Shown: one piece after another, positions 1-64,000 of the stretch
Layout of the letters: every line of letters starts with the position of its first letter
How positions within the stretch are numbered: position 1 is the stretch's first letter
Assembly (NCBI GenBank): GCA_964408955.1
Contig: CAYPBK010000004.1
Coordinates: forward strand, 31,279 to 95,278
Direction: 5' to 3'
From: an uncultured Clostridiaceae bacterium
GTDB lineage: Bacteria > Bacillota > Clostridia > Lutisporales > Lutisporaceae
Length of the DNA: 64,000 bases
The notes under the pieces: model-generated
Databases searched by the model: none
Told to the model about the DNA's origin: nothing
What the model saw: the letters and a program-made list of their open reading frames with translations, nothing else
Program-made: the position numbers and the translations under genes

Positions 1-534
1 CCGGAGCTGTATGGACGATTAGCCTCGTTGATTGCAATGACAAAAGATGGGCTGTCATCCAGAGGGTTATTGAAAGAAAGGGACAATGAAAGCCTTATAA
101 GGTTGGAAAAGTTGGCACTATATTTAAAAACAATATCAGAGAAAGAATTATCTAATGAAAATCTTACCGATGAAGAGTATGATTTGATTCGTTCCTATGG
201 CGGACAATTAGAACATTTCTGGTTGGAGGCTTTAGCCGATACGGGGGTGGAGCATCGTTCAGCTACTGACACCAATCCTGCTGCTTTGGTAGCAGATGTG
301 GCAACAGATCCTAACGGGTTTGTGTTAGAAGAAGGAACAGGGCATATCTTTGATATATATGCGATAGTTCCCGTTGATGGTAGTCTAAGAATAGCCCAGG
401 GGGGAGTTTACTCCCACTATGAATTTCAATGGCCTATGTCTGATCGCCTGACAGATGAGAAGTGGAGAACCATGCTGGATAATGATGAGGCACCGCCTAT
501 ATCAGATTGGGTCAAAACTTATATTGCTCCATGA
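1..534 (+). CDS. C-terminal part of a DUF3160-like protein (5' end lies outside the window)
   Basis: Frame 1 is open from base 1 with no stop before the listed Met at 28. The C-terminal segment GGVYSHYEFQWPMSDRLTDEKW resembles DUF3160 C-termini from memory. The TGA stop at 532-534 overlaps the next start (ATGA). Confidence 0.45.
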   Translation, partial: PELYGRLASLIAMTKDGLSSRGLLKERDNESLIRLEKLALYLKTISEKELSNENLTDEEYDLIRSYGGQLEHFWLEALADTGVEHRSATDTNPAALVADVATDPNGFVLEEGTGHIFDIYAIVPVDGSLRIAQGGVYSHYEFQWPMSDRLTDEKWRTMLDNDEAPPISDWVKTYIAP

Positions 535-2147
535 GAAAACTTCGTTTATTCATAATTATAATTCTAATTTCAGTACTAATTTTATACATCGGAAATTTTA
601 TTAGAGAGCAATATATAAGCACTAACAGGTATAAGGATTTTGAGAGCTTTCAGCAGTATAAATTAAAGCTTCCCAAGAAAGAAGAATCGATAATCATAGT
701 GACTGTGGGAGATATTATGCTTTCCCGTTTAGTAGATTTAAGGATAAAGCAAAACAGAGATAATGGCTATCCGCTGGATGGGGTAAAATGGTTCTGGCAA
801 AATGCAGACATAGTCTTTGGCAATTTAGAAAACCCTCTAACACCTGGGCGGGAAATTGGAGTTCCGGAAATGGTTTTAAGAGCCAACCCAGAAATGGCTT
901 ATATGCTTAAAGATTCCGGATTTAATATACTTTCCCTTGCCAATAACCATATCTATGATTTTGGTTCTAAAGGGTTGCTTAATACCATAAAAATTCTTGA
1001 CGAAGTTGGTATTAAATACTGCGGTGCTGGAAAGAAAGAAAAACCCTATACTCCCAATTACATAGAGGTCAATGGAAGAAAAATAGCGTTTCTTGCTTTT
1101 ACTGATAAGGAACTGATGCCGGAAATAACTGAGGAAAACGAAGAAAAGTCCGGTATTGCTTTTTTAGATAAAGAAAGAATAGCCATATCTGTCAGTGAGG
1201 TGGTAAGCAATTCAGAATTTCTAATTGTATATTTTCACGGCGGTACGGAATATGCTCCGGAGCCTGATAAAACCATGAGGGATTATACTTATTTAGCAAT
1301 AGACAAAGGCGCTGATTTGGTACTGGGCAGCCATCCTCACGTTGTGCAGAAAGTAGAGAAATATAGAGACAAATATATTTTTCACAGCTTAGGCAACTTT
1401 ATCTTTGACCAGCTATGGTCTCAGGAAACCCGGGAAAGCATTATAGCAAAAATATATATCAGTGAAAATAAGCTGGAAAAGATAGAGCTTATGCCTATTT
1501 ACATAGATGACAATTGTTTCCCTGCTCCTATAAAAGGAGAGGAAGGGCGAAAGGTCGTTGAAAAGCTGGAGCTAAATTGCATAGAGGAAAATATTCCTGT
1601 TTGGGATAAAGAAAAGAAGGTGTTTAGTCAAATTGAACAGTATGTATTTTATACAGATAATTACAAAGAAGAATATAGGCTTAAAAAAAGTCTCCAATTT
1701 GATTTAAATGGTGACGGTATAAAGGAAAAATTCGAACTAAAAGACGGAAGAATAGAGGTTTGGAAAGAAAACAATATTATCTGGCACTCTCCCGAGGAAT
1801 GGTGGGTGGATGATTTTTTTCTGGGTGATGCAGATAATGACGGTATAGATGAACTGGGCTTGGTGGTTTGGAAGACAGGAAGCTTTGGCTCAAAAAAGCC
1901 TTTTTGGTTGGAAGGAGAGGATACAAGCTTTAGGAATCATTTGTTTCTTTATAAATTAATAAATGGTGAAATAAAGCCTGTGTGGCAGTCCTCTAATTTG
2001 GATCAACCGAATTTTCGTGCAACACTTGTTGATTATAATAATGATGGGAGAAATGAGCTGCTGGTTACAGAAGGAAGCTATAAGGATTTTAAGTTAAGAA
2101 AAACAACTCTATGGGAATGGAACGGCTGGGGATTTACTAAGTTGTAA
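531..2147 (+). CDS. CapA/PGA_cap-family metallophosphatase-like protein with an N-terminal membrane anchor and C-terminal FG-GAP/VCBS-like repeats
   Basis: CapA-type motifs are present (VGDIMLSR, LANNHIYDFG, YCGAG, YFHGGTEY, GSHPHV). The C-terminus carries DLNGDGIKE, GDADNDGIDE and DYNNDGRNE repeats. The preferred start is ATG 531 (MRKLRLFIII..., hydrophobic anchor), which overlaps the upstream stop. The track start at 507 is less likely. Confidence 0.75.
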   Translation: MRKLRLFIIIILISVLILYIGNFIREQYISTNRYKDFESFQQYKLKLPKKEESIIIVTVGDIMLSRLVDLRIKQNRDNGYPLDGVKWFWQNADIVFGNLENPLTPGREIGVPEMVLRANPEMAYMLKDSGFNILSLANNHIYDFGSKGLLNTIKILDEVGIKYCGAGKKEKPYTPNYIEVNGRKIAFLAFTDKELMPEITEENEEKSGIAFLDKERIAISVSEVVSNSEFLIVYFHGGTEYAPEPDKTMRDYTYLAIDKGADLVLGSHPHVVQKVEKYRDKYIFHSLGNFIFDQLWSQETRESIIAKIYISENKLEKIELMPIYIDDNCFPAPIKGEEGRKVVEKLELNCIEENIPVWDKEKKVFSQIEQYVFYTDNYKEEYRLKKSLQFDLNGDGIKEKFELKDGRIEVWKENNIIWHSPEEWWVDDFFLGDADNDGIDELGLVVWKTGSFGSKKPFWLEGEDTSFRNHLFLYKLINGEIKPVWQSSNLDQPNFRATLVDYNNDGRNELLVTEGSYKDFKLRKTTLWEWNGWGFTKL

Positions 2148-2199
2148 AGGCTTAAGGGACATCGCCTAAACATATAAAGAAAGAAGGAGAGGAGATAAT

Positions 2200-2871
2200 A
2201 TGGAATACATCAATAAAGAGGAGTTTCTATCAAAAGGTATAAAAGCTTTAGAGGAAATCTATGATATGCTGGAACAGCTTCCGCAATTGAAATTAAATGA
2301 GCTGCAGCCAAAAAGGACAGCTTTTGTTATTATCGATATGATAAACGGCTTTACTAGGGAAGGTGCATTAAAAAGCTCCAGAGTAGAAGGATTGATACCT
2401 GCCATTGTGGAGCTTTCCCGAAAATGCGATAAGCATGGCATAGTAAAAATAGCTTTTGCGGATAACCATACGGACGCCTCGCCGGAGTTTGGCGCTTACC
2501 CTGTCCATTGTATGGAGAATACCTATGAAAGCGAAGTTGTAGAGGAAATAAAAGAAGTGGGTGGCTATATTCTTATACCGAAAAACTCCACTAACGGAGT
2601 ATTGGAGGAAAGATTTCAAGATTGGTTAGGGGAAAATGAAAACATTGATACATTTATAATCACAGGAGGCTGCACTGATATATGTATACAACAATTTGCT
2701 ATAACACTAAAAACCTGGTTTAATATGCATAACAAAAAGAGCAGGATTATCGTTCCCGTTAATGGAGTAGAGACCTATGACCTTGGGCTTCATAGCGGAG
2801 ATCTGGTACATGTTATGGCTTTGTTTAATATGGTAACCAACGGTATTGAGCTTGTTGCATCCTTATACTAG
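2200..2871 (+). CDS. Isochorismatase-family cysteine hydrolase (nicotinamidase/amidase-like)
   Basis: Family motifs are present: AFVIIDMINGF, ADNHT and the ITGGCTDICIQQ catalytic Cys motif. A GGAGAGGAG RBS lies upstream. Confidence 0.75.
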   Translation: MEYINKEEFLSKGIKALEEIYDMLEQLPQLKLNELQPKRTAFVIIDMINGFTREGALKSSRVEGLIPAIVELSRKCDKHGIVKIAFADNHTDASPEFGAYPVHCMENTYESEVVEEIKEVGGYILIPKNSTNGVLEERFQDWLGENENIDTFIITGGCTDICIQQFAITLKTWFNMHNKKSRIIVPVNGVETYDLGLHSGDLVHVMALFNMVTNGIELVASLY

Positions 2872-2890
2872 AGAATTTAGGATAAATATA

Positions 2891-3475
2891 TTATAAAAAC
2901 AAGGAAATGGCGCAATACAAAAGAAGTAAAGCCATGATGGTGTTAATAATTTTATAATTGTTAATCAGAAGCTTTTGAAATATAGTTCCGAAGAGACCCC
3001 AACAGCAATTGGATATAAAAGTCATAGAGCAAAGGAAAACAGCAAAGCCAATGTATATAATACCGGCTTTGTAATAAGGTACGACAAAGGTGGTTACTGT
3101 TGTAATTGCATAGATGATACCCTTGGGATTGACAAACTGCAGAAGCAAGCCTGAAATATACTTATTAGTATGCTTACCATTTTTCGTTTCGCTATTTGGT
3201 TTGCTTCTATATGTGTTCCAAGCCAGCCATAGGATGTAACCGGCGCCAACGAAGGTCATTACTGGTTGAATAGTGGGCATTATGCTAAAAAGTAAAGCAC
3301 TGAAAAAGCTGCATAAAGAAAATAGTATAAAAAAACCGGAAGACACACCTGCATTGAAAAATAAGCTTTTCTTAAATCCATATCGTCCCGCATTGGACAT
3401 AGCCATTATATTATTTGGACCCGGTGTGAAGGTTGTAATTATAGCATAGGAAAGGAAAGCCGGAAAATTCGGCAT
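2891..3475 (-). CDS. LysE/RhtB-family amino-acid efflux protein
   Basis: 194-aa polytopic protein with the N-terminal TPGPNN motif typical of LysE translocators. Confidence 0.8.
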   Translation of the reverse strand: MPNFPAFLSYAIITTFTPGPNNIMAMSNAGRYGFKKSLFFNAGVSSGFFILFSLCSFFSALLFSIMPTIQPVMTFVGAGYILWLAWNTYRSKPNSETKNGKHTNKYISGLLLQFVNPKGIIYAITTVTTFVVPYYKAGIIYIGFAVFLCSMTFISNCCWGLFGTIFQKLLINNYKIINTIMALLLLYCAISLFL

Positions 3476-3782
3476 AAAATCGTCTCCTTAAATTAATATA
3501 GCTATATTATAACAGAATTACCGTATATTTTTAATACAATATAAAGCAGTTTATTTATATACCGTGTCAAATTTTCTTCATTTTACTTGAGAATGACACA
3601 TGGTTAAAAAGTGGCATTTCCGTTATTTATCGCCCTAAAAATTTATAAGAAGCTATATAGCTTTATAGCTTTAGAATAATTATTTAATGTGATAAAGTCG
3701 TTTTTGTTGGCAAATTACATTGGAAAGCCTTGTTTTTTGTTGTATAATATTTCTTAAGACTGGTTTTTAAGAGGTGCTAAAA

Positions 3783-5177
3783 ATGATTAAGACTCGGAAA
3801 CATTCTATTATTGCTATTACCTTATTCTCTTTTTATCTATTATCTTTCCTTTTTCAGGGACAAGTTTTACATACTATAATCGATAAGTTTGATATAAGCT
3901 TGCAAAGCATTTTTTTTTACGCAATAATTTCTAACTTTCTCGGCTTGTTTACATGTGGATTTTTAATAAAAAAATATGGCTTCCCAAAAAGAATTATGGT
4001 TATATCAACAATTGTTTGCATAGTGTTTATACTGCCTTTCTTTTTTCCACCTTCCTTGTTGTGGCATATCTCTTTGATTGTTAGTTCTTTTATGGCTGGC
4101 CTATATGTTGCGGCATGGGGATTTTATTTTAAAAATTATACATCGCCTAAGGAAAGAATTAAAACCGCAGCAGATGTGTTAATATTTTCAAATGTTTTAA
4201 TGATTATGATAAATACTTTGGCAGCTTATATTTCTCCGTTTATAGCGCTTGGCTGCTCTATAATGATTTTATTTATATCATTATATTTTCAGATGCAATT
4301 GCCTGAAATCCAAATAATTGATAAAAGCAGCGGAATCATGGATAATAATGAAATAACAAATCAAAGAAATTTTATGAATGCTTTTATTATATTATGTATT
4401 TTTATTGGGGTAATTACTATTAATTCCGGGCTAATGTATCAAGTGATTAATCCTGCATTTGAGCACTTAAGATGGCTTGTTAGCTGGTATTGGGCTATTC
4501 CTTATATTGCTGCAATATATATTATGAAAAACTTGCCGGAAAAAATTAATCATAATTATATGTTATATGTTGCTATTGCTATGATGGGATTTTCATTTTT
4601 AGCGTTTATGACATTAGGTAGATCTGCCGGCAGTTATTTAGTGATCAATACTCTTATGCTGGGTGCCTGTGGAGTTTATGACTTATTCTGGTGGAGTATA
4701 TTAGGAGAAATGTTGGATTATCATGATAACCCATCGCGGGTTTTTGGGGTGGGACTTTCCGCTAATGTTCTAGGTATTTTGGCAGGCAGCTTCATAGTGA
4801 ATATATATGATGAAAAAAACATAAGGAATACCACAACGATAATTGCGTTTGTTGTTATTTTTATTACTTTGATGATATTGCCAATTCTTCACAAATACTT
4901 ACTAAACTTATTGAGGAATCATGCGTTTCTAACTACCTTTTATGAAATGGAAGAGGTTAAGCAGAATAAAAACATTTCCTTTCTAATTGAAATGGGTAAG
5001 CTAACCCAAAGGGAAAGCCAGATTGCCGAATTGCTTTTAAAAGGGAGAACATATAAAATGATAGCAAATGAGTTCTGTTTAAGTGAGAATACAGTGAAAA
5101 CACATGTGAAAAATATATATTCAAAGTTAGAAGTAAAAAGTAAAGTCGAGCTCATGGATTTAATAATAGGGAAATAG
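3783..5177 (+). CDS. Polytopic membrane protein fused to a C-terminal LuxR/GerE-type HTH (membrane-bound one-component regulator)
   Basis: About 10-12 hydrophobic helices are followed by LTQRESQIAELLLKGRTYKMIANEFCLSENTVKTHVKNIYSKLEV, a classic GerE HTH. The ATG at 3783 is preceded by AGAGGTG. A TATAAT lies near 3743. Confidence 0.7.
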   Translation: MIKTRKHSIIAITLFSFYLLSFLFQGQVLHTIIDKFDISLQSIFFYAIISNFLGLFTCGFLIKKYGFPKRIMVISTIVCIVFILPFFFPPSLLWHISLIVSSFMAGLYVAAWGFYFKNYTSPKERIKTAADVLIFSNVLMIMINTLAAYISPFIALGCSIMILFISLYFQMQLPEIQIIDKSSGIMDNNEITNQRNFMNAFIILCIFIGVITINSGLMYQVINPAFEHLRWLVSWYWAIPYIAAIYIMKNLPEKINHNYMLYVAIAMMGFSFLAFMTLGRSAGSYLVINTLMLGACGVYDLFWWSILGEMLDYHDNPSRVFGVGLSANVLGILAGSFIVNIYDEKNIRNTTTIIAFVVIFITLMILPILHKYLLNLLRNHAFLTTFYEMEEVKQNKNISFLIEMGKLTQRESQIAELLLKGRTYKMIANEFCLSENTVKTHVKNIYSKLEVKSKVELMDLIIGK

Positions 5178-5191
5178 CTAATAGACTAGCT

Positions 5192-5219
5192 CCTCACCCA
5201 TTACGGGTGAGGTTTTTTT
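5192..5219 (+). terminator. Rho-independent terminator
   Basis: Stem CCTCACCC (5192-5199), loop ATTAC, stem GGGTGAGG (5205-5212), followed by a T7 run. Confidence 0.85.
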
Positions 5220-5369
5220 ATTTATATATATAAAATCACCCTCTTTGGGTGTCGGCTATTTAATAAAAATAAACTATGATGTATTAAATATTATTTAAAA
5301 TTATTTTAATTTAATTTAAAACTTTTTGATAAGGGGGATAGCATTAATTCTTTAACAAAAGAGTAAATC

Positions 5370-5473
5370 AAAAATAAAAATAGAGGAGAGAAAAAATGAA
5401 GAAACAATTATCGTTATTTATCGCATTAACAATCGTTTTTAGTTTAGTAAGCGGACTTTCTATAGTAGTTTCC
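5370..5473 (+). repeat. 5' duplicated block (RBS + signal peptide), copy 1
   Basis: AAAAATAAAAATAGAGGAGAGAAAAAATGAAGAAA... is near-identical to 7577-7681. Confidence 0.85.
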
Positions 5474-6847
5474 GCCGATGGGAATCATCAATGGGTTTTA
5501 GTTGAGACACACTATTTTCCCATACCTCCCGAAAACAACGAAGAAAGCAGCGGTTTGTGGAATTGTAAAAGCAGTATGGGGAATAACACAGTGGAATTAG
5601 AATCAATTATAAATGATCCTTATGACAAAACAAATTATAGTAATCTTCATGCCATATATAGATGGAGCGATTTACCTCAAGTCATACAGCCAAACGGAAG
5701 GTTAGTTGTAAAGGTAGAACAGGAAGCAATAAAGAGAGTATTTGGTAATAGGACTGATTCTCTTTACCCTTACATGAAAATGGATGCACCTGATCTTGAG
5801 CTTGGTTATGGAACAGCAAGCAGTGAAGAAGCAAAGATTATTCTTCCTAACGGGACGGAGGAAAGGTATGCCAAATTTGGTTATGGCGGACATGAGCTGC
5901 TGCAAAGAAATGGCACATTTGATATGGTAATTGAGGATTTTGGAAAAGGCTATACGGAGAATCAAAGAAAAGGTGTTTATGTTGGCTTCTGGGGTGTGAA
6001 AAAATTAATGGGAGTTAGGTATGTTTACGAATGGCAGGAAATGAGTAGTACAGTAGGCACTTTCCCTACAGAAACCACTATAACCATTATTTCAACACAG
6101 ACAACGCAGCCCCCGGCTGAATCGACTGTACCATCCGCACCGACATCGTCAGATAAAGGAGCCGAAGCTTTTGAATCAGGAGCAAGAATAATGTGGCCAG
6201 AAGTTGCAAATATACTTGGATATAGATTATATAGGTCTAAAAATCAAGGACAATTGGGAATATCAGTAACGGATTTCTATATCACCAGCACATCCTATGC
6301 TGATGTAAACGTTGAGCCTAATACGACTTATTACTATTCTGTAAAACCTGTATTGGCTGAAGCAAACCCCTATCAAGGAATAGAGGAAAAACTGGGAGAT
6401 GTAATAGCTACTTTTGTAGTGACGACGGGAGGGCAAATCTATAAACCGGGACATTTCAAGCATTTTATCATGCTGAAATTGGATAGTCCTTATATGAGCA
6501 AAGACGGAGTAGAAGAAGAAGTGGATCCGGGGCGAGGAACTTCACCTATAGTATTGGCAGGAAGAACAATGGTTCCAATAAGAGCAGTTGTTGAGGCTAT
6601 GGGCGGAACCGTAGGCTGGGACGGGGGAACAAGTCTAATAACACTAAATGCAAGAGGGAATAAAGTTGAAATGTGGCTGGGCAAAACAGATATAAAAGTA
6701 AACGGAGCAGCAAAAGAAATGGATATAGCTCCGGTGGCAAAAGACGGCAGAACCTATGTACCTGTTAGATTCGCAGCAGAAAATCTAAACTGCAAAGTAG
6801 ATTGGATAAACAGTACTAAAGAAGCGGTTATTGTTTACGAAGAATAA
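5396..6847 (+). CDS. Secreted protein: signal peptide, unique N-domain, Pro/Thr linker, FN3-like domain and a C-terminal copper-amine-oxidase-N-like (stalk) domain
   Basis: Signal peptide [27 protein letters not shown]. The C-terminal segment [19 protein letters not shown]...[21 protein letters not shown] is typical of the Cu_amine_oxidN1 domain. A strong GAGGAGAG RBS is present. Confidence 0.7.
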   Translation: MKKQLSLFIALTIVFSLVSGLSIVVSADGNHQWVLVETHYFPIPPENNEESSGLWNCKSSMGNNTVELESIINDPYDKTNYSNLHAIYRWSDLPQVIQPNGRLVVKVEQEAIKRVFGNRTDSLYPYMKMDAPDLELGYGTASSEEAKIILPNGTEERYAKFGYGGHELLQRNGTFDMVIEDFGKGYTENQRKGVYVGFWGVKKLMGVRYVYEWQEMSSTVGTFPTETTITIISTQTTQPPAESTVPSAPTSSDKGAEAFESGARIMWPEVANILGYRLYRSKNQGQLGISVTDFYITSTSYADVNVEPNTTYYYSVKPVLAEANPYQGIEEKLGDVIATFVVTTGGQIYKPGHFKHFIMLKLDSPYMSKDGVEEEVDPGRGTSPIVLAGRTMVPIRAVVEAMGGTVGWDGGTSLITLNARGNKVEMWLGKTDIKVNGAAKEMDIAPVAKDGRTYVPVRFAAENLNCKVDWINSTKEAVIVYEE

Positions 6848-6850
6848 ATT
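6152..6850 (+). repeat. 3' duplicated block (~700 bp), copy 1
   Basis: Collinear with 8081-8779 at a constant offset of 1929 nt. About 14 mismatches by eye. Confidence 0.9.
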
Positions 6851-6916
6851 CGTGGGATTTTGCGACTCATGGGGGCTCTTGGATAGAGCCCCGTGAGCCT
6901 AAAGGAGAAATGTATT

Positions 6917-7423
6917 GTGGAAGGAATAAAGCAAAGACTAAGCTTTTATTTTATTTTACTGGTTACATCATTCGTATTTTTAATAACATTTTATGCAAGA
7001 ATGATTGAACACAGTAAAATTAGCATTGTCATTGTCTTTGCTATATTTCTTCTTGTATTTTTAATAGTATTTACTTTATTTTTATCTGAGTATAGAAACT
7101 ATAGATATGCTTTATTAATTGTCGAAAACAAGATATTCGATATTCAAGCAGCAGTGGATGATTGTTTTTCAAATAATAGTATTGAATTTATAATATCTTG
7201 TTTTGGTATATTGGTGGGAACAAAGATTATAAGGTTTAATGTGGAAGGAATACAACTAAAGGAAGTGGTTATCTCAAACAAAGTTATAAGTATAACCTAT
7301 GAAAAGGATAACAAAAGAAGAAATATTAAATTGCTGCACGGAATAGCAGAAAAGGCCAAGGTAAAAGAAATATCTGAAAAATTCCAATTTGAAACCGGGA
7401 TTAACCCTTTTATTCTAGATTAA
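6917..7423 (+). CDS. Small membrane protein of unknown function
   Basis: Two hydrophobic helices followed by a soluble tail. In-frame GTG 6917 lies 9 nt after AAGGAG (6902-6907). The track start at 6893 falls inside the upstream hairpin (6871-6892). Confidence 0.45.
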   Translation: MEGIKQRLSFYFILLVTSFVFLITFYARMIEHSKISIVIVFAIFLLVFLIVFTLFLSEYRNYRYALLIVENKIFDIQAAVDDCFSNNSIEFIISCFGILVGTKIIRFNVEGIQLKEVVISNKVISITYEKDNKRRNIKLLHGIAEKAKVKEISEKFQFETGINPFILD

Positions 7424-7576
7424 TATCACTTAGTTTTTAAGCGTCACGTTAAAATCTAAAATTATATCGAAAGAGGAATAATTATGGGATAGGGAAAACA
7501 TTCATCTTTTAAAAAAATGCATTCTTGAATGGTTATATCCTTCTAGCGGCAATAGGATATGGGCAGAAATTTTAGT

Positions 7577-7681
7577 AAAAATAAAAATAGAGGAGAGAAA
7601 AAAATGAAGAAAAATTTATCGTTGTTTATCGCATTAACTATCGTTTTTAGTTTGTTAAGCGGACTATCTATTATAGTTTCT
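7577..7681 (+). repeat. 5' duplicated block (RBS + signal peptide), copy 2
   Basis: Aligns with 5370-5473 with a few substitutions and a 1-nt A-run difference. Confidence 0.85.
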
Positions 7682-8776
7682 GCACAGCCTACAGCTACAT
7701 CATCAAATGAAAGCATAGATTTTGGCAAGTACTCTTGGACCGGAGAATGGGATACTAATTGGGGAAAGATGGTTCTGACACAAAACAGTTCTGTTGTAAC
7801 CGGGGACTATACCCATGACAAAGGAAAAATATCAGGCACTATTAATGGTAATAAACTAATAGGAACATGGGCTGAATCCCCAAAATATGCACCTCCAAAT
7901 GATGCAGGGGACATTGAATTTACAATGTCTGATGATGGAAAGAGTTTTTCCGGTAAATGGCGTTATGGTTCTTCGGGCTCCTGGGGTAATTGGGAAGGCG
8001 GAAAAAGAATTACTGAAGTATTGCCGGCACCATCAACACCGACGCAACCTGCTACACCTCCATCCACACCGGCATCGACAGACAAAGGAGCCGAAGTTTT
8101 TGAATCAGGAGCAAGAATAATGTGGCCAGAAGTTGCAAATATACTTGGATACAGATTATATAGGTCTAAAAATCAAGGACAATTAGGAATATCAGTAACG
8201 GATTTCTATATCACCAGCACATCCTATGCTGATGTAAATGTCGAGCCTAATACGACTTATTATTATTCTGTAAAACCTGTATTGGCTGAAGCAAATCCTT
8301 ATCAAGGAATAGAGGAAAAACTGGGAGATGTAATAGCTACTTTTGTAGTGACTACGGGAGGTCAAATCTATAAACCGGGACATTTCAAGCATTTTATCAT
8401 GCTGAAATTGGATAGTCCTTATATGAGCAAAGACGGAGTAGAAGAAGAAGTGGATCCGGGGCGAGGAACTTCACCTATAGTATTGGCAGGAAGAACAATG
8501 GTTCCAATAAGAGCAGTTGTTGAGGCTATGGGCGGAACCGTAGGCTGGGACGGGGGAACAAGTCTAATAACACTAAATGCAAGAGGGAATAAAGTTGAAA
8601 TGTGGCTGGGCAAAACAGATATAAAAGTAAACGGAGCAGCAAAAGAAATGGATATAGCTCCGGTGGCAAAAGACGGCAGAACCTATGTGCCTGTTAGATT
8701 CGCAGCAGAAAATTTAAACTGCAAAGTAGATTGGATAAACAGTACTAAAGAAGCAGTTATTGTTTACGAAGAATAA
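7604..8776 (+). CDS. Paralog of 5396-6847: same signal peptide and same C-terminal FN3 + Cu-amine-oxidase-N-like module, with a different N-domain
   Basis: The ATG at 7604 ([27 protein letters not shown]) has the same RBS context as 5396. The last ~232 aa are nearly identical to the 5396 product. The track start at 7559 runs through the RBS. Confidence 0.7.
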
Positions 8777-8779
8777 ATA
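8081..8779 (+). repeat. 3' duplicated block (~700 bp), copy 2
   Basis: Collinear with 6152-6850. The antisense track ORFs 6263-6463/8192-8392 and 6490-6684/8419-8613 are mirror artefacts of this repeat. Confidence 0.9.
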
Positions 8780-8849
8780 CGAAAGATCATATAAGACTAC
8801 AAAATGACTCGCGGTGACTGACTGAGACCACTGAAAAAGTTACTTTATT

Positions 8850-8927
8850 GTCATTCTGAGCGTTAGCAAGGAATCTTAATGTGTTGGTAAAACATGATTC
8901 CTCACTTCGTTCAGAGTGACTTTTTTT
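8850..8927 (+). terminator. Long imperfect hairpin + T7 (intrinsic terminator / repeat-like element)
   Basis: GTCATTCTGAGCGTTAGCAAGGAATC (8850-8875) pairs with GATTCCTCACTTCGTTCAGAGTGAC (8896-8920), followed by TTTTTTT. Confidence 0.7.
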
Positions 8928-9046
8928 GGGAAACATGTATTTGTCAGTGATTTTGGAATGGCACCGTGAGTCTTTTATTATGTAGCAAAATTGTGCTATA
9001 ATAGTTGGAAACGAGTGGATAATTCAATTTATTTGGCGGTGATAAA

Positions 9047-12000
9047 ATGAGCTTGCGCATTATTTATGGCAAAGCAGGAAGCGGCAAAAGCAAAGCATGT
9101 ATTGATGAAATAAAAAACAGATGGGAAGAGGGCGCGATAGGACCTTTAATTTTGATAGTGCCGGAGCAGTTTTCTTTCCAAGGTGAAAGAAGAATGGCAC
9201 AAGCCTTAGGTGGCCTGGGTATGGGAAAACCGGAGGTTTTAAGCTTTAAAAGACTGGCACGAAAGATAATGGATGAGGTAGGAGGTTCTGCGAAGCAACA
9301 TGTGAATAATGCGGGTAAAGCTATGATAATACATAGTGTATTGAGTAAGCACAGAGATAGCTTTAAAGCCTTTGGAAGATCCGCCGGTCAAAAAGGTTTT
9401 GTAAATAAGCTATCCGGTATGCTCTCAGAATTCAAAAGATATAATGTTAACCCTGAAATATTGGAGGAGACTACGGATAAAATAGAGGACAGATTCTTAA
9501 AGGATAAGCTGGAAGACTTGACTTTAATTTATTCAAGGTATGAGGAAATACTGCATCAAAGGTATATAGATACTGATGATGATTTAACTTTGCTAAAAAA
9601 CTGTATCAGTAAAAGCAAATATTTAAAGGATTCGGAGATTTGGATTGATGAATTTTCCGGCTTTACTCCACAGGAATATGAAATAATCGCTGAATTATTA
9701 CAAACAACAAAGGGGATAAATATTAGCCTTTGCACTGATTGTCTTATAGATTGTGAACAGATACAGGATGTTGATGTTTTTTCCTCCATAAAGTATACGG
9801 CATATAGGCTTAATAAAACTGCGCAGGATTTGAATATTAAAGTGGAAAAGCCTGTTGGGTTAAACCAAAGCATTCCTCAAAGATACAAAGATAGCAAAGC
9901 ATTGCAGCATATGGAGGAATTTTTATTCAAATACCCCTATAAAGTTTTTAAAGAGGAAACCGATAATATTAAAGTTTATTCCGCCGCTAACCCATACAAT
10001 GAGGTGGAAAACACTGCTATTGCCATCGTTAACTATTGCAGGGAGAAGAATATCAGATATAAAGATATGGCAGTTATAATGAGAAATCTGGATGATTATG
10101 AGAAGCTCATAAGGATAATATTCCCTCAATACAATATACCTTTTTTTATAGATAAAAAGCGCGCCGTAACGGAGCATCCCCTTACTCTTCTGGTCTTATC
10201 TATTTTACAAATTCTGATTAAAAATTTCAGCTACGAGTCTATATTCAGATATTTAAAAACAGGTCTTATATCAAAAACCCAGAGCATTACACCGGATAGT
10301 CCCGAGTATAATAGCGAGGTAGGCGAGGATTCTGAAGCTCCTTCCGACTATGCTAATAGACTAAGTTCAGAGGATATAGATGTATTAGAAAACTATGTTT
10401 TGGCTAACGGAATAAGAGGCAGTAAATGGTACCAAAGTGAGCCCTGGGATTATAGAATAGAATATACTATTGATGGAAAAGAACCGGAAAAAGAAGAATT
10501 GGAATTGATAAAGAGAATAAATGATATTCGATTGTCAGTAGTTAAGCCTATTATTACTTTTAAAGAGAAAGCCAAGTCATCAAAAAAGGTTGAGGATCTT
10601 TGCCGGTATTTATATGAATTTCTATTGGATATAGGAATATCAGAGAAAATAGAGGAGCTGGAGAATAGATACAAAGAAGAGGGAGAATTGGAACTGGCCG
10701 ACGGGTATAGACAGATTTGGGATATGATTGTAGATATTCTCGATCAGATTGTAGAGGTTAAAGGTGGCGAAACGCTAAAACTGGAAGAGTTTTATGATAC
10801 TCTGGATTTAGGCTTTGCAGAATACAGCATGGGCCTCATACCTCATGCGGTGGATGAGGTACTTGTTGGCAGCATAGACCGATGGAGAAGCCACGAGATA
10901 AAGGTTCTCTTCATCTTAGGAGCCAATGACGGGATAATACCTGCTGTGACAAAGGATGAAGGAATGCTATCCGATAAAGAACGAGGCATTTTAAAAACTC
11001 TTGGGGTTGAATTAGCACCGGATACGGGGGCTCAAGCCTTTGATGAACAATTTTTATTATACAGCTCTTTAACTAAAACAGGGGAGTATTTAATCATCAG
11101 TTATCCTATCGGTGACTCCGAAGGTAAAGGGCTGAGACCCTCCACCGTAGTCAACAAGCTAAAAAGAATTTTTCCCAATATGGAGAGGATTAGTACGGCT
11201 AGGGAAGAAAAGAAAGCCATAGAAAATATAACTGCAATTCTACCCACCTTTAATATGCTGATATCTGCTTTAAGAAGCCTGGCAGAAGGTAAAAATGTTG
11301 AAAATGAGTTATGGAAGGATGTTTATTCATGGTTTTTAAAAAAATCGGAGTGGAAGGATAAACTGGAGCTCATAACCCGAGGTTTAGTCTATAGTAATGA
11401 AGAAATACCTTTAAAGGATAACTTAGCGGGGGATAGCGATAAGCTGTATACATCAGTTTCAAGATTGGAGAAATATAATTCCTGTCCTTTTTCCTACTAT
11501 GTTCAATATGGCTTAAAAGCAAAGGAAAGAAGAATGATGAAGCTGGAAGCCCCTGATATAGGCAGCTTTTTACACCTTGTTATAAGCCGCTTTTCCGAGG
11601 ATTTGATAAAGGATAATTTAAAATGGGCAGATGTAAAGGAAGAATGGAGCAACAAAAAAATTGATTATCTCGTTGAGGACATAGTAGAAAACGCATCGGG
11701 ATTGCCTTTAAAAAGAACTAAACGATATGAATATTTAAAGGAAAGGTTAAAAGGTATAGTTAAAAGGTCTGTGTGGCTTATAGTGGAGCATGCCAAGGAA
11801 AGTGGCTTTGAGCCTATAATGTATGAAGCGGCTTTTGGTGAAGGAGACTTGCCTGCCATTACCCTTAATTTGCCTGAGGGCGGAGAGGTTGTAATTACAG
11901 GACGAATAGACAGAATAGATTTATTAGAAAAAGAAGATAAAAGCTATGTTCGGATAGTCGATTATAAATCAGGAAGCAAGAGCTTTAGGCTATCTGATGT

Positions 12001-12580
12001 ATACCATGGATTGCAGCTTCAGTTAATTCTTTACCTAAGCGCTATTTGGGAAAAAGGAATCAAAGGTTATGGGGATAAACTACTGCCAGCCGGGATGCTC
12101 TATTTTAAGCTGGATGAGCCATTAATAAAGGTTGATAGGAAAGAAACGGATGAGAATATAGAAAAAGAAATAAAGAAAAATATGAAAATGCGGGGGCTCA
12201 TTTTAGCAGATACAGCTATCGTAAAGGAAATGGATAGGAGTATAGCCGGCACGTCTATGATAATACCGGCACGGCTTAATAATGACGGCACCTTGGGCAA
12301 AAACTCCTCAATAGCCACTATTGAGCAATTTGAAGTGCTCAAATCCTATGCAATGGACTCCTTGATAAGTATTTCAAGAGAAATTAATAAAGGGAATATA
12401 TCAATATCACCCTATAAGAAAAATAAATTTACTTCATGTACCTACTGCCCTTATTCTCCAATATGCCGGTTTGAGTCAAATGTTGGAGGGAATAAGTATA
12501 GAGTTTTAAAAGACTATAAAAATGATAAGGCTTGGGAGCTGATGGTCAATAGTTGCAAAGGTGGTGAGGCAATTGACTAA
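9047..12580 (+). CDS. addB: Helicase-nuclease AddAB, subunit B
   Basis: N-terminal IIYGKAGSGKSK P-loop. C-terminal RecB-type nuclease with the AddB Fe-S cysteines (CPFSYY ... CTYCPYSPIC). Size of 1177 aa and position immediately upstream of addA. Confidence 0.9.
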   Translation: MSLRIIYGKAGSGKSKACIDEIKNRWEEGAIGPLILIVPEQFSFQGERRMAQALGGLGMGKPEVLSFKRLARKIMDEVGGSAKQHVNNAGKAMIIHSVLSKHRDSFKAFGRSAGQKGFVNKLSGMLSEFKRYNVNPEILEETTDKIEDRFLKDKLEDLTLIYSRYEEILHQRYIDTDDDLTLLKNCISKSKYLKDSEIWIDEFSGFTPQEYEIIAELLQTTKGINISLCTDCLIDCEQIQDVDVFSSIKYTAYRLNKTAQDLNIKVEKPVGLNQSIPQRYKDSKALQHMEEFLFKYPYKVFKEETDNIKVYSAANPYNEVENTAIAIVNYCREKNIRYKDMAVIMRNLDDYEKLIRIIFPQYNIPFFIDKKRAVTEHPLTLLVLSILQILIKNFSYESIFRYLKTGLISKTQSITPDSPEYNSEVGEDSEAPSDYANRLSSEDIDVLENYVLANGIRGSKWYQSEPWDYRIEYTIDGKEPEKEELELIKRINDIRLSVVKPIITFKEKAKSSKKVEDLCRYLYEFLLDIGISEKIEELENRYKEEGELELADGYRQIWDMIVDILDQIVEVKGGETLKLEEFYDTLDLGFAEYSMGLIPHAVDEVLVGSIDRWRSHEIKVLFILGANDGIIPAVTKDEGMLSDKERGILKTLGVELAPDTGAQAFDEQFLLYSSLTKTGEYLIISYPIGDSEGKGLRPSTVVNKLKRIFPNMERISTAREEKKAIENITAILPTFNMLISALRSLAEGKNVENELWKDVYSWFLKKSEWKDKLELITRGLVYSNEEIPLKDNLAGDSDKLYTSVSRLEKYNSCPFSYYVQYGLKAKERRMMKLEAPDIGSFLHLVISRFSEDLIKDNLKWADVKEEWSNKKIDYLVEDIVENASGLPLKRTKRYEYLKERLKGIVKRSVWLIVEHAKESGFEPIMYEAAFGEGDLPAITLNLPEGGEVVITGRIDRIDLLEKEDKSYVRIVDYKSGSKSFRLSDVYHGLQLQLILYLSAIWEKGIKGYGDKLLPAGMLYFKLDEPLIKVDRKETDENIEKEIKKNMKMRGLILADTAIVKEMDRSIAGTSMIIPARLNNDGTLGKNSSIATIEQFEVLKSYAMDSLISISREINKGNISISPYKKNKFTSCTYCPYSPICRFESNVGGNKYRVLKDYKNDKAWELMVNSCKGGEAID

Positions 12581-15500
12581 ATGGACTGATGAACAGCTAA
12601 GGGCAATAAAGGATAGAGATTGCGACCTCTTGGTTGCGGCAGCAGCCGGCGCGGGGAAAACTGCTGTACTGGTGGAAAGGATAATTCAGCGGATTATTTA
12701 TGATAAAAATCCAGCAGATATAGATAATATGCTGGTAGTGACCTTTACTAATGCAGCCGCAGCGGAAATGAGGGAGAGGATTGCACTAGCCCTGGACAAA
12801 GCAGTAGAAAAGGAGCCGGATTCAAAAAGACTTCAAAAGCAACTGCTTCTTTTGCCTAAAGCAGGTATTACAACTATACATTCCTTTTGCATGGATGTTC
12901 TGAAAAACAATTACTATAAGCTGGACCTGGCGCCGGATTTTAGAATTGCCGATGGCACGGAGAGCCTGCTATTAAAGATTGAGGCTCTGGATGAGCTTTT
13001 TGAAGCTCAATACGATAAAGGGGAAGATTCTTTTTATAAGCTTCTCAACTCCTATAGCGGCAATAAGGATGACAACAGTCTTAAGGAAATGGTTTTAGAA
13101 ACCTATAATTTTGTTCAAAGCATACCCTGGCCAGATAAATGGCTTAAAAATATGACGGATTGTTATCAGATAAATGAAGATTTTGATTTTATTAATACAA
13201 AGTGGGCAAAAATTATTTTGGAATTAGTTAATCTAGAGCTTTATGGGTGTATAACCACCCTCAAAAAAGCCCTCAGCATTGCAGGAGAAGGCTATGGGCT
13301 GGAAAAATGTGAAGCGCAGCTATTCTATGATATAAAGAATACAGAAAGATTAATATATCATGAAGGGCAAAACTGGGATAGCGTTGCTATGCTATTTGAG
13401 GATATTAAGTTTGAAACTCAGAAAAGACCTACAAAGGATGGCGATATGGCTTCCTATGAGATATTAAAGGCTTCGAGAAAGGATGCTAAAGAAAAAATAT
13501 ATAAACTGAGGGATGAATTTTTTAGTTGCAATGAAAGTGAAATCAAGGGGGATTTAGCCACTTTACAGCCTTTGATAAAATATTTATGTGAATTAGTAAT
13601 GAAATTTGATGAAGTGTATTCCCTAGCAAAAAAGGAAAAAGGCGTAATTGATTTTAACGATTTGGAGCATTTCAGCTTGAAAATCCTGACGGAAGCAGAT
13701 GAACAGGGCAATATAGCGCCGTCGCCTGTTGCTTTAAGCTTAAGAGATAAGTACGAAGAAATAATGATAGATGAATACCAGGACAGCAATATGGTTCAGG
13801 AGGTTATACTTAGCGTAATTTCAAGAAGAGATATAGGTAAACCCAACATGTTTATGGTAGGGGATGTAAAGCAAAGTATATACAGGTTCAGACAAGCCAA
13901 GCCGGAGCTTTTTTTGGATAAATACTCCAGATACTCGGATGCCGATGATGCCCTGGATAGAAAGGTAATGCTGTACAAAAATTTCAGGAGCAAAGAAGAA
14001 ATAATAACGGGGGTCAACTTTTTTTTCAGGCAGCTCATGACAGAGTATATTGGTGAAATAGACTATGGCGAAAAGGAGTTTCTAAACTATGGAGCAACTT
14101 TTCCGGAGGATAAAAACCAAAGGGGTGAGGCAAATGCTATAGAGCTGCATATACTTGATCTGTCTGAGAAAGAAGTGCTGACAGCAGACATAGAGGAAGA
14201 AAAGGAAGAAGAATCAATTGAGAAAGTTGATGGGGAAGAGGAAATAGAGGAGGACTTGGAAGATATCCAAGGAGAGGCAAGAATAATCGGCAGAAGGATA
14301 AAGGAGCTTGTGGGTGAAGGGAAAGAAGAAGCCTTCAGGATATATGATAAGGATTTAAAGGCATGGAGAAATGCGGATTACAAGGACATTGTGGTATTGC
14401 TGAGAACGGTGAAAAACTGGGCGGAAACCATTGAAGAAGAGCTGGAGTCCATGGGTGTTCCGGTTTTTGCAGACACAGGCACGGGCTATTTCAAAAGGAT
14501 GGAAGTCCAGATTATATTGTCCTTGCTTCAAATCATAGATAATCCTTTGCAGGACATACCTCTTATAGCTGTTTTAAAATCTCCTATAGGTGGATTTACT
14601 TCTCAGGAGCTTATGGATGTTAGGAATATTGATAAAAAAGCCTCCTTTTATGATGCATTGCAATTGGCAGTAAAGGATGACGGTGAAATCAGTAAAAAAG
14701 CTACCGCATTCATATCTGACCTCACTTTATGGAGGGAAAAGGCGCTGCATATGCCGACGGATGAGCTTATTTGGTATTTATATAATGAAACAGGTTTCTT
14801 AAGCTATGTTGGGGCAATGCCGGGAGGGCACCAAAGACAAGCAAATTTGCATATACTTTTTGAAAGAGCAAAGCAATACGAAGACACAAGCTTTAAAGGC
14901 TTGTTTAACTTCATTAATTTTATAGAAAAGCTGAGAGTGGGAAGCGGTGATATGGGTAATGCGAAAATTCTTGGGGAGAAAGATAATGTTGTGAGAATTA
15001 TGAGCATTCACAAAAGCAAGGGATTGGAGTTTCCTATAGTTATACTTGGCGGCGTAGGCAAAGCTTTTAATATGCAAGATACAAGGAAATCCATGCTTCT
15101 TCACCAGGATTTGGGCTTTGGTACAGATTTAGTGGATTTAAAGAGAAGAATAACCTATGTTACTTTACCCAAGACTGCCATAAAACATAAAATAAAGCGT
15201 GAGACATTATCTGAGGAAATGAGAATCCTCTATGTGGCAATGACCAGGGCAAAGGAAAAGCTTATCATTACAGGCTTTGATAAAAACCTTGTGAGGTCCT
15301 TATCAAAATGGGATGAAGTCCTAGGTTTTACAATGGAAAAATTGCCGGCTTATATGGTTATAAGCGGAAGAAGGTTTTTAGACTGGGTAGGCTTGGCTTT
15401 GGCAAGGCATACTAATTTAAGAAACATAGAGGCATCAGGCAGTACCGGCTTTAAAAAAGCGTTCCCCTGGAAAGTAAGAGTTTGGCACAAGGAAGAGCTA

Positions 15501-16289
15501 TTGAAGTCTATTGATGTGAAAGATGAAGCCCTTGATATCAAAGCATTAAAAGGGAATTTGGAGCTTAATAAGGGCTCTGGAAGCTTTGTCGGAGAAATAT
15601 CTAAAAGACTGGATTGGTTCTATCCCTTTAGGAAAGCAACCTCGTTGCCGGTAAAGCTATCAGTTACGGAACTAAAAAGGATGAAAGGCGAGGAGGAGGA
15701 ATACACAAAGGAGCTGTTCAAAAGACAATACATAAAAAAGCCTGTTTTTATGGAGGAGGAAAGGACAATAAGTGCGGCAAAACGGGGCAGTATTATGCAT
15801 TATGTGATGCAGCACTTAGACTTGACTAAGATAGATAGTGTTGAAAGTATAAAGGCTCAAATAGAGCAGCTAGTCATAGAAGAGTTTATAACCCGGGAGC
15901 AAAGTAAGGTTGTTAACGCTTATAATATATATAGATTTTTCAATTCGGATTTGGGCAAAAGGATAAGGAAAGCTGATGAAGTATATAGAGAGATGCCTTT
16001 TAATATGGAAATAAAGCCTGAGGAAGTATTTTCTGATAAAGATTATTCAGACTTAGATGAAAGGATTTTATTACAAGGCGTTATAGACTGTTATTTTATT
16101 GAAGATGGCAAAGCTATTTTGGTTGATTACAAGACAGATTATGTAGATGGAAACGAAGAAGAGCTTGCGTATAAAAGATACAAAGTGCAAATGGATTATT
16201 ACACAAAGGCATTGGAGAGGATAGGAGATAAAATAGTAGAGGAAAAATATATTTATTTCTTATACTCAGGAAATTTTGTAAAGTTATAA
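12561..16289 (+). CDS. addA: Helicase-nuclease AddAB, subunit A (UvrD-type helicase + RecB nuclease)
   Basis: WTDEQLRAI, AAAGAGKTAVLVERI Walker A, DEYQDSN, and a C-terminal nuclease region (GVIDCYF..DYKTD). The start overlaps the addB stop. TTG 12573 is an alternative start. Confidence 0.9.
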   Translation: MVRQLTKWTDEQLRAIKDRDCDLLVAAAAGAGKTAVLVERIIQRIIYDKNPADIDNMLVVTFTNAAAAEMRERIALALDKAVEKEPDSKRLQKQLLLLPKAGITTIHSFCMDVLKNNYYKLDLAPDFRIADGTESLLLKIEALDELFEAQYDKGEDSFYKLLNSYSGNKDDNSLKEMVLETYNFVQSIPWPDKWLKNMTDCYQINEDFDFINTKWAKIILELVNLELYGCITTLKKALSIAGEGYGLEKCEAQLFYDIKNTERLIYHEGQNWDSVAMLFEDIKFETQKRPTKDGDMASYEILKASRKDAKEKIYKLRDEFFSCNESEIKGDLATLQPLIKYLCELVMKFDEVYSLAKKEKGVIDFNDLEHFSLKILTEADEQGNIAPSPVALSLRDKYEEIMIDEYQDSNMVQEVILSVISRRDIGKPNMFMVGDVKQSIYRFRQAKPELFLDKYSRYSDADDALDRKVMLYKNFRSKEEIITGVNFFFRQLMTEYIGEIDYGEKEFLNYGATFPEDKNQRGEANAIELHILDLSEKEVLTADIEEEKEEESIEKVDGEEEIEEDLEDIQGEARIIGRRIKELVGEGKEEAFRIYDKDLKAWRNADYKDIVVLLRTVKNWAETIEEELESMGVPVFADTGTGYFKRMEVQIILSLLQIIDNPLQDIPLIAVLKSPIGGFTSQELMDVRNIDKKASFYDALQLAVKDDGEISKKATAFISDLTLWREKALHMPTDELIWYLYNETGFLSYVGAMPGGHQRQANLHILFERAKQYEDTSFKGLFNFINFIEKLRVGSGDMGNAKILGEKDNVVRIMSIHKSKGLEFPIVILGGVGKAFNMQDTRKSMLLHQDLGFGTDLVDLKRRITYVTLPKTAIKHKIKRETLSEEMRILYVAMTRAKEKLIITGFDKNLVRSLSKWDEVLGFTMEKLPAYMVISGRRFLDWVGLALARHTNLRNIEASGSTGFKKAFPWKVRVWHKEELLKSIDVKDEALDIKALKGNLELNKGSGSFVGEISKRLDWFYPFRKATSLPVKLSVTELKRMKGEEEEYTKELFKRQYIKKPVFMEEERTISAAKRGSIMHYVMQHLDLTKIDSVESIKAQIEQLVIEEFITREQSKVVNAYNIYRFFNSDLGKRIRKADEVYREMPFNMEIKPEEVFSDKDYSDLDERILLQGVIDCYFIEDGKAILVDYKTDYVDGNEEELAYKRYKVQMDYYTKALERIGDKIVEEKYIYFLYSGNFVKL

Positions 16290-16313
16290 AAAGGGCTATT
16301 ACAGCCCTTTTTT
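16289..16313. terminator. Bidirectional terminator between convergent addA and the GntR gene
   Basis: Stem AAAGGGCT, loop ATTAC, stem AGCCCTTT, flanked by an A-run and a T-run. Confidence 0.8.
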
Positions 16314-16941
16314 ACTTAAATACCTCAGTTCCCATAAAAATTGATTGGAAGTCTTTAACATGGTTAGTCAAAAGCCTTACAGTTTCTGAAACGTTTCTTG
16401 CTTCGATATTATTAATAATTTCCTCCAATTCTTCTGTTACGGATTTATCTATAAAAGCCAAATACTGTTTGTTTAAAAACATAAACCTGATACATAAGTC
16501 TGTTACATTATTCATTGTTTTTTCCAATAAAAAGTTTCTTGTTGTTTTGGAAATTGTCCTATGAAACTCTCTTTCGCACATGACTTTTTTTACATGTTCT
16601 GTTTCATTGATAGTATCCTTCACTACCTGCCTTAAACAGATGATATCATCTGCAGTCGCTTTTTTTGTCACTAGCTCTCCTTCCAAAGCTGTTAAAGTCA
16701 ACCTCATTTGGTATATAGACTCCATTTTTTCCAGAGGAAATTCGCTGACTAAAAAGCACTTTCTGGGTATTGTTCTCACTTGTTCATCCCAAGAAAGCCT
16801 GCTTAAAGCTTCTCTTATAGGCGTTCTTCCCATATTAAAACGCTCCATAAGTTCAGATTCCACAATTATTTCACCGGGCTTAAGTTCTGCCGTCATTATT
16901 AGTTTTTTAATCCTATCATAGGCAATATCACTATCTCTCAT
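16312..16941 (-). CDS. GntR-family (FadR/FCD-type) transcriptional regulator
   Basis: N-terminal winged-helix segment (PGEIIVESELMERFNMGRTPIREALSRL) followed by an alpha-helical FCD-like C-domain. Confidence 0.8.
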   Translation of the reverse strand: MRDSDIAYDRIKKLIMTAELKPGEIIVESELMERFNMGRTPIREALSRLSWDEQVRTIPRKCFLVSEFPLEKMESIYQMRLTLTALEGELVTKKATADDIICLRQVVKDTINETEHVKKVMCEREFHRTISKTTRNFLLEKTMNNVTDLCIRFMFLNKQYLAFIDKSVTEELEEIINNIEARNVSETVRLLTNHVKDFQSIFMGTEVFK

Positions 16942-16967
16942 GTAGTTCCCCCCTGAATTTAATACTA

Positions 16968-17921
16968 TTAGGAAAAGCCTCCGCCGGTACGGATAAGGAT
17001 ACCTTGACTATTAGAGGACATAAAAGCTGCGACTTCCTGTATCCTTTCCACTGTTGGAATTGCTATATTAGTCAGTTTATATCTCAAACCGAGAGTCCTG
17101 TAAGTATCCACACCTAATCTGTGATAAGGCAACAGCTCTATTCCTTGTAATCTGTGAATTCCTTTGCAAAATTCAATGGTTGATAATAGGTTTTCCTCGG
17201 AATCGTTGATAAAGGGAATCAGCGGAATTCTAACAAAGATTTTAATAGGATATGATAAACTATCAACCTTTAATATATTTTTCAATATTAAACTATTGTT
17301 TACTCCCGTATATTTCTTATGGCTTTCATTATCCATATGCTTGATATCAACGTACAAGACATCTAAATAAGGAAGAACTTTTTCTATTTGGGTAAAAGGA
17401 GCAAACAGGCTTGTTTCCATTGCGGTATTTATACCTCTTCTTCTGCATTGCTTCATAACTTCTGATACGAATTTAGCTTGTATTAAAGGCTCACCGCCGC
17501 TGAAGGTAACTCCGCCATCAGAGTGATAGTAAAAGATTTCGTCCTTTGCGATTTCTTTAACCAAATCGTCAACGGTAATGATTCTTCCGTACTTTTTATA
17601 GGCGCTAGAAGGACATTTTTCATAACAGGCTAAATTCATATTACACTTATCTTTAGAAATATTAATTTTATTATCCAAGGATAGTGTTAAAGCGCCTTCA
17701 GGACAGGATTTTATACAAACACTGCAGCCGGTACATTTATCATATAAATAACCTTTTTCTATTTCCATATTATGTGATTCAGGAGTTGAACACCACCAAC
17801 ATCTCAAAGGGCAGCCTTTTATAAAAACAACAGTTCTCAGACCACTCCCATCATGGATAGAAGTTTTTTCAATTCTTAATATCATTCCTTTATCATTTAA
17901 AAAAGAATTCATATTCATCAC
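16968..17921 (-). CDS. Glycyl-radical-enzyme activating enzyme (radical SAM)
   Basis: GCPLRCWWCSTPES CX3CX2C motif. Ferredoxin-like Cys clusters (CTGCSVCIKSCPEGA and C..C..KCPSSA). GGVTFSGGEP SAM motif. The start overlaps the GRE stop (ATGA at 17918-17921). Confidence 0.9.
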   Translation of the reverse strand: MMNMNSFLNDKGMILRIEKTSIHDGSGLRTVVFIKGCPLRCWWCSTPESHNMEIEKGYLYDKCTGCSVCIKSCPEGALTLSLDNKINISKDKCNMNLACYEKCPSSAYKKYGRIITVDDLVKEIAKDEIFYYHSDGGVTFSGGEPLIQAKFVSEVMKQCRRRGINTAMETSLFAPFTQIEKVLPYLDVLYVDIKHMDNESHKKYTGVNNSLILKNILKVDSLSYPIKIFVRIPLIPFINDSEENLLSTIEFCKGIHRLQGIELLPYHRLGVDTYRTLGLRYKLTNIAIPTVERIQEVAAFMSSNSQGILIRTGGGFS

Positions 17922-20311
17922 CCCACAGAGATTCCTTGTTGTGTGGTGCGCCCAATAATCTCATCTTGAACATCTTTTCCTAATTCAACAAAATATGCGG
18001 TATATCCGGCAACTCTGACCAGCAAACCCTTATACTGATCAGGATTTTTTTGGGCATTAATAAGTTTTTCATTGTCAATTATATTAAACTGAATATGGTA
18101 AACACCGAGACTGCACATGCTTCTTAATAGTGCCATAAGCTGTTTAATACCGTTTTCTGTAGATAGCAAAGAAGGATCAATTTTCATGTTTAGTAAAGTA
18201 CCTTGAACAAAACGGTCATGGGGAATATTTGACACGGATTTTAATATAGCTCCTGGTCCGCTGAAGTCAGTTCCGCCACTGGGGCTTACTCCGTCAGCTA
18301 AAGGTCTCCAGGCATTTCTGCCTGAAGGAAGAGCTCCCACTTCCAAGCCGAAAGGAGTGTTCCCTGAGACAGGAAGTATACCCGGGGTCATCTTACCAAA
18401 TTTGCTGCTATACTTCTCTATTTCATCAGCAATGAAAGTAAAAAGTTCTCCGGCAAAAGCATCAACTTCAGAAATATCATTACCATATTTAGGAGCTTCA
18501 AGGCAAAGCCTTTTAATATAATCAAAACCTTGAAAATCCTTGTCAAGGGCTTCCAGCATTTCCTTCATGGGAATCTGTTTTCTATCATAGACAATGTTTT
18601 TGATAGCGGCAATACTGTTTATCAGGTCCGCCACACCGATAAGTATAATTCCGTTGCCCGTATTATACTTTGCTCCGCCCCAGGCATAGTCTTTGGCATT
18701 TTCTATGCAATCTTTGAAAGTTAAGGACAATGCAGGGACGGGTCTGTTCATGCATATCTCATCTATAACATGGCTGCCTTTTACAACAGCACGAACAGCA
18801 TAGGAAATCTGCCTCTTAATAGCATCCAGAAACTCTTCAAAAGTATTAAAGCTTTCTGGATTGCCGGTTCTTTCAGAGATATAGTTTTTACTTTTTCTAT
18901 GCATTCCGTCAAGGAGGGCGAATTCCACCATACTGCCTAAATTAATATCAGCAAGGGCAGTATAATGGCGAAGACGACCTTCCAAATTGGTTTCGACACA
19001 ACCGCATGGATTCCAATTTAAAGCTTCTTTTGAAGGTATGCCTTTATTCATCAGCATGCGTATACCGATATCATCATTGAAAAAAGCAGGAAAACCTGTA
19101 CCCAATTTAATAACCTCAACTATTTTTCTTAGAAACTCACCGGAATTCTTTGCCAGATTATATCTAACCGACAGGGAAGGTTGGTACATCTGGACCTCTG
19201 CCGTTGCTTGCAATATCAAATAAGATAAATCGTTGACGGCGTCTCTTCCAAAGGAATCCACTCCTCCTATGCTGACATTTTGAAACATGGGATATCCGGC
19301 GGCAAACTCGGCAGTGACAGCATCCTGAAACAAACAAGGTTCGCTGAATTTTACCCATAAGCAGTTTAACAGCTCCTGGGCATCTTCCTTCGTAATGAGG
19401 TTATCTAGAATATCCTTTTTATAATAAGGGTATAGATACTGATCCATCCTTCCGGGATTGTAGGAAGCGGCATTTTGCTCCATAAAAATGCATATATGGT
19501 AAAAGTATAAGGCTTGAAGGGCTTCTCTAAAAGTCCTGGCGGGATATTTAGGCACATGGCTACATGTGGCTGATATCTCCATTAGCTCAGCTTTTCTTTT
19601 ATCGTCTCTTTCCAGATTGGCCAAACGAAGTGCTTCATCGCTGTAACGCTTTGCCAAAGTTTTTATTCCATCTGCTGCAATTAGAAGAGATGTAAGGTAA
19701 TAATCCTTTTCATAATCTCCCGGAACAGTGATATCAAGCCTATTTTTTCTTTTTTGTATTTCCTCTTTAATGCCTTCGGTGCCTTTCGTAATCAGCCATT
19801 CGTAACCTGCTGTAGTTTCTCCCCATCCTCTGACAGCTTTTCTATTTATATAGACAACTCCGTTATCGCGCAAAGTCTTTGTATCTTGAGGGATTTGCTT
19901 AAGCCAAGCCTCGTAATTTGATTTGCCTTTCCAATAAGGCTTGATAACGTTTTTGAATACCTCACGGTCCTCCGGACTCAGAAAAAAAGGATCATATCTC
20001 CTTTTACTTATAGTATCCAGTTCCTCATTTAAGACAGACCAGCAAGTATCTGCACATAGAATGCCTCCTCGAATCTTGCTTCCGGAACAGCCGACAATAA
20101 GCTCATCATCCCAAATAGTAACTGTCTTTTCTTCGCATTGTTTTTTAAAGGCTTTTGCTTTTTGAATTACAAAAGGCTCTCCCTCAGTTTCCATAAAGCT
20201 CTCTGTTAAAATTCTCGCGTTTTCTAAATCAACTTCCGGTCTCGTGCTCAACACTCTGTGCTTTAGCCTGTTAATGCGATCCATATAAGCTTTTCTTGGT
20301 TCTTTATCCAT
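17918..20311 (-). CDS. Glycyl radical enzyme, PFL2/dehydratase-lyase class, substrate unknown
   Basis: C-terminal Gly-radical motif LVRVAGYTAYFVEL and Cys loop NPCGCVETN (Cys plus Glu two residues later). The ATG at 20311 (MDKEPRK) is preceded by AAGGGGTGAG. The track start at 20320 is a GTG inside that RBS. Confidence 0.85.
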   Translation of the reverse strand: MDKEPRKAYMDRINRLKHRVLSTRPEVDLENARILTESFMETEGEPFVIQKAKAFKKQCEEKTVTIWDDELIVGCSGSKIRGGILCADTCWSVLNEELDTISKRRYDPFFLSPEDREVFKNVIKPYWKGKSNYEAWLKQIPQDTKTLRDNGVVYINRKAVRGWGETTAGYEWLITKGTEGIKEEIQKRKNRLDITVPGDYEKDYYLTSLLIAADGIKTLAKRYSDEALRLANLERDDKRKAELMEISATCSHVPKYPARTFREALQALYFYHICIFMEQNAASYNPGRMDQYLYPYYKKDILDNLITKEDAQELLNCLWVKFSEPCLFQDAVTAEFAAGYPMFQNVSIGGVDSFGRDAVNDLSYLILQATAEVQMYQPSLSVRYNLAKNSGEFLRKIVEVIKLGTGFPAFFNDDIGIRMLMNKGIPSKEALNWNPCGCVETNLEGRLRHYTALADINLGSMVEFALLDGMHRKSKNYISERTGNPESFNTFEEFLDAIKRQISYAVRAVVKGSHVIDEICMNRPVPALSLTFKDCIENAKDYAWGGAKYNTGNGIILIGVADLINSIAAIKNIVYDRKQIPMKEMLEALDKDFQGFDYIKRLCLEAPKYGNDISEVDAFAGELFTFIADEIEKYSSKFGKMTPGILPVSGNTPFGLEVGALPSGRNAWRPLADGVSPSGGTDFSGPGAILKSVSNIPHDRFVQGTLLNMKIDPSLLSTENGIKQLMALLRSMCSLGVYHIQFNIIDNEKLINAQKNPDQYKGLLVRVAGYTAYFVELGKDVQDEIIGRTTQQGISVG

Positions 20312-20566
20312 TAATCTCACCCCTTTCTTCGATAAAGAATAGTATAAATTAAAGGAAGTATATTATTATTATATTTTAAATATATTATTGATATATTACA
20401 CTTCATTTTACAATATGTGATAATATTTGACAAGTACTTTAGTAAAAATAATGCATATTTATACTAAAAAAATTATAGTTAAGAAATGTTTTTTGCAGAT
20501 TATATTATGAATTTCAAAGGAATTCATGATATAATTTCATCTAGAATACATAAAAGGAGATTTGCT

Positions 20567-21073
20567 ATGATAGTTGAATACATGGGACACAAACCAAAGA
20601 TTCACGAAAGCTGCTATGTTGCAGGTAATGCTTCAATAATAGGTAGAGTGGAATTAAAGAAAAATGCGAACATGTGGTATGGTACAGTCATCCGGGGCGA
20701 TGACAATTATATTATCGTTGGTGAGAATACAAATATTCAGGATAATTCGACAGTTCATATAGACGGTAATTATCCCACTATTATAGGTGATAATGTAACA
20801 ATTGGGCATAATGCAATAATTCACGCATGCACTGTCGGAGATTATGTTCTTGTAGGCATGGGCTCTATAATATTAAACGGTTCCGAAATAGGCGACAACG
20901 TAATAATTGCCGCCGGCTCAGTCGTGCCGCCTGGGAAACGGATTCCGTCCAATACTATGATTATGGGCACTCCCGCCAAGGTGGTAAAGGAATTATCGGA
21001 GGAGGAAATAGAAATCCATAAAAAGAGGGCACTGGATTATGTGGAACTGGCAAATAAGCATAAAGGCTTCTAA
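20567..21073 (+). CDS. Gamma-carbonic-anhydrase-like / hexapeptide-repeat (LbH) protein
   Basis: Left-handed beta-helix repeats with the conserved His pattern (STVHIDG..., IGHNAIIHAC). The ATG at 20567 lies 7 nt after AAGGAGA. A TGATATAAT extended -10 is at ~20527-20535. Confidence 0.75.
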   Translation: MIVEYMGHKPKIHESCYVAGNASIIGRVELKKNANMWYGTVIRGDDNYIIVGENTNIQDNSTVHIDGNYPTIIGDNVTIGHNAIIHACTVGDYVLVGMGSIILNGSEIGDNVIIAAGSVVPPGKRIPSNTMIMGTPAKVVKELSEEEIEIHKKRALDYVELANKHKGF

Positions 21074-21153
21074 ATATTATTTAGAATAGTTATTGGGGTC
21101 ACGGGTCATTATATGAGAATTACAAACAAATAATGAGGGCAAATATAATATTA

Positions 21154-21183
21154 AATATTGTGCGTATGCACAATATTTTTTTA
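21154..21183 (+). terminator. Rho-independent terminator
   Basis: Stem AATATTGTGC, loop GTAT, stem GCACAATATT, followed by a T-run. Confidence 0.8.
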
Positions 21184-21343
21184 AATTATAGGCTTATCTA
21201 TGTTATCTAATCCAAAGGAAAAGGCTATAGTTAAAGAGAATTTATACAATGCAAGCTTAATCGCTTATAATTTGTAAATTTGTATTTTTAACACAAAGGC
21301 CTTTGTTTTCTAAATAGCAATAATATTAAAAGGAGAAGATAAA

Positions 21344-22282
21344 ATGTCAATCAAAAATCATTTAACAGGAATCAAAAATTTAACACGGCAGGACATCGAG
21401 GAAGTCTTAAAAGTTGCAATCGGCATAGAAGACATTATGACCGGAAAAAGTAAATTAAAGCCTTTAGAGGGTAAAGTATTAGGTACAATGTTCTATGAAC
21501 CGAGCACAAGAACCAGACTATCCTTTGAGACGGCAATGCTGAGACTCGGAGGCAAGGTAGTTTCAGTTGCTGATGCACAAACGACAACCTCAGTATGGAA
21601 AGGGGAAACTTTACAGGACACAATAAGAACAATAGACAATTATGTAGATGCAATAGCTCTGAGACATTTTGAAGTTGGTGCAGCCGAGTTAGCTGCGAAA
21701 TATTCTAAAGTACCCATTTTAAATGCAGGTGATGGCTCTAACGAACACCCAACACAAACACTTTTGGATATGCTGACAATATATAAAGAAAGAGGTACAT
21801 TGGATGGACTAAAGGTAGTTATGGTTGGGGATCTTAAACATACGCGTTCAACCAATTCATTAACACTTGGTCTATCAAATTTTGATGTAGAATTTATCTT
21901 TGTAAACCCAACAGGATTTGATACAAGCCAGTGGATTTTAGACATAGTGAAGGAAAGAGGAGTCAAATATACTCAAACAGATAATTTGAAGGAAGCTGTG
22001 AAAGACGCTGATGTACTGTATATTAGCAGAATACAAAAAGAAAGAATGGATGCTTCGGAATATGAAAAGATAGCAGGAGCCTATGTAGTAGATAAAGCAG
22101 TAATTAACGAAGCTTCAAAGATAGTTACGGTCATGCACCATTTGCCGAGAGTCGGTGAGCTTTCTGAAGATCTTGATGATTATGAAGGTGCTGCTTATTT
22201 CCGTCAGACATATAACGGTATGCTTGTAAGAGGGGCATTATTAGCAATACTATTGAACAAAGTACCCGAGGGTATATTATAA
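21344..22282 (+). CDS. pyrB: Aspartate-carbamoyltransferase-like catalytic chain, stand-alone (no pyrI or other pyr genes nearby)
   Basis: STRTRLSFE, WKGETL, ALRH, HPTQTLLD, GDLKHTRS, SRIQKER and HHLPRV align position-by-position with E. coli PyrB carbamoyl-P and aspartate ligand motifs recalled from memory. Confidence 0.8.
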   Translation: MSIKNHLTGIKNLTRQDIEEVLKVAIGIEDIMTGKSKLKPLEGKVLGTMFYEPSTRTRLSFETAMLRLGGKVVSVADAQTTTSVWKGETLQDTIRTIDNYVDAIALRHFEVGAAELAAKYSKVPILNAGDGSNEHPTQTLLDMLTIYKERGTLDGLKVVMVGDLKHTRSTNSLTLGLSNFDVEFIFVNPTGFDTSQWILDIVKERGVKYTQTDNLKEAVKDADVLYISRIQKERMDASEYEKIAGAYVVDKAVINEASKIVTVMHHLPRVGELSEDLDDYEGAAYFRQTYNGMLVRGALLAILLNKVPEGIL

Positions 22283-22324
22283 AAACAGACAAAATCTTAT
22301 TAATCCATATAAAGGAGGGGTTTA

Positions 22325-23359
22325 ATGGAGAGAATTATAGATTTACGCAGTGATACTGTTACACATCCTACGGAGCGCATGCGGGATGCAATGCGGGATG
22401 CGGTTGTTGGGGATGATATACTGGGCGAAGATCCAACAGTAAAAAGGCTTGAAGCCTTAGGCGCAGAAATGTTCGGGAAGGAAGCCGGTTTATTTCTGAC
22501 TTCTGGAACAATGAGTAACCAAGTTGCAGTTTTGACTTTTTGCAATAAAGGAGATCAGATTATTGTCCATAACAGAGCGCATATATATAATTTGGAAGTT
22601 GCCGGTCTTGCCAGCGTTTGTGGTGTACAAGCCAGACCAATTCAAGCGATTAACGGCATGTATGACCTAAAGGAATTAGAAAAAGAAATACACACAGCTC
22701 AGATACAGACTGCTCCAACAACTTTGATTTGTTTAGAAAATACTTTTGATTTAAACAGAGGTCTGGTAGTTAAGCCTGATTATATAGCCGAAGTTAAAAA
22801 AATAGCTGATGAGCATGATATAAAAGTTTATATGGACGGAGCAAGAATTTTTAATGCAGCTGTGGCACTGGGCATTACTGTGGACAAACTTAATCAATCT
22901 GTAGACGCGGTGGGCGTTTGTCTATGTAAAGGGCTTGGCAGCCCATTTGGGTCGCTTTTATTGGGCTCAAAAGAATTTATAGCGAAAGCCAGAAGAATGA
23001 AACAAATGATAGGCGGAGGCATGCGCCAAGGCGGGATAATGGCAGCTGCCGGCATCGTAGGTTTAGAGGAAATGGTCGATAGGATAGATGAGGATCATGA
23101 GAACGCCAAGATTCTTGCCAGTTGTTTGCAAAAAGTTGGTTTAGGTATTGATATGGAACAAGTGCAGACCAATGTAATCCACATTGATTTGAAAGCGGTA
23201 AACATTAAGGCAGCCGAATTTTGTGACAATTTGCTTTCATTAGGTATAAAAGCAAAACCCGTTGGTGAATTCGAAGTTCGTATGATAACACACAAAGACT
23301 TTAAAACTGCCGAGATTAATACAGTTGTTTCAAAAGTAGAGCAATGTATTGGAAACTAA
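22325..23359 (+). CDS. ltaE: Low-specificity L-threonine aldolase family PLP enzyme
   Basis: DLRSDTVTHPT, GDDILGEDPTV, SGTMSNQ, LENT, DGARIFNA, CLCKGLGSP (PLP Lys) and GGGMRQ. Confidence 0.8.
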   Translation: MERIIDLRSDTVTHPTERMRDAMRDAVVGDDILGEDPTVKRLEALGAEMFGKEAGLFLTSGTMSNQVAVLTFCNKGDQIIVHNRAHIYNLEVAGLASVCGVQARPIQAINGMYDLKELEKEIHTAQIQTAPTTLICLENTFDLNRGLVVKPDYIAEVKKIADEHDIKVYMDGARIFNAAVALGITVDKLNQSVDAVGVCLCKGLGSPFGSLLLGSKEFIAKARRMKQMIGGGMRQGGIMAAAGIVGLEEMVDRIDEDHENAKILASCLQKVGLGIDMEQVQTNVIHIDLKAVNIKAAEFCDNLLSLGIKAKPVGEFEVRMITHKDFKTAEINTVVSKVEQCIGN

Positions 23360-23408
23360 AAGAATAATGAGAAAGTAAAGTAGTTTTACTTAAAATATAA
23401 ATGAAAGG

Positions 23409-24077
23409 ATGAGTATTATGGATGATAAAAAGGTAGTGTTAATCACAGGCTATGAACCTTTTGGAGGCGACGATTTCAATCCTTCTTTGGAATTAGCTAA
23501 ATCATTAGATGGTAGTATTTACAAAGACCATGTATTTAGGCATGCGAGCATACCGGTTAACCGAAAAAGAACAGTTCTGGAGATGATAAAAGCTATAGAA
23601 TTATACAAACCGGAAATTATCATTAACACTGGATTAGCTTGGGGAAGAACGGGTATATCTGTCGAGCGTGTTGCTATTAATGTTACGGATTTTCCCATAC
23701 CAGATAATGAAGGGTATATATCAAAAAATGAAACTATTGATGAATCGGGTCCGTCAGCATATTTTGCATCTATTCCTATAAGAGCGGTAACAAAAGCAAT
23801 GCTGGACAATGGAATACCTGCATATGTTTCAAACACCGCAGGCACATATTGTTGCAATATGCTTATGTATGGTACCTTGAATTATATATCTAAGAACAAG
23901 CTTCAAACAAGAGCAGGTATGATACATGTCCCATTTACTCCAGAGCAGGTGGCAGAAAAAAGAGAAAACATACCTTCTATGTCACTTGAAATAATGACAA
24001 AAGCAATTGAAATAGCAGCTAAAGCGGTCATAGATAATAAAGTAGATATTGAAATGATTTGTGGTGCGGTCAATTAG
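23409..24077 (+). CDS. pcp: Pyroglutamyl-peptidase I (C15)
   Basis: ITGYEPFGG..NPS, VERVAINV (Glu), GTYCCN (Cys) and GMIHVP (His) form the catalytic triad context. Confidence 0.85.
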   Translation: MSIMDDKKVVLITGYEPFGGDDFNPSLELAKSLDGSIYKDHVFRHASIPVNRKRTVLEMIKAIELYKPEIIINTGLAWGRTGISVERVAINVTDFPIPDNEGYISKNETIDESGPSAYFASIPIRAVTKAMLDNGIPAYVSNTAGTYCCNMLMYGTLNYISKNKLQTRAGMIHVPFTPEQVAEKRENIPSMSLEIMTKAIEIAAKAVIDNKVDIEMICGAVN

Positions 24078-24121
24078 TTATAAATATTTAAGGTCTTAAA
24101 AAAAATAAAGGAGGCATTTAA

Positions 24122-25594
24122 ATGAGTAAATATCAAGTTACTAATGGAGACTTTGTTACTTTGACTGATGCAGGCATTGGAAAAATTAAAGAATATAATA
24201 ATAACTATGACAACGAAACAAAACCTATAGGCCTAGAGGAAAGGGATTGGAATACTTGGCATATGTCAAGCTTATGGATTGGGATAATTGTCTCCATTGC
24301 TACTTACCAATTGACAAGCGGGTTTATAGTGTCCGGTATGTCTTGGCAACAAGCACTTTTTACAGTCATTCTTGGGCATACATTGGTTTTAATACCCGCC
24401 ATAATGATAGGGCATTTTGGAGCTAAATTCGGAATTTCATTTCCAATGATGTCAAGAGCCATTTTTGGAATAAAAGGAAGCATAATTCCCGCCTTTATTA
24501 GATCAATAGGAGCTATCTTCTGGTTTGGTATACAGACTTGGATAGGTGGACAAGCCATTAACATCATTATTGGGGTGTTTGTACCTTCGTGGAAGGGAAT
24601 GGGTTTCCCCGGAATGTTCATATCATTTATAATTTTTTGGGTTATTAATATTTACATTGCACAGTCGGGGGCAAAAGGAGTAAAAATTTTAGAATCTTAT
24701 TCAGCTCCGGCACTTATTTTACTTAGTTTAATAGTAATTGTTTGGTCGGCTTATGTTGCAGATTGGAGTTTCGCACGGTTGCTAGCAGAACCGGCAGTTA
24801 GAGGAGGAAAAGGTAATTTTGCAAAACTTTTTTTACCCGGGTTGTCTGCAATGATTGCCTTTGATGGTGGTCCGGCGCTTAGTATGCCAGATTTTTCAAG
24901 GCATATGAAAAGCCAGCGTTCTCAAGTTTTAGGACAATTAATTGTGGCACCTATTACAGCTGGATATATTGCTTTTGTAGGCATTTGTGGCACAGCCGCT
25001 TCCTCAATAGCATTTGGAGAAGCTATATGGGAACCTGCCATTCTTGTTTCGAAATTTGATAATCCGATTATTGTATTGATATTTTCATTATTTATAATAG
25101 CAGCGGTTCTCACGACTAATGTAGCTGGAAATTTGATTCCACCAAGTCTTGCAATTTCAACATTATTTCCAAAACAATTAAACTATAAAAAAGCAACATA
25201 CCTAGCTGCCATTCTAGGATTGTTAACTATGCCTTGGTATATGATGGCTAATCCAGAAAATTTCATATTCATGTTTTTAGGCTTATTGGGAGCGTTATTG
25301 GGACCGGTTACAGGTCTTTTTATTGCCTCTTATTGGTTTGAATACAACAAAGAAATAGAAATTGTAGATCTATATAGACAAGATAGCGGCAAATACTATT
25401 TCAGCAATGGTTGGAATAAAGAGATGATGATTGTATTTACAATTTTTACGACAATAATAATTGCTGGTAATTTTGTTCCGTTTTTAAAGTTTGCCTATGA
25501 AAACTCATATTTGGTTGGTATAATAACTGGTATTGTATACTATTATTTTGTTAAAGGTAACAAGAAAAACGGAAACAATCCCACCGCTTCTTAG
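24122..25594 (+). CDS. NCS1-family nucleobase/hydantoin/allantoin:cation symporter
   Basis: 490 aa with ~12 TM helices. N-terminal ERDWNTWHMSSLWIG motif typical of NCS1 (PucI/Mhp1/CodB-like). Confidence 0.75.
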   Translation: MSKYQVTNGDFVTLTDAGIGKIKEYNNNYDNETKPIGLEERDWNTWHMSSLWIGIIVSIATYQLTSGFIVSGMSWQQALFTVILGHTLVLIPAIMIGHFGAKFGISFPMMSRAIFGIKGSIIPAFIRSIGAIFWFGIQTWIGGQAINIIIGVFVPSWKGMGFPGMFISFIIFWVINIYIAQSGAKGVKILESYSAPALILLSLIVIVWSAYVADWSFARLLAEPAVRGGKGNFAKLFLPGLSAMIAFDGGPALSMPDFSRHMKSQRSQVLGQLIVAPITAGYIAFVGICGTAASSIAFGEAIWEPAILVSKFDNPIIVLIFSLFIIAAVLTTNVAGNLIPPSLAISTLFPKQLNYKKATYLAAILGLLTMPWYMMANPENFIFMFLGLLGALLGPVTGLFIASYWFEYNKEIEIVDLYRQDSGKYYFSNGWNKEMMIVFTIFTTIIIAGNFVPFLKFAYENSYLVGIITGIVYYYFVKGNKKNGNNPTAS

Positions 25595-25650
25595 TGTTTA
25601 TAAAGCAACTTAAAAAATGTAATAAAATATGTAAAGAAAGGTGGAAGAAA

Positions 25651-26394
25651 ATGAAGATTTTATTAATAAATCCAAATACAACAAAAGAGATGACTGAGGG
25701 CGCACTTAAGACGGCACTCAAAGTAAAGGACCCAAGGACTGAAATAGTAGGCGTTACAAATGAAAAAGGACCTAGATCAATTGAAGGTGTTTTAGACGGA
25801 ATTATGACAACCGAAGGAGTTCTAGAAATAATAATTAACGAAGAAGATAATTATGATGCTTTTATCATAGCGTGTTTTAGTAGTCATCCATCAGTTATAG
25901 CGGGGAGGGAAGTAACCAAAAAACCTGTTATTGGTATATTTGAGGCAGCTGCTTTTCAAGCTTGTATGCTGGGTGAGAAATTTGGAATAGTTACGACTTC
26001 TAAAAGATGGGTACCTTTGCTAGATGCCGGTGTACACCAACTTGGAGTGGCAAGCAGGTGTGCTGGGATAAGAAGTACTGGTTTATCTGTGCTGGACTTG
26101 GAAAGTAAGGATCCAAAAGAAGTCGAAGATATTTTACTGGAAACTAGCCGTAAAACAGTAGATGAAGACGGTACAGAAGTGATTTTACTTGGTTGTGCAG
26201 GGATGGCAGGGTTAAACGAAAAACTTGAAACAGAACTAGGAGTGACAGTTATTGATGCAGTTGGTGCTGCCACAAAAATGGCAGAAGCATTGATTTATCA
26301 AAAGTTATATACAAGTAAGGTTGGTGCATATGCCCCAGTTGAAAAAAGAGAGACTATAAATATATCTCCTATCTTTGATAAAGTTTACAAATAA
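25651..26394 (+). CDS. Asp/Glu/hydantoin racemase-family protein (hydantoin or allantoin racemase-like)
   Basis: The ATG at 25651 (MKILLINPNTT) follows AAAGGTGG. Two catalytic Cys contexts are present (IIACFSSHP and ILLGCAGMAG). Confidence 0.75.
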   Translation: MKILLINPNTTKEMTEGALKTALKVKDPRTEIVGVTNEKGPRSIEGVLDGIMTTEGVLEIIINEEDNYDAFIIACFSSHPSVIAGREVTKKPVIGIFEAAAFQACMLGEKFGIVTTSKRWVPLLDAGVHQLGVASRCAGIRSTGLSVLDLESKDPKEVEDILLETSRKTVDEDGTEVILLGCAGMAGLNEKLETELGVTVIDAVGAATKMAEALIYQKLYTSKVGAYAPVEKRETINISPIFDKVYK

Positions 26395-26460
26395 GAGACT
26401 ATAATAAGGGTTGTGGTAATTTTAGCTGCAATCATCCATAAAGGGTATTGAGAAAAATCA

Positions 26461-26497
26461 AATTGCAAAAGAATTATAATATAATTCTTTTGCAATT
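26461..26497. promoter_or_regulatory. Perfect 17-bp-arm palindrome inside the operon (operator or RNA hairpin)
   Basis: AATTGCAAAAGAATTAT (26461-26477), loop AAT, ATAATTCTTTTGCAATT (26481-26497). No T-run follows. Confidence 0.6.
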
Positions 26498-26541
26498 TAA
26501 ATCCTTTTCAAACTATATTTAATGATAGGAGACGTGAAACA

Positions 26542-27912
26542 ATGTTTGATATGTTGATAAAAAATGGTCTGATAGTTACTCATGAAGAAATTTTTAAAGC
26601 TGACATAGCAATTAAAAATGGGAAAATTTTATCTATAGGAACACTAGGTTCATTGAAGGCAGTTAACGAAATAGATGCTGATGGCAAATTAGTTATGCCA
26701 GGTCTTATCGATCCTCATGTGCATATTGGTCATCCGTTTAAAGATAAAAAAAGTCAAGATGATTTTTACAGCGCAACAGTGTCAGCAGCATTTGGGGGGA
26801 CAACAACTGTAATAGACTTTGGCATACAATGGAACAAACAATTAGATCTTAGGGACACATTAAAAAAACGAATTTCTGAGGCAGATGGGCAGGCAATTGT
26901 TGATTATGCTTTACATGTTTGTCCAACTGATTCATCACCGGATATTGTTTCTCAGGTCAAATCAATAATAGATTGCGGATTTCCTTCATTTAAGCTTTAT
27001 ATGATATATCGTAAGCAAGGTAGAATGGTGGATGATGCCGTTGTGTTTAGTGTGATGAATGAAGCAAAAAAATATAATGGCATAGTAGGTGTGCATGCAG
27101 AGAACTCAGCAATAGCTGAATACAACGAAGAAGAACTTTTGAGAAAAGGGCTTAATAGTGCGGAATACTTTCCGCTAATGAAGCCAAACATGGTAGAAGC
27201 AGAGGCTATAAATAGAGTGTTGTACCTTAATAAATGGGCAAAAGGTCAATTATATATTTTTCATCTTTCGACTGCAGAAGGATTGGAATTAATAATGAAA
27301 CAAAAAGGTGAAGGACAAGATATTTATGCAGAAACATGCCCACATTATTTAGTTTTGAATAAAGATGTTTATTCTTCTAATAAAGGTTATAATTACATTT
27401 GTAGTCCGCCTCTTAGAGATTATCAAGACATTGAGGCCTTGTGGGACGGGGTAGCAAATGGCTATATTTCCACTATTGGTTCAGATCATTGTGGTTTTGG
27501 GGCTGAATTAAAGGAGTCAGGTAATGGCACTTTTAACCAAACCCCAAATGGATTACCAGGAATTGAATTAAGATTGCCTTTGATTTACACTGAAGGTGTT
27601 TTGAAAAAAAGAATAAGCTTAAATAAGCTGGTGGAAGTTTTAAGTACAAATCCGGCAAAGATATTTGGATTATTTCCAAGAAAAGGTGCCATTATGCCAG
27701 GCAGTGATGCTGATATTACAATAGTAGATATAAATGAAACAAAAAAGGTCACCGCAAAGGATTTACATTCAACCGTTGATTGGACGCCATATGAAGGTAT
27801 GGTGCTTACGGGATTTGCAGCCACAAGTATTTTAAGAGGCGAAGTATTGGTTCATAATGGTGAGCTAAAAGGGAAGCAAGGATATGGAAAATTACTAGAA
27901 AGAAGATTATAA
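26542..27912 (+). CDS. Cyclic amidohydrolase (D-hydantoinase / dihydropyrimidinase / allantoinase superfamily)
   Basis: GLIDPHVHI (HxH), PSFKLYM (carboxylated Lys context), GVHAEN, IFHLST and IGSDHC form the metal-ligand pattern. Confidence 0.85.
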   Translation: MFDMLIKNGLIVTHEEIFKADIAIKNGKILSIGTLGSLKAVNEIDADGKLVMPGLIDPHVHIGHPFKDKKSQDDFYSATVSAAFGGTTTVIDFGIQWNKQLDLRDTLKKRISEADGQAIVDYALHVCPTDSSPDIVSQVKSIIDCGFPSFKLYMIYRKQGRMVDDAVVFSVMNEAKKYNGIVGVHAENSAIAEYNEEELLRKGLNSAEYFPLMKPNMVEAEAINRVLYLNKWAKGQLYIFHLSTAEGLELIMKQKGEGQDIYAETCPHYLVLNKDVYSSNKGYNYICSPPLRDYQDIEALWDGVANGYISTIGSDHCGFGAELKESGNGTFNQTPNGLPGIELRLPLIYTEGVLKKRISLNKLVEVLSTNPAKIFGLFPRKGAIMPGSDADITIVDINETKKVTAKDLHSTVDWTPYEGMVLTGFAATSILRGEVLVHNGELKGKQGYGKLLERRL

Positions 27913-27927
27913 TTTTGAGTTAATAGA

Positions 27928-28830
27928 TTGACCTTGGTACATAAGAAGGGCTATTTTGCTTTCTTATGTATCAATTTTATATTTTCAGTGAGTACTTATG
28001 AATTAATAAGGGGGCTTATTACTTTGGCATGGATCATCTTAGCACTTATCGGATTTGTTGCCGGCAGCATAGCAAATCTACTTGGAATTGGCGGCGGTAT
28101 AATACTGGTACCCGCACTTATTCATATTGTTCCTCATATTTTACATGGGCAAAGCATTACTGCACAAGGTGCCGTTGGAACCTCACTAGTACTGATTATA
28201 ATAGGGGCTTTGTCAGGTACTATAAATAATATTAAAAATAAGCAGATTGACTACGGTGCTGCTTCCATATTCTTCATAGGTGCTATTCCTGGCTCGATTG
28301 TAGGGACTTACTTAAATAGTGTTATAAGTGATGAAAAGTTTAATATGTATTTTGGAATAGTAATGTTTATTATATTTTTTCTGTCTTTTAGTAAAGGTAA
28401 AGCAAAACCCGTAGGTATAGATTGGTCAATTAAAAAAGAGATTTTTGATGATGAAGGGAAAAGCATTGAATATGGGTATTCCATATGGCTAACTATTCTT
28501 ATTTCAATTTTAGCTGGAATCATATCAAGCCTTTTCGGGATAGGAGGAGGCTCCTTGATGGTTCCAATAATGTATTTACTTTATAACTTTCCTATTAGGA
28601 TTGCAACTGCTACATCTACTCTGGTTATACTCTTATCTTCAACAGTTAGCAGCTTAACTCGCTTGCTTTATTACGATTTCGATTGGAGGCTTATTTTGAC
28701 CATAACTCCAGGTGTTTGGTTCGGCGGGAGGTTTGGAGTATTTTTGTCAAAGCGATTAGAACCAGAAGTTACAGAAAAAATTTTACTTTTTGCCCTCCTT
28801 ATTATTGCTTTACGTATGGTTATCGGTTGA
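27928..28830 (+). CDS. TauE/SafE (TSUP, DUF81) family anion exporter
   Basis: Two halves each carry the LLGIGGG / LFGIGGGSL motif. The start is uncertain: TTG 27928, or TTG 28024 after AGGGGG. Confidence 0.7.
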   Translation: MTLVHKKGYFAFLCINFIFSVSTYELIRGLITLAWIILALIGFVAGSIANLLGIGGGIILVPALIHIVPHILHGQSITAQGAVGTSLVLIIIGALSGTINNIKNKQIDYGAASIFFIGAIPGSIVGTYLNSVISDEKFNMYFGIVMFIIFFLSFSKGKAKPVGIDWSIKKEIFDDEGKSIEYGYSIWLTILISILAGIISSLFGIGGGSLMVPIMYLLYNFPIRIATATSTLVILLSSTVSSLTRLLYYDFDWRLILTITPGVWFGGRFGVFLSKRLEPEVTEKILLFALLIIALRMVIG

Positions 28831-28838
28831 CAGGCTAA

Positions 28839-30059
28839 TTAAGAACCTAACTTAAGAAGCTTTAGAGCCAAAAAAAGCTTAAAGCCGTCTGTAAAACGAT
28901 TAGCATCATATCCGGTTATGTCCTTAACTTTATTCAATCGAAATAAAACTGTATTCCGATGCACAAAAAGGCTTTTTGCTGTTTTTGAAACATCCATATC
29001 TTTACTAAAAAAGGTTTCCAAGGTATTTAATAGCTCTACTTTATAGGAATTAAAAGGTTTATTTATTAAATCAGATAGAATTTGTGAACTAAAGGACTTA
29101 TTTAGATTTTTTGGTATATGGGTTAAACTATATTCGAACTGTATGTCTTTGAAGAAGTATATATTTTCCTTCGGGAAAAATATTTGTCCAATTATTAGAG
29201 ATAATTCACCCTCTTTATAGGAAAGAGGATAATCCCGCCAATCTGAATAAGCTTCACTGATACCAATAAATACATCTCCTTCGACCTTCTGCTTAACAAT
29301 GTTTATTATGCTTTTCACAAAGTCGTTTATTGAAGAATCCTTTTCTTGTACAGGATTTTTATATTCATCCTGTACAAGTATTACTAAAGATTCATTATCA
29401 AAAAAATCCATTATGACCTCATTTTTTATATTTAATTTAAATCTTAATTCTTTTATCAGCTCATCCTCATATTTCTGAATTATCATTAAATTATTTGCTA
29501 TATCTTCATAATTTTTATTACGTTGATGCTTATTATTGTATTTGTGTATGTCCATTTTCACAACGATAGCTGCACGGGAAAGGCTTAAATCGAAACCAAG
29601 CATGCGACCACGCTGCACAAATATGTTTTCATCATTGCCATGATTACCAGACAATAAATCATGAAAGAAACTTCTTCTTGCAGTTTTTTGAAGATATATT
29701 TCATCCTTAAGTGAAGCCTGCTCCAACATAAGCTCTGCTGTATAACGGACTAGTTCACCATAGCTTCTTATATCTTCCGGTTCACCAGTAATTCCTATAA
29801 CTCCGACGATACGGGATTCAAAGGTTATGGGCAAGCTTATTCCGGGGTGGACTCCTTCCAAGGTTTCGGCTTCTTTTATAGTAACTTCAGCTTTTTCTCC
29901 ACTTTTTATTACCTTTTCGGCGCCTTCATGAAAAGTACCAATCCTTTTTTTATTGCCGCTTGCAATTATGTATCCCTTTTCATTCATTATGTTGATATTT
30001 CTATTTATTATTAACATAGTTCTATCAACTATAGCTTGGGCAAGTTCAGAATTAATCAT
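28839..30059 (-). CDS. CdaR/PucR-family transcriptional regulator (sugar-diacid-recognition N-domain, PucR C-terminal HTH)
   Basis: The N-terminus LAQAIVDRTMLIINRNINIMNEKGYIIASG..RIGTFHEGA matches the Diacid_rec domain. The C-terminus contains TAKSLFVHRNTVLFRLNKVKDITG. Confidence 0.8.
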   Translation of the reverse strand: MINSELAQAIVDRTMLIINRNINIMNEKGYIIASGNKKRIGTFHEGAEKVIKSGEKAEVTIKEAETLEGVHPGISLPITFESRIVGVIGITGEPEDIRSYGELVRYTAELMLEQASLKDEIYLQKTARRSFFHDLLSGNHGNDENIFVQRGRMLGFDLSLSRAAIVVKMDIHKYNNKHQRNKNYEDIANNLMIIQKYEDELIKELRFKLNIKNEVIMDFFDNESLVILVQDEYKNPVQEKDSSINDFVKSIINIVKQKVEGDVFIGISEAYSDWRDYPLSYKEGELSLIIGQIFFPKENIYFFKDIQFEYSLTHIPKNLNKSFSSQILSDLINKPFNSYKVELLNTLETFFSKDMDVSKTAKSLFVHRNTVLFRLNKVKDITGYDANRFTDGFKLFLALKLLKLGS

Positions 30060-30176
30060 TGATTCACCTCTAAAAATATATTTCGTGACACACAGATAAA
30101 ATCAACAGTGATTATATGTTGAATAAAATGATATCAATAAACAAAACAAAAAACAATAAACACAAATAAAGCTATA

Positions 30177-30551
30177 TTAATTGCTTCTTATAAAATCAAT
30201 AAATATAGCGCCTTTATATGTTAAAAGTCCCTTTTCTCCCTCCGAGTAAAAATTGTAATAATAGTTATCAACTAATAGCTCAAAGGTTTCTCCGTTTTTA
30301 GTCTGGAAAGTGAGATAATTGTTCAGAAAGTCATTATTATTGTTATCAAAGGAATAAACTCTTTTTGCAATTATTGTTGCATTTATAGTTTTCTCTTTTT
30401 TAAATATACTAAAAGCGTTTTTAATCATCAGCTTTAAAACAGGTAAAAGTATAGATATCGTTATATTGATAATAAATGCAAATACCATAATTATTACGAT
30501 ATATAAAACTATTTTTAAAATTAAAGGTGATGACATAATAACCGACCTCAA
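30177..30551 (-). CDS. Small membrane-anchored protein (DUF2500-like)
   Basis: An N-terminal TM segment is followed by a beta-rich domain (ATIIAKRV...YLTFQTKNGETFELLV...GLLTYKGAIF) resembling DUF2500 from memory. Confidence 0.45.
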   Translation of the reverse strand: MRSVIMSSPLILKIVLYIVIIMVFAFIINITISILLPVLKLMIKNAFSIFKKEKTINATIIAKRVYSFDNNNNDFLNNYLTFQTKNGETFELLVDNYYYNFYSEGEKGLLTYKGAIFIDFIRSN

Positions 30552-30928
30552 CAGTTTATAAGATTAATTTTGCTTAAATTATAACATAATTCCCATAAAG
30601 TTTTTTATACCGGTGAATAAAGAAAAAATGGGAAAAGTCTTTAAATTATATAATTAGAATTATAATTCCCCCGTCCTGCATGTTAAATATGCGGGATTTT
30701 TATTATAAAACAAAAGAACACATAGATTCGTAATAAATTAGAAAAACTTAAAAAATTGCACATAGAAAAATGTCATATTAAGTAGAACGAAATATTGAAA
30801 CATTATTTAGTAATATACGTCTATATAATGGTAAAATAATCTATGATAGTTACATTCTTATTACAATGGTGGGATTATGTAATAAACCACTATGTTTACA
30901 GTATAAATAACGAGAGGAGGTTTTAATA

Positions 30929-33900
30929 ATGAAAAGAACAATAGCATTAATTTTATCCTTTACCTTAGTTATAACAGGGCTTCTAGCTTCTCCTATTTAT
31001 GCAGCATCTATTAAAGTGAGTGAGGAAGCAAGAGCTCTTGAAACCATAGGTATGCTGGAGGGGGATGGGAGCGGAGTTACATCGGAGTATATGGGAAAAA
31101 GGATGCACCGGTTTACAGCCGCGATATCTATACTTAAGCTCAGGGGGCTTTATGATGAAGCCTTAAAATATACAAAGACAGGAAACTTTAAGGATATAGG
31201 TGTGGTTGAATGGAAAGAAGGAAGAAATATACTTGCTTATTTAAAAGCAAATCCCGATTTAGGATTTATAGGTAATGAAAAAGGTGAGTTTTTACCATAT
31301 AAAGATATAAGTGAGCAGGAATATTTTAAAGTACTTCTTGAAACCTTAGGCTATAAACAAAAAGTAAGCGGAAAATCCGGGGACTTTAGCTGGGGTGAAA
31401 CTCTTGATTATGCAAAAAACAAAGGCTTAAAACCATCTTATAAATCTGATTTTAATATTGATCTGCTTGCAAAGGCAACAGTATCCGCATTAAATGCTAA
31501 AACAAAGGCAGGTAAGGTCTACATTGTTATACTTGTAGATAGTGGTAAAGTTAAAAAATCAAAAGCAGTTTCTGCCGGATTTATTAAAGAAGAGCTTAAT
31601 GCTACGGTAAAAAGTGCAAAGGCCATCGGCAATACGGTAGTTGAAGTGAAATTCAAAGAAAATATCAGCAAATATGATGCTGAATATACCGGTAACTATT
31701 CCATAGACGGATTGTCTATAAAAGAAGCTATTTATACCGGCGATAATACAGTAAGACTGACTACATCATCTCAAAGCAATGGGAGGCAATATACGCTATA
31801 TGCGGGAGGTAGCAAAATTAGATTTACCGGGATATCAAAAATCTCAGGCGCTCCAAATATTAAAACAGTAAAAAGCGAGGATGATGAATCTGTAGTAGTC
31901 GAATTCGATAAAGAGCTGGACTACGATAGCGCTATGAATTCAAATAACTATACTATAGCCGGAGTAGATGTGGAAAAGGCTGTATTAACAGGTAAAAAGG
32001 TGGAACTGTCTACCTATGGACTGACATCTAGAAAACAATATACTTTAAAGGTTACGAACATGAAGTCTGTGGATGGGGCAGTACTAAAATCTCAATCTAA
32101 AACTTTTTCTAACAGACCGGACACTACACCGCCCTCTGTAAAAGAGGTTATAGCGGAGACGAATGAAAGAGTAATAGTTATTTTTTCCGAAGGGGTATCA
32201 AAGGATACAGCCGAGGATTTATATAATTACACTATAGAAAGCAACAACGGGGAATTGGATATTTATGAGGCAATACTATTTGGTGATGATGAGGATAGAG
32301 TTGAATTAGTGACGGAGCCTCAAAAAGCATCTGCTAAGTATGAGATTACAATAGAAAACATAGAGGATAAAACCAAAGTCGGTAATGTTATGAAAAAGGC
32401 CATAAAGAAAACATTTGTAGGAGCCAAAGAGGATAATACAGCACCATCTTTATCTAAAAATGATATTAAAATACTATCAAAAAACCGCATACAAGTAGCA
32501 TTTACTGATAATAGCAGGATGGACGAGGATACTGTATTAGATGCAGGTAATTATGAGCTGATAAAGAATGACAGATGGAAAGATGAAATATATGTAGACA
32601 ACGTAGAAAAGATATCCTTCGAAAGCGGTAAGTACAAGGTCGCTCTAGAAGTAGATGACTTGGAATCAAATATGAGCTACACTTTAAAGGTTTATAATAT
32701 TGCGGATGAATTCGGCAATGTTTTGGAGAAAAACAATACGGCTACTATTTCCATATCCAAAGAGGATTTGGCTCCGGCAAAATATAAATCACATAAAATG
32801 ACTAAGCTTGATGAAATAGAAATCGTATTTACAAAACCTCTGGATAAAGAGTCTGCTGAGGATGTATATAATTATTCAATTAACAATTACATTGGATATC
32901 CTTCAAAAGCCGTTTATAAGGATGAAAAAGTAATTCTAACCACGGCGAAAATGACTGAAGGCAAAACATACAGATTAACTATTGATGGTGTTGAGGACCA
33001 ATCAGGCAATGTGATAAGGCAAAATATTGATTTTAAAGCCGTTGCAGAGGTAAAAAGTGAAGTCGGTCCGGTGCTGGTGCATCTTACTTCTTTAAATAAA
33101 TATGTGGCAGCCGCAGTATTCGACAAGCCTGTAAGCTATACTTCAGACGGCTCTGATAGAACTATACTGATACTAAAAACAGGTTACACGGAGATTAAGT
33201 TGTATGCAAAAGCCACTTCTACCGATGAAAAAACCATTGAATTTTCAGACATAGAAGGAAGAAAGATTTTATCGGATTATGCTTATTACTCTATAGATGA
33301 GGATAAATCCCTTAGAGGAATAACAGACAAAACCGCAAATAAAAATAAATACGACAATTCAGTATTAAAGAACTATTATATTACAGTTCCCGGTAACAGC
33401 AGTGAGCCAGAGGCTTTAGAGGTTAAAGATATAACTCAGACAGATAACAGAACTTTTAAAGTTACTATGTCAAGAGAAGTGGTTATAAAAAGGAACACAG
33501 CAGAATCTTCACCTTATGCAATCTTTGCCGCGGGAGCCACTAATGATAAAAAGGTGGTTACATTTACAATAACGCCGGGATATATTAACGGCGGTACGGA
33601 TTACAAAATAGATTTAAGCAAAGTGTTAGAGGATAGACATGGTTTAAAATCAGAAAACACCGGAAAGGACTATACAACTTTTTATAGTGAAAATAAGGAC
33701 TATATTAAGCCTTTCATCAGGGGCGTAAGAGCTTTGGACGCCAATACTGTGGAAATAGAATATAATGAAGATATGGGTTATAGCGGTAAGTATACTATAA
33801 AGAATACGGACCCCTATGTCATCTATAACACTATTTTAACCTCATTGAAAAAAATTGATGGGAAGAAAGTGATATTATCGCTGAACATTCCTTTAGAGAA

Positions 33901-35356
33901 AAAATATCGATATAGCCTATTCATAGACGAGCAAGGGAAGGATTTAGCAGGAAACCCCAGCCTTGATTTGGTAGGAGATAAGTTTTTTATAGATGACACT
34001 GATGCAGGCTCTTTGAGTTTGCTGGATTATAAAGAGGCGGAAGCTTTAGTTGTAAAACTGGAAAATGCAGTAGTAACTCTAAATAATACTGAGCAAATAA
34101 ATACAGCAAAATCACATTTAAATAATGCCAATAAAAAAACTGCCTCGGTAAGTGATGCTAATTTAAAGAAAGATCTTAACAATAGAATTACTATAGCGGG
34201 CAGCAAAATTCAAACGGCCGAAGATAAGCTGGCAGCCAACGGCGTAATAACTAAAATAGATCTGCTTCCAAGCTATGCTAACTTGACCTTAGAACACAAG
34301 GGTATAGTAGAGGCTGCACGAAAAGCATACAATGACTTAACAAAGGCTCAAAAAGACTTAGTGACAAACTATAGTAAGTTGACGGGTGCAGAAGAAAGAA
34401 TAGCGGGCTTGATTACAGAGCAGGAGGAAAAGGAGCAAGAAAAGAAGAAGAAAGAAGCTGAGGAACAGGCAAAGCTTGCAACTGCAAAGGCGGCAGTGGA
34501 GGCCTTAGAAAATGCAGGAGAAAGTGCGTCCGGTAAGGCAACTGCTTTCCTTAACAAAGTAGAAGAAATGAATTTGGCATTAAACGCTTATATATCCTAT
34601 GTTCCATCTGATGGGCTGCTATATGCAGCAACACTTAGAGATACATTAGAAATGGAAGAAGGTAAAGCAATTAATGCAATTGCGGGTGCTGCAGCTTTGG
34701 TAAATGAGCTCGATTTGTTTATTGATACTTTGTCTGGGAAAATAGCAGCTGCGGAGGAAGCTTGTAAAAGCTTAGGCGAAGGAGATGCAAAAGTAATTCT
34801 ATCAGGCAGAACCCAAGCTGTAAAGTCTAAAATAGACGGTAATATCAAAGCTATAGGGGAAGCAAAGGAAAAAATAAAGAATGCAAAAATAGAAGCGGCA
34901 AAAAAATGGCTTAATGCGGGTATGCTGCCCTTTAACAAGACTGATAAAGCCGATAGTGATGCTCCGTTAATATTGCCCTTGGAAAACCATAAAGCCGGTG
35001 CAAGCTTTTACTACAAGGAAATAGGAAGTATAGTGGATGGTAGATTTGTTAAAGCCCAGGATGGTATGCAGAGATTCCATAATACTTTTAACAGTCTTGA
35101 TAAGGCAAACTTGCAGTTTGTTGATGAAATAAAAGGTGATAAAACTGTAAGAAGTATTAAAGTAAATAGAGGAGCAGAGCTTGCTGCCGTTGCTGTAAAG
35201 GTTGAGATAATAAGCGAGAATAAAACCACCTATAAAATATTCAATATCACAATACCTCCAAAAGCTATTGATACGACAGGCAATACGCCTGTAACAATAA
35301 CGGAGGTACAGGAAAGAACTATTACACAACAACAAAAAAGCTTTGGCTTTAGATAA
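30929..35356 (+). CDS. Giant surface (S-layer-associated) protein: signal peptide, SLH-like N-terminal repeats, many Ig-like (SbsA_Ig/Big-type) domains and a C-terminal coiled-coil region
   Basis: Signal peptide ending PIYAAS. SLH-like segment FKDIGVVEWKEG..L..GFIGNEKGEFLPYKDISEQEYFKVL. Repeated NY(T/S)I...V units. Ala/Lys/Glu-rich coiled coil at ~34.0-34.9 kb. Confidence 0.7.
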   Translation: MKRTIALILSFTLVITGLLASPIYAASIKVSEEARALETIGMLEGDGSGVTSEYMGKRMHRFTAAISILKLRGLYDEALKYTKTGNFKDIGVVEWKEGRNILAYLKANPDLGFIGNEKGEFLPYKDISEQEYFKVLLETLGYKQKVSGKSGDFSWGETLDYAKNKGLKPSYKSDFNIDLLAKATVSALNAKTKAGKVYIVILVDSGKVKKSKAVSAGFIKEELNATVKSAKAIGNTVVEVKFKENISKYDAEYTGNYSIDGLSIKEAIYTGDNTVRLTTSSQSNGRQYTLYAGGSKIRFTGISKISGAPNIKTVKSEDDESVVVEFDKELDYDSAMNSNNYTIAGVDVEKAVLTGKKVELSTYGLTSRKQYTLKVTNMKSVDGAVLKSQSKTFSNRPDTTPPSVKEVIAETNERVIVIFSEGVSKDTAEDLYNYTIESNNGELDIYEAILFGDDEDRVELVTEPQKASAKYEITIENIEDKTKVGNVMKKAIKKTFVGAKEDNTAPSLSKNDIKILSKNRIQVAFTDNSRMDEDTVLDAGNYELIKNDRWKDEIYVDNVEKISFESGKYKVALEVDDLESNMSYTLKVYNIADEFGNVLEKNNTATISISKEDLAPAKYKSHKMTKLDEIEIVFTKPLDKESAEDVYNYSINNYIGYPSKAVYKDEKVILTTAKMTEGKTYRLTIDGVEDQSGNVIRQNIDFKAVAEVKSEVGPVLVHLTSLNKYVAAAVFDKPVSYTSDGSDRTILILKTGYTEIKLYAKATSTDEKTIEFSDIEGRKILSDYAYYSIDEDKSLRGITDKTANKNKYDNSVLKNYYITVPGNSSEPEALEVKDITQTDNRTFKVTMSREVVIKRNTAESSPYAIFAAGATNDKKVVTFTITPGYINGGTDYKIDLSKVLEDRHGLKSENTGKDYTTFYSENKDYIKPFIRGVRALDANTVEIEYNEDMGYSGKYTIKNTDPYVIYNTILTSLKKIDGKKVILSLNIPLEKKYRYSLFIDEQGKDLAGNPSLDLVGDKFFIDDTDAGSLSLLDYKEAEALVVKLENAVVTLNNTEQINTAKSHLNNANKKTASVSDANLKKDLNNRITIAGSKIQTAEDKLAANGVITKIDLLPSYANLTLEHKGIVEAARKAYNDLTKAQKDLVTNYSKLTGAEERIAGLITEQEEKEQEKKKKEAEEQAKLATAKAAVEALENAGESASGKATAFLNKVEEMNLALNAYISYVPSDGLLYAATLRDTLEMEEGKAINAIAGAAALVNELDLFIDTLSGKIAAAEEACKSLGEGDAKVILSGRTQAVKSKIDGNIKAIGEAKEKIKNAKIEAAKKWLNAGMLPFNKTDKADSDAPLILPLENHKAGASFYYKEIGSIVDGRFVKAQDGMQRFHNTFNSLDKANLQFVDEIKGDKTVRSIKVNRGAELAAVAVKVEIISENKTTYKIFNITIPPKAIDTTGNTPVTITEVQERTITQQQKSFGFR

Positions 35357-35373
35357 AACTTAAAGATAAAAAA

Positions 35374-35409
35374 ACTGCCTGCTCCTTATTAGGGGCAGGC
35401 AGTTTTTTA
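35374..35409. terminator. Bidirectional terminator between convergent genes
   Basis: ACTGCCTGCTCC (35374-35385) pairs with GGGGCAGGCAGT (35392-35403), with an A-run before and T6 after. Confidence 0.85.
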
Positions 35410-35415
35410 ATAAAA

Positions 35416-37563
35416 TTATAAATTTTCTAGTTTTGGGAAGGACACCGTCAGCTTAAACAAATCACCATCCACGGATACCGAGAGGCTTCCTTTTTGCAGT
35501 TCTGTAAGACTTCTGGCTATTGCCAGACCAAGCCCTGAGCCATCAGTGTTTCTCGAGGCATCACCCCTGGTAAATCTATCTGTAATATCCTTGGAATCAA
35601 AATTCATCTCATAGGCTGCAATATTTCTAAATACAAGACTGATGCTATCCTCCTTTTCCTCACCATCGATATAGACTCTGGAGTTTGGCATAGAGTATTT
35701 AAAAATATTGCTCATAATGTTTTCAAAGATTCTGTAGGTCCTCCTCCCATCAAGCTCACAAATCACTTTATGCTCCGGTAGATTGATTCGCATTATAAGA
35801 CCACTTTCCAGTATCTTTTCCTCCAACTCTCCCAAAGTTTGACGGAGTAAGGCTACCACATCCAGCTTTTCTAGGTATAAATCTATATTACCGCTGTTTG
35901 CTTTGCTGATGTCAAATAAGTCATCTATAAGGGCTTTTAACCTTATAGATTTTTTATCCAGCACGTCTAGGTATTCTGCCCTTGTTTCATCGTCCAAAGC
36001 ATTAGTTTTTAAAAGATCTATATAAGTGATTATGGAAGTCAAAGGTGTTTTTAAATCATGAGATACATTTGATATAAGCTCAGTTTTCATGCTTTGGCTT
36101 TTAACCTCTTTATCAACGGCTATTTGAAATCCTTCTTTAATCATATTAAGATTTTTAGAAAAGGGGCTTAGTATTCCCATATCCTCAGGCAGAACAGTAT
36201 TAAAATTGCCTTTGGATAGCTCCTCACTAGTTTTATTTAAAATCCTTAACTTTTCTAAAACTTTTATTGAGTATTTGAATAATACAATTGAATATATCAG
36301 GGCAAAAATTCGCCCAAGGTGAAAAGTGAAAGATATTATTACTAAGGCTAAAAAGTTTATTCCTAATAGCATTATGAGCTTTTCTCTGAATTTATTTTTA
36401 TCATCAATTTCTATAAGCGTAATTGCAGTATCTTTAATAGTTTTGGCTATATAAGCAAACAAATTTCCCAGTACAGTTCTTTTTAACAATCCTTCAACAA
36501 TTCCCACATGATAGATATATTTTATATTACAGACCGTAAGGTAAATGAAATAGTATAATATGAAAGTAATAGGAACGCCTAAAGCATAGAATTGCCAGCC
36601 GGCGTCATATACTATTGCAGCTAAATCGCAGTCTGAATTTCTGTAAAAATTAAAATTAACAACATGTACAATAGCAAAATCAAGCATCAGGATGGCGAAC
36701 CAGAGTAGAAGCTTAAACTCCAGATATATTTTATTATAGAAATTTACTATGCTGACTTCCCTATGCTTCTTAAAGGGTATCGCAAAAGCTATGATAATCA
36801 ATGTCAGTATACTTATTCCTCCGATAAGAAGAATGAGGATAAGTAATCTTTCCAAATACGCGTTTTTCATATCGCTTATAAGGAGATCATTTTCGGCAGA
36901 CAGCTTTTCCGGAACAATAAAAATGATTTCCAAATTAGCAAAACGACTTTCTTCATTTTCATAGGAGTTTACCAGAGCGTTCACAAAGCTTTCCTTATGA
37001 AAGCTTGTGGCGATTAAATCCGTTATTGTCACTCTACCTTCCTCATCAATAGCCCCATGGAGATAAAATCTGCTGCCCGTTCTCTCCTTTTCCAGTCTGA
37101 ATTCGTTAAAATCCTTAATATTGCTGGTCCATTCTCCTGTATTTGTATTTCTGATGTAATACTTTATATTTTGCATTTCGTCATAGGCACTGTCGTAATA
37201 GCGACTATCCGCCGAAAGCTTATTGTAGGAGACATATCCGGTTATATTCGCCAAGGAATAGGCAAATTTATGGCTTTCCAAGTATTCTGTAATTCCATTG
37301 TTTTTAAAAATGATATTCTTAAGAGGCGAGTAAACACCAACGGAAACAACGGTAAAAACTAAAATCATCAAAGTAATCATGAGATTACCGGAAAACGACT
37401 TTTTATTTTTATTATCAGCTTTTATAGTCTTGTCTGCTTCGGTTATTACTTGATCCTCATCAATTACAGCATCTCCGTCATTCACACTATCCTCTTTATA
37501 TTCAGTATTGTTCTCATCATTTATATCAGTGATTTCATCATTATTTTTCAAATTTGTATCCAA
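35416..37563 (-). CDS. Sensor histidine kinase (multi-TM, HisKA + HATPase_c)
   Basis: SHDLKTPLTSI H-box. N, G1 and G2 boxes (NIFKYS, DGSGLGLAIA). Acidic N-terminal tail and several TM helices. Confidence 0.85.
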   Translation of the reverse strand: MDTNLKNNDEITDINDENNTEYKEDSVNDGDAVIDEDQVITEADKTIKADNKNKKSFSGNLMITLMILVFTVVSVGVYSPLKNIIFKNNGITEYLESHKFAYSLANITGYVSYNKLSADSRYYDSAYDEMQNIKYYIRNTNTGEWTSNIKDFNEFRLEKERTGSRFYLHGAIDEEGRVTITDLIATSFHKESFVNALVNSYENEESRFANLEIIFIVPEKLSAENDLLISDMKNAYLERLLILILLIGGISILTLIIIAFAIPFKKHREVSIVNFYNKIYLEFKLLLWFAILMLDFAIVHVVNFNFYRNSDCDLAAIVYDAGWQFYALGVPITFILYYFIYLTVCNIKYIYHVGIVEGLLKRTVLGNLFAYIAKTIKDTAITLIEIDDKNKFREKLIMLLGINFLALVIISFTFHLGRIFALIYSIVLFKYSIKVLEKLRILNKTSEELSKGNFNTVLPEDMGILSPFSKNLNMIKEGFQIAVDKEVKSQSMKTELISNVSHDLKTPLTSIITYIDLLKTNALDDETRAEYLDVLDKKSIRLKALIDDLFDISKANSGNIDLYLEKLDVVALLRQTLGELEEKILESGLIMRINLPEHKVICELDGRRTYRIFENIMSNIFKYSMPNSRVYIDGEEKEDSISLVFRNIAAYEMNFDSKDITDRFTRGDASRNTDGSGLGLAIARSLTELQKGSLSVSVDGDLFKLTVSFPKLENL

Positions 37564-38227
37564 TGCCCCACACCACCTTTAAATATTTTGGTTCCTTCGG
37601 ATTTATTTCAATTTTTTCACGGATTCGCCTTATATGTACTGTTACAGTATCAGGGTTATAAGCAGGCTCCTGCCAAACCTTTTCATATATTTCTTCAATT
37701 GAAAAAACTTGGTTTGGATTGTTCATAAAAAAATGAAGAATTTTGTATTCCAAAGGAGTAGTTTTTATAGGCTCTCCGTCAACAAGAACTTCTTTTTTAA
37801 TATCGTTAAGCTCAATTCCGCCGATTTTTATAATATTTTCCTCATTTATTGAGGTTCCGTTATAATTCACATACCTGCGCAGGGATGAATTTACTCTTGC
37901 TAAGAGCTCCAGGGGATTAAAAGGCTTAGTTATATAGTCATCCGCACCCATATTAAGCCCAAGTATTTTATCCGTGTCTTCTGATTTAGCCGTCAGGAAA
38001 ATAATAGGTACATTGCTGGTTTCCCTGAGCCTCATGGTAGCCTTGATACCATCCATACGGGGCATCATAATATCCATAAGAATCAGATGGATTTTTTCCC
38101 TTTCGAATATTTCCAGGGCTTCTTCGCCGTTATAAGCTTTATAGACATTGTAGTTTTGACTTTTTAAATAGACCTCTATGGCAGCTCCTATGTCTTTTTC
38201 ATCCTCTGCTATAAGAATATTGTACAT
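37541..38227 (-). CDS. OmpR-family response regulator
   Basis: Receiver domain (ILIAEDE, LILMDIMMPRMDG, LTAK) plus winged-helix domain (LEYKILHFFM..., VTVHIRRIREKI). The ATG at 38227 (MYNILIAED) is preferred over the track start at 38239. Confidence 0.85.
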   Translation of the reverse strand: MYNILIAEDEKDIGAAIEVYLKSQNYNVYKAYNGEEALEIFEREKIHLILMDIMMPRMDGIKATMRLRETSNVPIIFLTAKSEDTDKILGLNMGADDYITKPFNPLELLARVNSSLRRYVNYNGTSINEENIIKIGGIELNDIKKEVLVDGEPIKTTPLEYKILHFFMNNPNQVFSIEEIYEKVWQEPAYNPDTVTVHIRRIREKIEINPKEPKYLKVVWGIGYKFEK

Positions 38228-38330
38228 ATTAAAGCACACTCCCTGTTTTTATGAGATATCTCTATATTCAATAATAACACAGAGTTTCTAAGATTCTACT
38301 ATCATAATTATTAAGAATTTATTAAGATAT

Positions 38331-38358
38331 TTGGAATAATCGTTAGTTATGCTATAAT
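38331..38358 (+). promoter_or_regulatory. Sigma-A-type promoter for the small ORF
   Basis: TTGGAA (38331-38336), 16-nt spacer ending TGC, TATAAT (38353-38358). Confidence 0.55.
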
Positions 38359-38385
38359 TTAATCAGGATTATTGGAGGTGGCATA

Positions 38386-38481
38386 ATGATGAGTTTAAGC
38401 CTGGTCGCAATAATTGGATTATTGGCTTTATTCGGTGTGGTAGCATTGGTATTTGGATTTTTATTAAATAAAAGAAATTAA
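38386..38481 (+). CDS. Untracked 31-codon hydrophobic mini-protein (MMSLSLVAIIGLLALFGVVALVFGFLLNKRN)
   Basis: A GGAGGTG RBS lies 5-6 nt upstream. The product has a single TM helix with a basic C-terminus. It has its own promoter and a terminator directly after the stop. It is too short for the ORF track. Confidence 0.6.
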   Translation: MMSLSLVAIIGLLALFGVVALVFGFLLNKRN

Positions 38482-38512
38482 ATAAGTGCCATGGTATAGT
38501 CATGGCACTTAT
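38482..38512. terminator. Hairpin terminator shared by the mini-ORF (+) and ftsH (-)
   Basis: Stem ATAAGTGCCATG, loop GTATAGT, stem CATGGCACTTAT. Confidence 0.7.
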
Positions 38513-38538
38513 TAATAGCGCATGTATCGTCGCTAAAA

Positions 38539-40380
38539 TTATTCTTCGCTGCTTTTAGAATCTTTGTTTAAAATATTCATAAACTCTTCACCGGTTATTG
38601 TTTCCTTTTCTAATAAATATTCCGCTATCTCATGAAGCTTATCAATATTCTCTCTAAGTATTTTTTTTGCATTTTCGTGAGCCCCTTTGATGATACTTAG
38701 CACTTCTTCATCAATTTTGGCTGCCGTCACAGAGGAACAGGTAGCTGTAGGGTCTCCGCTCAAATATGGGTTAGAGATAGACTCCAAAGCCATCATACCA
38801 AAGTTTTCGCTCATACCCAGCCTGGTTACCATGGCACGGGCAATCTTAGTCGCCTGCTCAATATCATTGGCAGCGCCGGAGGTACCGGTATTGAAAATTA
38901 ATTCCTCAGCCGCCCTGCCCCCGGTGTAGGTTGTTATTTTATTAAAAGCTTCCTCTTTGGACATCAGGAAAGTCTCTTCCTCAGCTATTTGCATAGTATA
39001 GCCCAAAGCCCCTGAGGTACGCGGGATGATAGTAATTTTATGGACGGGGGCTGAATCAGTCTGTTTGGCGGCGACCATAGCATGACCTATTTCGTGATAG
39101 GCTATAATCTTTTTCTCCTTGGGAGAAATAACGGCACCTTTCCTTTTATATCCTGCAACAACTACTTCGATAGCCTCTTCCAAATCATTATGATTGACCT
39201 CTTGACGCCCGCATTTCACGGCCCTTAATGCTCCCTCGTTTATAATGTTGGCGAGCTCGGCACCTGATGCTCCTGAAGTAGCTCTGGCCAAGGCATTAAA
39301 GTTTACATCATCCATAACCTTTATTTTCTTTGCATGCACCTTTAAAATAGCTTCCCGTCCTGCCAAATCAGGAAGCTCAACAGGAATACGACGGTCGAAG
39401 CGGCCGGGTCTTAACAGTGCCCTATCCAATGAGTCAGGGCGGTTGGTTGCGGCCAGAATGACTACGCCCTTTTCACCGCTAAAGCCGTCCATCTCCGTTA
39501 AAAGCTGATTAAGGGTTTGCTCCCTTTCATCATTTCCGCCCAGATTGCCGTCTCCCCTTCTTTTGCCTATTGCATCTATCTCATCAATAAAAACAATGCA
39601 AGGAGCCTTTTCCTGTGCCTGCTTAAACAAATCTCGGACTCTTGCGGCTCCCATGCCTACAAACATCTCCACAAACTCTGAACCGGATATGGAGAAAAAG
39701 GGCACCTTTGATTCTCCTGCAACCGCTTGGGCTAAAAGAGTTTTCCCTGTACCGGGAGGGCCGACTAAAAGTGCGCCCTTTGGCATTATGGCTCCTATTT
39801 CCTTATATTTAAGTGGGTTATGCAAAAAATCCACTATTTCAGTAAGAGCTTCCTTCGCCTCATCCTGACCGGCAACATCGGCAAAGGTTTTACCTGTTTG
39901 GGATTCAATATATATCTTTGCATTGCTTTTGCCAAAGCTCATGGCGTTCATCCCGCCCATTCTTTTTTGCATTGTGCGGGAGAGCAACTGACCCATGGCG
40001 AGAAAAAATCCAATGGGTAGTATCCAATTAATAAGGAAATTTATTAAGGGAGAATTTTCCCTGGGGATAATCTTGGAAAATTCCTCAATTTTCGCATTGT
40101 GCAGCCTGTTAACCAAATCAGGATCCTCCATAAGACCTGTGATGTAGAGGCTCTCCTTATTTGATTCATCCATTGCAATAAATGCAATTTGATTATTTTG
40201 TATTTCAACAGTTTGAACTCTGCCGCTTTCAATAAAATCCAGAAATGTTCCATAATCAACTTGAGTTATCTGCTGCTTCAACATATGTGGAAACACTATA
40301 GCATTTAAAAGAAGCACGATAACTAAAGCTATTCCGTAATAATATATAAGCGGCTTCTTTGGGTTTTTATGATCCTTCAT
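38539..40380 (-). CDS. ftsH: ATP-dependent zinc metalloprotease FtsH
   Basis: Two N-terminal TM helices, GPPGTGKT Walker A, DEIDA Walker B, SRH region and the HEIGHA zinc motif. Confidence 0.95.
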
Positions 40381-40523
40381 CTAATAACCTCCGTTAAGTT
40401 TTTCATAATTTAATTCATCAATTATTAAGTAGTTTTTATTATCATTAAGAATTATACAACAAATTTAATATATTGTATATCTGTTTGAAGGTTTTCTAGT
40501 TGCGTATCTAAGGATTCTAATGG

Positions 40524-41810
40524 TTATCGTTTCACTACGCTAAAATTTTCCTCTATAAGCAGCCAATTTTGTGGGAAAGGCAGACCAAGTTTCCAATAGC
40601 TCACACCTCGGATTCTCAATTCCTTGACGAGGTCGAATTTAGCTTGTATTGAGCGTGCATCCTCAAACCAGACAACGTGCTGTCTGCCCTGATTATCAGT
40701 ATAGTAAAAGAATGGAGCCTGGGAAGTGTAATCATAGCTGATTGCCACATTGTTTTCCATAGCTATTTCTATAGCCCTTTGGGGGCTGACAGCTCTGGCA
40801 AAGGGACCTCCCGGGACAAAGGGTAAAGTCCAATCATAGCCATATAAATTTTGCCCCATCATAATTTTTTCTGCCGGCATCTGAGTCAAAGCATACTCCA
40901 GTACTTGCCTTACAGGACCTATTGGAGAAACAGCCATAGGCGGACCGCCGCTCCAGCCCCATTCATAGGTCATGATTATTACAAAATCAGCTATTTCACC
41001 ATGAGCCTTATAATCGTGGGCTTCGTACCAGGGACCAATCTGCTCACCGCTTATCTTTGGGGCCAAAGCCGTTGACATTAAAAGTCCTGCTGCAGACAAC
41101 CTTGCACTGGCTTTTCTCAGAAAATTATTATAATTCTCCCTTAACTCAGGCGGTAAAAACTCAAAATCAAAATGTATGTCGCTGAAGTTTTGTTGTCTTG
41201 CAGTATTTATTATATTATCAAGGAGCTGATTTTGTACTGCTTCATCAGTGAGGATAATTCTGCCCAACTCTGCGCTGAATTGACCTTCCTCCAAATTTGT
41301 GATTGCCATCATGAGAGTAGCTCCCCACTCGCCGGCTATGGCAGGGAAATTATTCAAAGGCGGCGCCTTAAGAGAACCGTCTCTTTGAACCTGATAGCTA
41401 AAAGGCGCAAGATAAGTTAAATAAGGAGCTGCCTCTCTGGCTGCCTGCTCCAATTCAGGAGCCACAGTATTGCCAAAAGGCTCTACATAGGCATTTATTT
41501 CCGCTATACGGCGAGGTCTGGGAGGGATGTATAACCTTAAACCTATTTGGAGCGGTTCATTTACAGATATTCCGTTAATACGGGCAAGCTCCTGATAGCT
41601 TAACCCAAATTTGGCGGCTATGCTATAGAGACTGTCTCCCGGCTGCACCCAATAATAACTGCCTACAATGGGTATTACCAATGTCTGTCCTACTACAAGA
41701 TTATTGGGATTAGGTATTTTATTTGCTTCCGCAATAGCCGACACGGTGGAATTATACATTTGTGCAATGAGGAAAAGGGATTGACCCCGTTGAACAACAT
41801 GGATTTGCAT
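40524..41810 (-). CDS. 2x LysM + GH18 spore cortex-fragment-lytic enzyme-like protein (YaaH/SleL-like)
   Basis: Two LysM repeats (HVVQRGQSLFLIAQMY..., YWVQPGDSLYSIAAKFG...) and the GH18 DxxDxDxE motif (DIHFDFE). Confidence 0.8.
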   Translation of the reverse strand: MQIHVVQRGQSLFLIAQMYNSTVSAIAEANKIPNPNNLVVGQTLVIPIVGSYYWVQPGDSLYSIAAKFGLSYQELARINGISVNEPLQIGLRLYIPPRPRRIAEINAYVEPFGNTVAPELEQAAREAAPYLTYLAPFSYQVQRDGSLKAPPLNNFPAIAGEWGATLMMAITNLEEGQFSAELGRIILTDEAVQNQLLDNIINTARQQNFSDIHFDFEFLPPELRENYNNFLRKASARLSAAGLLMSTALAPKISGEQIGPWYEAHDYKAHGEIADFVIIMTYEWGWSGGPPMAVSPIGPVRQVLEYALTQMPAEKIMMGQNLYGYDWTLPFVPGGPFARAVSPQRAIEIAMENNVAISYDYTSQAPFFYYTDNQGRQHVVWFEDARSIQAKFDLVKELRIRGVSYWKLGLPFPQNWLLIEENFSVVKR

Positions 41811-42105
41811 TAGAACACCTACCTATTAAAAAATTCATTGTTACATTATATGCATCTAAAGAATTTAAGTTAGGGTCTTAAATAAATAAAAGCTACTTTT
41901 CACATGAATTTTTAGATTACAAAATTAAATAATCTATATTGAAACTATAGCTATATCTTAAAAGTAACAAAAAGTATTTATTAATAACAGTTATTACAAT
42001 AAAATATTGCATATATATTGTATTATTAATATACTTATATTTAGCAGGTAATAAAAAACTTGCAAAATGTCTAAAAATAAAACTACTTTTTGGAGGGATG
42101 AAACA

Positions 42106-43203
42106 ATGTTAAATAAAGAAAAGCTATCAAAATTAGTGGAAATTTTAAAGGAACGAAAGCTGGACGGTTGCATAATAACTCCCAGTCACGATTTGGAGTA
42201 CTTAACCGAAGCGCCAAGCTTTACCTGCGAAAGGTTCAGAGGCTTCTTTGTATTAGCTGACGGAAGATATTTTTCAATATGTCCTTCTCTTTATTATGAA
42301 GAGACTAGGAATACATTGGGAGAAGATACTCAAATATATGTATGGACTGACAGCGAAGGTGTAACGGATTCTTTCATAAAGGCTGAAAAAGATTATAAGC
42401 TGTCGGGTAAAACCATTGGAATAAATGAAGGCGTAAGAGCTATCGACCTCATAGATATGGGACAGGTTATCAAAGCTGATTTTATCAATGGTCATAGCAT
42501 GTTTGAAGACCTCAGAGTAATAAAAAATGAAGAGGAAGTAAGCTATTTAAAAGGTGCTGCTGTGATAGCGGATAAAGCTTTTGAGGGAATTGTAAAGTTT
42601 ATTAAACCGGGAATAAAGGAAAAGGATATTGCCGCTAAATTGAAAGAGCTGCTCATTGAGCTGGGAGGAGAAAGCCTATCTTTTGACCCTATCGTTGCTT
42701 CCGGACCAAACAGTTCAAAACCGCATTACAGCGAGGATGGCAGAGTTATAGAAAAGAATGATTTGATAATTTTAGATTACGGCTGCAAATACAAAGGCTA
42801 TTGTTCGGACATCTCCAGAGTGGTATTTGTGGGAGAGCCGACAGAAGAGCAAAAGAAAGTTTACGAAATAGTATTGAAAGCTAATATGGAGGCTGAAAAG
42901 GCAGTAAGAGAGGGTGCAACCGCTCATGAAATAGATGCAACTGCCCAAAGAGTTATTAAAGAAAATGGATACGGAGAATATATATTATCAAGGACAGGTC
43001 ATGGTATAGGTACTGCAGTACATGAAGCCCCCTACATAAGGGAAGGGAATGAGCAAATTTTAAAGACAGGTATGGCTTTTAGCGTTGAGCCCGGTATATA
43101 TATTGCCGGAAAATTTGGCATGAGAGTAGAGGATATAGTAGTAGTTGATGGCGATGGCGTAAATATACTTAACGAAGCACCCAAGGGAATGACGATAGTT
43201 TAA
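42106..43203 (+). CDS. M24-family Xaa-Pro dipeptidase/aminopeptidase (creatinase/prolidase N-domain + pita-bread domain)
   Basis: The metal ligand pattern D..D..H..E..E is visible (ILDYGCKYKGYCSDISR, TGHGIG, FSVEPGIY, MRVEDIV). The ATG at 42106 lies 8 nt after GGAGGG. Confidence 0.8.
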   Translation: MLNKEKLSKLVEILKERKLDGCIITPSHDLEYLTEAPSFTCERFRGFFVLADGRYFSICPSLYYEETRNTLGEDTQIYVWTDSEGVTDSFIKAEKDYKLSGKTIGINEGVRAIDLIDMGQVIKADFINGHSMFEDLRVIKNEEEVSYLKGAAVIADKAFEGIVKFIKPGIKEKDIAAKLKELLIELGGESLSFDPIVASGPNSSKPHYSEDGRVIEKNDLIILDYGCKYKGYCSDISRVVFVGEPTEEQKKVYEIVLKANMEAEKAVREGATAHEIDATAQRVIKENGYGEYILSRTGHGIGTAVHEAPYIREGNEQILKTGMAFSVEPGIYIAGKFGMRVEDIVVVDGDGVNILNEAPKGMTIV

Positions 43204-43217
43204 AATCCCGACCTCAA

Positions 43218-43323
43218 AGATCAATATTAGTGCCTAGAGGCGGAGGACGGATTGTAGGGGTCGACGACCCTGTCGACCCATTGTATGTTGATCTCATTAT
43301 CCAATCCTGGCGCCAGAGACAAA
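43218..43323 (+). promoter_or_regulatory. GC-rich structured leader/intergenic element upstream of the GRE activase
   Basis: A 10-bp helix forms between AGATCAATAT (43218-27) and ATGTTGATCT (43285-94). An 8-bp GC hairpin forms from GGGTCGAC (43258-65) and GTCGACCC (43272-79). Alternative pairing exists between GGCG..GGATTG (43239-54) and CAATCC..CGCC (43302-14). A CTGGCGCCAG palindrome is also present. Confidence 0.5.
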
Positions 43324-43343
43324 AGACAAAAACCAAAGAGGTG

Positions 43344-44252
43344 ATGCTGTTGGAAGGTGTTATATTTAACATAATGAAATACTCCATACATGATGGTCCA
43401 GGTATCAGAACCACCGTATTTTTCAAAGGCTGCCCTTTGAGCTGCAGCTGGTGTCATAATCCCGAGGGGCGTAAAACCTCTTTGCAGGTGGTCAGATTTC
43501 CTAACAAATGCATAGGATGCGGCAAATGTGTCAGGGTATGCCCGACAAATGCTATTTATATGGAAAAGGGCGAAATAAAATTCGATATAAATAAATGCAA
43601 CCAATGCGGGGAATGCACAAAGCTATGCTATGCCGCTGCCATGGAGATAGTCGGCAAAGCTGTTACAGTGAATGAGGTTATGAAAGAGATTGAAAAGGAC
43701 TATGTCTTTTACGAAGAATCCGGTGGGGGTGTGACATTTTCCGGAGGAGAGCCCTTTGCCCAACCTGAGTTTTTAAAGGAGCTTTTGAAAAGCTGTAAGA
43801 ATAAAGGTATCCATACCGCAGTTGATACATGCGGCTATGTGAAGGAGGATATTTTATTAGATAATGCCCCGCTTATAGACCTATTCCTTTACGATATAAA
43901 AATAATGGATGATAAAGAGCATATAAAATACACAGGAGTATCCAATAAAATAATACTTGAAAATCTAAAAGCACTAACGGAGCTAGATAAAAGGATTTTT
44001 ATAAGGATACCGATAATTCCGGGTATATCAGACAGCGATAAAAATATTGATGAAATCTCAAAATTCCTGCTGCCATTAAGAAATATTGAGCAGATTAATA
44101 TTTTGCCCTATCATAATATTGCTACGGAGAAATATAAGAGATTGGGGAAGGAATACAGTTTGGAGGCTGTTGAAATACCCTCTGATGAAAAAATGGCAAA
44201 TATACAAAGAAAACTTGAATCCCAAGGGTTTAAAGTAAAGATAGGAGGTTAG
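43344..44252 (+). CDS. Glycyl-radical-enzyme activating enzyme (radical SAM), HypD-associated
   Basis: GCPLSCSWCHNPEG. Two ferredoxin-type clusters (CIGCGKCVRVCP and CNQCGECTKLC). GGVTFSGGEP. The ATG at 43344 follows AGAGGTG. The track start at 43230 runs through the structured leader. Confidence 0.9.
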   Translation: MLLEGVIFNIMKYSIHDGPGIRTTVFFKGCPLSCSWCHNPEGRKTSLQVVRFPNKCIGCGKCVRVCPTNAIYMEKGEIKFDINKCNQCGECTKLCYAAAMEIVGKAVTVNEVMKEIEKDYVFYEESGGGVTFSGGEPFAQPEFLKELLKSCKNKGIHTAVDTCGYVKEDILLDNAPLIDLFLYDIKIMDDKEHIKYTGVSNKIILENLKALTELDKRIFIRIPIIPGISDSDKNIDEISKFLLPLRNIEQINILPYHNIATEKYKRLGKEYSLEAVEIPSDEKMANIQRKLESQGFKVKIGG

Positions 44253-44256
44253 TATT

Positions 44257-46617
44257 GTGAGAGAAAGAGTTAGAATCCTTAGGCAAAAAAGCTTGGACGC
44301 AATCCCGACTATTTCCATTGAAAGAAGCCAAATTGTTACTAATGCATATAAAAAATATGGAGGCAAAGTATCTGTACCTGTTCTTCGTGCAATGGTTTTT
44401 AAAGAACTATGCGAAAATAAAACCATTTGCATAAACGATAACGAGCTTATTGTAGGAGAAAGAGGTCCGCTGCCAAAGGCTACACCAACATTTCCCGAAC
44501 TCTGCTGCCATACTATTGAGGATTTTGACATTATGGATAAAAGAGAAAAGGTGTTTTTTAAAGTAGAGGAAGATATAAAAAGAATACAAAAAGAAGAGAT
44601 AATACCCTTTTGGGAAGGCAAAGCGATAAGGGACCTTCTTCTTAACAACATGAGTGACCAGTGGAAAGAGTGCTACGAAGCAGGCATATTTACAGAATTT
44701 ATGGAACAAAGGTCACCGGGGCATACAGTAGCTGACGGCAAAATATACGAAAAAGGCTTCTTAGACTTTAAAAAGGATATAGAAGGGGAAATAAAAAAGC
44801 TTGATTTTTTAAATGACAGCGAAGCTTATGGGAAGCGGGAAGAGCTAAAAGCAATGACCATATGCTGTGATGCAATCATTACATTTGGCAAAAGGCATGG
44901 AGAAAAAGCTATAGAATTAGCGGCAATGGAAAAGGATGAAAAAAGAAAAGAAGAGCTGTTAAAAATAGCTGAGGTATGCAGTCACGTACCGGCTCATGCG
45001 CCTAGGAATTTTTGGGAAGCATTGCAAATGTATTGGTTTGTTCATTTAAGTGTAGTTACGGAGCTTAACACCTGGGATGCTTTTAATCCGGGTAGGCTGG
45101 ATCAGCATTTATATCCTTTTTATAAAAAAGGCATAGAAGAGGGAACTATTACCGACGAAGATGCCAGAGAGATGCTTCAGCTATTTTGGATCAAGTTTAA
45201 CAATCAGCTGGCACCTCCCAAGGTGGGGATAACCTTAAAGGAAAGTGCCACATATACGGATTTTGCAAACATCAACTCCGGCGGTTTAAAGGCTGACGGC
45301 TCTGACGGGGTAAACGATATGAGCTATATGGTGCTCGATGTTATTGAAGAGATGAGACTACTGCAGCCCAGCTCCAATATACAGCTTAGTAAGAAAAACC
45401 CCGATAGATTTTTGAAAAGAGCCCTTAAAATCCTGGAAACAGGCTTTGGCCAGCCTTCCTTGTTTAATGCGGAAGCGGTAGTAGAAGAAATGCTCCATGC
45501 GGGTAAATCCGTGGAGGATGCCAGATGCGGCGGAACAAGTGGATGCGTTGAAACGGGAGCCTTTGGGAAGGAAGCTTATATATTGACGGGATATTTTAAT
45601 CTGGTAAAGGTTTTTGAAATAACACTAAACAACGGCGTAGATCCCAGAACAAATAAAAAAATTGGAATAGATACGGGAAATGCGAGAAGCTTTAAATCCT
45701 ATGAAGAATTATTCAAAGCCTTTAAAAAGCAGCTTAAGCATTTTATAGAGATAAAAATCAAAGGAAACAATGTAATTGAAAGACTATATGCAGACAACAT
45801 GCCTTGTCCTTTCCTTTCTGTTATAATCGATGATTGTATCAAAAAAGGCAAAGACTATAATAGGGGCGGTGCGAGATACAATACCAGGTATATTCAAGGT
45901 GTCGGCATAGGCACTCTTACGGACAGTCTGGCATCAATTAAAAAACATGTTTTCGAGGATGAAACGCTAACAATGGCAGAAATGCTTGAGGCTTTGGAAT
46001 GCAATTTTGAAGGGAAAGAGGATATAAGGCAGCTGTTCCTGAACAAAACCCCTAAATATGGTAATGATGACGATTACGCTGATGATATTATGAAGGAAGC
46101 CTTTAATGCCTACTATGAAGAAGTAAGCGGCAGACCTACAGCTTGTGGTGGGACCTATAGAATAGATATGCTTCCAACCACTTGTCATGTGTACTTTGGG
46201 GAAGTAACAAATGCCACCCCTGACGGGAGAAAAGCCGGAAAGCCTCAATCCGAGGGGATTTCCCCGGTTCAAGCCAGCGATAAATACGGTCCAACGGGCG
46301 TAATAAAATCTGCAAGCAAAATGGATCATATAAAAACAGGGGGAACACTTTTGAATCAAAAATTTACCCCCGATTTAGTCAAGTCTGAAGAAGGACTGGA
46401 CAAATGGGCGCAGTTGGTAAGGACTTATTTCAAGCTGGGCGGTCACCATATACAATTTAATGTAGTAGATGCAGATACATTGAGAGAGGCACAAAAAAAT
46501 CCCGAGGAATACAGAGACCTAATAGTTCGTGTGGCAGGATACAGCGATTACTTCAATGACTTGGGTGAGAACCTGCAAAACGAAATAATCGAAAGAACAG
46601 AGCATAAAGGATTTTAA
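44257..46617 (+). CDS. hypD: Glycyl radical enzyme, trans-4-hydroxy-L-proline dehydratase-like
   Basis: IVRVAGYSDYFNDL Gly-radical motif and TSGCVETG Cys loop. Long stretches match my recollection of Clostridioides difficile HypD (FTEFMEQRxPGHTV, NPGRLDQHL.PFY, PPKVGITLKES.TYTDFANIN, GGARYNTRYIQGVGIG, TPKYGNDDDYAD, MDHIKTGGTLLNQ). GTG start after AGGAGG. Confidence 0.8.
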   Translation: MRERVRILRQKSLDAIPTISIERSQIVTNAYKKYGGKVSVPVLRAMVFKELCENKTICINDNELIVGERGPLPKATPTFPELCCHTIEDFDIMDKREKVFFKVEEDIKRIQKEEIIPFWEGKAIRDLLLNNMSDQWKECYEAGIFTEFMEQRSPGHTVADGKIYEKGFLDFKKDIEGEIKKLDFLNDSEAYGKREELKAMTICCDAIITFGKRHGEKAIELAAMEKDEKRKEELLKIAEVCSHVPAHAPRNFWEALQMYWFVHLSVVTELNTWDAFNPGRLDQHLYPFYKKGIEEGTITDEDAREMLQLFWIKFNNQLAPPKVGITLKESATYTDFANINSGGLKADGSDGVNDMSYMVLDVIEEMRLLQPSSNIQLSKKNPDRFLKRALKILETGFGQPSLFNAEAVVEEMLHAGKSVEDARCGGTSGCVETGAFGKEAYILTGYFNLVKVFEITLNNGVDPRTNKKIGIDTGNARSFKSYEELFKAFKKQLKHFIEIKIKGNNVIERLYADNMPCPFLSVIIDDCIKKGKDYNRGGARYNTRYIQGVGIGTLTDSLASIKKHVFEDETLTMAEMLEALECNFEGKEDIRQLFLNKTPKYGNDDDYADDIMKEAFNAYYEEVSGRPTACGGTYRIDMLPTTCHVYFGEVTNATPDGRKAGKPQSEGISPVQASDKYGPTGVIKSASKMDHIKTGGTLLNQKFTPDLVKSEEGLDKWAQLVRTYFKLGGHHIQFNVVDADTLREAQKNPEEYRDLIVRVAGYSDYFNDLGENLQNEIIERTEHKGF

Positions 46618-46669
46618 AAGTAGGGACTTAGTAAGTATTGAAATAGGATAATGATATATGATTATAAAA

Positions 46670-46704
46670 AATACAAAGCTTTAAATGGGGCTTTGTATTT
46701 TTTA
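46670..46704 (+). terminator. Rho-independent terminator of the hypD operon
   Basis: AATACAAAGC (46670-79), 10-nt loop, GCTTTGTATT (46690-99), followed by a T-run. Confidence 0.8.
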
Positions 46705-47066
46705 TGTAGTAATGGGATAGGGTATCTATGGGATAATAAAAATGCAAAAACATCAAAAGAAATTTTATCATACTTAAAAGATGAAATTATACATTTGATT
46801 ATGCAATTGTTTGTAAACAATGATGAAAGTTGTGAGACAAAGGAAATGTTTGAAAATTCTAGATTTCTTTCACACGATTTTTTCCTATCCAAGAAAAATA
46901 GTTTTTCTTAGGACAATAGTTTAAAATACTATGAAATTAAGTATATAGGCTTTGTAGCTTAAAGTGGAAGTGCATGTGAAAAGAAAGAAGGGAAAAAAAG
47001 TTATTGTTAGAATAATACTTATATTACGAATTTATTAAATAGTATATAGAGAAAGATGGTGTAGTA

Positions 47067-48107
47067 ATGCTAAAGAAATCAAGAGTTTTCTTGCTAATAA
47101 TAATACTAGCTTCAACAAATCTATTTACCTACATATTTGCTGATAATATATTTCCAGACGTAAAAGTGGATGACTGGTACTATGAGGATTTACAGTCACT
47201 GGCAAAAAAGGATATAGTACAGGGAAGCGCAGAGGGATATTTCAAACCGACAGATACAGTGAGATATAATCAATACCTAAAAATGGTGGTAGTAGCACTG
47301 ACGGATAAAACATTGGACGCAAAAGATGGGGAAGAATGGGATGCACCATATATAGAAAAAGCATTTGAGCTAAATTTAATCTCAAACAAAACTAAAGACT
47401 ATAATATCCCAATAAACAGATACGAAATGGCGGAAATAGCATTAAAGGGATTAACAGTACTAAAAGAAGAAGCTACAGATTACACAAAATATAAAACAGA
47501 CATAAAAGACTATGATACAATTCCTGAACAATATAAAGAAATAGTATTAAAAGCGTATAGCAAGGGATTAATAACGGGGTATACAGATGGGACATATGGT
47601 GGGGAGAAAACAATGCGCCGAAGTGAATCAGTAGCAGTAATCGCCCGATTAATAGACAAAACATTAAGAAAAACGCTAGGCGAGGGAAAAATCCCGGAAG
47701 AAACAGGTAAAGAAGTATTTATGGGAATCACCCCAAAAACCTATAGGGAATTACGTGGTGCAGACAAAGCAAAAGGAAATGACCTGGGAGACATACCTTT
47801 ATATTCAAAGGCACCGAGAGTGAGGGCAATAGATGATGAGCATAACATGGATTTCGAATTATTACTCTGTTTCATACCTGAAGTATACGGACCATTAGAG
47901 GCACAATATAAAGATATGGAGATTTTATTTAAAACAAGATTCGGGGAAAACAATGCCACAATAAAAGAAGTGCTAAACTATGTTTATTCTAAGAAGGGTC
48001 AGTATGATGATTTACCGAGAAAAATATGGTATACAAATAATCGTGAGATTCAGGTTTGGTCACCTAAAGGCGATAGGTCTATAAGTATAATGGTTTGGAG
48101 GATATAA
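47067..48107 (+). CDS. SLH-domain surface protein, paralog A
   Basis: Signal peptide, then SLH-like repeats (FPDVKVDDWYYEDLQSLAKKDIVQGSAEGYFKPTDTVRYNQYLKMVV and YSKGLITGYTDGTYGGEKTMRRSESVAVIARL). The C-terminus is unique. Confidence 0.7.
   Translation: MLKKSRVFLLIIILASTNLFTYIFADNIFPDVKVDDWYYEDLQSLAKKDIVQGSAEGYFKPTDTVRYNQYLKMVVVALTDKTLDAKDGEEWDAPYIEKAFELNLISNKTKDYNIPINRYEMAEIALKGLTVLKEEATDYTKYKTDIKDYDTIPEQYKEIVLKAYSKGLITGYTDGTYGGEKTMRRSESVAVIARLIDKTLRKTLGEGKIPEETGKEVFMGITPKTYRELRGADKAKGNDLGDIPLYSKAPRVRAIDDEHNMDFELLLCFIPEVYGPLEAQYKDMEILFKTRFGENNATIKEVLNYVYSKKGQYDDLPRKIWYTNNREIQVWSPKGDRSISIMVWRI
47133..47704 (+). repeat. 572-bp direct repeat, copy 1
   Basis: Collinear with 50327-50898 at an offset of 3194 nt. 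About 24 mismatches by eye. The core 47244-47482 is identical. Confidence 0.9.
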
Positions 48108-48109
48108 TC

Positions 48110-48757
48110 ATGAAAAGATATTTAGCAGGTTTAATAGCAATAATTTTAATACTATCCTCCATATCATCATTTCCAGTATTTGCAGAAGATAATGTAAGTG
48201 ATAAACCATTAGACTGGTATTTTGAAAACAGCATGGATGTCAATAAAGCAGTAGACGTCGCGAATGCCGAAATAGGTTTTAAATACTATGATATAAATAA
48301 AGTTAATAAAGAAACCTATGGAGACTATAAAGCTTTAGCCTATGGCTCCCCATGGGGCGTGGACAAGGCAGGGGGATTTAGATATTTAGGGTTAACTCCA
48401 GATAATGACGATATCCCTAACCATAAATCCCCAATGGACTCCTGGGCTGGCGGCTATTTAGACGATAGAAAATGGATAAAAGAACCGTGGAACCACGATT
48501 TGTGCGAACGTAGCATGTTCGATTACCATCCAAAACAAACAGGCGAAAATGGCGAACCCATAGCGGCAAAATGGGAGAAACACATAATAAAAACCATGGA
48601 AGAAAAATACTCAGGCAAGGATGGAAAAAAGGCAATCTGGAAGGGCACATTCAAAAACTGGTACCAATATGTGCACATCATTCAGCCCTCAGACTATACA
48701 GCAGGCTCCCTAATAGGCTGGCATACTTCTCGGGCGAAACTTCGGGAATTGATATAG
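48110..48757 (+). CDS. Secreted protein of unknown function
   Basis: The ATG at 48110 (MKRYLAGLIAIILILSSISSFPVFA) starts a signal peptide. It is coupled to the upstream gene with a 2-nt gap. Confidence 0.55.
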   Translation: MKRYLAGLIAIILILSSISSFPVFAEDNVSDKPLDWYFENSMDVNKAVDVANAEIGFKYYDINKVNKETYGDYKALAYGSPWGVDKAGGFRYLGLTPDNDDIPNHKSPMDSWAGGYLDDRKWIKEPWNHDLCERSMFDYHPKQTGENGEPIAAKWEKHIIKTMEEKYSGKDGKKAIWKGTFKNWYQYVHIIQPSDYTAGSLIGWHTSRAKLRELI

Positions 48758-48946
48758 GGTAAGTTAATATGAAAGATACCTTTTTGCCTTCGGCAAAGGT
48801 ATTTTGAACATTGCCCCCGGCAGAGCATATACCGTGAGACATTTTTGACTACATCAAAAATGTCCATAGCGTACCTTATATTATGCAATTTCTACGAAAT
48901 TCGTGATATAATAATATAAGGTAATAAACCGATTTGAGGTGATTTA

Positions 48947-49153
48947 ATGAGTATAAAGGTTACAGTAATAGTTCAAAAAGAAGATGATTGGTATGTAGCA
49001 AGATGTATAGATAATAAAGTTGCATCACAAGGAAGGACAATAGAAGAATCCTTAGCAAATCTAAAGGAAGCTTTGGAATTGTATTATGAAAGTGAGAAGC
49101 AGGAATTAACCAGCATTCAAACATTTATTACGACAATGGAGGTAGCTATCTGA
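48947..49153 (+). CDS. hicB: HicB-like (UPF0150) antitoxin-fold protein with no HicA partner visible
   Basis: VIVQKEDDWYVARCIDNKVASQGRTIEESLANLKEALELYYE matches the HicB N-terminal fold signature. GAGGTG RBS. Confidence 0.65.
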   Translation: MSIKVTVIVQKEDDWYVARCIDNKVASQGRTIEESLANLKEALELYYESEKQELTSIQTFITTMEVAI

Positions 49154-49253
49154 TGAGCTAATATAAGGAATACCTTTTTTGCTATCGACAAAGATATTTT
49201 GAACATTGATAGTTTTTAGCCTGATACTTTTCATTGATGTAACGGGTTTTCAT

Positions 49254-49661
49254 TTATGGCATTTCCTTAAACCTTTTAACTAAATAACCCTCTACCAGAT
49301 TAATGAAATAGCAAGCATTATTATACTGTTCTTCTGCACTGATTTTTGAGGCAATATAAAAATCATCGTAGTCAGATTTTTCTCTTATTCTGTAAGCAGC
49401 ACTAATTAGAGTATAGACATTCTTTTCAAAGATTCCGGTATGTATAAAATTTTTATTAAAATATGCAATAACGCCTGAATGTCTTTTTGAATCAAATTCG
49501 TTTAATGCATTAACAGACCTTATTGCATGAAAAATGCAGTAATAAGATCTATTTATGGATGCTTTTATTAAGCCATTTTCTAAATTTATTTTGGCTGATT
49601 TCAAATCTTCTCTGGCTTTTTCTAATCGATATTTTGATAAAACTTCAAGTTTATTGCTCAT
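49254..49661 (-). CDS. hepT: HEPN-domain toxin of a HEPN/MNT module
   Basis: 135 aa. N-terminal helix (YRLEKAREDLKSAKINLENG) and an R(x4-6)H-like segment (KRHSGVIAYF). It overlaps the upstream MNT gene by 11 nt. Confidence 0.7.
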   Translation of the reverse strand: MSNKLEVLSKYRLEKAREDLKSAKINLENGLIKASINRSYYCIFHAIRSVNALNEFDSKRHSGVIAYFNKNFIHTGIFEKNVYTLISAAYRIREKSDYDDFYIASKISAEEQYNNACYFINLVEGYLVKRFKEMP

Positions 49662-50001
49662 AGATTACAACCCCCTCTTCATTGATATTTTTATAATAGG
49701 GGACTATATCCATCCATTCATTATATCTTTCATAACTAATGTCAACTAATGATAATAGCTTTACATACTTATAACCAATTTCAGAAATTAGATAATCTAA
49801 TTGTTTTTCATATTGTCTAAGCTTTTCTTCATCATCATCTATTAATATCATTACATCAATATCCGATTCTTGATTATTATCACCCCTAGCGTAAGAACCA
49901 TATAGAACTATCTTTTTTAATTTATTACCATATAATAATTTGGCACCTGAAGTTATTTCGCTAAGAATACTATCTAAGAAATCATTTGCCTGGCTTTGCA
50001 T
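49651..50001 (-). CDS. mntA: Minimal nucleotidyltransferase (MNT) antitoxin
   Basis: LYGSYARGDNNQESDIDVMILIDD is the GS-x10-DxD Pol-beta NTase motif. Confidence 0.8.
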   Translation of the reverse strand: MQSQANDFLDSILSEITSGAKLLYGNKLKKIVLYGSYARGDNNQESDIDVMILIDDDEEKLRQYEKQLDYLISEIGYKYVKLLSLVDISYERYNEWMDIVPYYKNINEEGVVIYEQ

Positions 50002-50260
50002 TTCCTAAACCTCCTTTCAGTACTACTTCTTTTTTATTATACCTTATAATTTCCAATTATTAAAATAAAAAACTATTATAAAATTTAAGCAACCGTAGAT
50101 AAAAAAAGGGAAAAAAGAATTTAAACAGAATTATATACTATTATTGAAATTATTTACAAATGAAAGAGTAAACGTCACACTTATCCACAGACAAGCTACA
50201 TATTGGCAACTAAAGGAATGAATTGACTAAATAAATGTTTTAAGTGAAAGGATGTAATCA

Positions 50261-51313
50261 ATGTTTAGAAAACTTAACCTTATCTTAACCGTTTTAATTA
50301 TTGTCATATGCTTTAATCTTACCCCTATATTTGCTGACAATATGTTTCCAGACGTAAAAGCAGATGACTGGTACTATGAGGATTTACAGACCCTGGCGAA
50401 AAAGGATATAGTACAGGGAAGCGCAGAGGGATATTTTAAACCGACAGATACAGTGAGATATAATCAATACCTAAAAATGGTGGTAGTAGCACTGACGGAT
50501 AAAACATTGGACGCAAAAGATGGGGAAGAATGGGATGCACCATATATAGAAAAAGCATTTGAGCTAAATTTAATCTCAAACAAAACTAAAGACTATAATA
50601 TCCCAATAAACAGATACGAAATGGCGGAAATAGCATTAAAGGGATTAACAGTACTAAAAGAAGAAGCTACAGATTATATAAAATACAAAACAGATATAAA
50701 AGACTATGATACAATTCCTGAAAAATATAAAGAAATAGTATTAAAAGCATACAGCAAGGGATTAATAACGGGATATACAGATGGGACATACGGTGGGGAG
50801 AAAACAATGCGCCGAAGTGAATCCGTAGCAGTGATCGCCCGATTAATAGACAAAACATTAAGAAAAACGCCAGGCGAGGGAAAAATTCCGGAAGAAAAAC
50901 CTGAAAGACCAAAAGGAGAGACTAGCGTAGAAAGACTAAGAAGTGAAAAAGTGTATGAAGTCTATGAAAAAGTCCCGGAGATGATACTACACTATACTAA
51001 AAACTATGATACATTATATTACAGAGAAGACGGTCAGACAGAACCAATAGGTGTAGATTTAGATGTTTATGTAGGTGAGATATCTACTATGATAACAATT
51101 TATAAGAACTCACCAAAAACATTAGAAGTAGCAAAGAAAATAATAAAAATATATTATCCAGGAAAATATGAAGAGGTTTACCAAGCAGTAGTGAATGCAT
51201 ATGAGAAAAATATAAAATATGACAAAATAATAAATGGTAAAACTTTAGATATTCGTCGTGTTACGTATGATCCAAATATAGTAGTAATACGTATGTATAA
51301 CATTATCTACTAA
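50261..51313 (+). CDS. SLH-domain surface protein, paralog B
   Basis: The N-terminal ~205 aa are nearly identical to 47067-48107. The C-terminus is unrelated. Confidence 0.7.
   Translation: MFRKLNLILTVLIIVICFNLTPIFADNMFPDVKADDWYYEDLQTLAKKDIVQGSAEGYFKPTDTVRYNQYLKMVVVALTDKTLDAKDGEEWDAPYIEKAFELNLISNKTKDYNIPINRYEMAEIALKGLTVLKEEATDYIKYKTDIKDYDTIPEKYKEIVLKAYSKGLITGYTDGTYGGEKTMRRSESVAVIARLIDKTLRKTPGEGKIPEEKPERPKGETSVERLRSEKVYEVYEKVPEMILHYTKNYDTLYYREDGQTEPIGVDLDVYVGEISTMITIYKNSPKTLEVAKKIIKIYYPGKYEEVYQAVVNAYEKNIKYDKIINGKTLDIRRVTYDPNIVVIRMYNIIY
50327..50898 (+). repeat. 572-bp direct repeat, copy 2
   Basis: See copy 1 (47133-47704). Confidence 0.9.
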
Positions 51314-51330
51314 GTATGAGGGGGGATGAT

Positions 51331-51573
51331 ATGAAAAGAATAATATCTTTAATTTTAGTTATAACGACAATAATATCAATAATATCTATACCGGCTCAAG
51401 CATCTGGCAATGAAGAATATATTACCATAACGAGAGACGGTATAGAATATAAACTTACAGAAGATGTACTGGGGTTTACTTTCTATATAAAAGATCCAAA
51501 AAATAGCTCAAAAAAGCTTAGAATCAATGTAGATATACTAGTTGTAGATAGTTGTTATAACATGGTAAAATAA
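51331..51573 (+). CDS. Small secreted protein of unknown function
   Basis: The ATG at 51331 (MKRIISLILVITTIISIISIPAQA) starts a signal peptide. A GGGGGG/GAGGGG RBS-like run lies upstream. Confidence 0.5.
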   Translation: MKRIISLILVITTIISIISIPAQASGNEEYITITRDGIEYKLTEDVLGFTFYIKDPKNSSKKLRINVDILVVDSCYNMVK

Positions 51574-51627
51574 ATAATGAGACCGTTGCAGGTGTGGTTG
51601 CCTCCTTTTTACTAAGGAGGTGAGGCT

Positions 51628-51714
51628 ATGAGTACATATGAAACAATATCTTTGATGATAAGTTTCGGTATGTTAATCGTAGTCTTGCTGAGATTTAACA
51701 GCAAGAAGATTTAG
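51628..51714 (+). CDS. Untracked 28-codon holin-like toxin (Hol-Tox / type I toxin-like) mini-ORF: MSTYETISLMISFGMLIVVLLRFNSKKI
   Basis: Strong AAGGAGGTGAGG RBS. The RBS can pair with the upstream GCCTCCTT (51599-51606). The M-S-x-Y-E-x-x-x-L-M-I-S-F-G pattern, hydrophobic core and basic tail match the Firmicute Hol_Tox family from memory. Hairpins follow at 51729-51760 and 51782-51806. Confidence 0.6.
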   Translation: MSTYETISLMISFGMLIVVLLRFNSKKI

Positions 51715-52252
51715 CTTATAAAAGCAAACCACCCTGCAAAGCCGATGCAGAGTGGTTTAAGTTAAAAACCAATTCCTGTGAGGCGACCACATCATGTGGC
51801 GGTCTCTTTAGTCATATTATAACACAAAAAATAGAAAAATAAACAAATCTTTTTTTTTATCATTACAATATTGTTACAACTTAATTTTTCCCCATTTTTG
51901 TCTTTAGCAAAAGTAGTTTAAACTACTGCCTTTGATAGGGCATATGTCATGCGATATTTTTGATTTCGTCAAAACCGCATATGGCAGATTATATCCTGCT
52001 ATTTCTTAGAAATTCATGATATAATGTAGTTAATAAGCTAATATCAAAGGGCTTCTTGAGATTAACCAGACTATATAAAAAATAATGTGGTATATTATTA
52101 CGTTTCATATAAAAATAAAACTGATCATGGATGCAAAATTGATCGTTGCTAGAGAAGCATTCCTGAGGGTTTTAAATTTACCACACAATGTTTAAAGGGC
52201 AATGACTAAAATCTTCAACATTAGTTTATATCTCGAATAAAAGGCGGCAATT

Positions 52253-53629
52253 ATGAAAGAATTAGAAAAAATAATTGAAGACATGAAATTTATATTTGAA
52301 AGCCTTCATGATGGAATATCAGTCATTGACCATAGAGGGATTATTGCCTATGTAAATGATTCCAACACAAGGATTACAAAGAGGGATAAAAGCTTTTTCC
52401 TAGGCAAGCATGTACAGGATACAGTTCCGGATTCCGGTATGGCTGCAGCCTTATCAACGGGTAAAAAGCTTATTGGCATAACCACTCATGTTTTTGATGC
52501 TACGGTTATTTCAAATATAGTGCCTATTAAGGATGGCAACCGCATAATTGGCGTAATATCTATATTCAGAGATATTACTGATATTAAGAACCTTACGGAC
52601 AAGCTAGATTATGCCAATACGACTATAAAGCAGCTTTATGAAAAGCTTAAAGAGGTAAATGAGAACAAAAGTGATTTTGTAGTAGGACAAAGTGATATCA
52701 TGAAGGATGTTATGAAAATTGCCCTTAAAGCCGCAATAGTGGACTCCAATCTCCTGATAGAAGGCGATAGCGGCACCGGCAAGGAGGTGCTGTCCAGGTT
52801 TATTCATAAAAACAGCCCGAGGAAGGATAACCCTTTTCTTGCCATAAACTGTGCATCTATACCTTTTAATCTTTTGGAATCAGAGCTTTTTGGGTATGAA
52901 GAGGGTGCGTTTACGGGAGCCAGGAAAGGCGGGCACCCCGGTTACTTTGAGATGTCTGCCGGAGGAACACTTTTGCTGGATGAAATAGGTGATATGGATA
53001 TTGCTCTTCAATCAAAGCTTTTAAGAGTGATACAGAGCAAAGAAATAATTAGGGTTGGAGGCAATAAAGTCCTTCCTTTGGATGTGCGTATAATGGCAGC
53101 CACCCATAAAAATCTAAAGGAGCTTGTAGAAAAAGGAAAGTTCAGAGAGGACCTCTACTATCGCCTTGAGGTAATAAGGATTAAAATACCTTCCCTTAAA
53201 GAGAGAAAGGAAGACATAATATACTATATAGATAATATGATGGATAAAATGAGTAAAAAGCTAGGTAGAGATATTCATATAGGGGAGGACGCATTAAAGC
53301 TCCTGCTAAATTACGATTATCCGGGCAATATTCGTGAACTGGAAAATATATTAGAAAGAGCAACGGTAATGGACGAGGATAATATAATAAGCGCTAAGGA
53401 TTTGCCCCTTTATATAACCGAATCCGTAGGCAGAAATAAAAGCAAGCTAAGCCTTGTTTATCCCGATCATTTTCCTACATTGGATGAATTAGAAGCCGAC
53501 GCTATTAAGAATGCTTTAAAAAAGTATAAAAACAAATCAAAAGCTGCGGATATGCTTAACATTTCAAGAGTAACTTTATATAGAAAAATGGAGAAGTATC
53601 AATTAAACAATCATGAAGAAGAGCAATAA
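52253..53629 (+). CDS. Sigma-54-dependent transcriptional activator (PAS sensor + AAA+ + Fis-type HTH)
   Basis: GDSGTGKE Walker A, ESELFGYEEGAFTGA (GAFTGA sigma-54 contact motif), and the C-terminal segment AADMLNISRVTLYRKMEKY. Confidence 0.9.
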   Translation: MKELEKIIEDMKFIFESLHDGISVIDHRGIIAYVNDSNTRITKRDKSFFLGKHVQDTVPDSGMAAALSTGKKLIGITTHVFDATVISNIVPIKDGNRIIGVISIFRDITDIKNLTDKLDYANTTIKQLYEKLKEVNENKSDFVVGQSDIMKDVMKIALKAAIVDSNLLIEGDSGTGKEVLSRFIHKNSPRKDNPFLAINCASIPFNLLESELFGYEEGAFTGARKGGHPGYFEMSAGGTLLLDEIGDMDIALQSKLLRVIQSKEIIRVGGNKVLPLDVRIMAATHKNLKELVEKGKFREDLYYRLEVIRIKIPSLKERKEDIIYYIDNMMDKMSKKLGRDIHIGEDALKLLLNYDYPGNIRELENILERATVMDEDNIISAKDLPLYITESVGRNKSKLSLVYPDHFPTLDELEADAIKNALKKYKNKSKAADMLNISRVTLYRKMEKYQLNNHEEEQ

Positions 53630-53831
53630 AGGCTAAATACGTTTCAAATATATACAAAAATCTATCAATAGCAATTATATACGTATCAATATAATGCAAA
53701 TCAACAAATATTATGTATCATAAGTATACATATTATTTATTTTATTTCTAAATTTTCAAACAATTTCAAAATAATTTAATACAGAAGGCAGTAAAATCAA
53801 GGGCTCGCCATAACTTAATTTTTGCATTACT

Positions 53832-53847
53832 TGGCACAACACTTGCT
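53832..53847 (+). promoter_or_regulatory. Sigma-54 (-24/-12) promoter
   Basis: TGGCAC (53832-37), spacer AACAC, TTGCT (53843-47). This exactly matches TGGCAC-N5-TTGCW and lies ~154 nt upstream of the lyase ATG. Confidence 0.85.
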
Positions 53848-54000
53848 ATTAATAATTGATAGAATCTCTGCATTAGGCTTGTTTTCTACTCATGTGTAGT
53901 GGGGGCTATCGTCTATGTATCTACTCTTTGGCAGGGATTGAGCTTTTATTATGTTTCAGTTTTATAGTATAGTAAATCAAAAATAAAAAGGAGGATAAAA

Positions 54001-55374
54001 ATGAGAAAACCGGAACCCTTTAAAATCAAAATGGTAGAGCCGATAAATCTTATTTCAAAAGAGGAGAGAGAGAAGGCTCTGGAAGAAGCGGGATACAACC
54101 CTTTTTCACTAAAAGCAAAGGATATTTTTATAGACATTTTAACAGATAGCGGAACAGGAGCTATGAGCGATAGGCAATGGGCCGGGCTTATGATGGGCGA
54201 CGAGTCCTACGCTGGGAGCAGGAGCTTCTATAAATTGGAGGCGGCTGCACAGGATTTATTTAACTATAAATACATCATCCCCACCCACCAAGGCAGAGGT
54301 GCTGAGCAGGTATTATTTCCTCAAATGCTGAAAAAAGGTCAGGATGTTTTAGGTAACATGCATTTTGACACAACTATGGCTCACATAGAATTAGCCGGAG
54401 GACACGCTGTAAATCTTGTTCATGAAAGAGCCTTTGATACTGTTACACCTTATCCTTTTAAAGGAGATTTTGACTTAGAAAAGTTGGAAAACTATATTAA
54501 GACAAGAGGAGTAGAGAATATAGCATTCCTAATCATGACTATCACTTGTAACAGTGCAGGCGGACAGCCGGTATCCATGGCTAATATGAGAGGAGTCAAG
54601 GAAATTTGTGATAAATACGGTATAAGAGTATTTATTGATGCAGCCAGGTTTGCGGAGAATGCATATTTTATAAAGATCAGAGAAGAAGGCTACGCAGACA
54701 AATCTATAAAAGAAATAGTAAGAGAAATGTTCTCATATGCCGAGGGCTTCTCCATGAGTGCTAAAAAGGACGCTATCGTCAATATGGGCGGTCTGGTAGG
54801 GATAAAGAATGATGAAGAGCTATATGTTAACACCAGATCAATAACTGTACCTTATGAAGGATTCCCAACCTATGGCGGACTATCCGGAAGAGATATTGAA
54901 GCTTTGGCAGTTGGTCTATACGAAGGTACTGATGAAGCCTATCTCGAATACAGAATAAACCAAATCAACTATTTGGGTGAAAGACTGGCAGAAGGCGGAG
55001 TGCCTTTCCAATCGCCTCCGGGAGGCCATGCAATATTTGTAGATGCCAAAAAGATGCTTCCTCATATACCCTACTATGAATTCCCCGCACAGGCATTAGC
55101 AAATGCGCTATATATTGAAGGCGGTATTAGGGCAGTTGAAATAGGCTCCTTCCTGCTCGGCAGGGATCCGGAAACAGGTGAGCAGAGGGAATCTGATATG
55201 GAACTGTTAAGGCTGACAATTCCAAGAAGAGTTTATACGGATAATCATATGGATTATATTGCTGATTGTTTAATTGCTCTCAAGGATAAAGCTTCAGAAA
55301 TAAAAGGTGTGGAAATAGTATACGAACCAAAGGTTCTGAGACATTTCACAGCAAGGCTTAAACCCGTTAAATAG
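54001..55374 (+). CDS. Tryptophanase / tyrosine phenol-lyase family beta-eliminating lyase (C-terminal half closer to TnaA)
   Basis: [38 protein letters not shown] (PLP Lys), [35 protein letters not shown] and [24 protein letters not shown]. Confidence 0.85.
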
Positions 55375-55395
55375 AAAGAGTATAATAGAGGTAAA

Positions 55396-55446
55396 ACAGG
55401 GGATGGGGGTAGTGTCACGAAAATGTGATACTGCCCCTGTCTTTTG
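55396..55446 (+). terminator. Rho-independent terminator (compound hairpin)
   Basis: ACAGGGG (55396-402) pairs with CCCCTGT (55434-40) around an inner hairpin AGTGTCAC/GTGATACT, followed by CTTTTGT. Confidence 0.7.
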
Positions 55447-55522
55447 TCCTATTCTTTACAAAAAATATGGAACTATTTCTATTTAGCATCGTCTAACTAG
55501 CAACTTAACCAAGATATGGAGG

Positions 55523-57844
55523 GTGGTAATGATGGATGACTTTATTAAATATGCAAAATATATTGTAATCCTGGTATTAGTTTTTGCTATAATAGCTCCT
55601 TTCGCTACCTACGCTAATACATATGAGGAGTTGCCGGAGATGAAACGGGTATATCCCAAGGAGACTTTAGAAATACCTTTTGACAACCCATTATCTGCTA
55701 AAACTGTTACTACTAAAAATGTTTATGTTAAAGATTCTGATGGAAAAAAGGTGCCTATTGCCCGCTCATTGAGTGGCGACGGAAGGACACTAATCATAAA
55801 GCCCTGGCAGATAGAATACAAAAAAGGCGAAACCTATACCCTATACATCGAAAAAGAAGTTAAATATGTCACGGGAAGAAGCATAGGAATAGGTAAAAAG
55901 ATGGCATTTCGTATTGCCAATATAATGCCGGAGGAGCTTCCGGTTATTGGTACTTTGGAAAACTTAGAAAAGCTCCTGGAGGAAACGGAGGATGAATATC
56001 TATTTGACTTCGGTCTAATAAGGAGGGGTATAGTTAAGTTTGCTGCGGGTGATGTGGCTGTTAACGAAAGTGCAGCCGCTCCATCAGATGGTGCAAAGAA
56101 AACCAAAGAGTTTTCCTCATCAGATTTTTCATCAACAAATGTTCAGGTTCAAGGTGTTGATGAAGCAGATATCATAAAAACCGATGGGGAATATCTGTAT
56201 CAAGTTAATAATAATAAAATTGTAATTGCCAGAATTTATCCTTCAAATGAGATGAAGGTAATTAAAACCATAATGCTGGAGGAAGAAAAGATAAATCCCA
56301 TTGAGCTGTATGTTGACGAGGAAAGGTTGGTTGTCATAGGTACATCAACTAATGAAATACCCATTATGCGACCGGCAGCAAAAAGCATTGCTATATATCC
56401 CCCTAGATATTATAACGATACAGTAAAGCTTATTGAGTATAATATAAAGGATAAATCTAAAATAAATAAAAGCAGAGAGATAGAGCAGGAAGGGAGTTAT
56501 TTATCCTCGAGAAAAATCGGAGCCAGGTTATATCTGATATCCAATAAATATTGCGGCTATTACAGAAACATGGATATGCCCAATGATAACTATACACCGT
56601 CATATAAAGATTCAGCAATCAAAGATGAGTTTATAAACATTCCTATGGATGAAATATACTATTTCCCCGACAGCATCGGGAGGAACTATCTGCTGGTATC
56701 TTCTGTAGATTTTAGCAAGCCAAAGGAAGGAGTCAGCGTCTCCACATATTTGGGAAATGGGGAAAACATTTATGCATCCACGGAAAATTTCTATGTGGCA
56801 GTTACTAAACATGTTCTAAAGCCAAAGGATCCCATTATCTATGATTCGGCAAATCCAAAGCCTATTATTGCGCCGAATTATAATGATCGGGAAACATTAG
56901 TTTACAGGTTTACTTATAAAGGCAGCAAGCTGGATTATACCGGCAAAGGTCTGGTGCCAGGCAATATACTTAATCAATTTTCCATGGATGAGGATAATGA
57001 TTATTTTAGAATAGCCACAACAAAAGGTGACATTTGGAGAGAAGATGAAAGAACCTCCAAAAACAATCTCTATATATTGGATGAGGATATGAAAATTGTC
57101 GGAAGCATAGAGGATATAGCTCCCGGTGAGCAGATATACTCTGTGAGGTTTATGGGTGACAGAGCTTATATGGTAACCTTTAAAACTGTAGACCCGTTAT
57201 TCGTAATAGACTTGAAGGATCCCAAAAACCCAAAAATATTGGGAGCCTTAAAAATACCGGGCTACAGCGATTATCTCCATCCTTATGATGAGAATCATAT
57301 AATAGGTTTTGGCAAGGATACGGTGGAAATAGTCAATAAGGATGAAAAAGGCAATGAGATTAGCAGAAATGCTTACTATGCAGGGATGAAAATAGCTATA
57401 TTTGATGTATCAGATGTTAACAACCCCATAGAAAAGCATAATGAAAAGATAGGTGACAGGGGAACGGATTCAGAGCTTTTGCATAATCATAGAGCCCTTC
57501 TTTTCTCAAAGGAAAAGAATATACTGGCATTTCCTATCACGGTCATGGAAGCAAAGGATAAGAATATTAAGGAAAACACCATGCCTCCATACGGAGAGTT
57601 TGCTTTCCAGGGTGCCTATATTTACAATATAGATTTGGAAAAGGGCTTTAAGCTGAGAAGCAAAATTACCCATATAAGCGACGAGGAATTCAAAAAATCA
57701 GGTAACTACTGGTATAATAGTGACAGCAATGTGGAAAGAATAATATATATCGGTGAAGATCTGTATACAATATCTAAAAATATGATAAAAGCTCATGACA
57801 TAAACACCATAGAGCAAAAGGGAGAGCTGTTGATAGCTAAATAA
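55523..57844 (+). CDS. Secreted/anchored beta-propeller-domain protein (Beta_propel family) with an N-terminal Ig-like domain
   Basis: N-terminal TM/signal segment. TNVQVQGVDEADIIKTDGEYLY and FMGDRAYMVTFKTVDPLFVIDL are typical of the PF09826-type beta-propeller family from memory. Confidence 0.6.
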   Translation: MVMMDDFIKYAKYIVILVLVFAIIAPFATYANTYEELPEMKRVYPKETLEIPFDNPLSAKTVTTKNVYVKDSDGKKVPIARSLSGDGRTLIIKPWQIEYKKGETYTLYIEKEVKYVTGRSIGIGKKMAFRIANIMPEELPVIGTLENLEKLLEETEDEYLFDFGLIRRGIVKFAAGDVAVNESAAAPSDGAKKTKEFSSSDFSSTNVQVQGVDEADIIKTDGEYLYQVNNNKIVIARIYPSNEMKVIKTIMLEEEKINPIELYVDEERLVVIGTSTNEIPIMRPAAKSIAIYPPRYYNDTVKLIEYNIKDKSKINKSREIEQEGSYLSSRKIGARLYLISNKYCGYYRNMDMPNDNYTPSYKDSAIKDEFINIPMDEIYYFPDSIGRNYLLVSSVDFSKPKEGVSVSTYLGNGENIYASTENFYVAVTKHVLKPKDPIIYDSANPKPIIAPNYNDRETLVYRFTYKGSKLDYTGKGLVPGNILNQFSMDEDNDYFRIATTKGDIWREDERTSKNNLYILDEDMKIVGSIEDIAPGEQIYSVRFMGDRAYMVTFKTVDPLFVIDLKDPKNPKILGALKIPGYSDYLHPYDENHIIGFGKDTVEIVNKDEKGNEISRNAYYAGMKIAIFDVSDVNNPIEKHNEKIGDRGTDSELLHNHRALLFSKEKNILAFPITVMEAKDKNIKENTMPPYGEFAFQGAYIYNIDLEKGFKLRSKITHISDEEFKKSGNYWYNSDSNVERIIYIGEDLYTISKNMIKAHDINTIEQKGELLIAK

Positions 57845-58184
57845 TAAAGTTTCATTGGATAATGCCCTATTTATATAATCCCAAGAGAAAAGGTCAATGC
57901 CTGGACTCAAGGGATTATTCTTTTTCAGGCAAAGGCTTAATTGTAAATATAACTTTGCTGTAATATAATAAAATAATATAGTTTATTAAATAAGCGTTAA
58001 TGAGAATAGCTATAGGAGTGTAATAAAATAATTGATATATTTTTAGACTTTTAGCAGCTAAGTTGAGTATATATTATCAGTAAAGCTCCACTTTCTCTGA
58101 TGCCTCACTAGTGATACCGGCGCACAAAAATATCAGAGAATTATCAGAGTAATAATAACATAAATATGCAAGGAGATATTGTCA

Positions 58185-59393
58185 ATGAATTTTTTTGAAA
58201 GCTTCAAATCTGCAATATACAGCGTAAAAGCCAATAAAATGCGTTCATTTCTCACTATGCTGGGAATTATAATAGGTATATCCTCTGTAATAACTATAGT
58301 ATCTATCGGTCAAGGCGGTAAGAAAGCCATAACGGGCCAGTTTGAAAATATTGGGATGGATATAATCAATATTAAAATAAAGACAAGAGGAGAGGAAATA
58401 GAAGGCAGAGACTTATTTACTATGGAAGATGCCAAAGCAATAAAAAATAAAATACCTGAGGTTACCCATGCCATGCCCTATATGGAAGGCTATTGCTATT
58501 TTAAGACTGAGGATTTAAAGAAAGAAGCTGCTGTGGGTGCAGTAACAGAGGATTTTACAAAGCTATTAAATTTAAAAATGCTTTCCGGAAGATTTTTAAA
58601 TGAAAGAGATATAGAAAGTGGTAAAAGCGTAATAGTCATAGATGATTTAACAGCAATAAAAATGTTCAACTCTATGGATGTTCTTGGAGAAAGGCTTAAA
58701 ATAAGCGCTGGGAATAGGGAGACAAATGCTGTCGTAATAGGTGTTTGTGAGAATAATGTGGGAGACCTTGCAGCTATGTTTGGTGATAATTATCCTTCTG
58801 TTGGTTATTTTCCATTGACTATTGCCGATAAGGTTCTGGGATATTCAAATATTTGGAATATATCTGTAGCAGTGGAGGACATATCAAAGGCAGAAGAAAT
58901 ATCGGCTAAAATCATAAGGCTTTTGGAACAGCTTCATCGGAACAAGGATAAGTACATTGCCGAGGAAGGATTTAAGGAAATGGATATGGTTAATGATATA
59001 ATGGATATATTTACAGGAGTATTAGGAGCTATTGCCGGAATTTCACTTCTGGTGGGGGGCATCGGCGTAATGAATATCATGCTGGTATCCGTAACGGAAA
59101 GAACCCGGGAAATAGGGATTAGAAAAGCCCTTGGTGCCAAGAACCGCGATATAATGATGCAGTTTCTTACTGAATCATTAATACTATGTCTTATCGGCGG
59201 GATTATCGGAATGTCCTTCGGTGTTGCCGCGGGGTATGTGGTAGGTAGGTTGATAAAAATCTCTATAGGGCTTTCCCCGAGCGTAATACTTGCAGCTTTT
59301 GGTTTTTCATCTGCCGTGGGGATATTCTTTGGTCTGTACCCTGCCAATAAGGCTGCGAAGCTGGATCCTATCGAAGCGTTAAGGTATGAATAA
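58185..59393 (+). CDS. MacB/FtsX-type ABC transporter permease (no adjacent ATPase)
   Basis: KANKMRSFLTMLGIIIGISSVI N-terminal TM, MacB periplasmic core domain, and C-terminal FtsX with TERTREIGIRKALGA. The ATG at 58185 follows AAGGAGA. Confidence 0.8.
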   Translation: MNFFESFKSAIYSVKANKMRSFLTMLGIIIGISSVITIVSIGQGGKKAITGQFENIGMDIINIKIKTRGEEIEGRDLFTMEDAKAIKNKIPEVTHAMPYMEGYCYFKTEDLKKEAAVGAVTEDFTKLLNLKMLSGRFLNERDIESGKSVIVIDDLTAIKMFNSMDVLGERLKISAGNRETNAVVIGVCENNVGDLAAMFGDNYPSVGYFPLTIADKVLGYSNIWNISVAVEDISKAEEISAKIIRLLEQLHRNKDKYIAEEGFKEMDMVNDIMDIFTGVLGAIAGISLLVGGIGVMNIMLVSVTERTREIGIRKALGAKNRDIMMQFLTESLILCLIGGIIGMSFGVAAGYVVGRLIKISIGLSPSVILAAFGFSSAVGIFFGLYPANKAAKLDPIEALRYE

Positions 59394-59479
59394 AAATTAT
59401 AAATAAAAAATTCTTTGATTTATTCTTAGATAAATGATTAAATGAAAATATAGAAAACACTATGAGAAAGGTTGATTAA

Positions 59480-60010
59480 ATGACAAGCTACAAAGGCAAA
59501 GCAGGCAACCTAAGAGGAACTCTACTGGTTACCTTAACTATAATTGCAATTATTGGATCAATTTTTTACTTTACAAAGAGAGGCGTCTTTGCTTGGTTTT
59601 TGATGATATGTCTGGCACTATTGATATCCTTGGTTTACAAAGGAATGGTATTAAAAATCAGCGTTGATGATAACAGGATAATTATCAGCAGACCTTTGAG
59701 CCGCCAAGTAATCAAATTAAAGGATGTAGCTTTTTGTGCCGTTCATGATATTGGAGAAGGTGAGTGCACGTTATATACCTTTATCAGAAGGAACCAAGGT
59801 AAGAATATAGGAATAACAGGTGTAAAATCAGAAAAGCCTTATGAAGAAATAATGGAAACTTTAAGGAAAGGCGGTAAGCTGGAAGGCGTGCAGATTAACT
59901 TTAATAAAGCTTCCAAAATCCCGATAGCCTTAGTGGAGAATAATAATGAATTAAAGGAAAAAATATTGGATCACGTGGATATACATCATTATAATGCAAC
60001 ATATTGCTAA
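59480..60010 (+). CDS. Membrane protein of unknown function (2 TM + small soluble domain)
   Basis: Hydrophobic helices at residues ~14-55. AAAGGTTG RBS-like sequence. No recognisable motif. Confidence 0.45.
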   Translation: MTSYKGKAGNLRGTLLVTLTIIAIIGSIFYFTKRGVFAWFLMICLALLISLVYKGMVLKISVDDNRIIISRPLSRQVIKLKDVAFCAVHDIGEGECTLYTFIRRNQGKNIGITGVKSEKPYEEIMETLRKGGKLEGVQINFNKASKIPIALVENNNELKEKILDHVDIHHYNATYC

Positions 60011-60025
60011 ACTTCCGTTAAAAAG

Positions 60026-60058
60026 CCCTGGGAATAAACTCAGGGTTTATTTTTTTTA
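60026..60058 (+). terminator. Rho-independent terminator
   Basis: Stem CCCTG, 10-nt loop, stem CAGGG, followed by TTTATTTTTTTT. Confidence 0.6.
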
Positions 60059-60180
60059 TCCAAAAATAAGCGTGGATTGTCTTGCCATAAGTTAACTTTT
60101 TTTAAGAAACAAAAACAAGGCTTTTTAAGTCGAATTATATGATATAATTAGTTATCATAAGGTAAAATGAGAGGTGCAAT

Positions 60181-61677
60181 ATGAGAATAAAAAAAGCAAT
60201 AATTATACTATTTACAGTACTATTTACAGCATCATTCTTAACAGGATGCATGCATGAGATTTTTTCAGAAAACCCCGGGCAAGAAGTTCAAGAAGAAGTA
60301 TATTCTGAGGATATGATTGAAGAAGAAGTTGAAGAAGAAAAGGAACCGGAAATAATAGAAGAGGTAATACCGGAGGTGCAGTTTCCAATTAATACGGTAT
60401 TTATCAAAGGGAGACTGCAAAACATCAGACAAGAGCCTGTAAAGGATGCGAAGGTTGTTGCAACTCTCAAAAAGGGACAAGCTGTTTCGGTTATTGCAGA
60501 GAGAAGAGACGAAAGCGAAATAAATTGGAGCATGATAAAGTTTATCAATGACAATGGTAAGAACGAAGAAGGTTGGCTGAAATCAGATGACACTGTAAAA
60601 GACTGGATGGAATTGATGAACGAGAAATATAAGGATATGGATTATAGTCCGCAAATTAAAATAGCTGACTATCATGAAAATCCAAGGGTTAAGGTCAGGG
60701 GAGTCTATGTAACAATATATTCCGCCGGCGGTAAAAGAATAGATGAATTAATAGAAATGTCAAAAAGAAGCGGCATAAACACTTTTGTAATAGATGTTAA
60801 AGAGGACAGGGGCTATATGCTTTTTAAATCAGAAGCGGCGGAAAAATTCAGCCCAAAGGCTAATGAACATGCTACAGTTAAGGATATCAAAGCATTAATG
60901 ACGAAATTGAAGGAAAACAATATCTACACTATTGCAAGGATAGTATCCTTTAAGGACCCCACCTATACCAGCCAAAACCCGGAAAAAGCGATAATATATA
61001 AGGATACGGGAAAACCTTTTACAAATAGTGACGGACTCATATGGGCATCTCCTCACGACAGGAATCTATGGGAATATAATATTGAAGTTTCCAAGGAAGC
61101 CGTGGAGGCTGGATTTAACGAAGTACAATTTGACTATGTTAGATTTCCTGCTTCTGACGGTGGTAAACTGGATCAGCATTTAGATTATAGAAATGAGACA
61201 GGGGAGTCAAAGCCGGCGACTATACAGAATTATTTAAAATATGCCAAGGAACAATTGGCACCTATGAGGGCTTATATAGCTGCGGATGTATACGGTCTTG
61301 TCGGATCCGTAGAGGACGACATGTCCTTGGGTCAATATTGGGAGGCAATAAGCAATATAGTGGATTATATTTGCCCTATGATGTATCCCAGTCACTACGC
61401 CAACAGGACATATGGAATACCAATACCTGACGCTGACCCCTACGGAACAGTATATAATTCTACTAAAGATTCTGTTGCTAAGAATAATAATCTAAAGACA
61501 CCGGCAATAATAAGACCATGGATACAAGACTTTACAGCCCCCTGGGTAAAGGGGTATATTAAATATGGAGAAAAGCAAGTGATGGAGCAAATTAAAGCTT
61601 TGGAAGAAAACGGCGTAGATGAGTTTATGCTGTGGAATCCGAATAACAGGTTTTCCGAGGGTGCAGTATTAAAGTGA
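60181..61677 (+). CDS. Lipoprotein with an SH3-like domain and a putative glycoside-hydrolase-like TIM barrel (DUF4015-like)
   Basis: Lipobox FLTGC, acidic linker and an SH3b-like segment (LQNIRQEPVKDAKVVATLKKGQAV). VRGVYVT...GINTFVIDVKED...VQFDYVRFP resembles DUF4015 from memory. Confidence 0.55.
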   Translation: MRIKKAIIILFTVLFTASFLTGCMHEIFSENPGQEVQEEVYSEDMIEEEVEEEKEPEIIEEVIPEVQFPINTVFIKGRLQNIRQEPVKDAKVVATLKKGQAVSVIAERRDESEINWSMIKFINDNGKNEEGWLKSDDTVKDWMELMNEKYKDMDYSPQIKIADYHENPRVKVRGVYVTIYSAGGKRIDELIEMSKRSGINTFVIDVKEDRGYMLFKSEAAEKFSPKANEHATVKDIKALMTKLKENNIYTIARIVSFKDPTYTSQNPEKAIIYKDTGKPFTNSDGLIWASPHDRNLWEYNIEVSKEAVEAGFNEVQFDYVRFPASDGGKLDQHLDYRNETGESKPATIQNYLKYAKEQLAPMRAYIAADVYGLVGSVEDDMSLGQYWEAISNIVDYICPMMYPSHYANRTYGIPIPDADPYGTVYNSTKDSVAKNNNLKTPAIIRPWIQDFTAPWVKGYIKYGEKQVMEQIKALEENGVDEFMLWNPNNRFSEGAVLK

Positions 61678-62168
61678 TAGGAGGTCATGTTTTGGGTTTT
61701 TATGCAAGAGTCTTTGCTATGGAGGAAGATTATCCTTCAAGATATGCAATTTGTGAAGAATTGCTGGAAGCAGGATTTGAGTTTTCGACATTTCCCGGGA
61801 AATATGATAGTGATTTTGACGAAAAGGACTGGAAGCATCTTATGCTTCAATATGACGAAAATAATGAACCTATAAGACTTGAACGGAATATAAAGGAAAG
61901 AGACTCAATACTTGAGGAAGAGCAAGAGGAGTTTTTAGAAGCGCTGGAGGAGTTGCCGGACAGCAAAGAAAAGAAAAAAGCCGTGGATATCATCAAAGGC
62001 ATAACACAAATCTATGCTTTTGATATAGAGGAGGACATAACAGAAAAAGGTTGGGAATTCTTAAACCACCTATTTGATTTTTTGTGCGATGCAACTGACG
62101 GTTATGTGCAAATAGATGATGAAGGCATATACGATAAAGAAGGTAAAATTTTAGTGGAAATGGAATAA
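61674..62168 (+). CDS. Acidic cytoplasmic protein of unknown function
   Basis: The ORF overlaps the upstream stop. The likely real start is TTG 61692, 7 nt after AGGAGG (61679-84), or ATG 61719. No motif recognised. Confidence 0.45.
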   Translation: MIGGHVLGFYARVFAMEEDYPSRYAICEELLEAGFEFSTFPGKYDSDFDEKDWKHLMLQYDENNEPIRLERNIKERDSILEEEQEEFLEALEELPDSKEKKKAVDIIKGITQIYAFDIEEDITEKGWEFLNHLFDFLCDATDGYVQIDDEGIYDKEGKILVEME

Positions 62169-62200
62169 GAATGCATAAAAGAGCATGAGGAGGGGTATTT

Positions 62201-62752
62201 ATGGGCAGACAATTTGATTATGATATTATGACGGAAATAAAAGAAAGATGGTCCATGAGAGCTTTTTCTGAAGAAAAGATAAGCAATGATGATATTATGT
62301 CAGTTTTAGAAGCCGCGAGATATGCCCCATCATGTTTTAATGAGCAGCCTTGGAGGTATATTATTGCAGATAATGAAGAAAGACTTATTAAAATGAGAGG
62401 TGTGTTGGCTGAATCTAATCAAATCTGGGCTAATGCGGCTCCGATTTTGATTGCTATTCTGGCTAAAAGAAACTTTGATTATAACGGCAAAAATAATTTT
62501 TGGCACATGTTTGACACCGGTACTGCTTGGGGATACCTATCCTTGGAAGCCCAAAGAAGAGGTCTTGCCACCCATGCCATGGGCGGCTTCAGTAGAAAAG
62601 CATTAAGAGAGGAATTTAATGTTTCTGATGATTATGAGATAATTTGTGTTGTGGCTTTAGGTAAGCCCGGTGATAAGGAAAAGCTGCCGGAAAGCTTAAA
62701 AGATAGGGAAAAACCAGATATAAGGAAAAGCATCAAAGAACTGTTACTATAA
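62201..62752 (+). CDS. Nitroreductase-family flavoprotein
   Basis: RWSMRAFSEEKISNDDIMSVLEAARYAPSCFNEQPWRYII is the canonical nitroreductase N-terminus. GAGGAGGGG RBS. Confidence 0.8.
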   Translation: MGRQFDYDIMTEIKERWSMRAFSEEKISNDDIMSVLEAARYAPSCFNEQPWRYIIADNEERLIKMRGVLAESNQIWANAAPILIAILAKRNFDYNGKNNFWHMFDTGTAWGYLSLEAQRRGLATHAMGGFSRKALREEFNVSDDYEIICVVALGKPGDKEKLPESLKDREKPDIRKSIKELLL

Positions 62753-62818
62753 CAATATCTGATAAAGAGGCTTTATATATTTTAATAATAAGCATAGGAA
62801 TATAAATTTAAAAAACTC

Positions 62819-62847
62819 TTGAAATAGTGAACAATTAATGGTAGAAT
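62819..62847 (+). promoter_or_regulatory. Sigma-A promoter of the T-box leader
   Basis: TTGAAA (62819-24), 17-nt spacer ending in TG-n, TAGAAT (62842-47). Confidence 0.65.
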
Positions 62848-62865
62848 GAATTTTAATAAATTCAA

Positions 62866-63250
62866 TGAAGGTTCAAAGTAAATCGGTAACAGCCTTTTAG
62901 GGAAAAGCTGTCATAGACTGCAAGCAGCTTTAGGATATGCCCGATTGAAGTTCGCTCCTGAGAAGCCGCCTGAAATATTATTAGGGTAGGCCGCAAATTC
63001 CCGGCGTTAACAAGGGTAAGGGTATCGGATTTGTCCCGTACTCTATGAGGCTGCTGTCTATTATTTAGACAAAAGGTGGTTTATGAAAATAACTTTTCAT
63101 TCCTTTTGGGGTGAAAGGTTTTTTTATTTCATATAGTATCGGTGGTATTCTTGTATCCCTAAAAAAGAGGACTTTAATGTCAAAATGGGTGGTACCGCGG
63201 AAATAGGTCGCTTTCGTCCCAAAGGAAAGCGGCTAATATTTTTTGGAGGT
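62866..63250 (+). ncRNA. T-box riboswitch leader (probable Phe specifier)
   Basis: K-turn-like AATGAAGG...CCTGAGAA. Stem I AAATCGG (62880-86) pairs with CCGATT (62941-46). AGGGA AG-box at 62899-903. The specifier loop GAAG-UUC-G has UUC at 62951-53. CGTTAA is F-box-like. The conserved T-box sequence is AATGGGTGGTACCGCG (GGGTGGTACCGCG = 63187-99). The terminator GTCGCTTTC/GAAAGCGGC is followed by a T-run, then the GGAGGTG RBS. Confidence 0.75.
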
Positions 63251-63255
63251 GCCTT

Positions 63256-64000
63256 ATGAAAACAATAATTCAAGAAAAATCAAGCTTAATTTGTCAAAAA
63301 CCAAAGGGTAGCTTATGTGACAATTGTCTTAACTGCATGGCAGTGAGGTCAGTTTTAGAGAGGGAGTCAAAAAGTGGTGAAGAAAATGAAGATGCAAGAA
63401 AGGAGTTAGAAGAAAAGCAAATTTTAAAGCTCAAGGACACTGTTCAGCTATTAAAAAACAAAGTACCTCATTATAAAAGGGTCCTTGGGGATGTAGAGGC
63501 AGAAGATATTAAGTCTGTAAAGGATATACAAAAGCTACCTTTTACAACAAAGGATGATTTAAGGGAAAACTATCCTTTTGGTTTGTTTGCAGTATCACAG
63601 AAAAACTTAGCCCGGATTCATGCCTCGTCGGGTACTACGGGTAAATCAACGGTAGTAGGTTATACCACCGGAGACATAGAATCTTGGGCGGAGATGGTTG
63701 CGGATGAACTGAGGCTAATTGGAGTTACTAAGGAAGATACCGTTCAAGTAGCTTATGGGTATGGTTTGTTCACAGGGGGATTGGGGCTTCATTACGGTGT
63801 GGAAAAGCTTGGAGCTACGGTTGTCCCTATTTCAGTAGGTAACACAACTAAACAGCTGCAGTTGATGGAGGATTTCGGTACTACTGTTTTAGCTTGCACG
63901 CCATCCTATGCTTTGCATCTTGCAGAAGCGGGCAGGGAACAAGGAATCAATTTTAATAAGCTTCCCATTAGGATAGGCATATTCGGCGCCGAGCCATGGA
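63256..64000 (+). CDS. Phenylacetate-CoA ligase (PaaK)-family adenylate-forming enzyme, 3'-truncated by the window edge
   Basis: [47 protein letters not shown] and [12 protein letters not shown] are PaaK-family motifs. A ~45-aa N-terminal Cys-containing extension ([15 protein letters not shown]) is present. Confidence 0.8.

Follow-up and report, generated by a model that had tools for sequence, protein, structure and literature searches.

A distinct clade of aspartate-carbamoyltransferase-like enzymes co-inherited with a hydantoinase: a candidate catabolic module for acidic cyclic ureides

The occurrence of an aspartate-carbamoyltransferase (ATCase)-like gene among genes devoted to cyclic ureides raises the question of what such an enzyme could do there. 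The cluster comprises eight genes of the window, i.e., the whole 64-kb stretch of DNA that was analysed, and the order, coordinates and families originally proposed for them were all confirmed by ORF and profile checks (Table 1). As the original prediction had it, the scan of ~40 ORFs over the window revealed no gene for an N-carbamoylase, a beta-ureidopropionase or an allantoate amidohydrolase, and no pyr gene flanks the ATCase-like gene or occurs elsewhere in the window. A carbamate kinase is equally missing from these ~40 ORFs, an observation that speaks against a catabolic reading.

Table 1. Genes and candidate noncoding elements of the cluster (positions in the window)
Feature	Position	Strand	Evidence
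Terminator-like hairpin and T-run closing the upstream gamma-carbonic-anhydrase-like gene	21153..21186	+	consensus match only
Candidate sigma-70-like promoter, TATACA-17-TATAAT	21243..21271	+	10/12 consensus match
ATCase-like carbamoyltransferase, HHLP clade	21344..22282	+	Pfam and NCBIfam matches
PLP-dependent threonine-aldolase-family enzyme	22325..23359	+	GntG-family profile, Beta_elim_lyase
Pyroglutamyl peptidase I (C15)	23409..24077	+	NF009676
NCS1 permease	24122..25594	+	PF02133
Two-Cys hydantoin/allantoin-type racemase	25651..26394 (ORF from GTG 25594)	+	PF01177
AT-rich perfect palindrome, 39-43 nt, in the gap before the hydantoinase	26458..26500	.	18-20 paired positions
Binuclear-metal cyclic amidohydrolase, D-hydantoinase/dihydropyrimidinase type	26542..27912	+	TIGR02033
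TauE/SafE-family membrane protein	27928..28830	+	PF01925
CdaR/PucR-type regulator, convergent	28839..30059	-	Diacid_rec, GGDEF_2, HTH_30

Upstream of the cluster, the terminator-like hairpin consists of an 11-bp stem followed by TTTTTAAATTA. The promoter candidate, the second best of the region, is a consensus match and not a proof of function; downstream of it, a ribosome-binding site, AAAGGAGAAG, occurs at about 21331, ahead of the ATCase-like gene. The spacing from this gene to the downstream genes is only 42-49 bp. However, a single transcript is not certain, since a 147-bp gap harbouring the long palindrome splits the racemase from the hydantoinase. The palindrome, of which the window contains no second copy, is a candidate operator or attenuator. 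For the racemase, the ATG is a more probable start than the upstream GTG.

The ATCase-like protein, built up from OTCace_N and OTCace domains, scores 334.6 bits against TIGR00670 (cutoff 237) and exceeds the NCBI PyrB equivalog thresholds. Alignment to E. coli PyrB confirmed the predicted retention of the aspartate-binding residues K84, R167, R229 and Q231, together with STRTR, R105 and H134/Q137; that these thresholds are passed and that every ATCase catalytic residue is present counts against a catabolic reading. The protein nevertheless departs from canonical enzymes by HHLP instead of HPLP, and by the motifs SVWKGE and KHTRSTNS. A fixed signature located beside the substrate site (W83, T166, S168, T169, N170 and H266, i.e., "HHLP") occurs in all matches down to ~55% identity, most of which also possess C228, and the E. 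coli PyrB residues listed above are retained throughout this HHLP clade. In contrast, none of ~80 canonical ATCases has the signature; they display xGRTVHS, TRxQ and HPLP, and lack W83. On phylogenetic placement, the protein falls in a separate clade, monophyletic in 191/200 neighbour-joining bootstraps (198/200 when the sister groups are included), its members sharing a mean identity of 62% with one another and of 44% with canonical ATCases. Judged by its sequence, the "PyrB-like" protein of the original prediction does belong to the ATCase family, with all its carbamoyl-phosphate and aspartate ligands kept, but it is not an ordinary PyrB and represents a distinct branch of ATCase-like enzymes.

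Ten independent genomic contexts of the clade were compared (the window, L009, L010/11, L012, L013, L014, L015, L016, L099 and the P0039 contig), none of which contains a pyr gene. A hydantoinase orthologue (50-62% identity) lies beside the ATCase-like gene in nine of them, that of the P0039 contig being called by Pfam and gene size, and the aldolase is present in seven, while the ~80 canonical ATCase loci contain neither of them, but PyrI or PyrC instead. The pairwise identities co-vary between ATCase and hydantoinase (r=0.78) and between ATCase and aldolase (r=0.84), and the co-inheritance of the three genes crosses phyla, from the Clostridia to the Anaerolineaceae. The aldolase, left unexplained in the original prediction, is on this neighbourhood evidence a core, co-inherited partner of the ATCase-like gene. 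Pcp and TauE were found in none of the related loci.

In L009, whose ATCase is 73% identical to that of the window, the adjacent gene is arcC, a bona fide carbamate kinase (TIGR00746 452 bits, cutoff 358), and the sister-clade locus L097 possesses arcC too (361 bits, same cutoff). The vicinity of a carbamate kinase is an accepted marker of catabolic transcarbamylases (PMC6022934). Relatives also contain importers dependent on solute-binding proteins (DctP, TctC, Bmp, SBP_bac_5), which argues for import and hence for catabolism, as well as regulators of the catabolic type (CdaR, GntR, sigma-54), and deaminases and M20 amidases within the same operons. On the opposing side, an M20 carbamoylase occurs in L014 a few genes away from the ATCase-like gene, and hydrolytic and putative phosphorolytic routes can accordingly coexist. 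The comparative genomics supports a putative phosphorolysis by the ATCase-like enzyme, and the predicted replacement of the carbamoylase gains weight from the separate clade, the lack of pyr genes, the co-inherited hydantoinase and the adjoining carbamate kinase of relatives.

It is very improbable, in this respect, that the gene is a housekeeping pyrB serving ordinary biosynthesis and located by chance beside a hydantoin-utilisation cluster. Such a reading would account for the PyrB cutoffs passed and the complete set of catalytic and aspartate-binding residues, and canonical pyrB genes are themselves often devoid of pyr neighbours (e.g., L066 and L029), but it conflicts with the clade signature, the co-inheritance with hydantoinase and aldolase, the carbamate kinase, catabolic regulators and importers adjoining clade members, and the short gaps to the downstream genes, with a candidate promoter and ribosome-binding site immediately upstream. 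A cluster working in the anabolic or salvage direction appears quite improbable as well. The aldolase would then make a beta-hydroxy amino acid from glycine and an aldehyde, the ATCase-like enzyme would carbamoylate it and the amidohydrolase would close the ring, giving a compound of the (hydroxy)dihydroorotate or hydantoin type; in relatives, the carbamate kinase would act as a carbamoyl-phosphate synthase. Carbamoylation is indeed thermodynamically favoured (PMC4016543), some carbamate kinases are anabolic (PMC6022934), L017 has a carbamate-kinase-like gene close to an ATCase with canonical motifs, and a TauE-family exporter ends the window cluster. However, the uptake systems, catabolic-type regulators, deaminases and M20 amidases of relatives point the other way, as do the sister clades linked to the full 3-methylaspartate breakdown set (lyase, CoA ligase, CitE-type lyase).

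With respect to the amino acid handled, every known ATCase uses RxQxER to hold the beta-carboxylate of aspartate (PMC4581275), and the motif is invariant across the HHLP clade; the beta-carboxylate anchors R229/Q231 have been lost in other transcarbamylases, whose substrate is not aspartate (PMC4016543, PMC4581275). Since both sets of aspartate-carboxylate binding residues (R167/K84 and R229/Q231) are kept, the amino acid is probably aspartate-like. Two sister groups, one of which has a carbamate kinase as well, adjoin a methylaspartate ammonia-lyase (TIGR01502 564 and 516 bits, cutoff 286), an enzyme whose substrate is a 3-substituted aspartate, and some variants contain TRAP or Tct carboxylate importers.

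The amidohydrolase belongs to the D-hydantoinase/dihydropyrimidinase type (TIGR02033 474.5 bits, cutoff 393; 353 bits to 1k1d), and the binuclear metal site foreseen for it is borne out by the presence of all the D-hydantoinase ligands (H58, H60, K150, H183, H239, D315), along with Tyr155. It was also proposed to be allantoinase-like, a label that does not hold, its score of 295 bits falling below the allantoinase cutoff of 358, with only 215-221 bits to solved allantoinases; judged by HMM scores and by resemblance to solved structures, it is not of the dihydroorotase type either. All ATCase-linked orthologues have HPF[KR], QW[DN] and an invariant QGRM in common; the F159 site is always occupied by Arg, and the G66 site by a basic residue. 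The basic nature of these gate residues suggests a carboxylate-bearing ring.

The NCS1 permease (PF02133 304.8 bits) conserves the Mhp1 ring-contact residues W117, Q121, N314 and N318, W220 being replaced by Leu, and likely imports a cyclic ureide; its best named matches are allantoin permeases, with scores below cutoff. The racemase belongs to the Asp/Glu/hydantoin racemase family (PF01177 198 bits) and is of the two-Cys type predicted, both catalytic Cys matching the pair of Klebsiella HpxA in the alignment (in the 3qvk entry, each of the two is a Ser). Its closest solved structures are allantoin racemases, and three relatives (L009, L013, L016) have AllF/AllG/AllH-like genes next to their clade ATCase; AllFGH is the oxamate transcarbamylase of E. 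coli (PMC11326118). These hints, which run against an acidic ureide, fit an allantoin-type route that nevertheless looks unlikely and has weakened since it was first put forward. Allantoin or a close analogue would be imported by a PucI-like NCS1 permease and processed by an HpxA racemase and an allantoinase, and the ATCase-like enzyme would act on allantoate as a ureidoglycine carbamoyltransferase, with subsequent steps leading to oxalurate/oxamate or glyoxylate; the varied small-amide hydrolases accompanying the core could be oxamate amidases. But the ATCase motifs and the D-hydantoinase type of the amidohydrolase disagree with this route, and dicarboxylate amino acids are suggested instead by the basic residues in the gate loops, the carboxylate importers (TRAP/Tct) and the methylaspartate lyase of sister clades. 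In addition, a threonine-aldolase-type enzyme has no evident job on ureidoglycine, and the GGT-family protein of L099 is not especially HpxW-like.

The aldolase exceeds the GntG-family cutoff (394 bits, cutoff 230) and stays just below that of LtaE (303 bits, cutoff 312), its closest solved structure being the L-allo-threonine aldolase of T. maritima. Orthologues (52-62% identity) sharing an altered pocket adjoin the ATCase in L012, L013, L015 and L016, and the aldolases of the module stem from two different lineages. Because the aldolase is core in seven of the ten contexts and was recruited from two lineages, the released amino acid is presumably beta-hydroxylated. It is improbable that this amino acid is L-threonine, allo-threonine or serine, with a threonine carbamoyltransferase feeding an aldolase that yields glycine and acetaldehyde, and with a 5-(1-hydroxyalkyl)hydantoin or N-carbamoyl-threonine as source, the latter stemming, e.g., from t6A, a tRNA nucleoside, or from the cyclic hydantoin that t6A forms. 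The aldolase family, the copy of the basal locus L099 (whose 343 bits exceed the cutoff of 312 for the low-specificity L-threonine aldolase equivalog), the Bmp-type, nucleoside-like ABC importer of architecture A, and the many hydroxyl or polar clade substitutions (T166, S168, T169, N170, H266) would agree with it. However, the R229 and Q231 anchors are invariant in the clade and the hydantoinase pocket is basic; N-carbamoyl-threonine catabolism was not found in the literature.

The N-carbamoyl-L-aspartate originally suggested as intermediate stands insofar as the retained residues and the basic pocket favour an aspartate-like compound over allantoin, but the aldolase makes the 3-hydroxy analogue the more likely substrate of the ATCase-like enzyme.

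The remaining genes look peripheral. Pyroglutamyl peptidase I (NF009676 237.6 bits, cutoff 199) is absent from every other clade locus, where C45, GGT-family or isochorismatase-family hydrolases occur instead; it would be an accessory amide hydrolase limited to this genome's version of the cluster. The TauE/SafE protein, of an anion exporter family (PF01925 174 bits), appears to be another accessory specific to this genome. The CdaR/PucR-type protein is likely the cluster regulator, and regulators of the CdaR type also occur beside the ATCase of L009 (43% identity) and of L013 (34%).

Taken together, there is somewhat better than an even chance that the cluster serves the catabolism of an acidic, carboxylate-bearing cyclic ureide and yields carbamoyl phosphate, and thereby ATP, instead of making pyrimidines. 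The ring would be imported by the permease, its C5 epimers interconverted by the racemase, and the hydantoinase would open it to an N-carbamoyl amino acid. Working in reverse, the ATCase-like enzyme would transfer the carbamoyl group to phosphate and set the amino acid free; the resulting carbamoyl phosphate would be turned into ATP, NH3 and CO2 by a carbamate kinase whose gene would lie elsewhere in the genome, and the aldolase would split the amino acid. The most economical candidate is 3-hydroxyaspartate, giving glycine and glyoxylate, and the matching ring would be 5-(carboxy-hydroxymethyl)hydantoin or 5-hydroxy-dihydroorotate. The literature yielded neither a report of this aldolase subfamily splitting 3-hydroxyaspartate nor a natural source of such 3-hydroxy-substituted rings. 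As a fallback, plain N-carbamoyl-L-aspartate could derive from 5-carboxymethylhydantoin or dihydroorotate. The reverse reaction needs coupling, since the equilibrium of transcarbamylases lies far on the side of carbamoylation (PMC4016543, PMC6022934). Overall, the original prediction is partly supported by these comparisons.

No paper on the HHLP clade was found in the literature, and it would represent a previously undescribed branch of the ATCase-like enzymes. With respect to known systems, the ATCase-linked hydantoinases carry conserved Arg/Lys/His in the substrate-gate loops where D-hydantoinases have hydrophobic residues, and the UGTCases described so far have AIA/AIS/SIA in place of the lost RxQ, together with HPLA, whereas the HHLP clade combines an invariant RxQxER with HHLP.

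The ORF positions and HMM scores confirmed the coordinates and protein families that the original prediction had assigned to the eight ORFs of the cluster. Its two negative statements, the absence of a carbamoylase and of any pyr gene flanking the ATCase, held among the ~40 ORFs scanned across the 64-kb window, in which no carbamate kinase gene (arcC) was detected either. The ATCase gene is preceded by a terminator-like hairpin, a sigma-70-like promoter candidate and a strong RBS, and the genes that follow are separated by gaps of 15-49 bp, except for the 147 bp located in front of the hydantoinase gene. This sole long intergenic gap contains a near-perfect AT-rich palindrome of 39-43 nt (AAATTGCAAAAGAATTATA, ATATAATTCTTTTGCAATTT), devoid of any second copy in the window, which may serve the CdaR-type regulator as an operator or act as an internal attenuator; with such a gap, one or two transcripts are both possible. 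An Rfam scan of 16-31 kb returned no matches. The racemase ORF opens at GTG 25594, overlapping the stop codon of the NCS1 gene; homology to the solved racemases runs from ATG 25651 (MKILLINPNT), which is more likely the actual start. A gamma-carbonic-anhydrase-like hexapeptide-repeat protein, possibly linked to CO2/carbamate handling, is encoded directly upstream of the cluster, a placement shared by the near-identical contigs L006-L008. The FtsH protein of the source organism, which belongs to an uncultured lineage of Clostridia, is 78-80% identical to FtsH of Lutispora, Anaerosolibacter and Geosporobacter.

Features of the window, with their positions, strands and the scores or domains that identify them
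Feature	Position	Strand	Score or domains
GntR/FCD regulator, glycyl-radical-enzyme activase and 800-aa glycyl radical enzyme (divergent block)	16312-20320	-	choline lyase 694 bits, cutoff 1050; hydroxyproline dehydratase 633 bits, cutoff 1100
Gamma-carbonic-anhydrase-like protein	20486-21073		
Terminator-like hairpin	21153-21186		
Sigma-70-like promoter candidate	21243-21271		
ATCase	21344-22282	+	TIGR00670 334.6 bits, cutoff 237
Threonine-aldolase family	22325-23359	+	GntG-family 394 bits, cutoff 230
Pyroglutamyl peptidase I (Pcp)	23409-24077	+	NF009676 237.6 bits, cutoff 199
NCS1 permease	24122-25594	+	PF02133 304.8 bits
Asp/Glu/hydantoin racemase	25594-26394	+	PF01177 198 bits
AT-rich palindrome	26458-26500		
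Cyclic amidohydrolase	26542-27912	+	TIGR02033 474.5 bits, cutoff 393
TauE	27928-28830	+	PF01925 174 bits
CdaR/PucR-type regulator, convergent	28839-30059	-	Diacid_rec + GGDEF_2 + HTH_30
Second glycyl radical enzyme, activase and Xaa-Pro-dipeptidase-like gene	42067-46617		hydroxyproline dehydratase 1449 bits, cutoff 1100
Sigma-54-dependent PAS-domain activator and 457-aa tryptophanase/tyrosine-phenol-lyase-like protein	52253-55374		Beta_elim_lyase

The first protein of the cluster exhibits the motifs of the PyrB family (FYEPSTRTR, EHPTQ and RIQKER, together with K84, R105 and R167) and passes two PyrB models, TIGR00670 and NF002032 (295 bits, cutoff 263). Alignment to E. coli PyrB, whose numbering is used here, bore out the claim that the aspartate-binding positions K84, R167, R229 and Q231 are retained. 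A protein search gathered a block of relatives at 55-74% identity, all of which keep S52-R56, K84, R105, H134, Q137, R167, R229 and Q231, and all of which share in addition W83, T166, S168, T169, N170 and H266, most of them also C228. Written as sequence, this signature reads SxWKGE, KHTRSTNS, CRIQKER and HHLP. By comparison, all of the ~80 canonical ATCases listed among the matches, which originate from both metagenomes and genomes and show 41-52% identity, display xGRTVHS, TRxQ and HPLP, and are devoid of W83. The Pro residue of HP[LG]P is thus replaced by His in the window protein and in every member of the clade, at a position considered as diagnostic between members of the transcarbamylase family (PMC4581275). 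In a neighbour-joining tree of 70 sequences, the HHLP clade was recovered in 191 of 200 bootstraps and, together with two sister groups carrying HPMP, in 198 of 200, with a mean identity of 62% within the clade and of 44% towards the canonical enzymes. Its nearest canonical relatives are the archaeal-type class II ATCases, and likewise the closest solved structures, 2rgw and 1ml4 (292 bits). The original designation as a PyrB-like ATCase holds with respect to the family motifs and the HMM cutoffs, but the PyrB identity needs revision, as the protein is placed in a separate clade outside the canonical ATCases. The clade does not coincide either with one of the three groups of pseudo-ATCases described by Barba et al. 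2013 (PMC4016543), because these are defined by the loss of RxQ (replaced by AIA/AIS/SIA, GX[SC] or VXP) and by the change of HPLP into HPLA, H[ST]LP or HSLP; compared to Table 1 of that paper, the window protein keeps RIQ and possesses HHLP.

Clade members were recovered in ten independent contexts, the window and nine others, none of which contains a pyr gene. Hydantoinase orthologues (50-62% identity) were identified in nine of these contexts and the aldolase in seven by a similarity census, and neither partner was found in any of the ~80 canonical loci listed, about half of which have PyrI (~11) or PyrC-like genes (~30) beside the ATCase. Depending on the pair, the identities co-vary across loci with r=0.78 (ATCase-hydantoinase) or r=0.84 (ATCase-aldolase), as expected for a co-inherited module of three proteins. 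A plain biosynthetic pyrB, to which the PyrB scores and the intact aspartate site would be suited, is rated as highly unlikely from these neighbourhoods.

Gene order around the HHLP-clade ATCase in the window and in the relatives' loci
Type	Genes	Loci
Window	ATCase, aldolase, Pcp, NCS1, racemase, hydantoinase, TauE, then convergent CdaR	window
A	C45 Ntn hydrolase, Bmp/ABC importer, aldolase, ATCase, hydantoinase, GntR	L012, L015, P0039 contig
B	AllF, AllG, tautomerase, CodA-like amidohydrolase, plus ATCase, aldolase, hydantoinase	L013 (Bacilliculturomica massiliensis), L016
L009	HMGL-like, ATCase, carbamate kinase, CdaR, TctCBA, AllF, AllG	L009
C	TRAP importer, CoA-transferase, ATCase, hydantoinase, racemase	L010/L011, L014
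L099	Opp-like importer, HMGL-like, deaminase, GGT-family protein, ATCase, CodA-like, hydantoinase, aldolase	L099

In locus L009, the ATCase, which is 73% identical to the window protein, adjoins an AA_kinase that is a bona fide carbamate kinase (arcC; TIGR00746 452 bits, cutoff 358). Proximity to carbamate kinase is the accepted genomic marker of catabolic transcarbamylases (PMC6022934), and the linkage, which is absent from the 64-kb window, is present for this clade member and for L097, a locus of the HPMP sister clades. With respect to the seven-gene block of the original prediction, the core module recurs among the relatives and a linked carbamate kinase occurs in L009 and L097, but the Pcp gene does not belong to the constant part, since Pcp, C45, GGT-family and isochorismatase-family hydrolases substitute for one another between architectures. 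The importers and regulators encoded by the relatives conflict with the idea that the enzymes work in the anabolic, ring-building direction, which is accordingly rated as highly unlikely.

Other arrangements were observed in the same set of loci. In the Clostridial loci L009, L013 and L016, an allFGH-like set is interrupted by genes for a 4-oxalocrotonate-tautomerase-family protein and a cytosine-deaminase-like amidohydrolase, and these AllF-AllG-tautomerase-CodA-like-AllH blocks suggest a variant oxamate-transcarbamylase system with extra steps. Locus L014 (6300-17238) comprises a first set made of the ATCase-like gene, the basic-pocket hydantoinase and the racemase, and a second set made of an M20 carbamoylase, a canonical dihydropyrimidinase (563 bits), a FabK/NMO-like flavoprotein and an OYE-like reductase, so that putative phosphorolytic and hydrolytic ureide routes stand side by side. 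Locus L017 (9500-11100) encodes an ATCase 47% identical to the window protein, in which all motifs have the canonical form (RNGRTVHS, IRLQKER and HPLP). At a distance of 699 bp lies a gene that shares 53% identity with the carbamate kinase of L009; this ATCase could be a further catabolic candidate, or the two genes could form an anabolic pair of carbamate kinase and ATCase.

The cyclic amidohydrolase passes the D-hydantoinase/dihydropyrimidinase model TIGR02033, misses the allantoinase cutoffs (TIGR03178 294.8 bits, cutoff 357.85; NF004839 301 bits, cutoff 631) and, among solved structures, scores 353 bits with D-hydantoinase and 215-221 bits with allantoinases. Residues H58, H60, K150, Y155, H183, H239 and D315 of D-hydantoinase, comprising the binuclear-metal ligands and the catalytic Tyr155, all align. 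The stereochemistry-gate loops of the Bacillus D-hydantoinase contain hydrophobic residues, L65, F152 and F159, in contact with the exocyclic substituent. In the ATCase-linked hydantoinases, M63, L65 and G66 are replaced by H, F and K/R, respectively, an invariant Arg (QGRM) occupies the site of F159, and a QW[DN] insertion occurs. These changes are conserved in eight ATCase-linked orthologues and none of them occurs in the canonical dihydropyrimidinase paralogue of L014. Basic gate loops associated to a complete set of catalytic residues fit an anionic ring substituent.

Both catalytic Cys residues of the racemase (motifs ACF and LGC) align with the positions of Klebsiella HpxA, occupied by Cys in 3qvj and by Ser in 3qvk, and the closest solved structures are allantoin racemases. 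In the NCS1 permease, aligned to 4d1a, the ring-binding residues W117, Q121, N314 and N318 of Mhp1 are all conserved, W220, which stacks with the aryl substituent in Mhp1, is a Leu, and the curated allantoin-permease cutoffs are not reached. An allantoin route of the ureidoglycine carbamoyltransferase (UGTCase) type would accommodate this racemase, the NCS1 hits and the co-occurrence of AllFGH (PMC11326118), but RxQxER is retained in the clade, the amidohydrolase scores as a hydantoinase and possesses a basic pocket, and the sister clades are associated to a methylaspartate lyase, all of which make that route rather unlikely. When the allantoin/oxamate idea was tested for HpxW, the GGT-family protein of L099 came closest to a "cephalosporin acylase" entry.

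The aldolase conserves the PLP-binding K199, H83 and the carboxylate-binding Arg residues, and passes the GntG-family model while remaining just under the LtaE cutoff (303 bits, cutoff 312). The canonical side-chain pocket (Tyr30', Tyr/Phe87 and His125 in T. maritima numbering) has been lost, Y30 being replaced by L/M, Y87 by L and H125 by Q, with HIFWYE changed into H[IM]YNLE and THNRS into FDLNR; this altered pocket is common to all five closely related cluster-linked aldolases. The aldolase of L099, a basal locus of the clade (13955-15001; LtaE 343 bits, cutoff 312), 40-44% identical to the other linked aldolases, belongs to a canonical-looking threonine-aldolase lineage that keeps Y30 and the THN motif. 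Owing to this different lineage, the module seems to have acquired its aldolase activity on two independent occasions. Catabolism of N-carbamoyl-threonine would offer the aldolase its nominal role and leave R229 and Q231 of the ATCase-like protein unexplained, and is considered improbable. Neither the catabolism of N-carbamoyl-threonine or N-carbamoyl-hydroxyaspartate nor natural 5-hydroxy- or 5-methyl-orotates were found in the literature searched.

Further clues to the substrate come from the HPMP sister clades, which combine W83 with HPMP. In L097 (1-20939) and L098 (2650-10413), they adjoin a SucCD-like CoA ligase, a CitE-type lyase and bona fide methylaspartate ammonia-lyases, which score 564 and 516 bits with TIGR01502 (cutoff 286). 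The former locus further encodes a carbamate kinase (arcC 361 bits, cutoff 358), a racemase and a cyclic amidohydrolase; deaminase-type amidohydrolases, M20 amidases and a nitroreductase-family protein were observed in the same locus. The sister-clade loci look like a second undescribed ureide pathway ending in 3-methylaspartate and suggest that the wider ATCase-like family releases 3-substituted aspartates, each passed to a dedicated enzyme. In type C and in L009, the importers are TRAP or Tct carboxylate importers. A beta-hydroxy aspartate-like amino acid, 3-hydroxyaspartate cleaved to glycine and glyoxylate, would offer the best fit to the sister clades, the hydantoinase pocket, the importers and the aldolases taken together; no documentation of this cleavage at this step was found in the literature searched.

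The analysis establishes which genes are present, the clade with its signature, the co-inheritance of the three core genes and, among relatives, the linkage to carbamate kinase; the reaction direction, the ring identity and the aldolase substrate that we infer from these lead to the following scheme. The ring would be imported, racemised at C5 and opened by the basic-pocket hydantoinase; the ATCase-like enzyme would then cleave the N-carbamoyl amino acid with phosphate to yield carbamoyl phosphate, from which a carbamate kinase encoded elsewhere in the genome would produce ATP, and the aldolase would split the released amino acid. The phosphorolytic, catabolic core of the original prediction is supported by comparative genomics, but the substrate details, the role of the aldolase and, as seen from the tree, the PyrB identity need revision. 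More broadly, and as a tentative possibility, ATCase may have given rise to an undescribed family of catabolic phosphorolases for N-carbamoyl 3-substituted aspartates, in which the HHLP clade would serve 3-hydroxyaspartate, split into glycine and glyoxylate by a dedicated aldolase, and the HPMP sisters would serve 3-methylaspartate, which methylaspartate ammonia-lyase would feed into a mesaconate/citramalyl-CoA branch.

Other candidates were discarded. A xanthine amidohydrolase / ureidoimidazole-carboxylate route leaves the racemase and the aldolase without a role, creatinine or N-methylhydantoin is devoid of a beta-carboxylate, and hydantoin-5-propionate / N-carbamoylglutamate is associated to ErtD/ErtE models far under cutoff and to no glutamate mutase; aminomalonate was set aside for want of supporting evidence. 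The neighbouring glycyl-radical enzyme, which scores under both cutoffs, was likewise rejected as a functional partner, being missing from all related loci; in none of the other loci does its divergent block accompany the clade ATCase. The second glycyl radical enzyme of the window is, from its score, assigned as a bona fide trans-4-hydroxy-L-proline dehydratase, and the PLP-lyase unit situated farther downstream is separate and unrelated to the cluster.

According to a review on transcarbamylases, a catabolic ATCase "remains to be proven" (PMC4581275), and only three catabolic transcarbamylases are listed as firmly established (PMC6022934). In this respect, the HHLP clade represents a concrete, sequence-definable candidate, recognizable by HHLP, W83 and KHTRSTNS, and the question is directly testable because at least one cultured species, Bacilliculturomica massiliensis, carries the clade. 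The current annotation of these genes as plain "aspartate carbamoyltransferase" is likely wrong, and metabolic reconstructions of gut, sediment and digester anaerobes have probably miscounted them as pyrimidine biosynthesis and missed a route of substrate-level phosphorylation. The natural substrates pointed to would be acidic hydantoins or dihydropyrimidines, and the basic-pocket hydantoinase subfamily could serve biocatalysis on carboxylated hydantoins. If the proposal is true, the phosphorolases, together with these hydantoinases and carbamate kinase, would constitute new redox-neutral pathways by which anaerobes gain ATP from carboxylated hydantoins or 5-substituted (dihydro)orotates, and the long-postulated 'catabolic ATCase' would be supplied. 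No paper describing the HHLP clade, its basic-pocket hydantoinase or its aldolase partner was found in the literature searched.

Compared to the known systems, the HHLP clade resembles class II PyrB (E. coli, M. jannaschii and P. abyssi) in fold, length and all residues binding carbamoyl phosphate and aspartate, but differs by the fixed substitutions of its signature beside the substrate site, by the lack of pyrI or pyrC neighbours in all ten contexts, by its co-inheritance with catabolic genes and by its separate, well-supported branch. UGTCase, or pseudo-ATCase group 1 (Rubrobacter xylanophilus Rxyl_2847, PMC4016543), is similarly an ATCase-derived paralogue annotated as ATCase and encoded alongside a cyclic amidohydrolase in a cluster for ureide catabolism that, in relatives, includes a carbamate kinase, and in which phosphorolysis to carbamoyl phosphate takes the place of a hydrolytic carbamoylase, as proposed for the HHLP clade. 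However, the aspartate motif is lost in UGTCase (AIA/AIS/SIA) whereas RxQxER is kept in the HHLP clade, the partner amidohydrolase of the latter is of the hydantoinase and not of the allantoinase type, and its conserved aldolase partner has no counterpart reported for UGTCase. The arginine/agmatine deiminase routes share with the proposed scheme the succession of a hydrolase giving a ureido compound, phosphorolysis by a transcarbamylase and ATP formation by carbamate kinase. In contrast to the ornithine and putrescine transcarbamylases of these routes, the HHLP clade belongs to the ATCase-type and not to the OTCase-type branch, the first enzyme would be a ring-opening hydantoinase instead of a deiminase, and the released amine would be an amino acid requiring its own lyase or aldolase. 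With the reductive pyrimidine pathway and the clusters of the 'hydantoinase process', composed of hydantoinase, hydantoin racemase and N-carbamoylase, the cluster has in common the NCS1 permease, the two-Cys racemase and a ring opening of the D-hydantoinase/dihydropyrimidinase type, but it lacks a carbamoylase or beta-ureidopropionase, the gate loops of its hydantoinase carry basic residues in place of hydrophobic ones, and decarbamoylation is proposed to be phosphorolytic. The orotate fermentation of Clostridium oroticum, known from the classical literature, involves dihydroorotase, L-5-carboxymethylhydantoinase and a hydrolytic ureidosuccinase; to our knowledge, no genes have been assigned to it and no aldolase step is known. 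It resembles the cluster as an anaerobic Clostridial breakdown of a carboxylated cyclic ureide via N-carbamoyl-aspartate, but is hydrolytic at the step where phosphorolysis, followed by an aldolase, is proposed here. Judged by analogy with the arginine/agmatine deiminase routes and UGTCase, the kind of system is already known: hydrolysis of a ureide, phosphorolysis of the ureido compound and ATP formation by carbamate kinase.

Follow-up and report, generated by a model that had tools for sequence, protein, structure and literature searches.

A PaaK-family ORF begins at ATG 63256 of the window (the whole stretch of DNA analysed, 64 kb) and runs to its edge. Upstream of it, 3' of a good sigma-70 promoter and followed by an RBS, lies a transcriptional T-box leader that spans 62856-63246 on the plus strand (Table 1). 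Both promoter hexamers (-35 and -10) are kept in a sister species, represented by three variants (L031, L032 and L058), and the spacer between them has diverged; transcription most likely starts at about 62855. Promoter, leader elements, T-box sequence, terminator and RBS each lie where a preliminary description of this DNA had placed them.

Table 1. Features of the T-box leader and the ORF that follows it, in window coordinates.
Feature	Position	Strand	Basis
Sigma-70-type promoter TTGAAA-17-TAGAAT, TGn extended -10	62819-62847	+	Consensus scan, 10/12 matches
T-box Stem I	62856-62965	+	RF00230 alignment; 84% identity to sister species
Predicted specifier codon UUC (Phe), then unpaired purine G62954	62951-62953	+	RF00230 specifier columns
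Stem II (62965-62991) and Stem IIA/B pseudoknot	62965-63018	+	RF00230 alignment; 89% identity to sister species
Clade-specific conserved spacer/hairpin region (GGGUAUCGGAUUUGUCCCGUAC...)	63019-63055	+	Treated as insertion by covariance model; 82% identity to sister species
First Stem III, GUCUA-UUAUU-UAGAC	63056-63070	+	RF00230 alignment with 3' module removed; also in MFE fold
Antiterminator 1, bulged two-helix element	63070-63108	+	Predicted fold, -7.9 to -8.7 kcal/mol
Terminator 1: 13-bp stem, UUUU loop, U7 tract	63091-63125	+	-15.3 kcal/mol; consensus scan
Non-conserved linker between modules	63128-63160	+	33% identity to sister species vs 80-93% in flanking modules
Second Stem III, GAC...GUC	63170-63181	+	RF00230 alignment
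Antiterminator 2 with canonical T-box sequence UGGG-UGGUACC-GCGGA	63186-63221	+	RF00230 alignment; about -8.4 to -8.9 kcal/mol
Terminator 2: GGUCGCUUUC / GAAAGCGGCU, 9-nt loop, UAAUAUUUUUU tail	63206-63244	+	About -14.4 to -14.7 kcal/mol
RBS GGAGG	63245-63249	+	Read from sequence; 6 nt before ATG 63256; conserved in sister species
Cys-rich N-terminal segment C-x7-C-x2-C-x2-C, in frame with ligase	63256-63396	+	No homologue over residues 1-47
PaaK-family aryl-acetate-CoA ligase, N-terminal half	63397-64000	+	Profile and structure-database homology; ORF runs off window

Membership in the T-box family

An Rfam scan of the whole window at the gathering threshold returned zero matches. A permissive scan found the leader, which aligns over the full length of the T-box model RF00230 (model positions 1-219 to 62856-63224) with 88.6 bits and an E value of 7e-20, under the gathering cut-off of 93 bits. 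The T-box identity first proposed from sequence features is confirmed by this full-length alignment. The shortfall arises from ~150 nt inserted ahead of the last Stem III, 3' of the F-box (63011-63165). This insert includes a second antiterminator/terminator pair (63056-63125), made up of a further Stem III, a degenerate antiterminator with a UGGU bulge and a strong terminator. Orthologous leaders score 85-106 bits, with those free of the insert at 97-106 and L003 at 89.7. There is an annotation gap, in that leaders like that of the window score under the Rfam gathering cut-off and are missed by standard annotation.

About ten distinct leaders lie 5' of PaaK homologues, spread over two clades; L034 and L035, both short Logan contigs, are identical in sequence to the window. 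The T-boxes at L028 and L011 were discarded as PaaK regulators, being Trp-specific and acting on genes downstream of PaaK-ACT, and L054, which has PaaK-ACT without IOR, was discarded as a T-box locus because its upstream gap of 318 nt contains no T-box.

Every canonical module of the T-box family (for example in the tyrS and pheS leaders of Bacillus subtilis) is present. Stem I comprises a GA/K-turn motif, a specifier loop with an S-turn (AGUA...GAA), the AG box AGGGA (62899-62903) and a distal T-loop, and AUGA...GAG, AGUA/GAA, UUC-G, AGGGA and the distal UGCAA T-loop all align to the model. The F-box GCGUUAA (63004-63010) sits in the Stem IIA/B pseudoknot, for which a pairing of loop CCC (63000-63002) with GGG (63014-63016), read directly from the sequence, is possible. 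In L001-L004, an unrelated variable hairpin takes the place of the region at 63019-63055. Unlike typical RF00230 T-boxes, the leader has a 150-nt insert, a score just under the cut-off and a weak lower Stem I helix, and its target is an aryl-acetate-CoA ligase, not an aminoacyl-tRNA synthetase, a de novo biosynthesis gene or a transporter.

The specifier codon

The preliminary description had proposed a Phe specifier and called for a T-box covariance-model scan with alignment, and RF00230 fixes UUC as the specifier. Across about ten distinct PaaK leaders of the form GAA-(G/A/AA)-UUC-G (the window, L031, L032, L058, L001, L002, L003, L004, L037 and L042), UUC-G is invariant while the base that precedes it varies (G, A or AA), which argues for Phe and not Val. 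The comparison thereby shows the predicted specifier codon to be UUC (Phe), as in Phe T-boxes. UUC also complies with the C-rule for T-box specifiers (PMC7778990, PMC7583486).

Two neighbouring frames deserve consideration: GUU (Val), shifted upstream by one base, and UCG (Ser), shifted downstream by one. The lower Stem I helix of the window clade has two Watson-Crick pairs only (GG/CC), which leaves the boundaries of the loop ambiguous, and UCG is as invariant among the leaders as UUC. In L001-L004 the helix is GAGG/CCUC, so that UUC-G forms the last four unpaired bases; a Ser specifier would place its conserved 3' purine inside this helix and, with G as its last base, would break the C-rule. 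The Val frame, which the preliminary description had left possible, would be followed by a pyrimidine and does not survive the comparison, because GUU turns into AUU (Ile) in L001 and L003. As the covariance model puts UUC in the specifier columns of every leader, we reject a specifier other than Phe as exceedingly improbable.

The discriminator base of bacterial tRNA-Phe is A73. Besides the UUC specifier, both bulges of the leader read UGGU, matching A73; the proposed fit to an A73-CCA acceptor end holds, since the bulge is complementary to ACCA-3'. The 64-kb window contains no tRNA genes from which the anticodon and residue 73 could be read.

Two antiterminator/terminator modules

The preliminary description had a single antiterminator/terminator module and overlooked the ~150-nt insert; the leader has two. 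As a partially tandem T-box, it combines a single specifier-bearing Stem I with two successive modules, each made up of Stem III, antiterminator and terminator. In the second module, the canonical T-box sequence GGGUGGUACCGCG (63187-63199 in the RF00230 alignment) falls within UGGG-UGGUACC-GCGGA (63186-63201), which is invariant across all clade members. Terminator 2, with its stem at 63206-63234 and a U-run at 63239-63244, takes in the 3' strand of antiterminator 2, the shared positions being 63206-63221. The consensus scan missed this terminator because its loop exceeds 8 nt, and called that at 63091-63120 plus U7 as the sole terminator.

In the first module, antiterminator 1 consists of helix A1 (CAAAAGG/CCUUUUG), the bulge UGGUUU (63077-63082) and helix A2 (AUGAAAA/UUUUCAU), and has the degenerate T-box sequence AAAAGGUGGUUUAUG (63071-63089). 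Because the bulge reads UGGUUU and not UGGNACC, the competence of this element in tRNA binding is uncertain. Antiterminator 1 and terminator 1 are mutually exclusive and have 63091-63108 in common; here, as in module 2, the terminator exceeds the antiterminator in stability by 6-7 kcal/mol. With the 3' module removed, module 1 alone gives a full-length alignment to RF00230 (65.7 bits, E 3e-14).

Conservation follows the predicted structures. The first module is 80% identical to that of the sister species, against 33% for the neighbouring linker. Antiterminator 1 is kept there with A-U to G.U changes, and the base of the terminator 1 stem carries one A-U to G-C compensatory change, a single event because the module is known from two independent lineages only. 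The pair is kept in a species whose ligase is 75% identical, and several further changes preserve wobble pairing. The anatomy of the RNA and its conservation are thereby established. These patterns bear on whether the leader is a decaying, non-functional relic, with the gene silenced or constitutive. A relic would account for the RF00230 score under the gathering cut-off, the degenerate first T-box sequence and the weak lower Stem I helix; it would hardly have structured parts conserved at 80-93%, a compensatory change that keeps terminator 1, and a promoter, RBS and ORF that are all intact. Moreover, with two strong terminators, a leader that no longer antiterminates would shut off a gene that is conserved. 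We therefore reject decay, the chance of which we consider minimal.

Terminator 1 also invites a reading in which a ribosome controls it and only module 2 is a true T-box. A 17-codon Phe-rich leader peptide (MKITFHSFWGERFFYFI, 63083-63136) contains five Phe codons together with Trp and Tyr codons, and scarcity of Phe-tRNA would stall the ribosome on the 5' strand of terminator 1, where the Phe codons lie. Both an SD-like AAGGUGG and the AUG are retained in the sister species, yet just 3-4 nt separate them, and the frames of the two lineages diverge past codon 9. The substitutions are non-synonymous, and RNA pairing explains them better. Any U-rich terminator sequence is expected to yield Phe codons, and an antiterminator that bears a UGGU bulge and has a separate Stem III is of T-box design. 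Since ribosome-coupled attenuation is, in general, also uncommon in Firmicutes, we reject this reading as very unlikely.

Partially tandem T-boxes were reportedly described by Vitreschak et al. in 2008 as duplicated terminator-antiterminator elements. One account describes the mode of action of this class as unknown (PMC7583486). In the leader studied here, the degenerate module (UGGUUU) comes first and the canonical module second, and it offers a clean natural example with a single Stem I, one degenerate and one canonical discriminator. Fully tandem T-boxes occur in Bacillota trp, ilv/leu and thrS/thrZ operons (PMC12452182). They are built from two or three complete riboswitches with a Stem I apiece, whereas the linker of 33 nt between the modules described here is too short to hold a second Stem I. 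Like fully tandem T-boxes, the leader would present two serial termination checkpoints, which would require a deeper fall in tRNA charging.

With this architecture, Stem I would display the codon UUC and dock the tRNA, and the two discriminator/terminator modules would then act in succession. In each module, the free ACCA-3' of uncharged tRNA-Phe would pair with the UGGU bulge and stabilise the antiterminator; charged tRNA would not do so, and transcription would end at 63125 or 63244. RNA polymerase would clear both checkpoints only if tRNA-Phe is largely uncharged. We infer both the dependence on tRNA and the service of one Stem I to two discriminators.

The ligase and its putative role in phenylalanine supply

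The regulated gene, described at the outset as PaaK-like, is indeed a member of that family. The window ORF scores 258 bits against TIGR02155 over model positions 4-207, the first half of the model, as the ORF ends at the window edge, and matches PDB 2Y4O/2Y27 with an E value of 1e-63, with homology from residue 47 on. Residues 47-248 align to PaaK1 and PaaK2 of Burkholderia cenocepacia (PDB 2Y27, 2Y4N, 2Y4O) and to PDB 4R1L, all of the same fold family, with E values of 1e-53 to 1e-63. PaaK1 and PaaK2 are part of the aerobic phenylacetate catabolon and lack a Cys-rich N-terminus, whereas the window clade falls under the PaaK equivalog cut-off. At full length, the sister-species protein scores 532.8 bits against TIGR02155, L002 609.4 and the IOR-linked L049 654.9, the equivalog cut-off being 646.3 bits. 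The T-box-linked ligases (533 and 609 vs 646) are thus family members for which equivalog status is unsupported, and because they score under the cut-off, another aryl acid is possible as the substrate.

The closest non-T-box homologues of the ligase, to which it is 56-70% identical, sit in iorA-iorB-paaK-ACT clusters of anaerobic bacteria and archaea. At about 24 such loci iorA-iorB lies directly upstream, and an ACT-pair gene lies downstream in most. Unlike these clusters, the T-box-linked copies have lost their adjacency to iorAB: tblastn with IorA and IorB gave no match in the window or at any T-box locus. An ACT-pair gene is co-transcribed from five or six T-box leaders. In relatives, the genes downstream encode an ACT-pair protein in L001-L004 and L037 and, in L031, where the ACT-pair gene is absent, a Fic-like protein; they encode neither IOR nor an aminotransferase. 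Genes for IOR, an aminotransferase or an ACT protein are also absent from the 64-kb window and from the DNA beside the sister-species gene. The window clade has lost the ACT gene too, and has gained a Cys-rich mini-ORF.

Methanogens and rumen anaerobes make aromatic amino acids by an aryl-acid route, and an AMP-forming ligase suits acid activation, not energy conservation. IORs have been proposed to work in reverse for methanogen amino-acid synthesis (PMC13285125, citing Tersteegen 1997). On readthrough, the transcript would encode an AMP-forming aryl-acetate-CoA ligase of the PaaK family that carries a Cys-rich mini-domain; the ligase probably turns exogenous phenylacetate into phenylacetyl-CoA; an IOR-type arylpyruvate:ferredoxin oxidoreductase encoded elsewhere could then carry out reductive carboxylation to phenylpyruvate, and transamination would yield Phe. 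An anabolic role is coherent, as the family usually sits in iorA-iorB-paaK-ACT clusters, but with IOR near no T-box copy we infer, and do not observe, both the substrate of the enzyme and the direction of the pathway.

The same T-box could instead govern a ligase that is not anabolic, serving phenylacetate detoxification, catabolism or secondary metabolism, or acting on another aryl or acyl acid and having simply captured a Phe T-box. In Bacteroides, IOR runs catabolically, from Phe to phenylacetate (PMC13285125), neither IOR nor aminotransferase is near any T-box-linked copy, and the scores lie under the PaaK equivalog cut-off. Nevertheless, induction by Phe starvation would make no sense for a pathway of a Phe-degradation product, and the nearest homologues are IOR-linked. 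The Phe T-box/ligase pairing persists in both T-box clades, the ligases of which are about 60% identical, and co-transcription of an ACT-pair protein, seen with five or six leaders, is typical where biosynthesis responds to amino acids. A non-anabolic ligase thus appears unlikely. Control of the ligase by the T-box suggests that phenylacetate-to-phenylalanine salvage would be switched on when Phe is short, and we regard as probable the overall reading of a tRNA-Phe(GAA)-specific, transcription-attenuating T-box whose two modules gate a PaaK-family ligase for an anabolic phenylacetate-to-Phe route.

A more specific proposal, offered as a whole and tentatively, joins two elements. In the RNA, the modules would either act as a kinetic double-check of aminoacylation, with the 3' end of the tethered tRNA-Phe read twice while the polymerase moves on, or include a second, canonical discriminator that, having no Stem I, samples any uncharged A73 tRNA. 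In metabolism, the Phe T-box would mark the widespread IOR-associated PaaK/ACT genes as a pathway of Clostridia for salvage of aryl acids into amino acids, with the Cys-rich micro-protein as a new partner of the ligase.

The specifier of a T-box is a reliable guide to the function of the gene under its control. PaaK-family ligases are common in anaerobes and usually annotated as catabolic; a conserved Phe T-box on such a ligase is regulatory evidence for a role in Phe supply in anaerobes, not only in aromatic degradation, and bears on the exchange of phenylacetate and aromatic amino acids among gut, rumen and digester Clostridia. The preliminary description suggested that such a regulatory link might be new, and in agreement, a search among searchable papers and supplements found no T-box linked to phenylacetate-CoA ligase, paaK, COG1541 or F390 synthetase.

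The Cys-rich segment has no Pfam match, and no homologues were found outside the sister species. It had been noted as an unusual Cys-containing N-terminal extension of the ligase, which is true of the window, where it is fused in frame, but not of the sister species, where it forms a separate overlapping ORF of 51 codons.

A T-box leader with two discriminator modules

The leader occupies the intergenic region 62753-63255, between a nitroreductase gene on its 5' side and an ORF starting at ATG 63256. At Rfam gathering thresholds the whole 64-kb window gives no match, and the T-box would thus be missing from standard annotation. In a permissive scan of 62700-63400, the Rfam T-box model RF00230 aligns over its whole length (model positions 1-219) with 62856-63224, scoring 88.6 bits (E 7e-20); the gathering score of 93 is not reached because the model must skip ca. 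150 nt (63011-63165). Together with a promoter scan, terminator folding and the ribosome-binding site (RBS), this alignment bears out all leader elements listed in the preliminary description. The leader RNA is a T-box by every structural criterion tested, with the numerical gathering score alone falling short.

The skipped segment, overlooked in the preliminary description, contains a Stem III-like hairpin, a bulged antiterminator (AT1) and a terminator (T1), the last being the sole terminator called in the leader region by a consensus scan. The order 'Stem III - AAAA - (G)GGUGGU...' in this module 1 matches that of the canonical 3' module (AT2/T2), and both modules share an energy design in which the antiterminator is ca. 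6-7 kcal/mol weaker than its own terminator. On removal of the 3' module, RF00230 aligns at full length to 62856-63107 via module 1 (65.7 bits, E 3e-14). In view of this alignment, and with a 33-nt gap between the modules too short to accommodate an additional Stem I, we classify the leader as a partially tandem T-box: a single decoding domain combined with two discriminator/terminator modules.

Among homologous loci from other samples, L034 is identical to the window, and a sister species is represented by three variants (L031, L052 and L053; L032 and L033; L058 and L059) with a ligase 75% identical to that of the window. All carry the double-module leader; sister-species leaders score 84-86 bits, likewise below Rfam gathering and likewise missed by standard annotation. 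The AT1/T1 substitutions in the sister species preserve pairing: AAAAGG to AAAGGG replaces A-U by G.U, U.G gives way to U-A at two pairs, and A-U to G-C at the T1 base is a compensatory double change. Such substitutions, from two independent lineages only, provide evidence that selection acts on each of the two alternative module 1 structures. A 17-codon ORF, MKITFHSFWGERFFYFI (63083-63136), with an SD-like AAGGUGG and many Phe, Trp and Tyr codons, lies within AT1 and T1. The sister species retains the start codon of this ORF, but the frame diverges past codon 9, and the ORF is probably a by-product of the U-rich structure, not a leader peptide.

Features of the leader and the regulated gene, with regional identities between the window and sister-species locus L031
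Feature	Position (window unless stated)	Basis or property	Identity to L031
Nitroreductase gene	62201-62752	Pfam PF00881	
Promoter region	62815-62855		52%
Promoter TTGAAA-17-TAGAAT	62819-62847	Consensus scan; 10/12 positions match, TG-extended -10	
Stem I			84%
GA/K-turn motif; AGUA and GAA halves of specifier-loop S-turn; distal loop; Stem II; Stem III		RF00230 alignment	
AG box AGGGA	62899-62903	RF00230 alignment	
Stem II/IIAB			89%
IIA/B element with F-box GCGUUAA	F-box 63004-63010	RF00230 alignment	
Stem III + AT1/T1			80%
Stem III-like 5-bp hairpin GUCUA-UUAUU-UAGAC	63056-63070		
AT1, bulged two-helix CAAAAGG-[UGGUUU]-AUGAAAA-UAAC-UUUUCAU-U-CCUUUUG	63070-63108	-7.9 to -8.7 kcal/mol	
T1, 13-bp hairpin then U7	63091-63125	-15.3 kcal/mol	
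Inter-module linker			33%
Stem III' + AT2/T2			93%
T-box sequence UGGG-UGGUACC-GCGGA	63186-63201	RF00230 alignment	
T2, 10-bp terminator + U-run	63206-63234	-14.4 kcal/mol; overlaps antiterminator 3' strand	
Cys-rich mini-ORF			60%
RBS GGAGG	63245	6 nt ahead of ATG	
Cys-rich segment	63256-63396; L031 5868-6023; L052 900-1055; L058 459-614	Between T-box and ligase	
TIGR02155 (PaaK)	Model positions 4-207	258 bits	
Pfam AMP-binding	Within residues 47-248		
PaaK1/PaaK2 structures 2Y27, 2Y4O		E 1e-63; 4R1L also matched	

Specifier codon

In a second clade (L001, which equals L036, L002, L003, L004, L037 and L042), single-module T-boxes of 90-106 bits lie directly 5' of PaaK homologues whose products are ca. 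60-63% identical to the window ligase. There, GAGG/CCUC unambiguously forms the helix beneath the specifier loop, whose 3' side has the sequence GAA-G-UUC-G, GAA-A-UUC-G or GAAA-A-UUC-G. Across some ten distinct leaders, UUC and the unpaired G are invariant and the base before UUC is variable. The alternative GUU (Val), which the preliminary description had kept open, would precede a pyrimidine, and its equivalent in L001 and L003 is AUU (Ile). Reading UCG, at +1, would violate the C-rule for T-box specifiers (PMC7778990, PMC7583486) and would shift the conserved purine position inside the helix. A weak point is the sub-loop helix of the window clade, only GG/CC with U.U and U.C (or U.U) mismatches on either side. 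Both T-box bulges open with UGGU, complementary to ACCA-3' and fitting the A73 of bacterial tRNA-Phe; the 64-kb window holds no tRNA gene. Given the invariant UUC-G next to a varying base, the exclusion of GUU and UCG, and bulges that fit A73, we conclude with high confidence that the specifier is Phe, as first read.

Just 3' of the single T-box terminator, GGGGGUGGUUGC or GGGGGUGAUUGCCC occurs in L001 (3460-3480), L003 (about 9905-9925) and L037 (about 3672-3690); this sequence, possibly the remnant of a second antiterminator, has no terminator after it in these three loci.

The regulated gene and its neighbours

PaaK-related models align to residues 47-248 of the ORF from 63256, which runs off the window; the matches agree with the PaaK-like assignment made initially. 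Full-length relatives fall under the NCBIfam PaaK equivalog cut-off of 646.3 (L031, 532.8; L002, 609.4), and L049, a homologue linked to indolepyruvate/arylpyruvate:ferredoxin oxidoreductase (IOR), passes it (654.9). By homology, the regulated gene is a PaaK-family ligase with a putative aryl-acid substrate.

None of the 120 best protein matches covers residues 1-47. The Cys-containing N-terminal extension described earlier holds for the window, where this Cys-rich segment and the ligase form one in-frame fusion, but not for the sister species, where its counterpart stands alone as a 50-51-codon ORF (MKTLVKEKNYPQCQKVEKLSCDNCLSCLAVYF...) directly after the T-box terminator and RBS. That ORF overlaps the TTG start of the ligase by 23 nt, and the ligase has its own AAGGAGG. 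Four Cys residues are conserved (C-x7/8-C-x2-C-x2-C); Pfam does not match the segment, and it has no homologue beyond the window and the sister-species clade. Its occurrence in both fused and split forms suggests a physical partnership with the ligase.

In ca. 24 retrieved homologue loci, iorA-iorB (POR_N/TPP_enzyme_C/Fer4 + POR) lies immediately upstream, with an ACT-domain protein gene (ACT-pair) immediately downstream in most. IOR is absent from every T-box locus among those retrieved, and the 64-kb window has no IorA/IorB match. The T-box operon in L001-L004 and L037 consists of the ligase and the ACT-pair protein, with unrelated MCP genes beyond it; a Fic-like gene lies 3' of the ligase in L031. 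Separately, a T-box with a Trp specifier (UGG; L028 12155-12403, 97.5 bits) sits immediately 3' of a PaaK-ACT pair and controls a trpB-like gene (MKKGRFGAFGGQY...), and a second UGG T-box (L011 19917-20164) lies ca. 8 kb downstream of the L011 IOR-PaaK-ACT cluster.

A gene induced by Phe starvation should raise Phe supply, and the ligase, being AMP-forming, is suited to acid activation, not energy conservation. The ligase relatives are linked to genes for arylpyruvate:ferredoxin oxidoreductase and for ACT-domain proteins, which are typical of amino-acid-responsive regulation. IORs have been proposed to act reductively in methanogen amino-acid biosynthesis, according to a passage in PMC13285125 citing Tersteegen et al. 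1997. The most coherent reading is the route put forward in the preliminary description, which would run from phenylacetate through phenylacetyl-CoA and phenylpyruvate to Phe. Some 8 kb 5' of the Phe T-box lies an aromatic amino-acid catabolic gene (54001-55374) whose product is a beta-eliminating lyase in the tryptophanase/tyrosine phenol-lyase family; a sigma-54 activator containing PAS domains (52253-53629) precedes it (joint span 52253-55374).

Proposed mechanism and relation to known T-boxes

From the anatomy and the established T-box mechanism, we infer that GAA:UUC pairing and the elbow platform would anchor tRNA-Phe to Stem I. Pairing with a UGGU bulge would be open only to an uncharged 3' end, which would hold each antiterminator until polymerase clears the U-tract. 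With two strong terminators in series, residual readthrough probabilities would multiply, giving tighter expression and making it dependent on a more severe drop in charging; the same argument has been made for fully tandem T-boxes (PMC12452182). For partially tandem T-boxes, a review explicitly states that the modes of action are unknown (PMC7583486). For one Stem I acting with two discriminators, the anatomy suggests two options: once T1 is passed, the 3' end of the tethered tRNA may move on from degenerate AT1 to canonical AT2, or a second uncharged tRNA may be captured by AT2 independently of Stem I.

Partially tandem T-boxes were reportedly described by Vitreschak et al. 2008. They form a described, uncharacterised class (PMC7583486). 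The literature and supplementary tables searched, with the two main T-box comparative papers outside that search and an earlier mention possible, contain no T-box link to phenylacetate-CoA ligase, paaK, COG1541 or F390 synthetase, in line with the initial impression of an undescribed regulatory link. The leader belongs to an established riboswitch class and has an architecture that is rare but already known; its target is apparently unreported. A Phe T-box on a PaaK-family ligase carries a useful functional implication and informs annotation of the PaaK/IOR/ACT module; the leader, not categorically new, is informative for the study of partially tandem T-boxes.

Elsewhere in the window, Pfam matches nothing in a 1475-aa ORF (30929-35356) at E 1e-5. 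Two glycyl-radical enzymes (PFL-like + Gly_radical; 800 and 786 aa) are encoded within 16312-20320 (-) and 42067-46617 (+), the second preceded by an M24 peptidase (42067-43203) and a radical-SAM/Fer4 activase (43230-44252).
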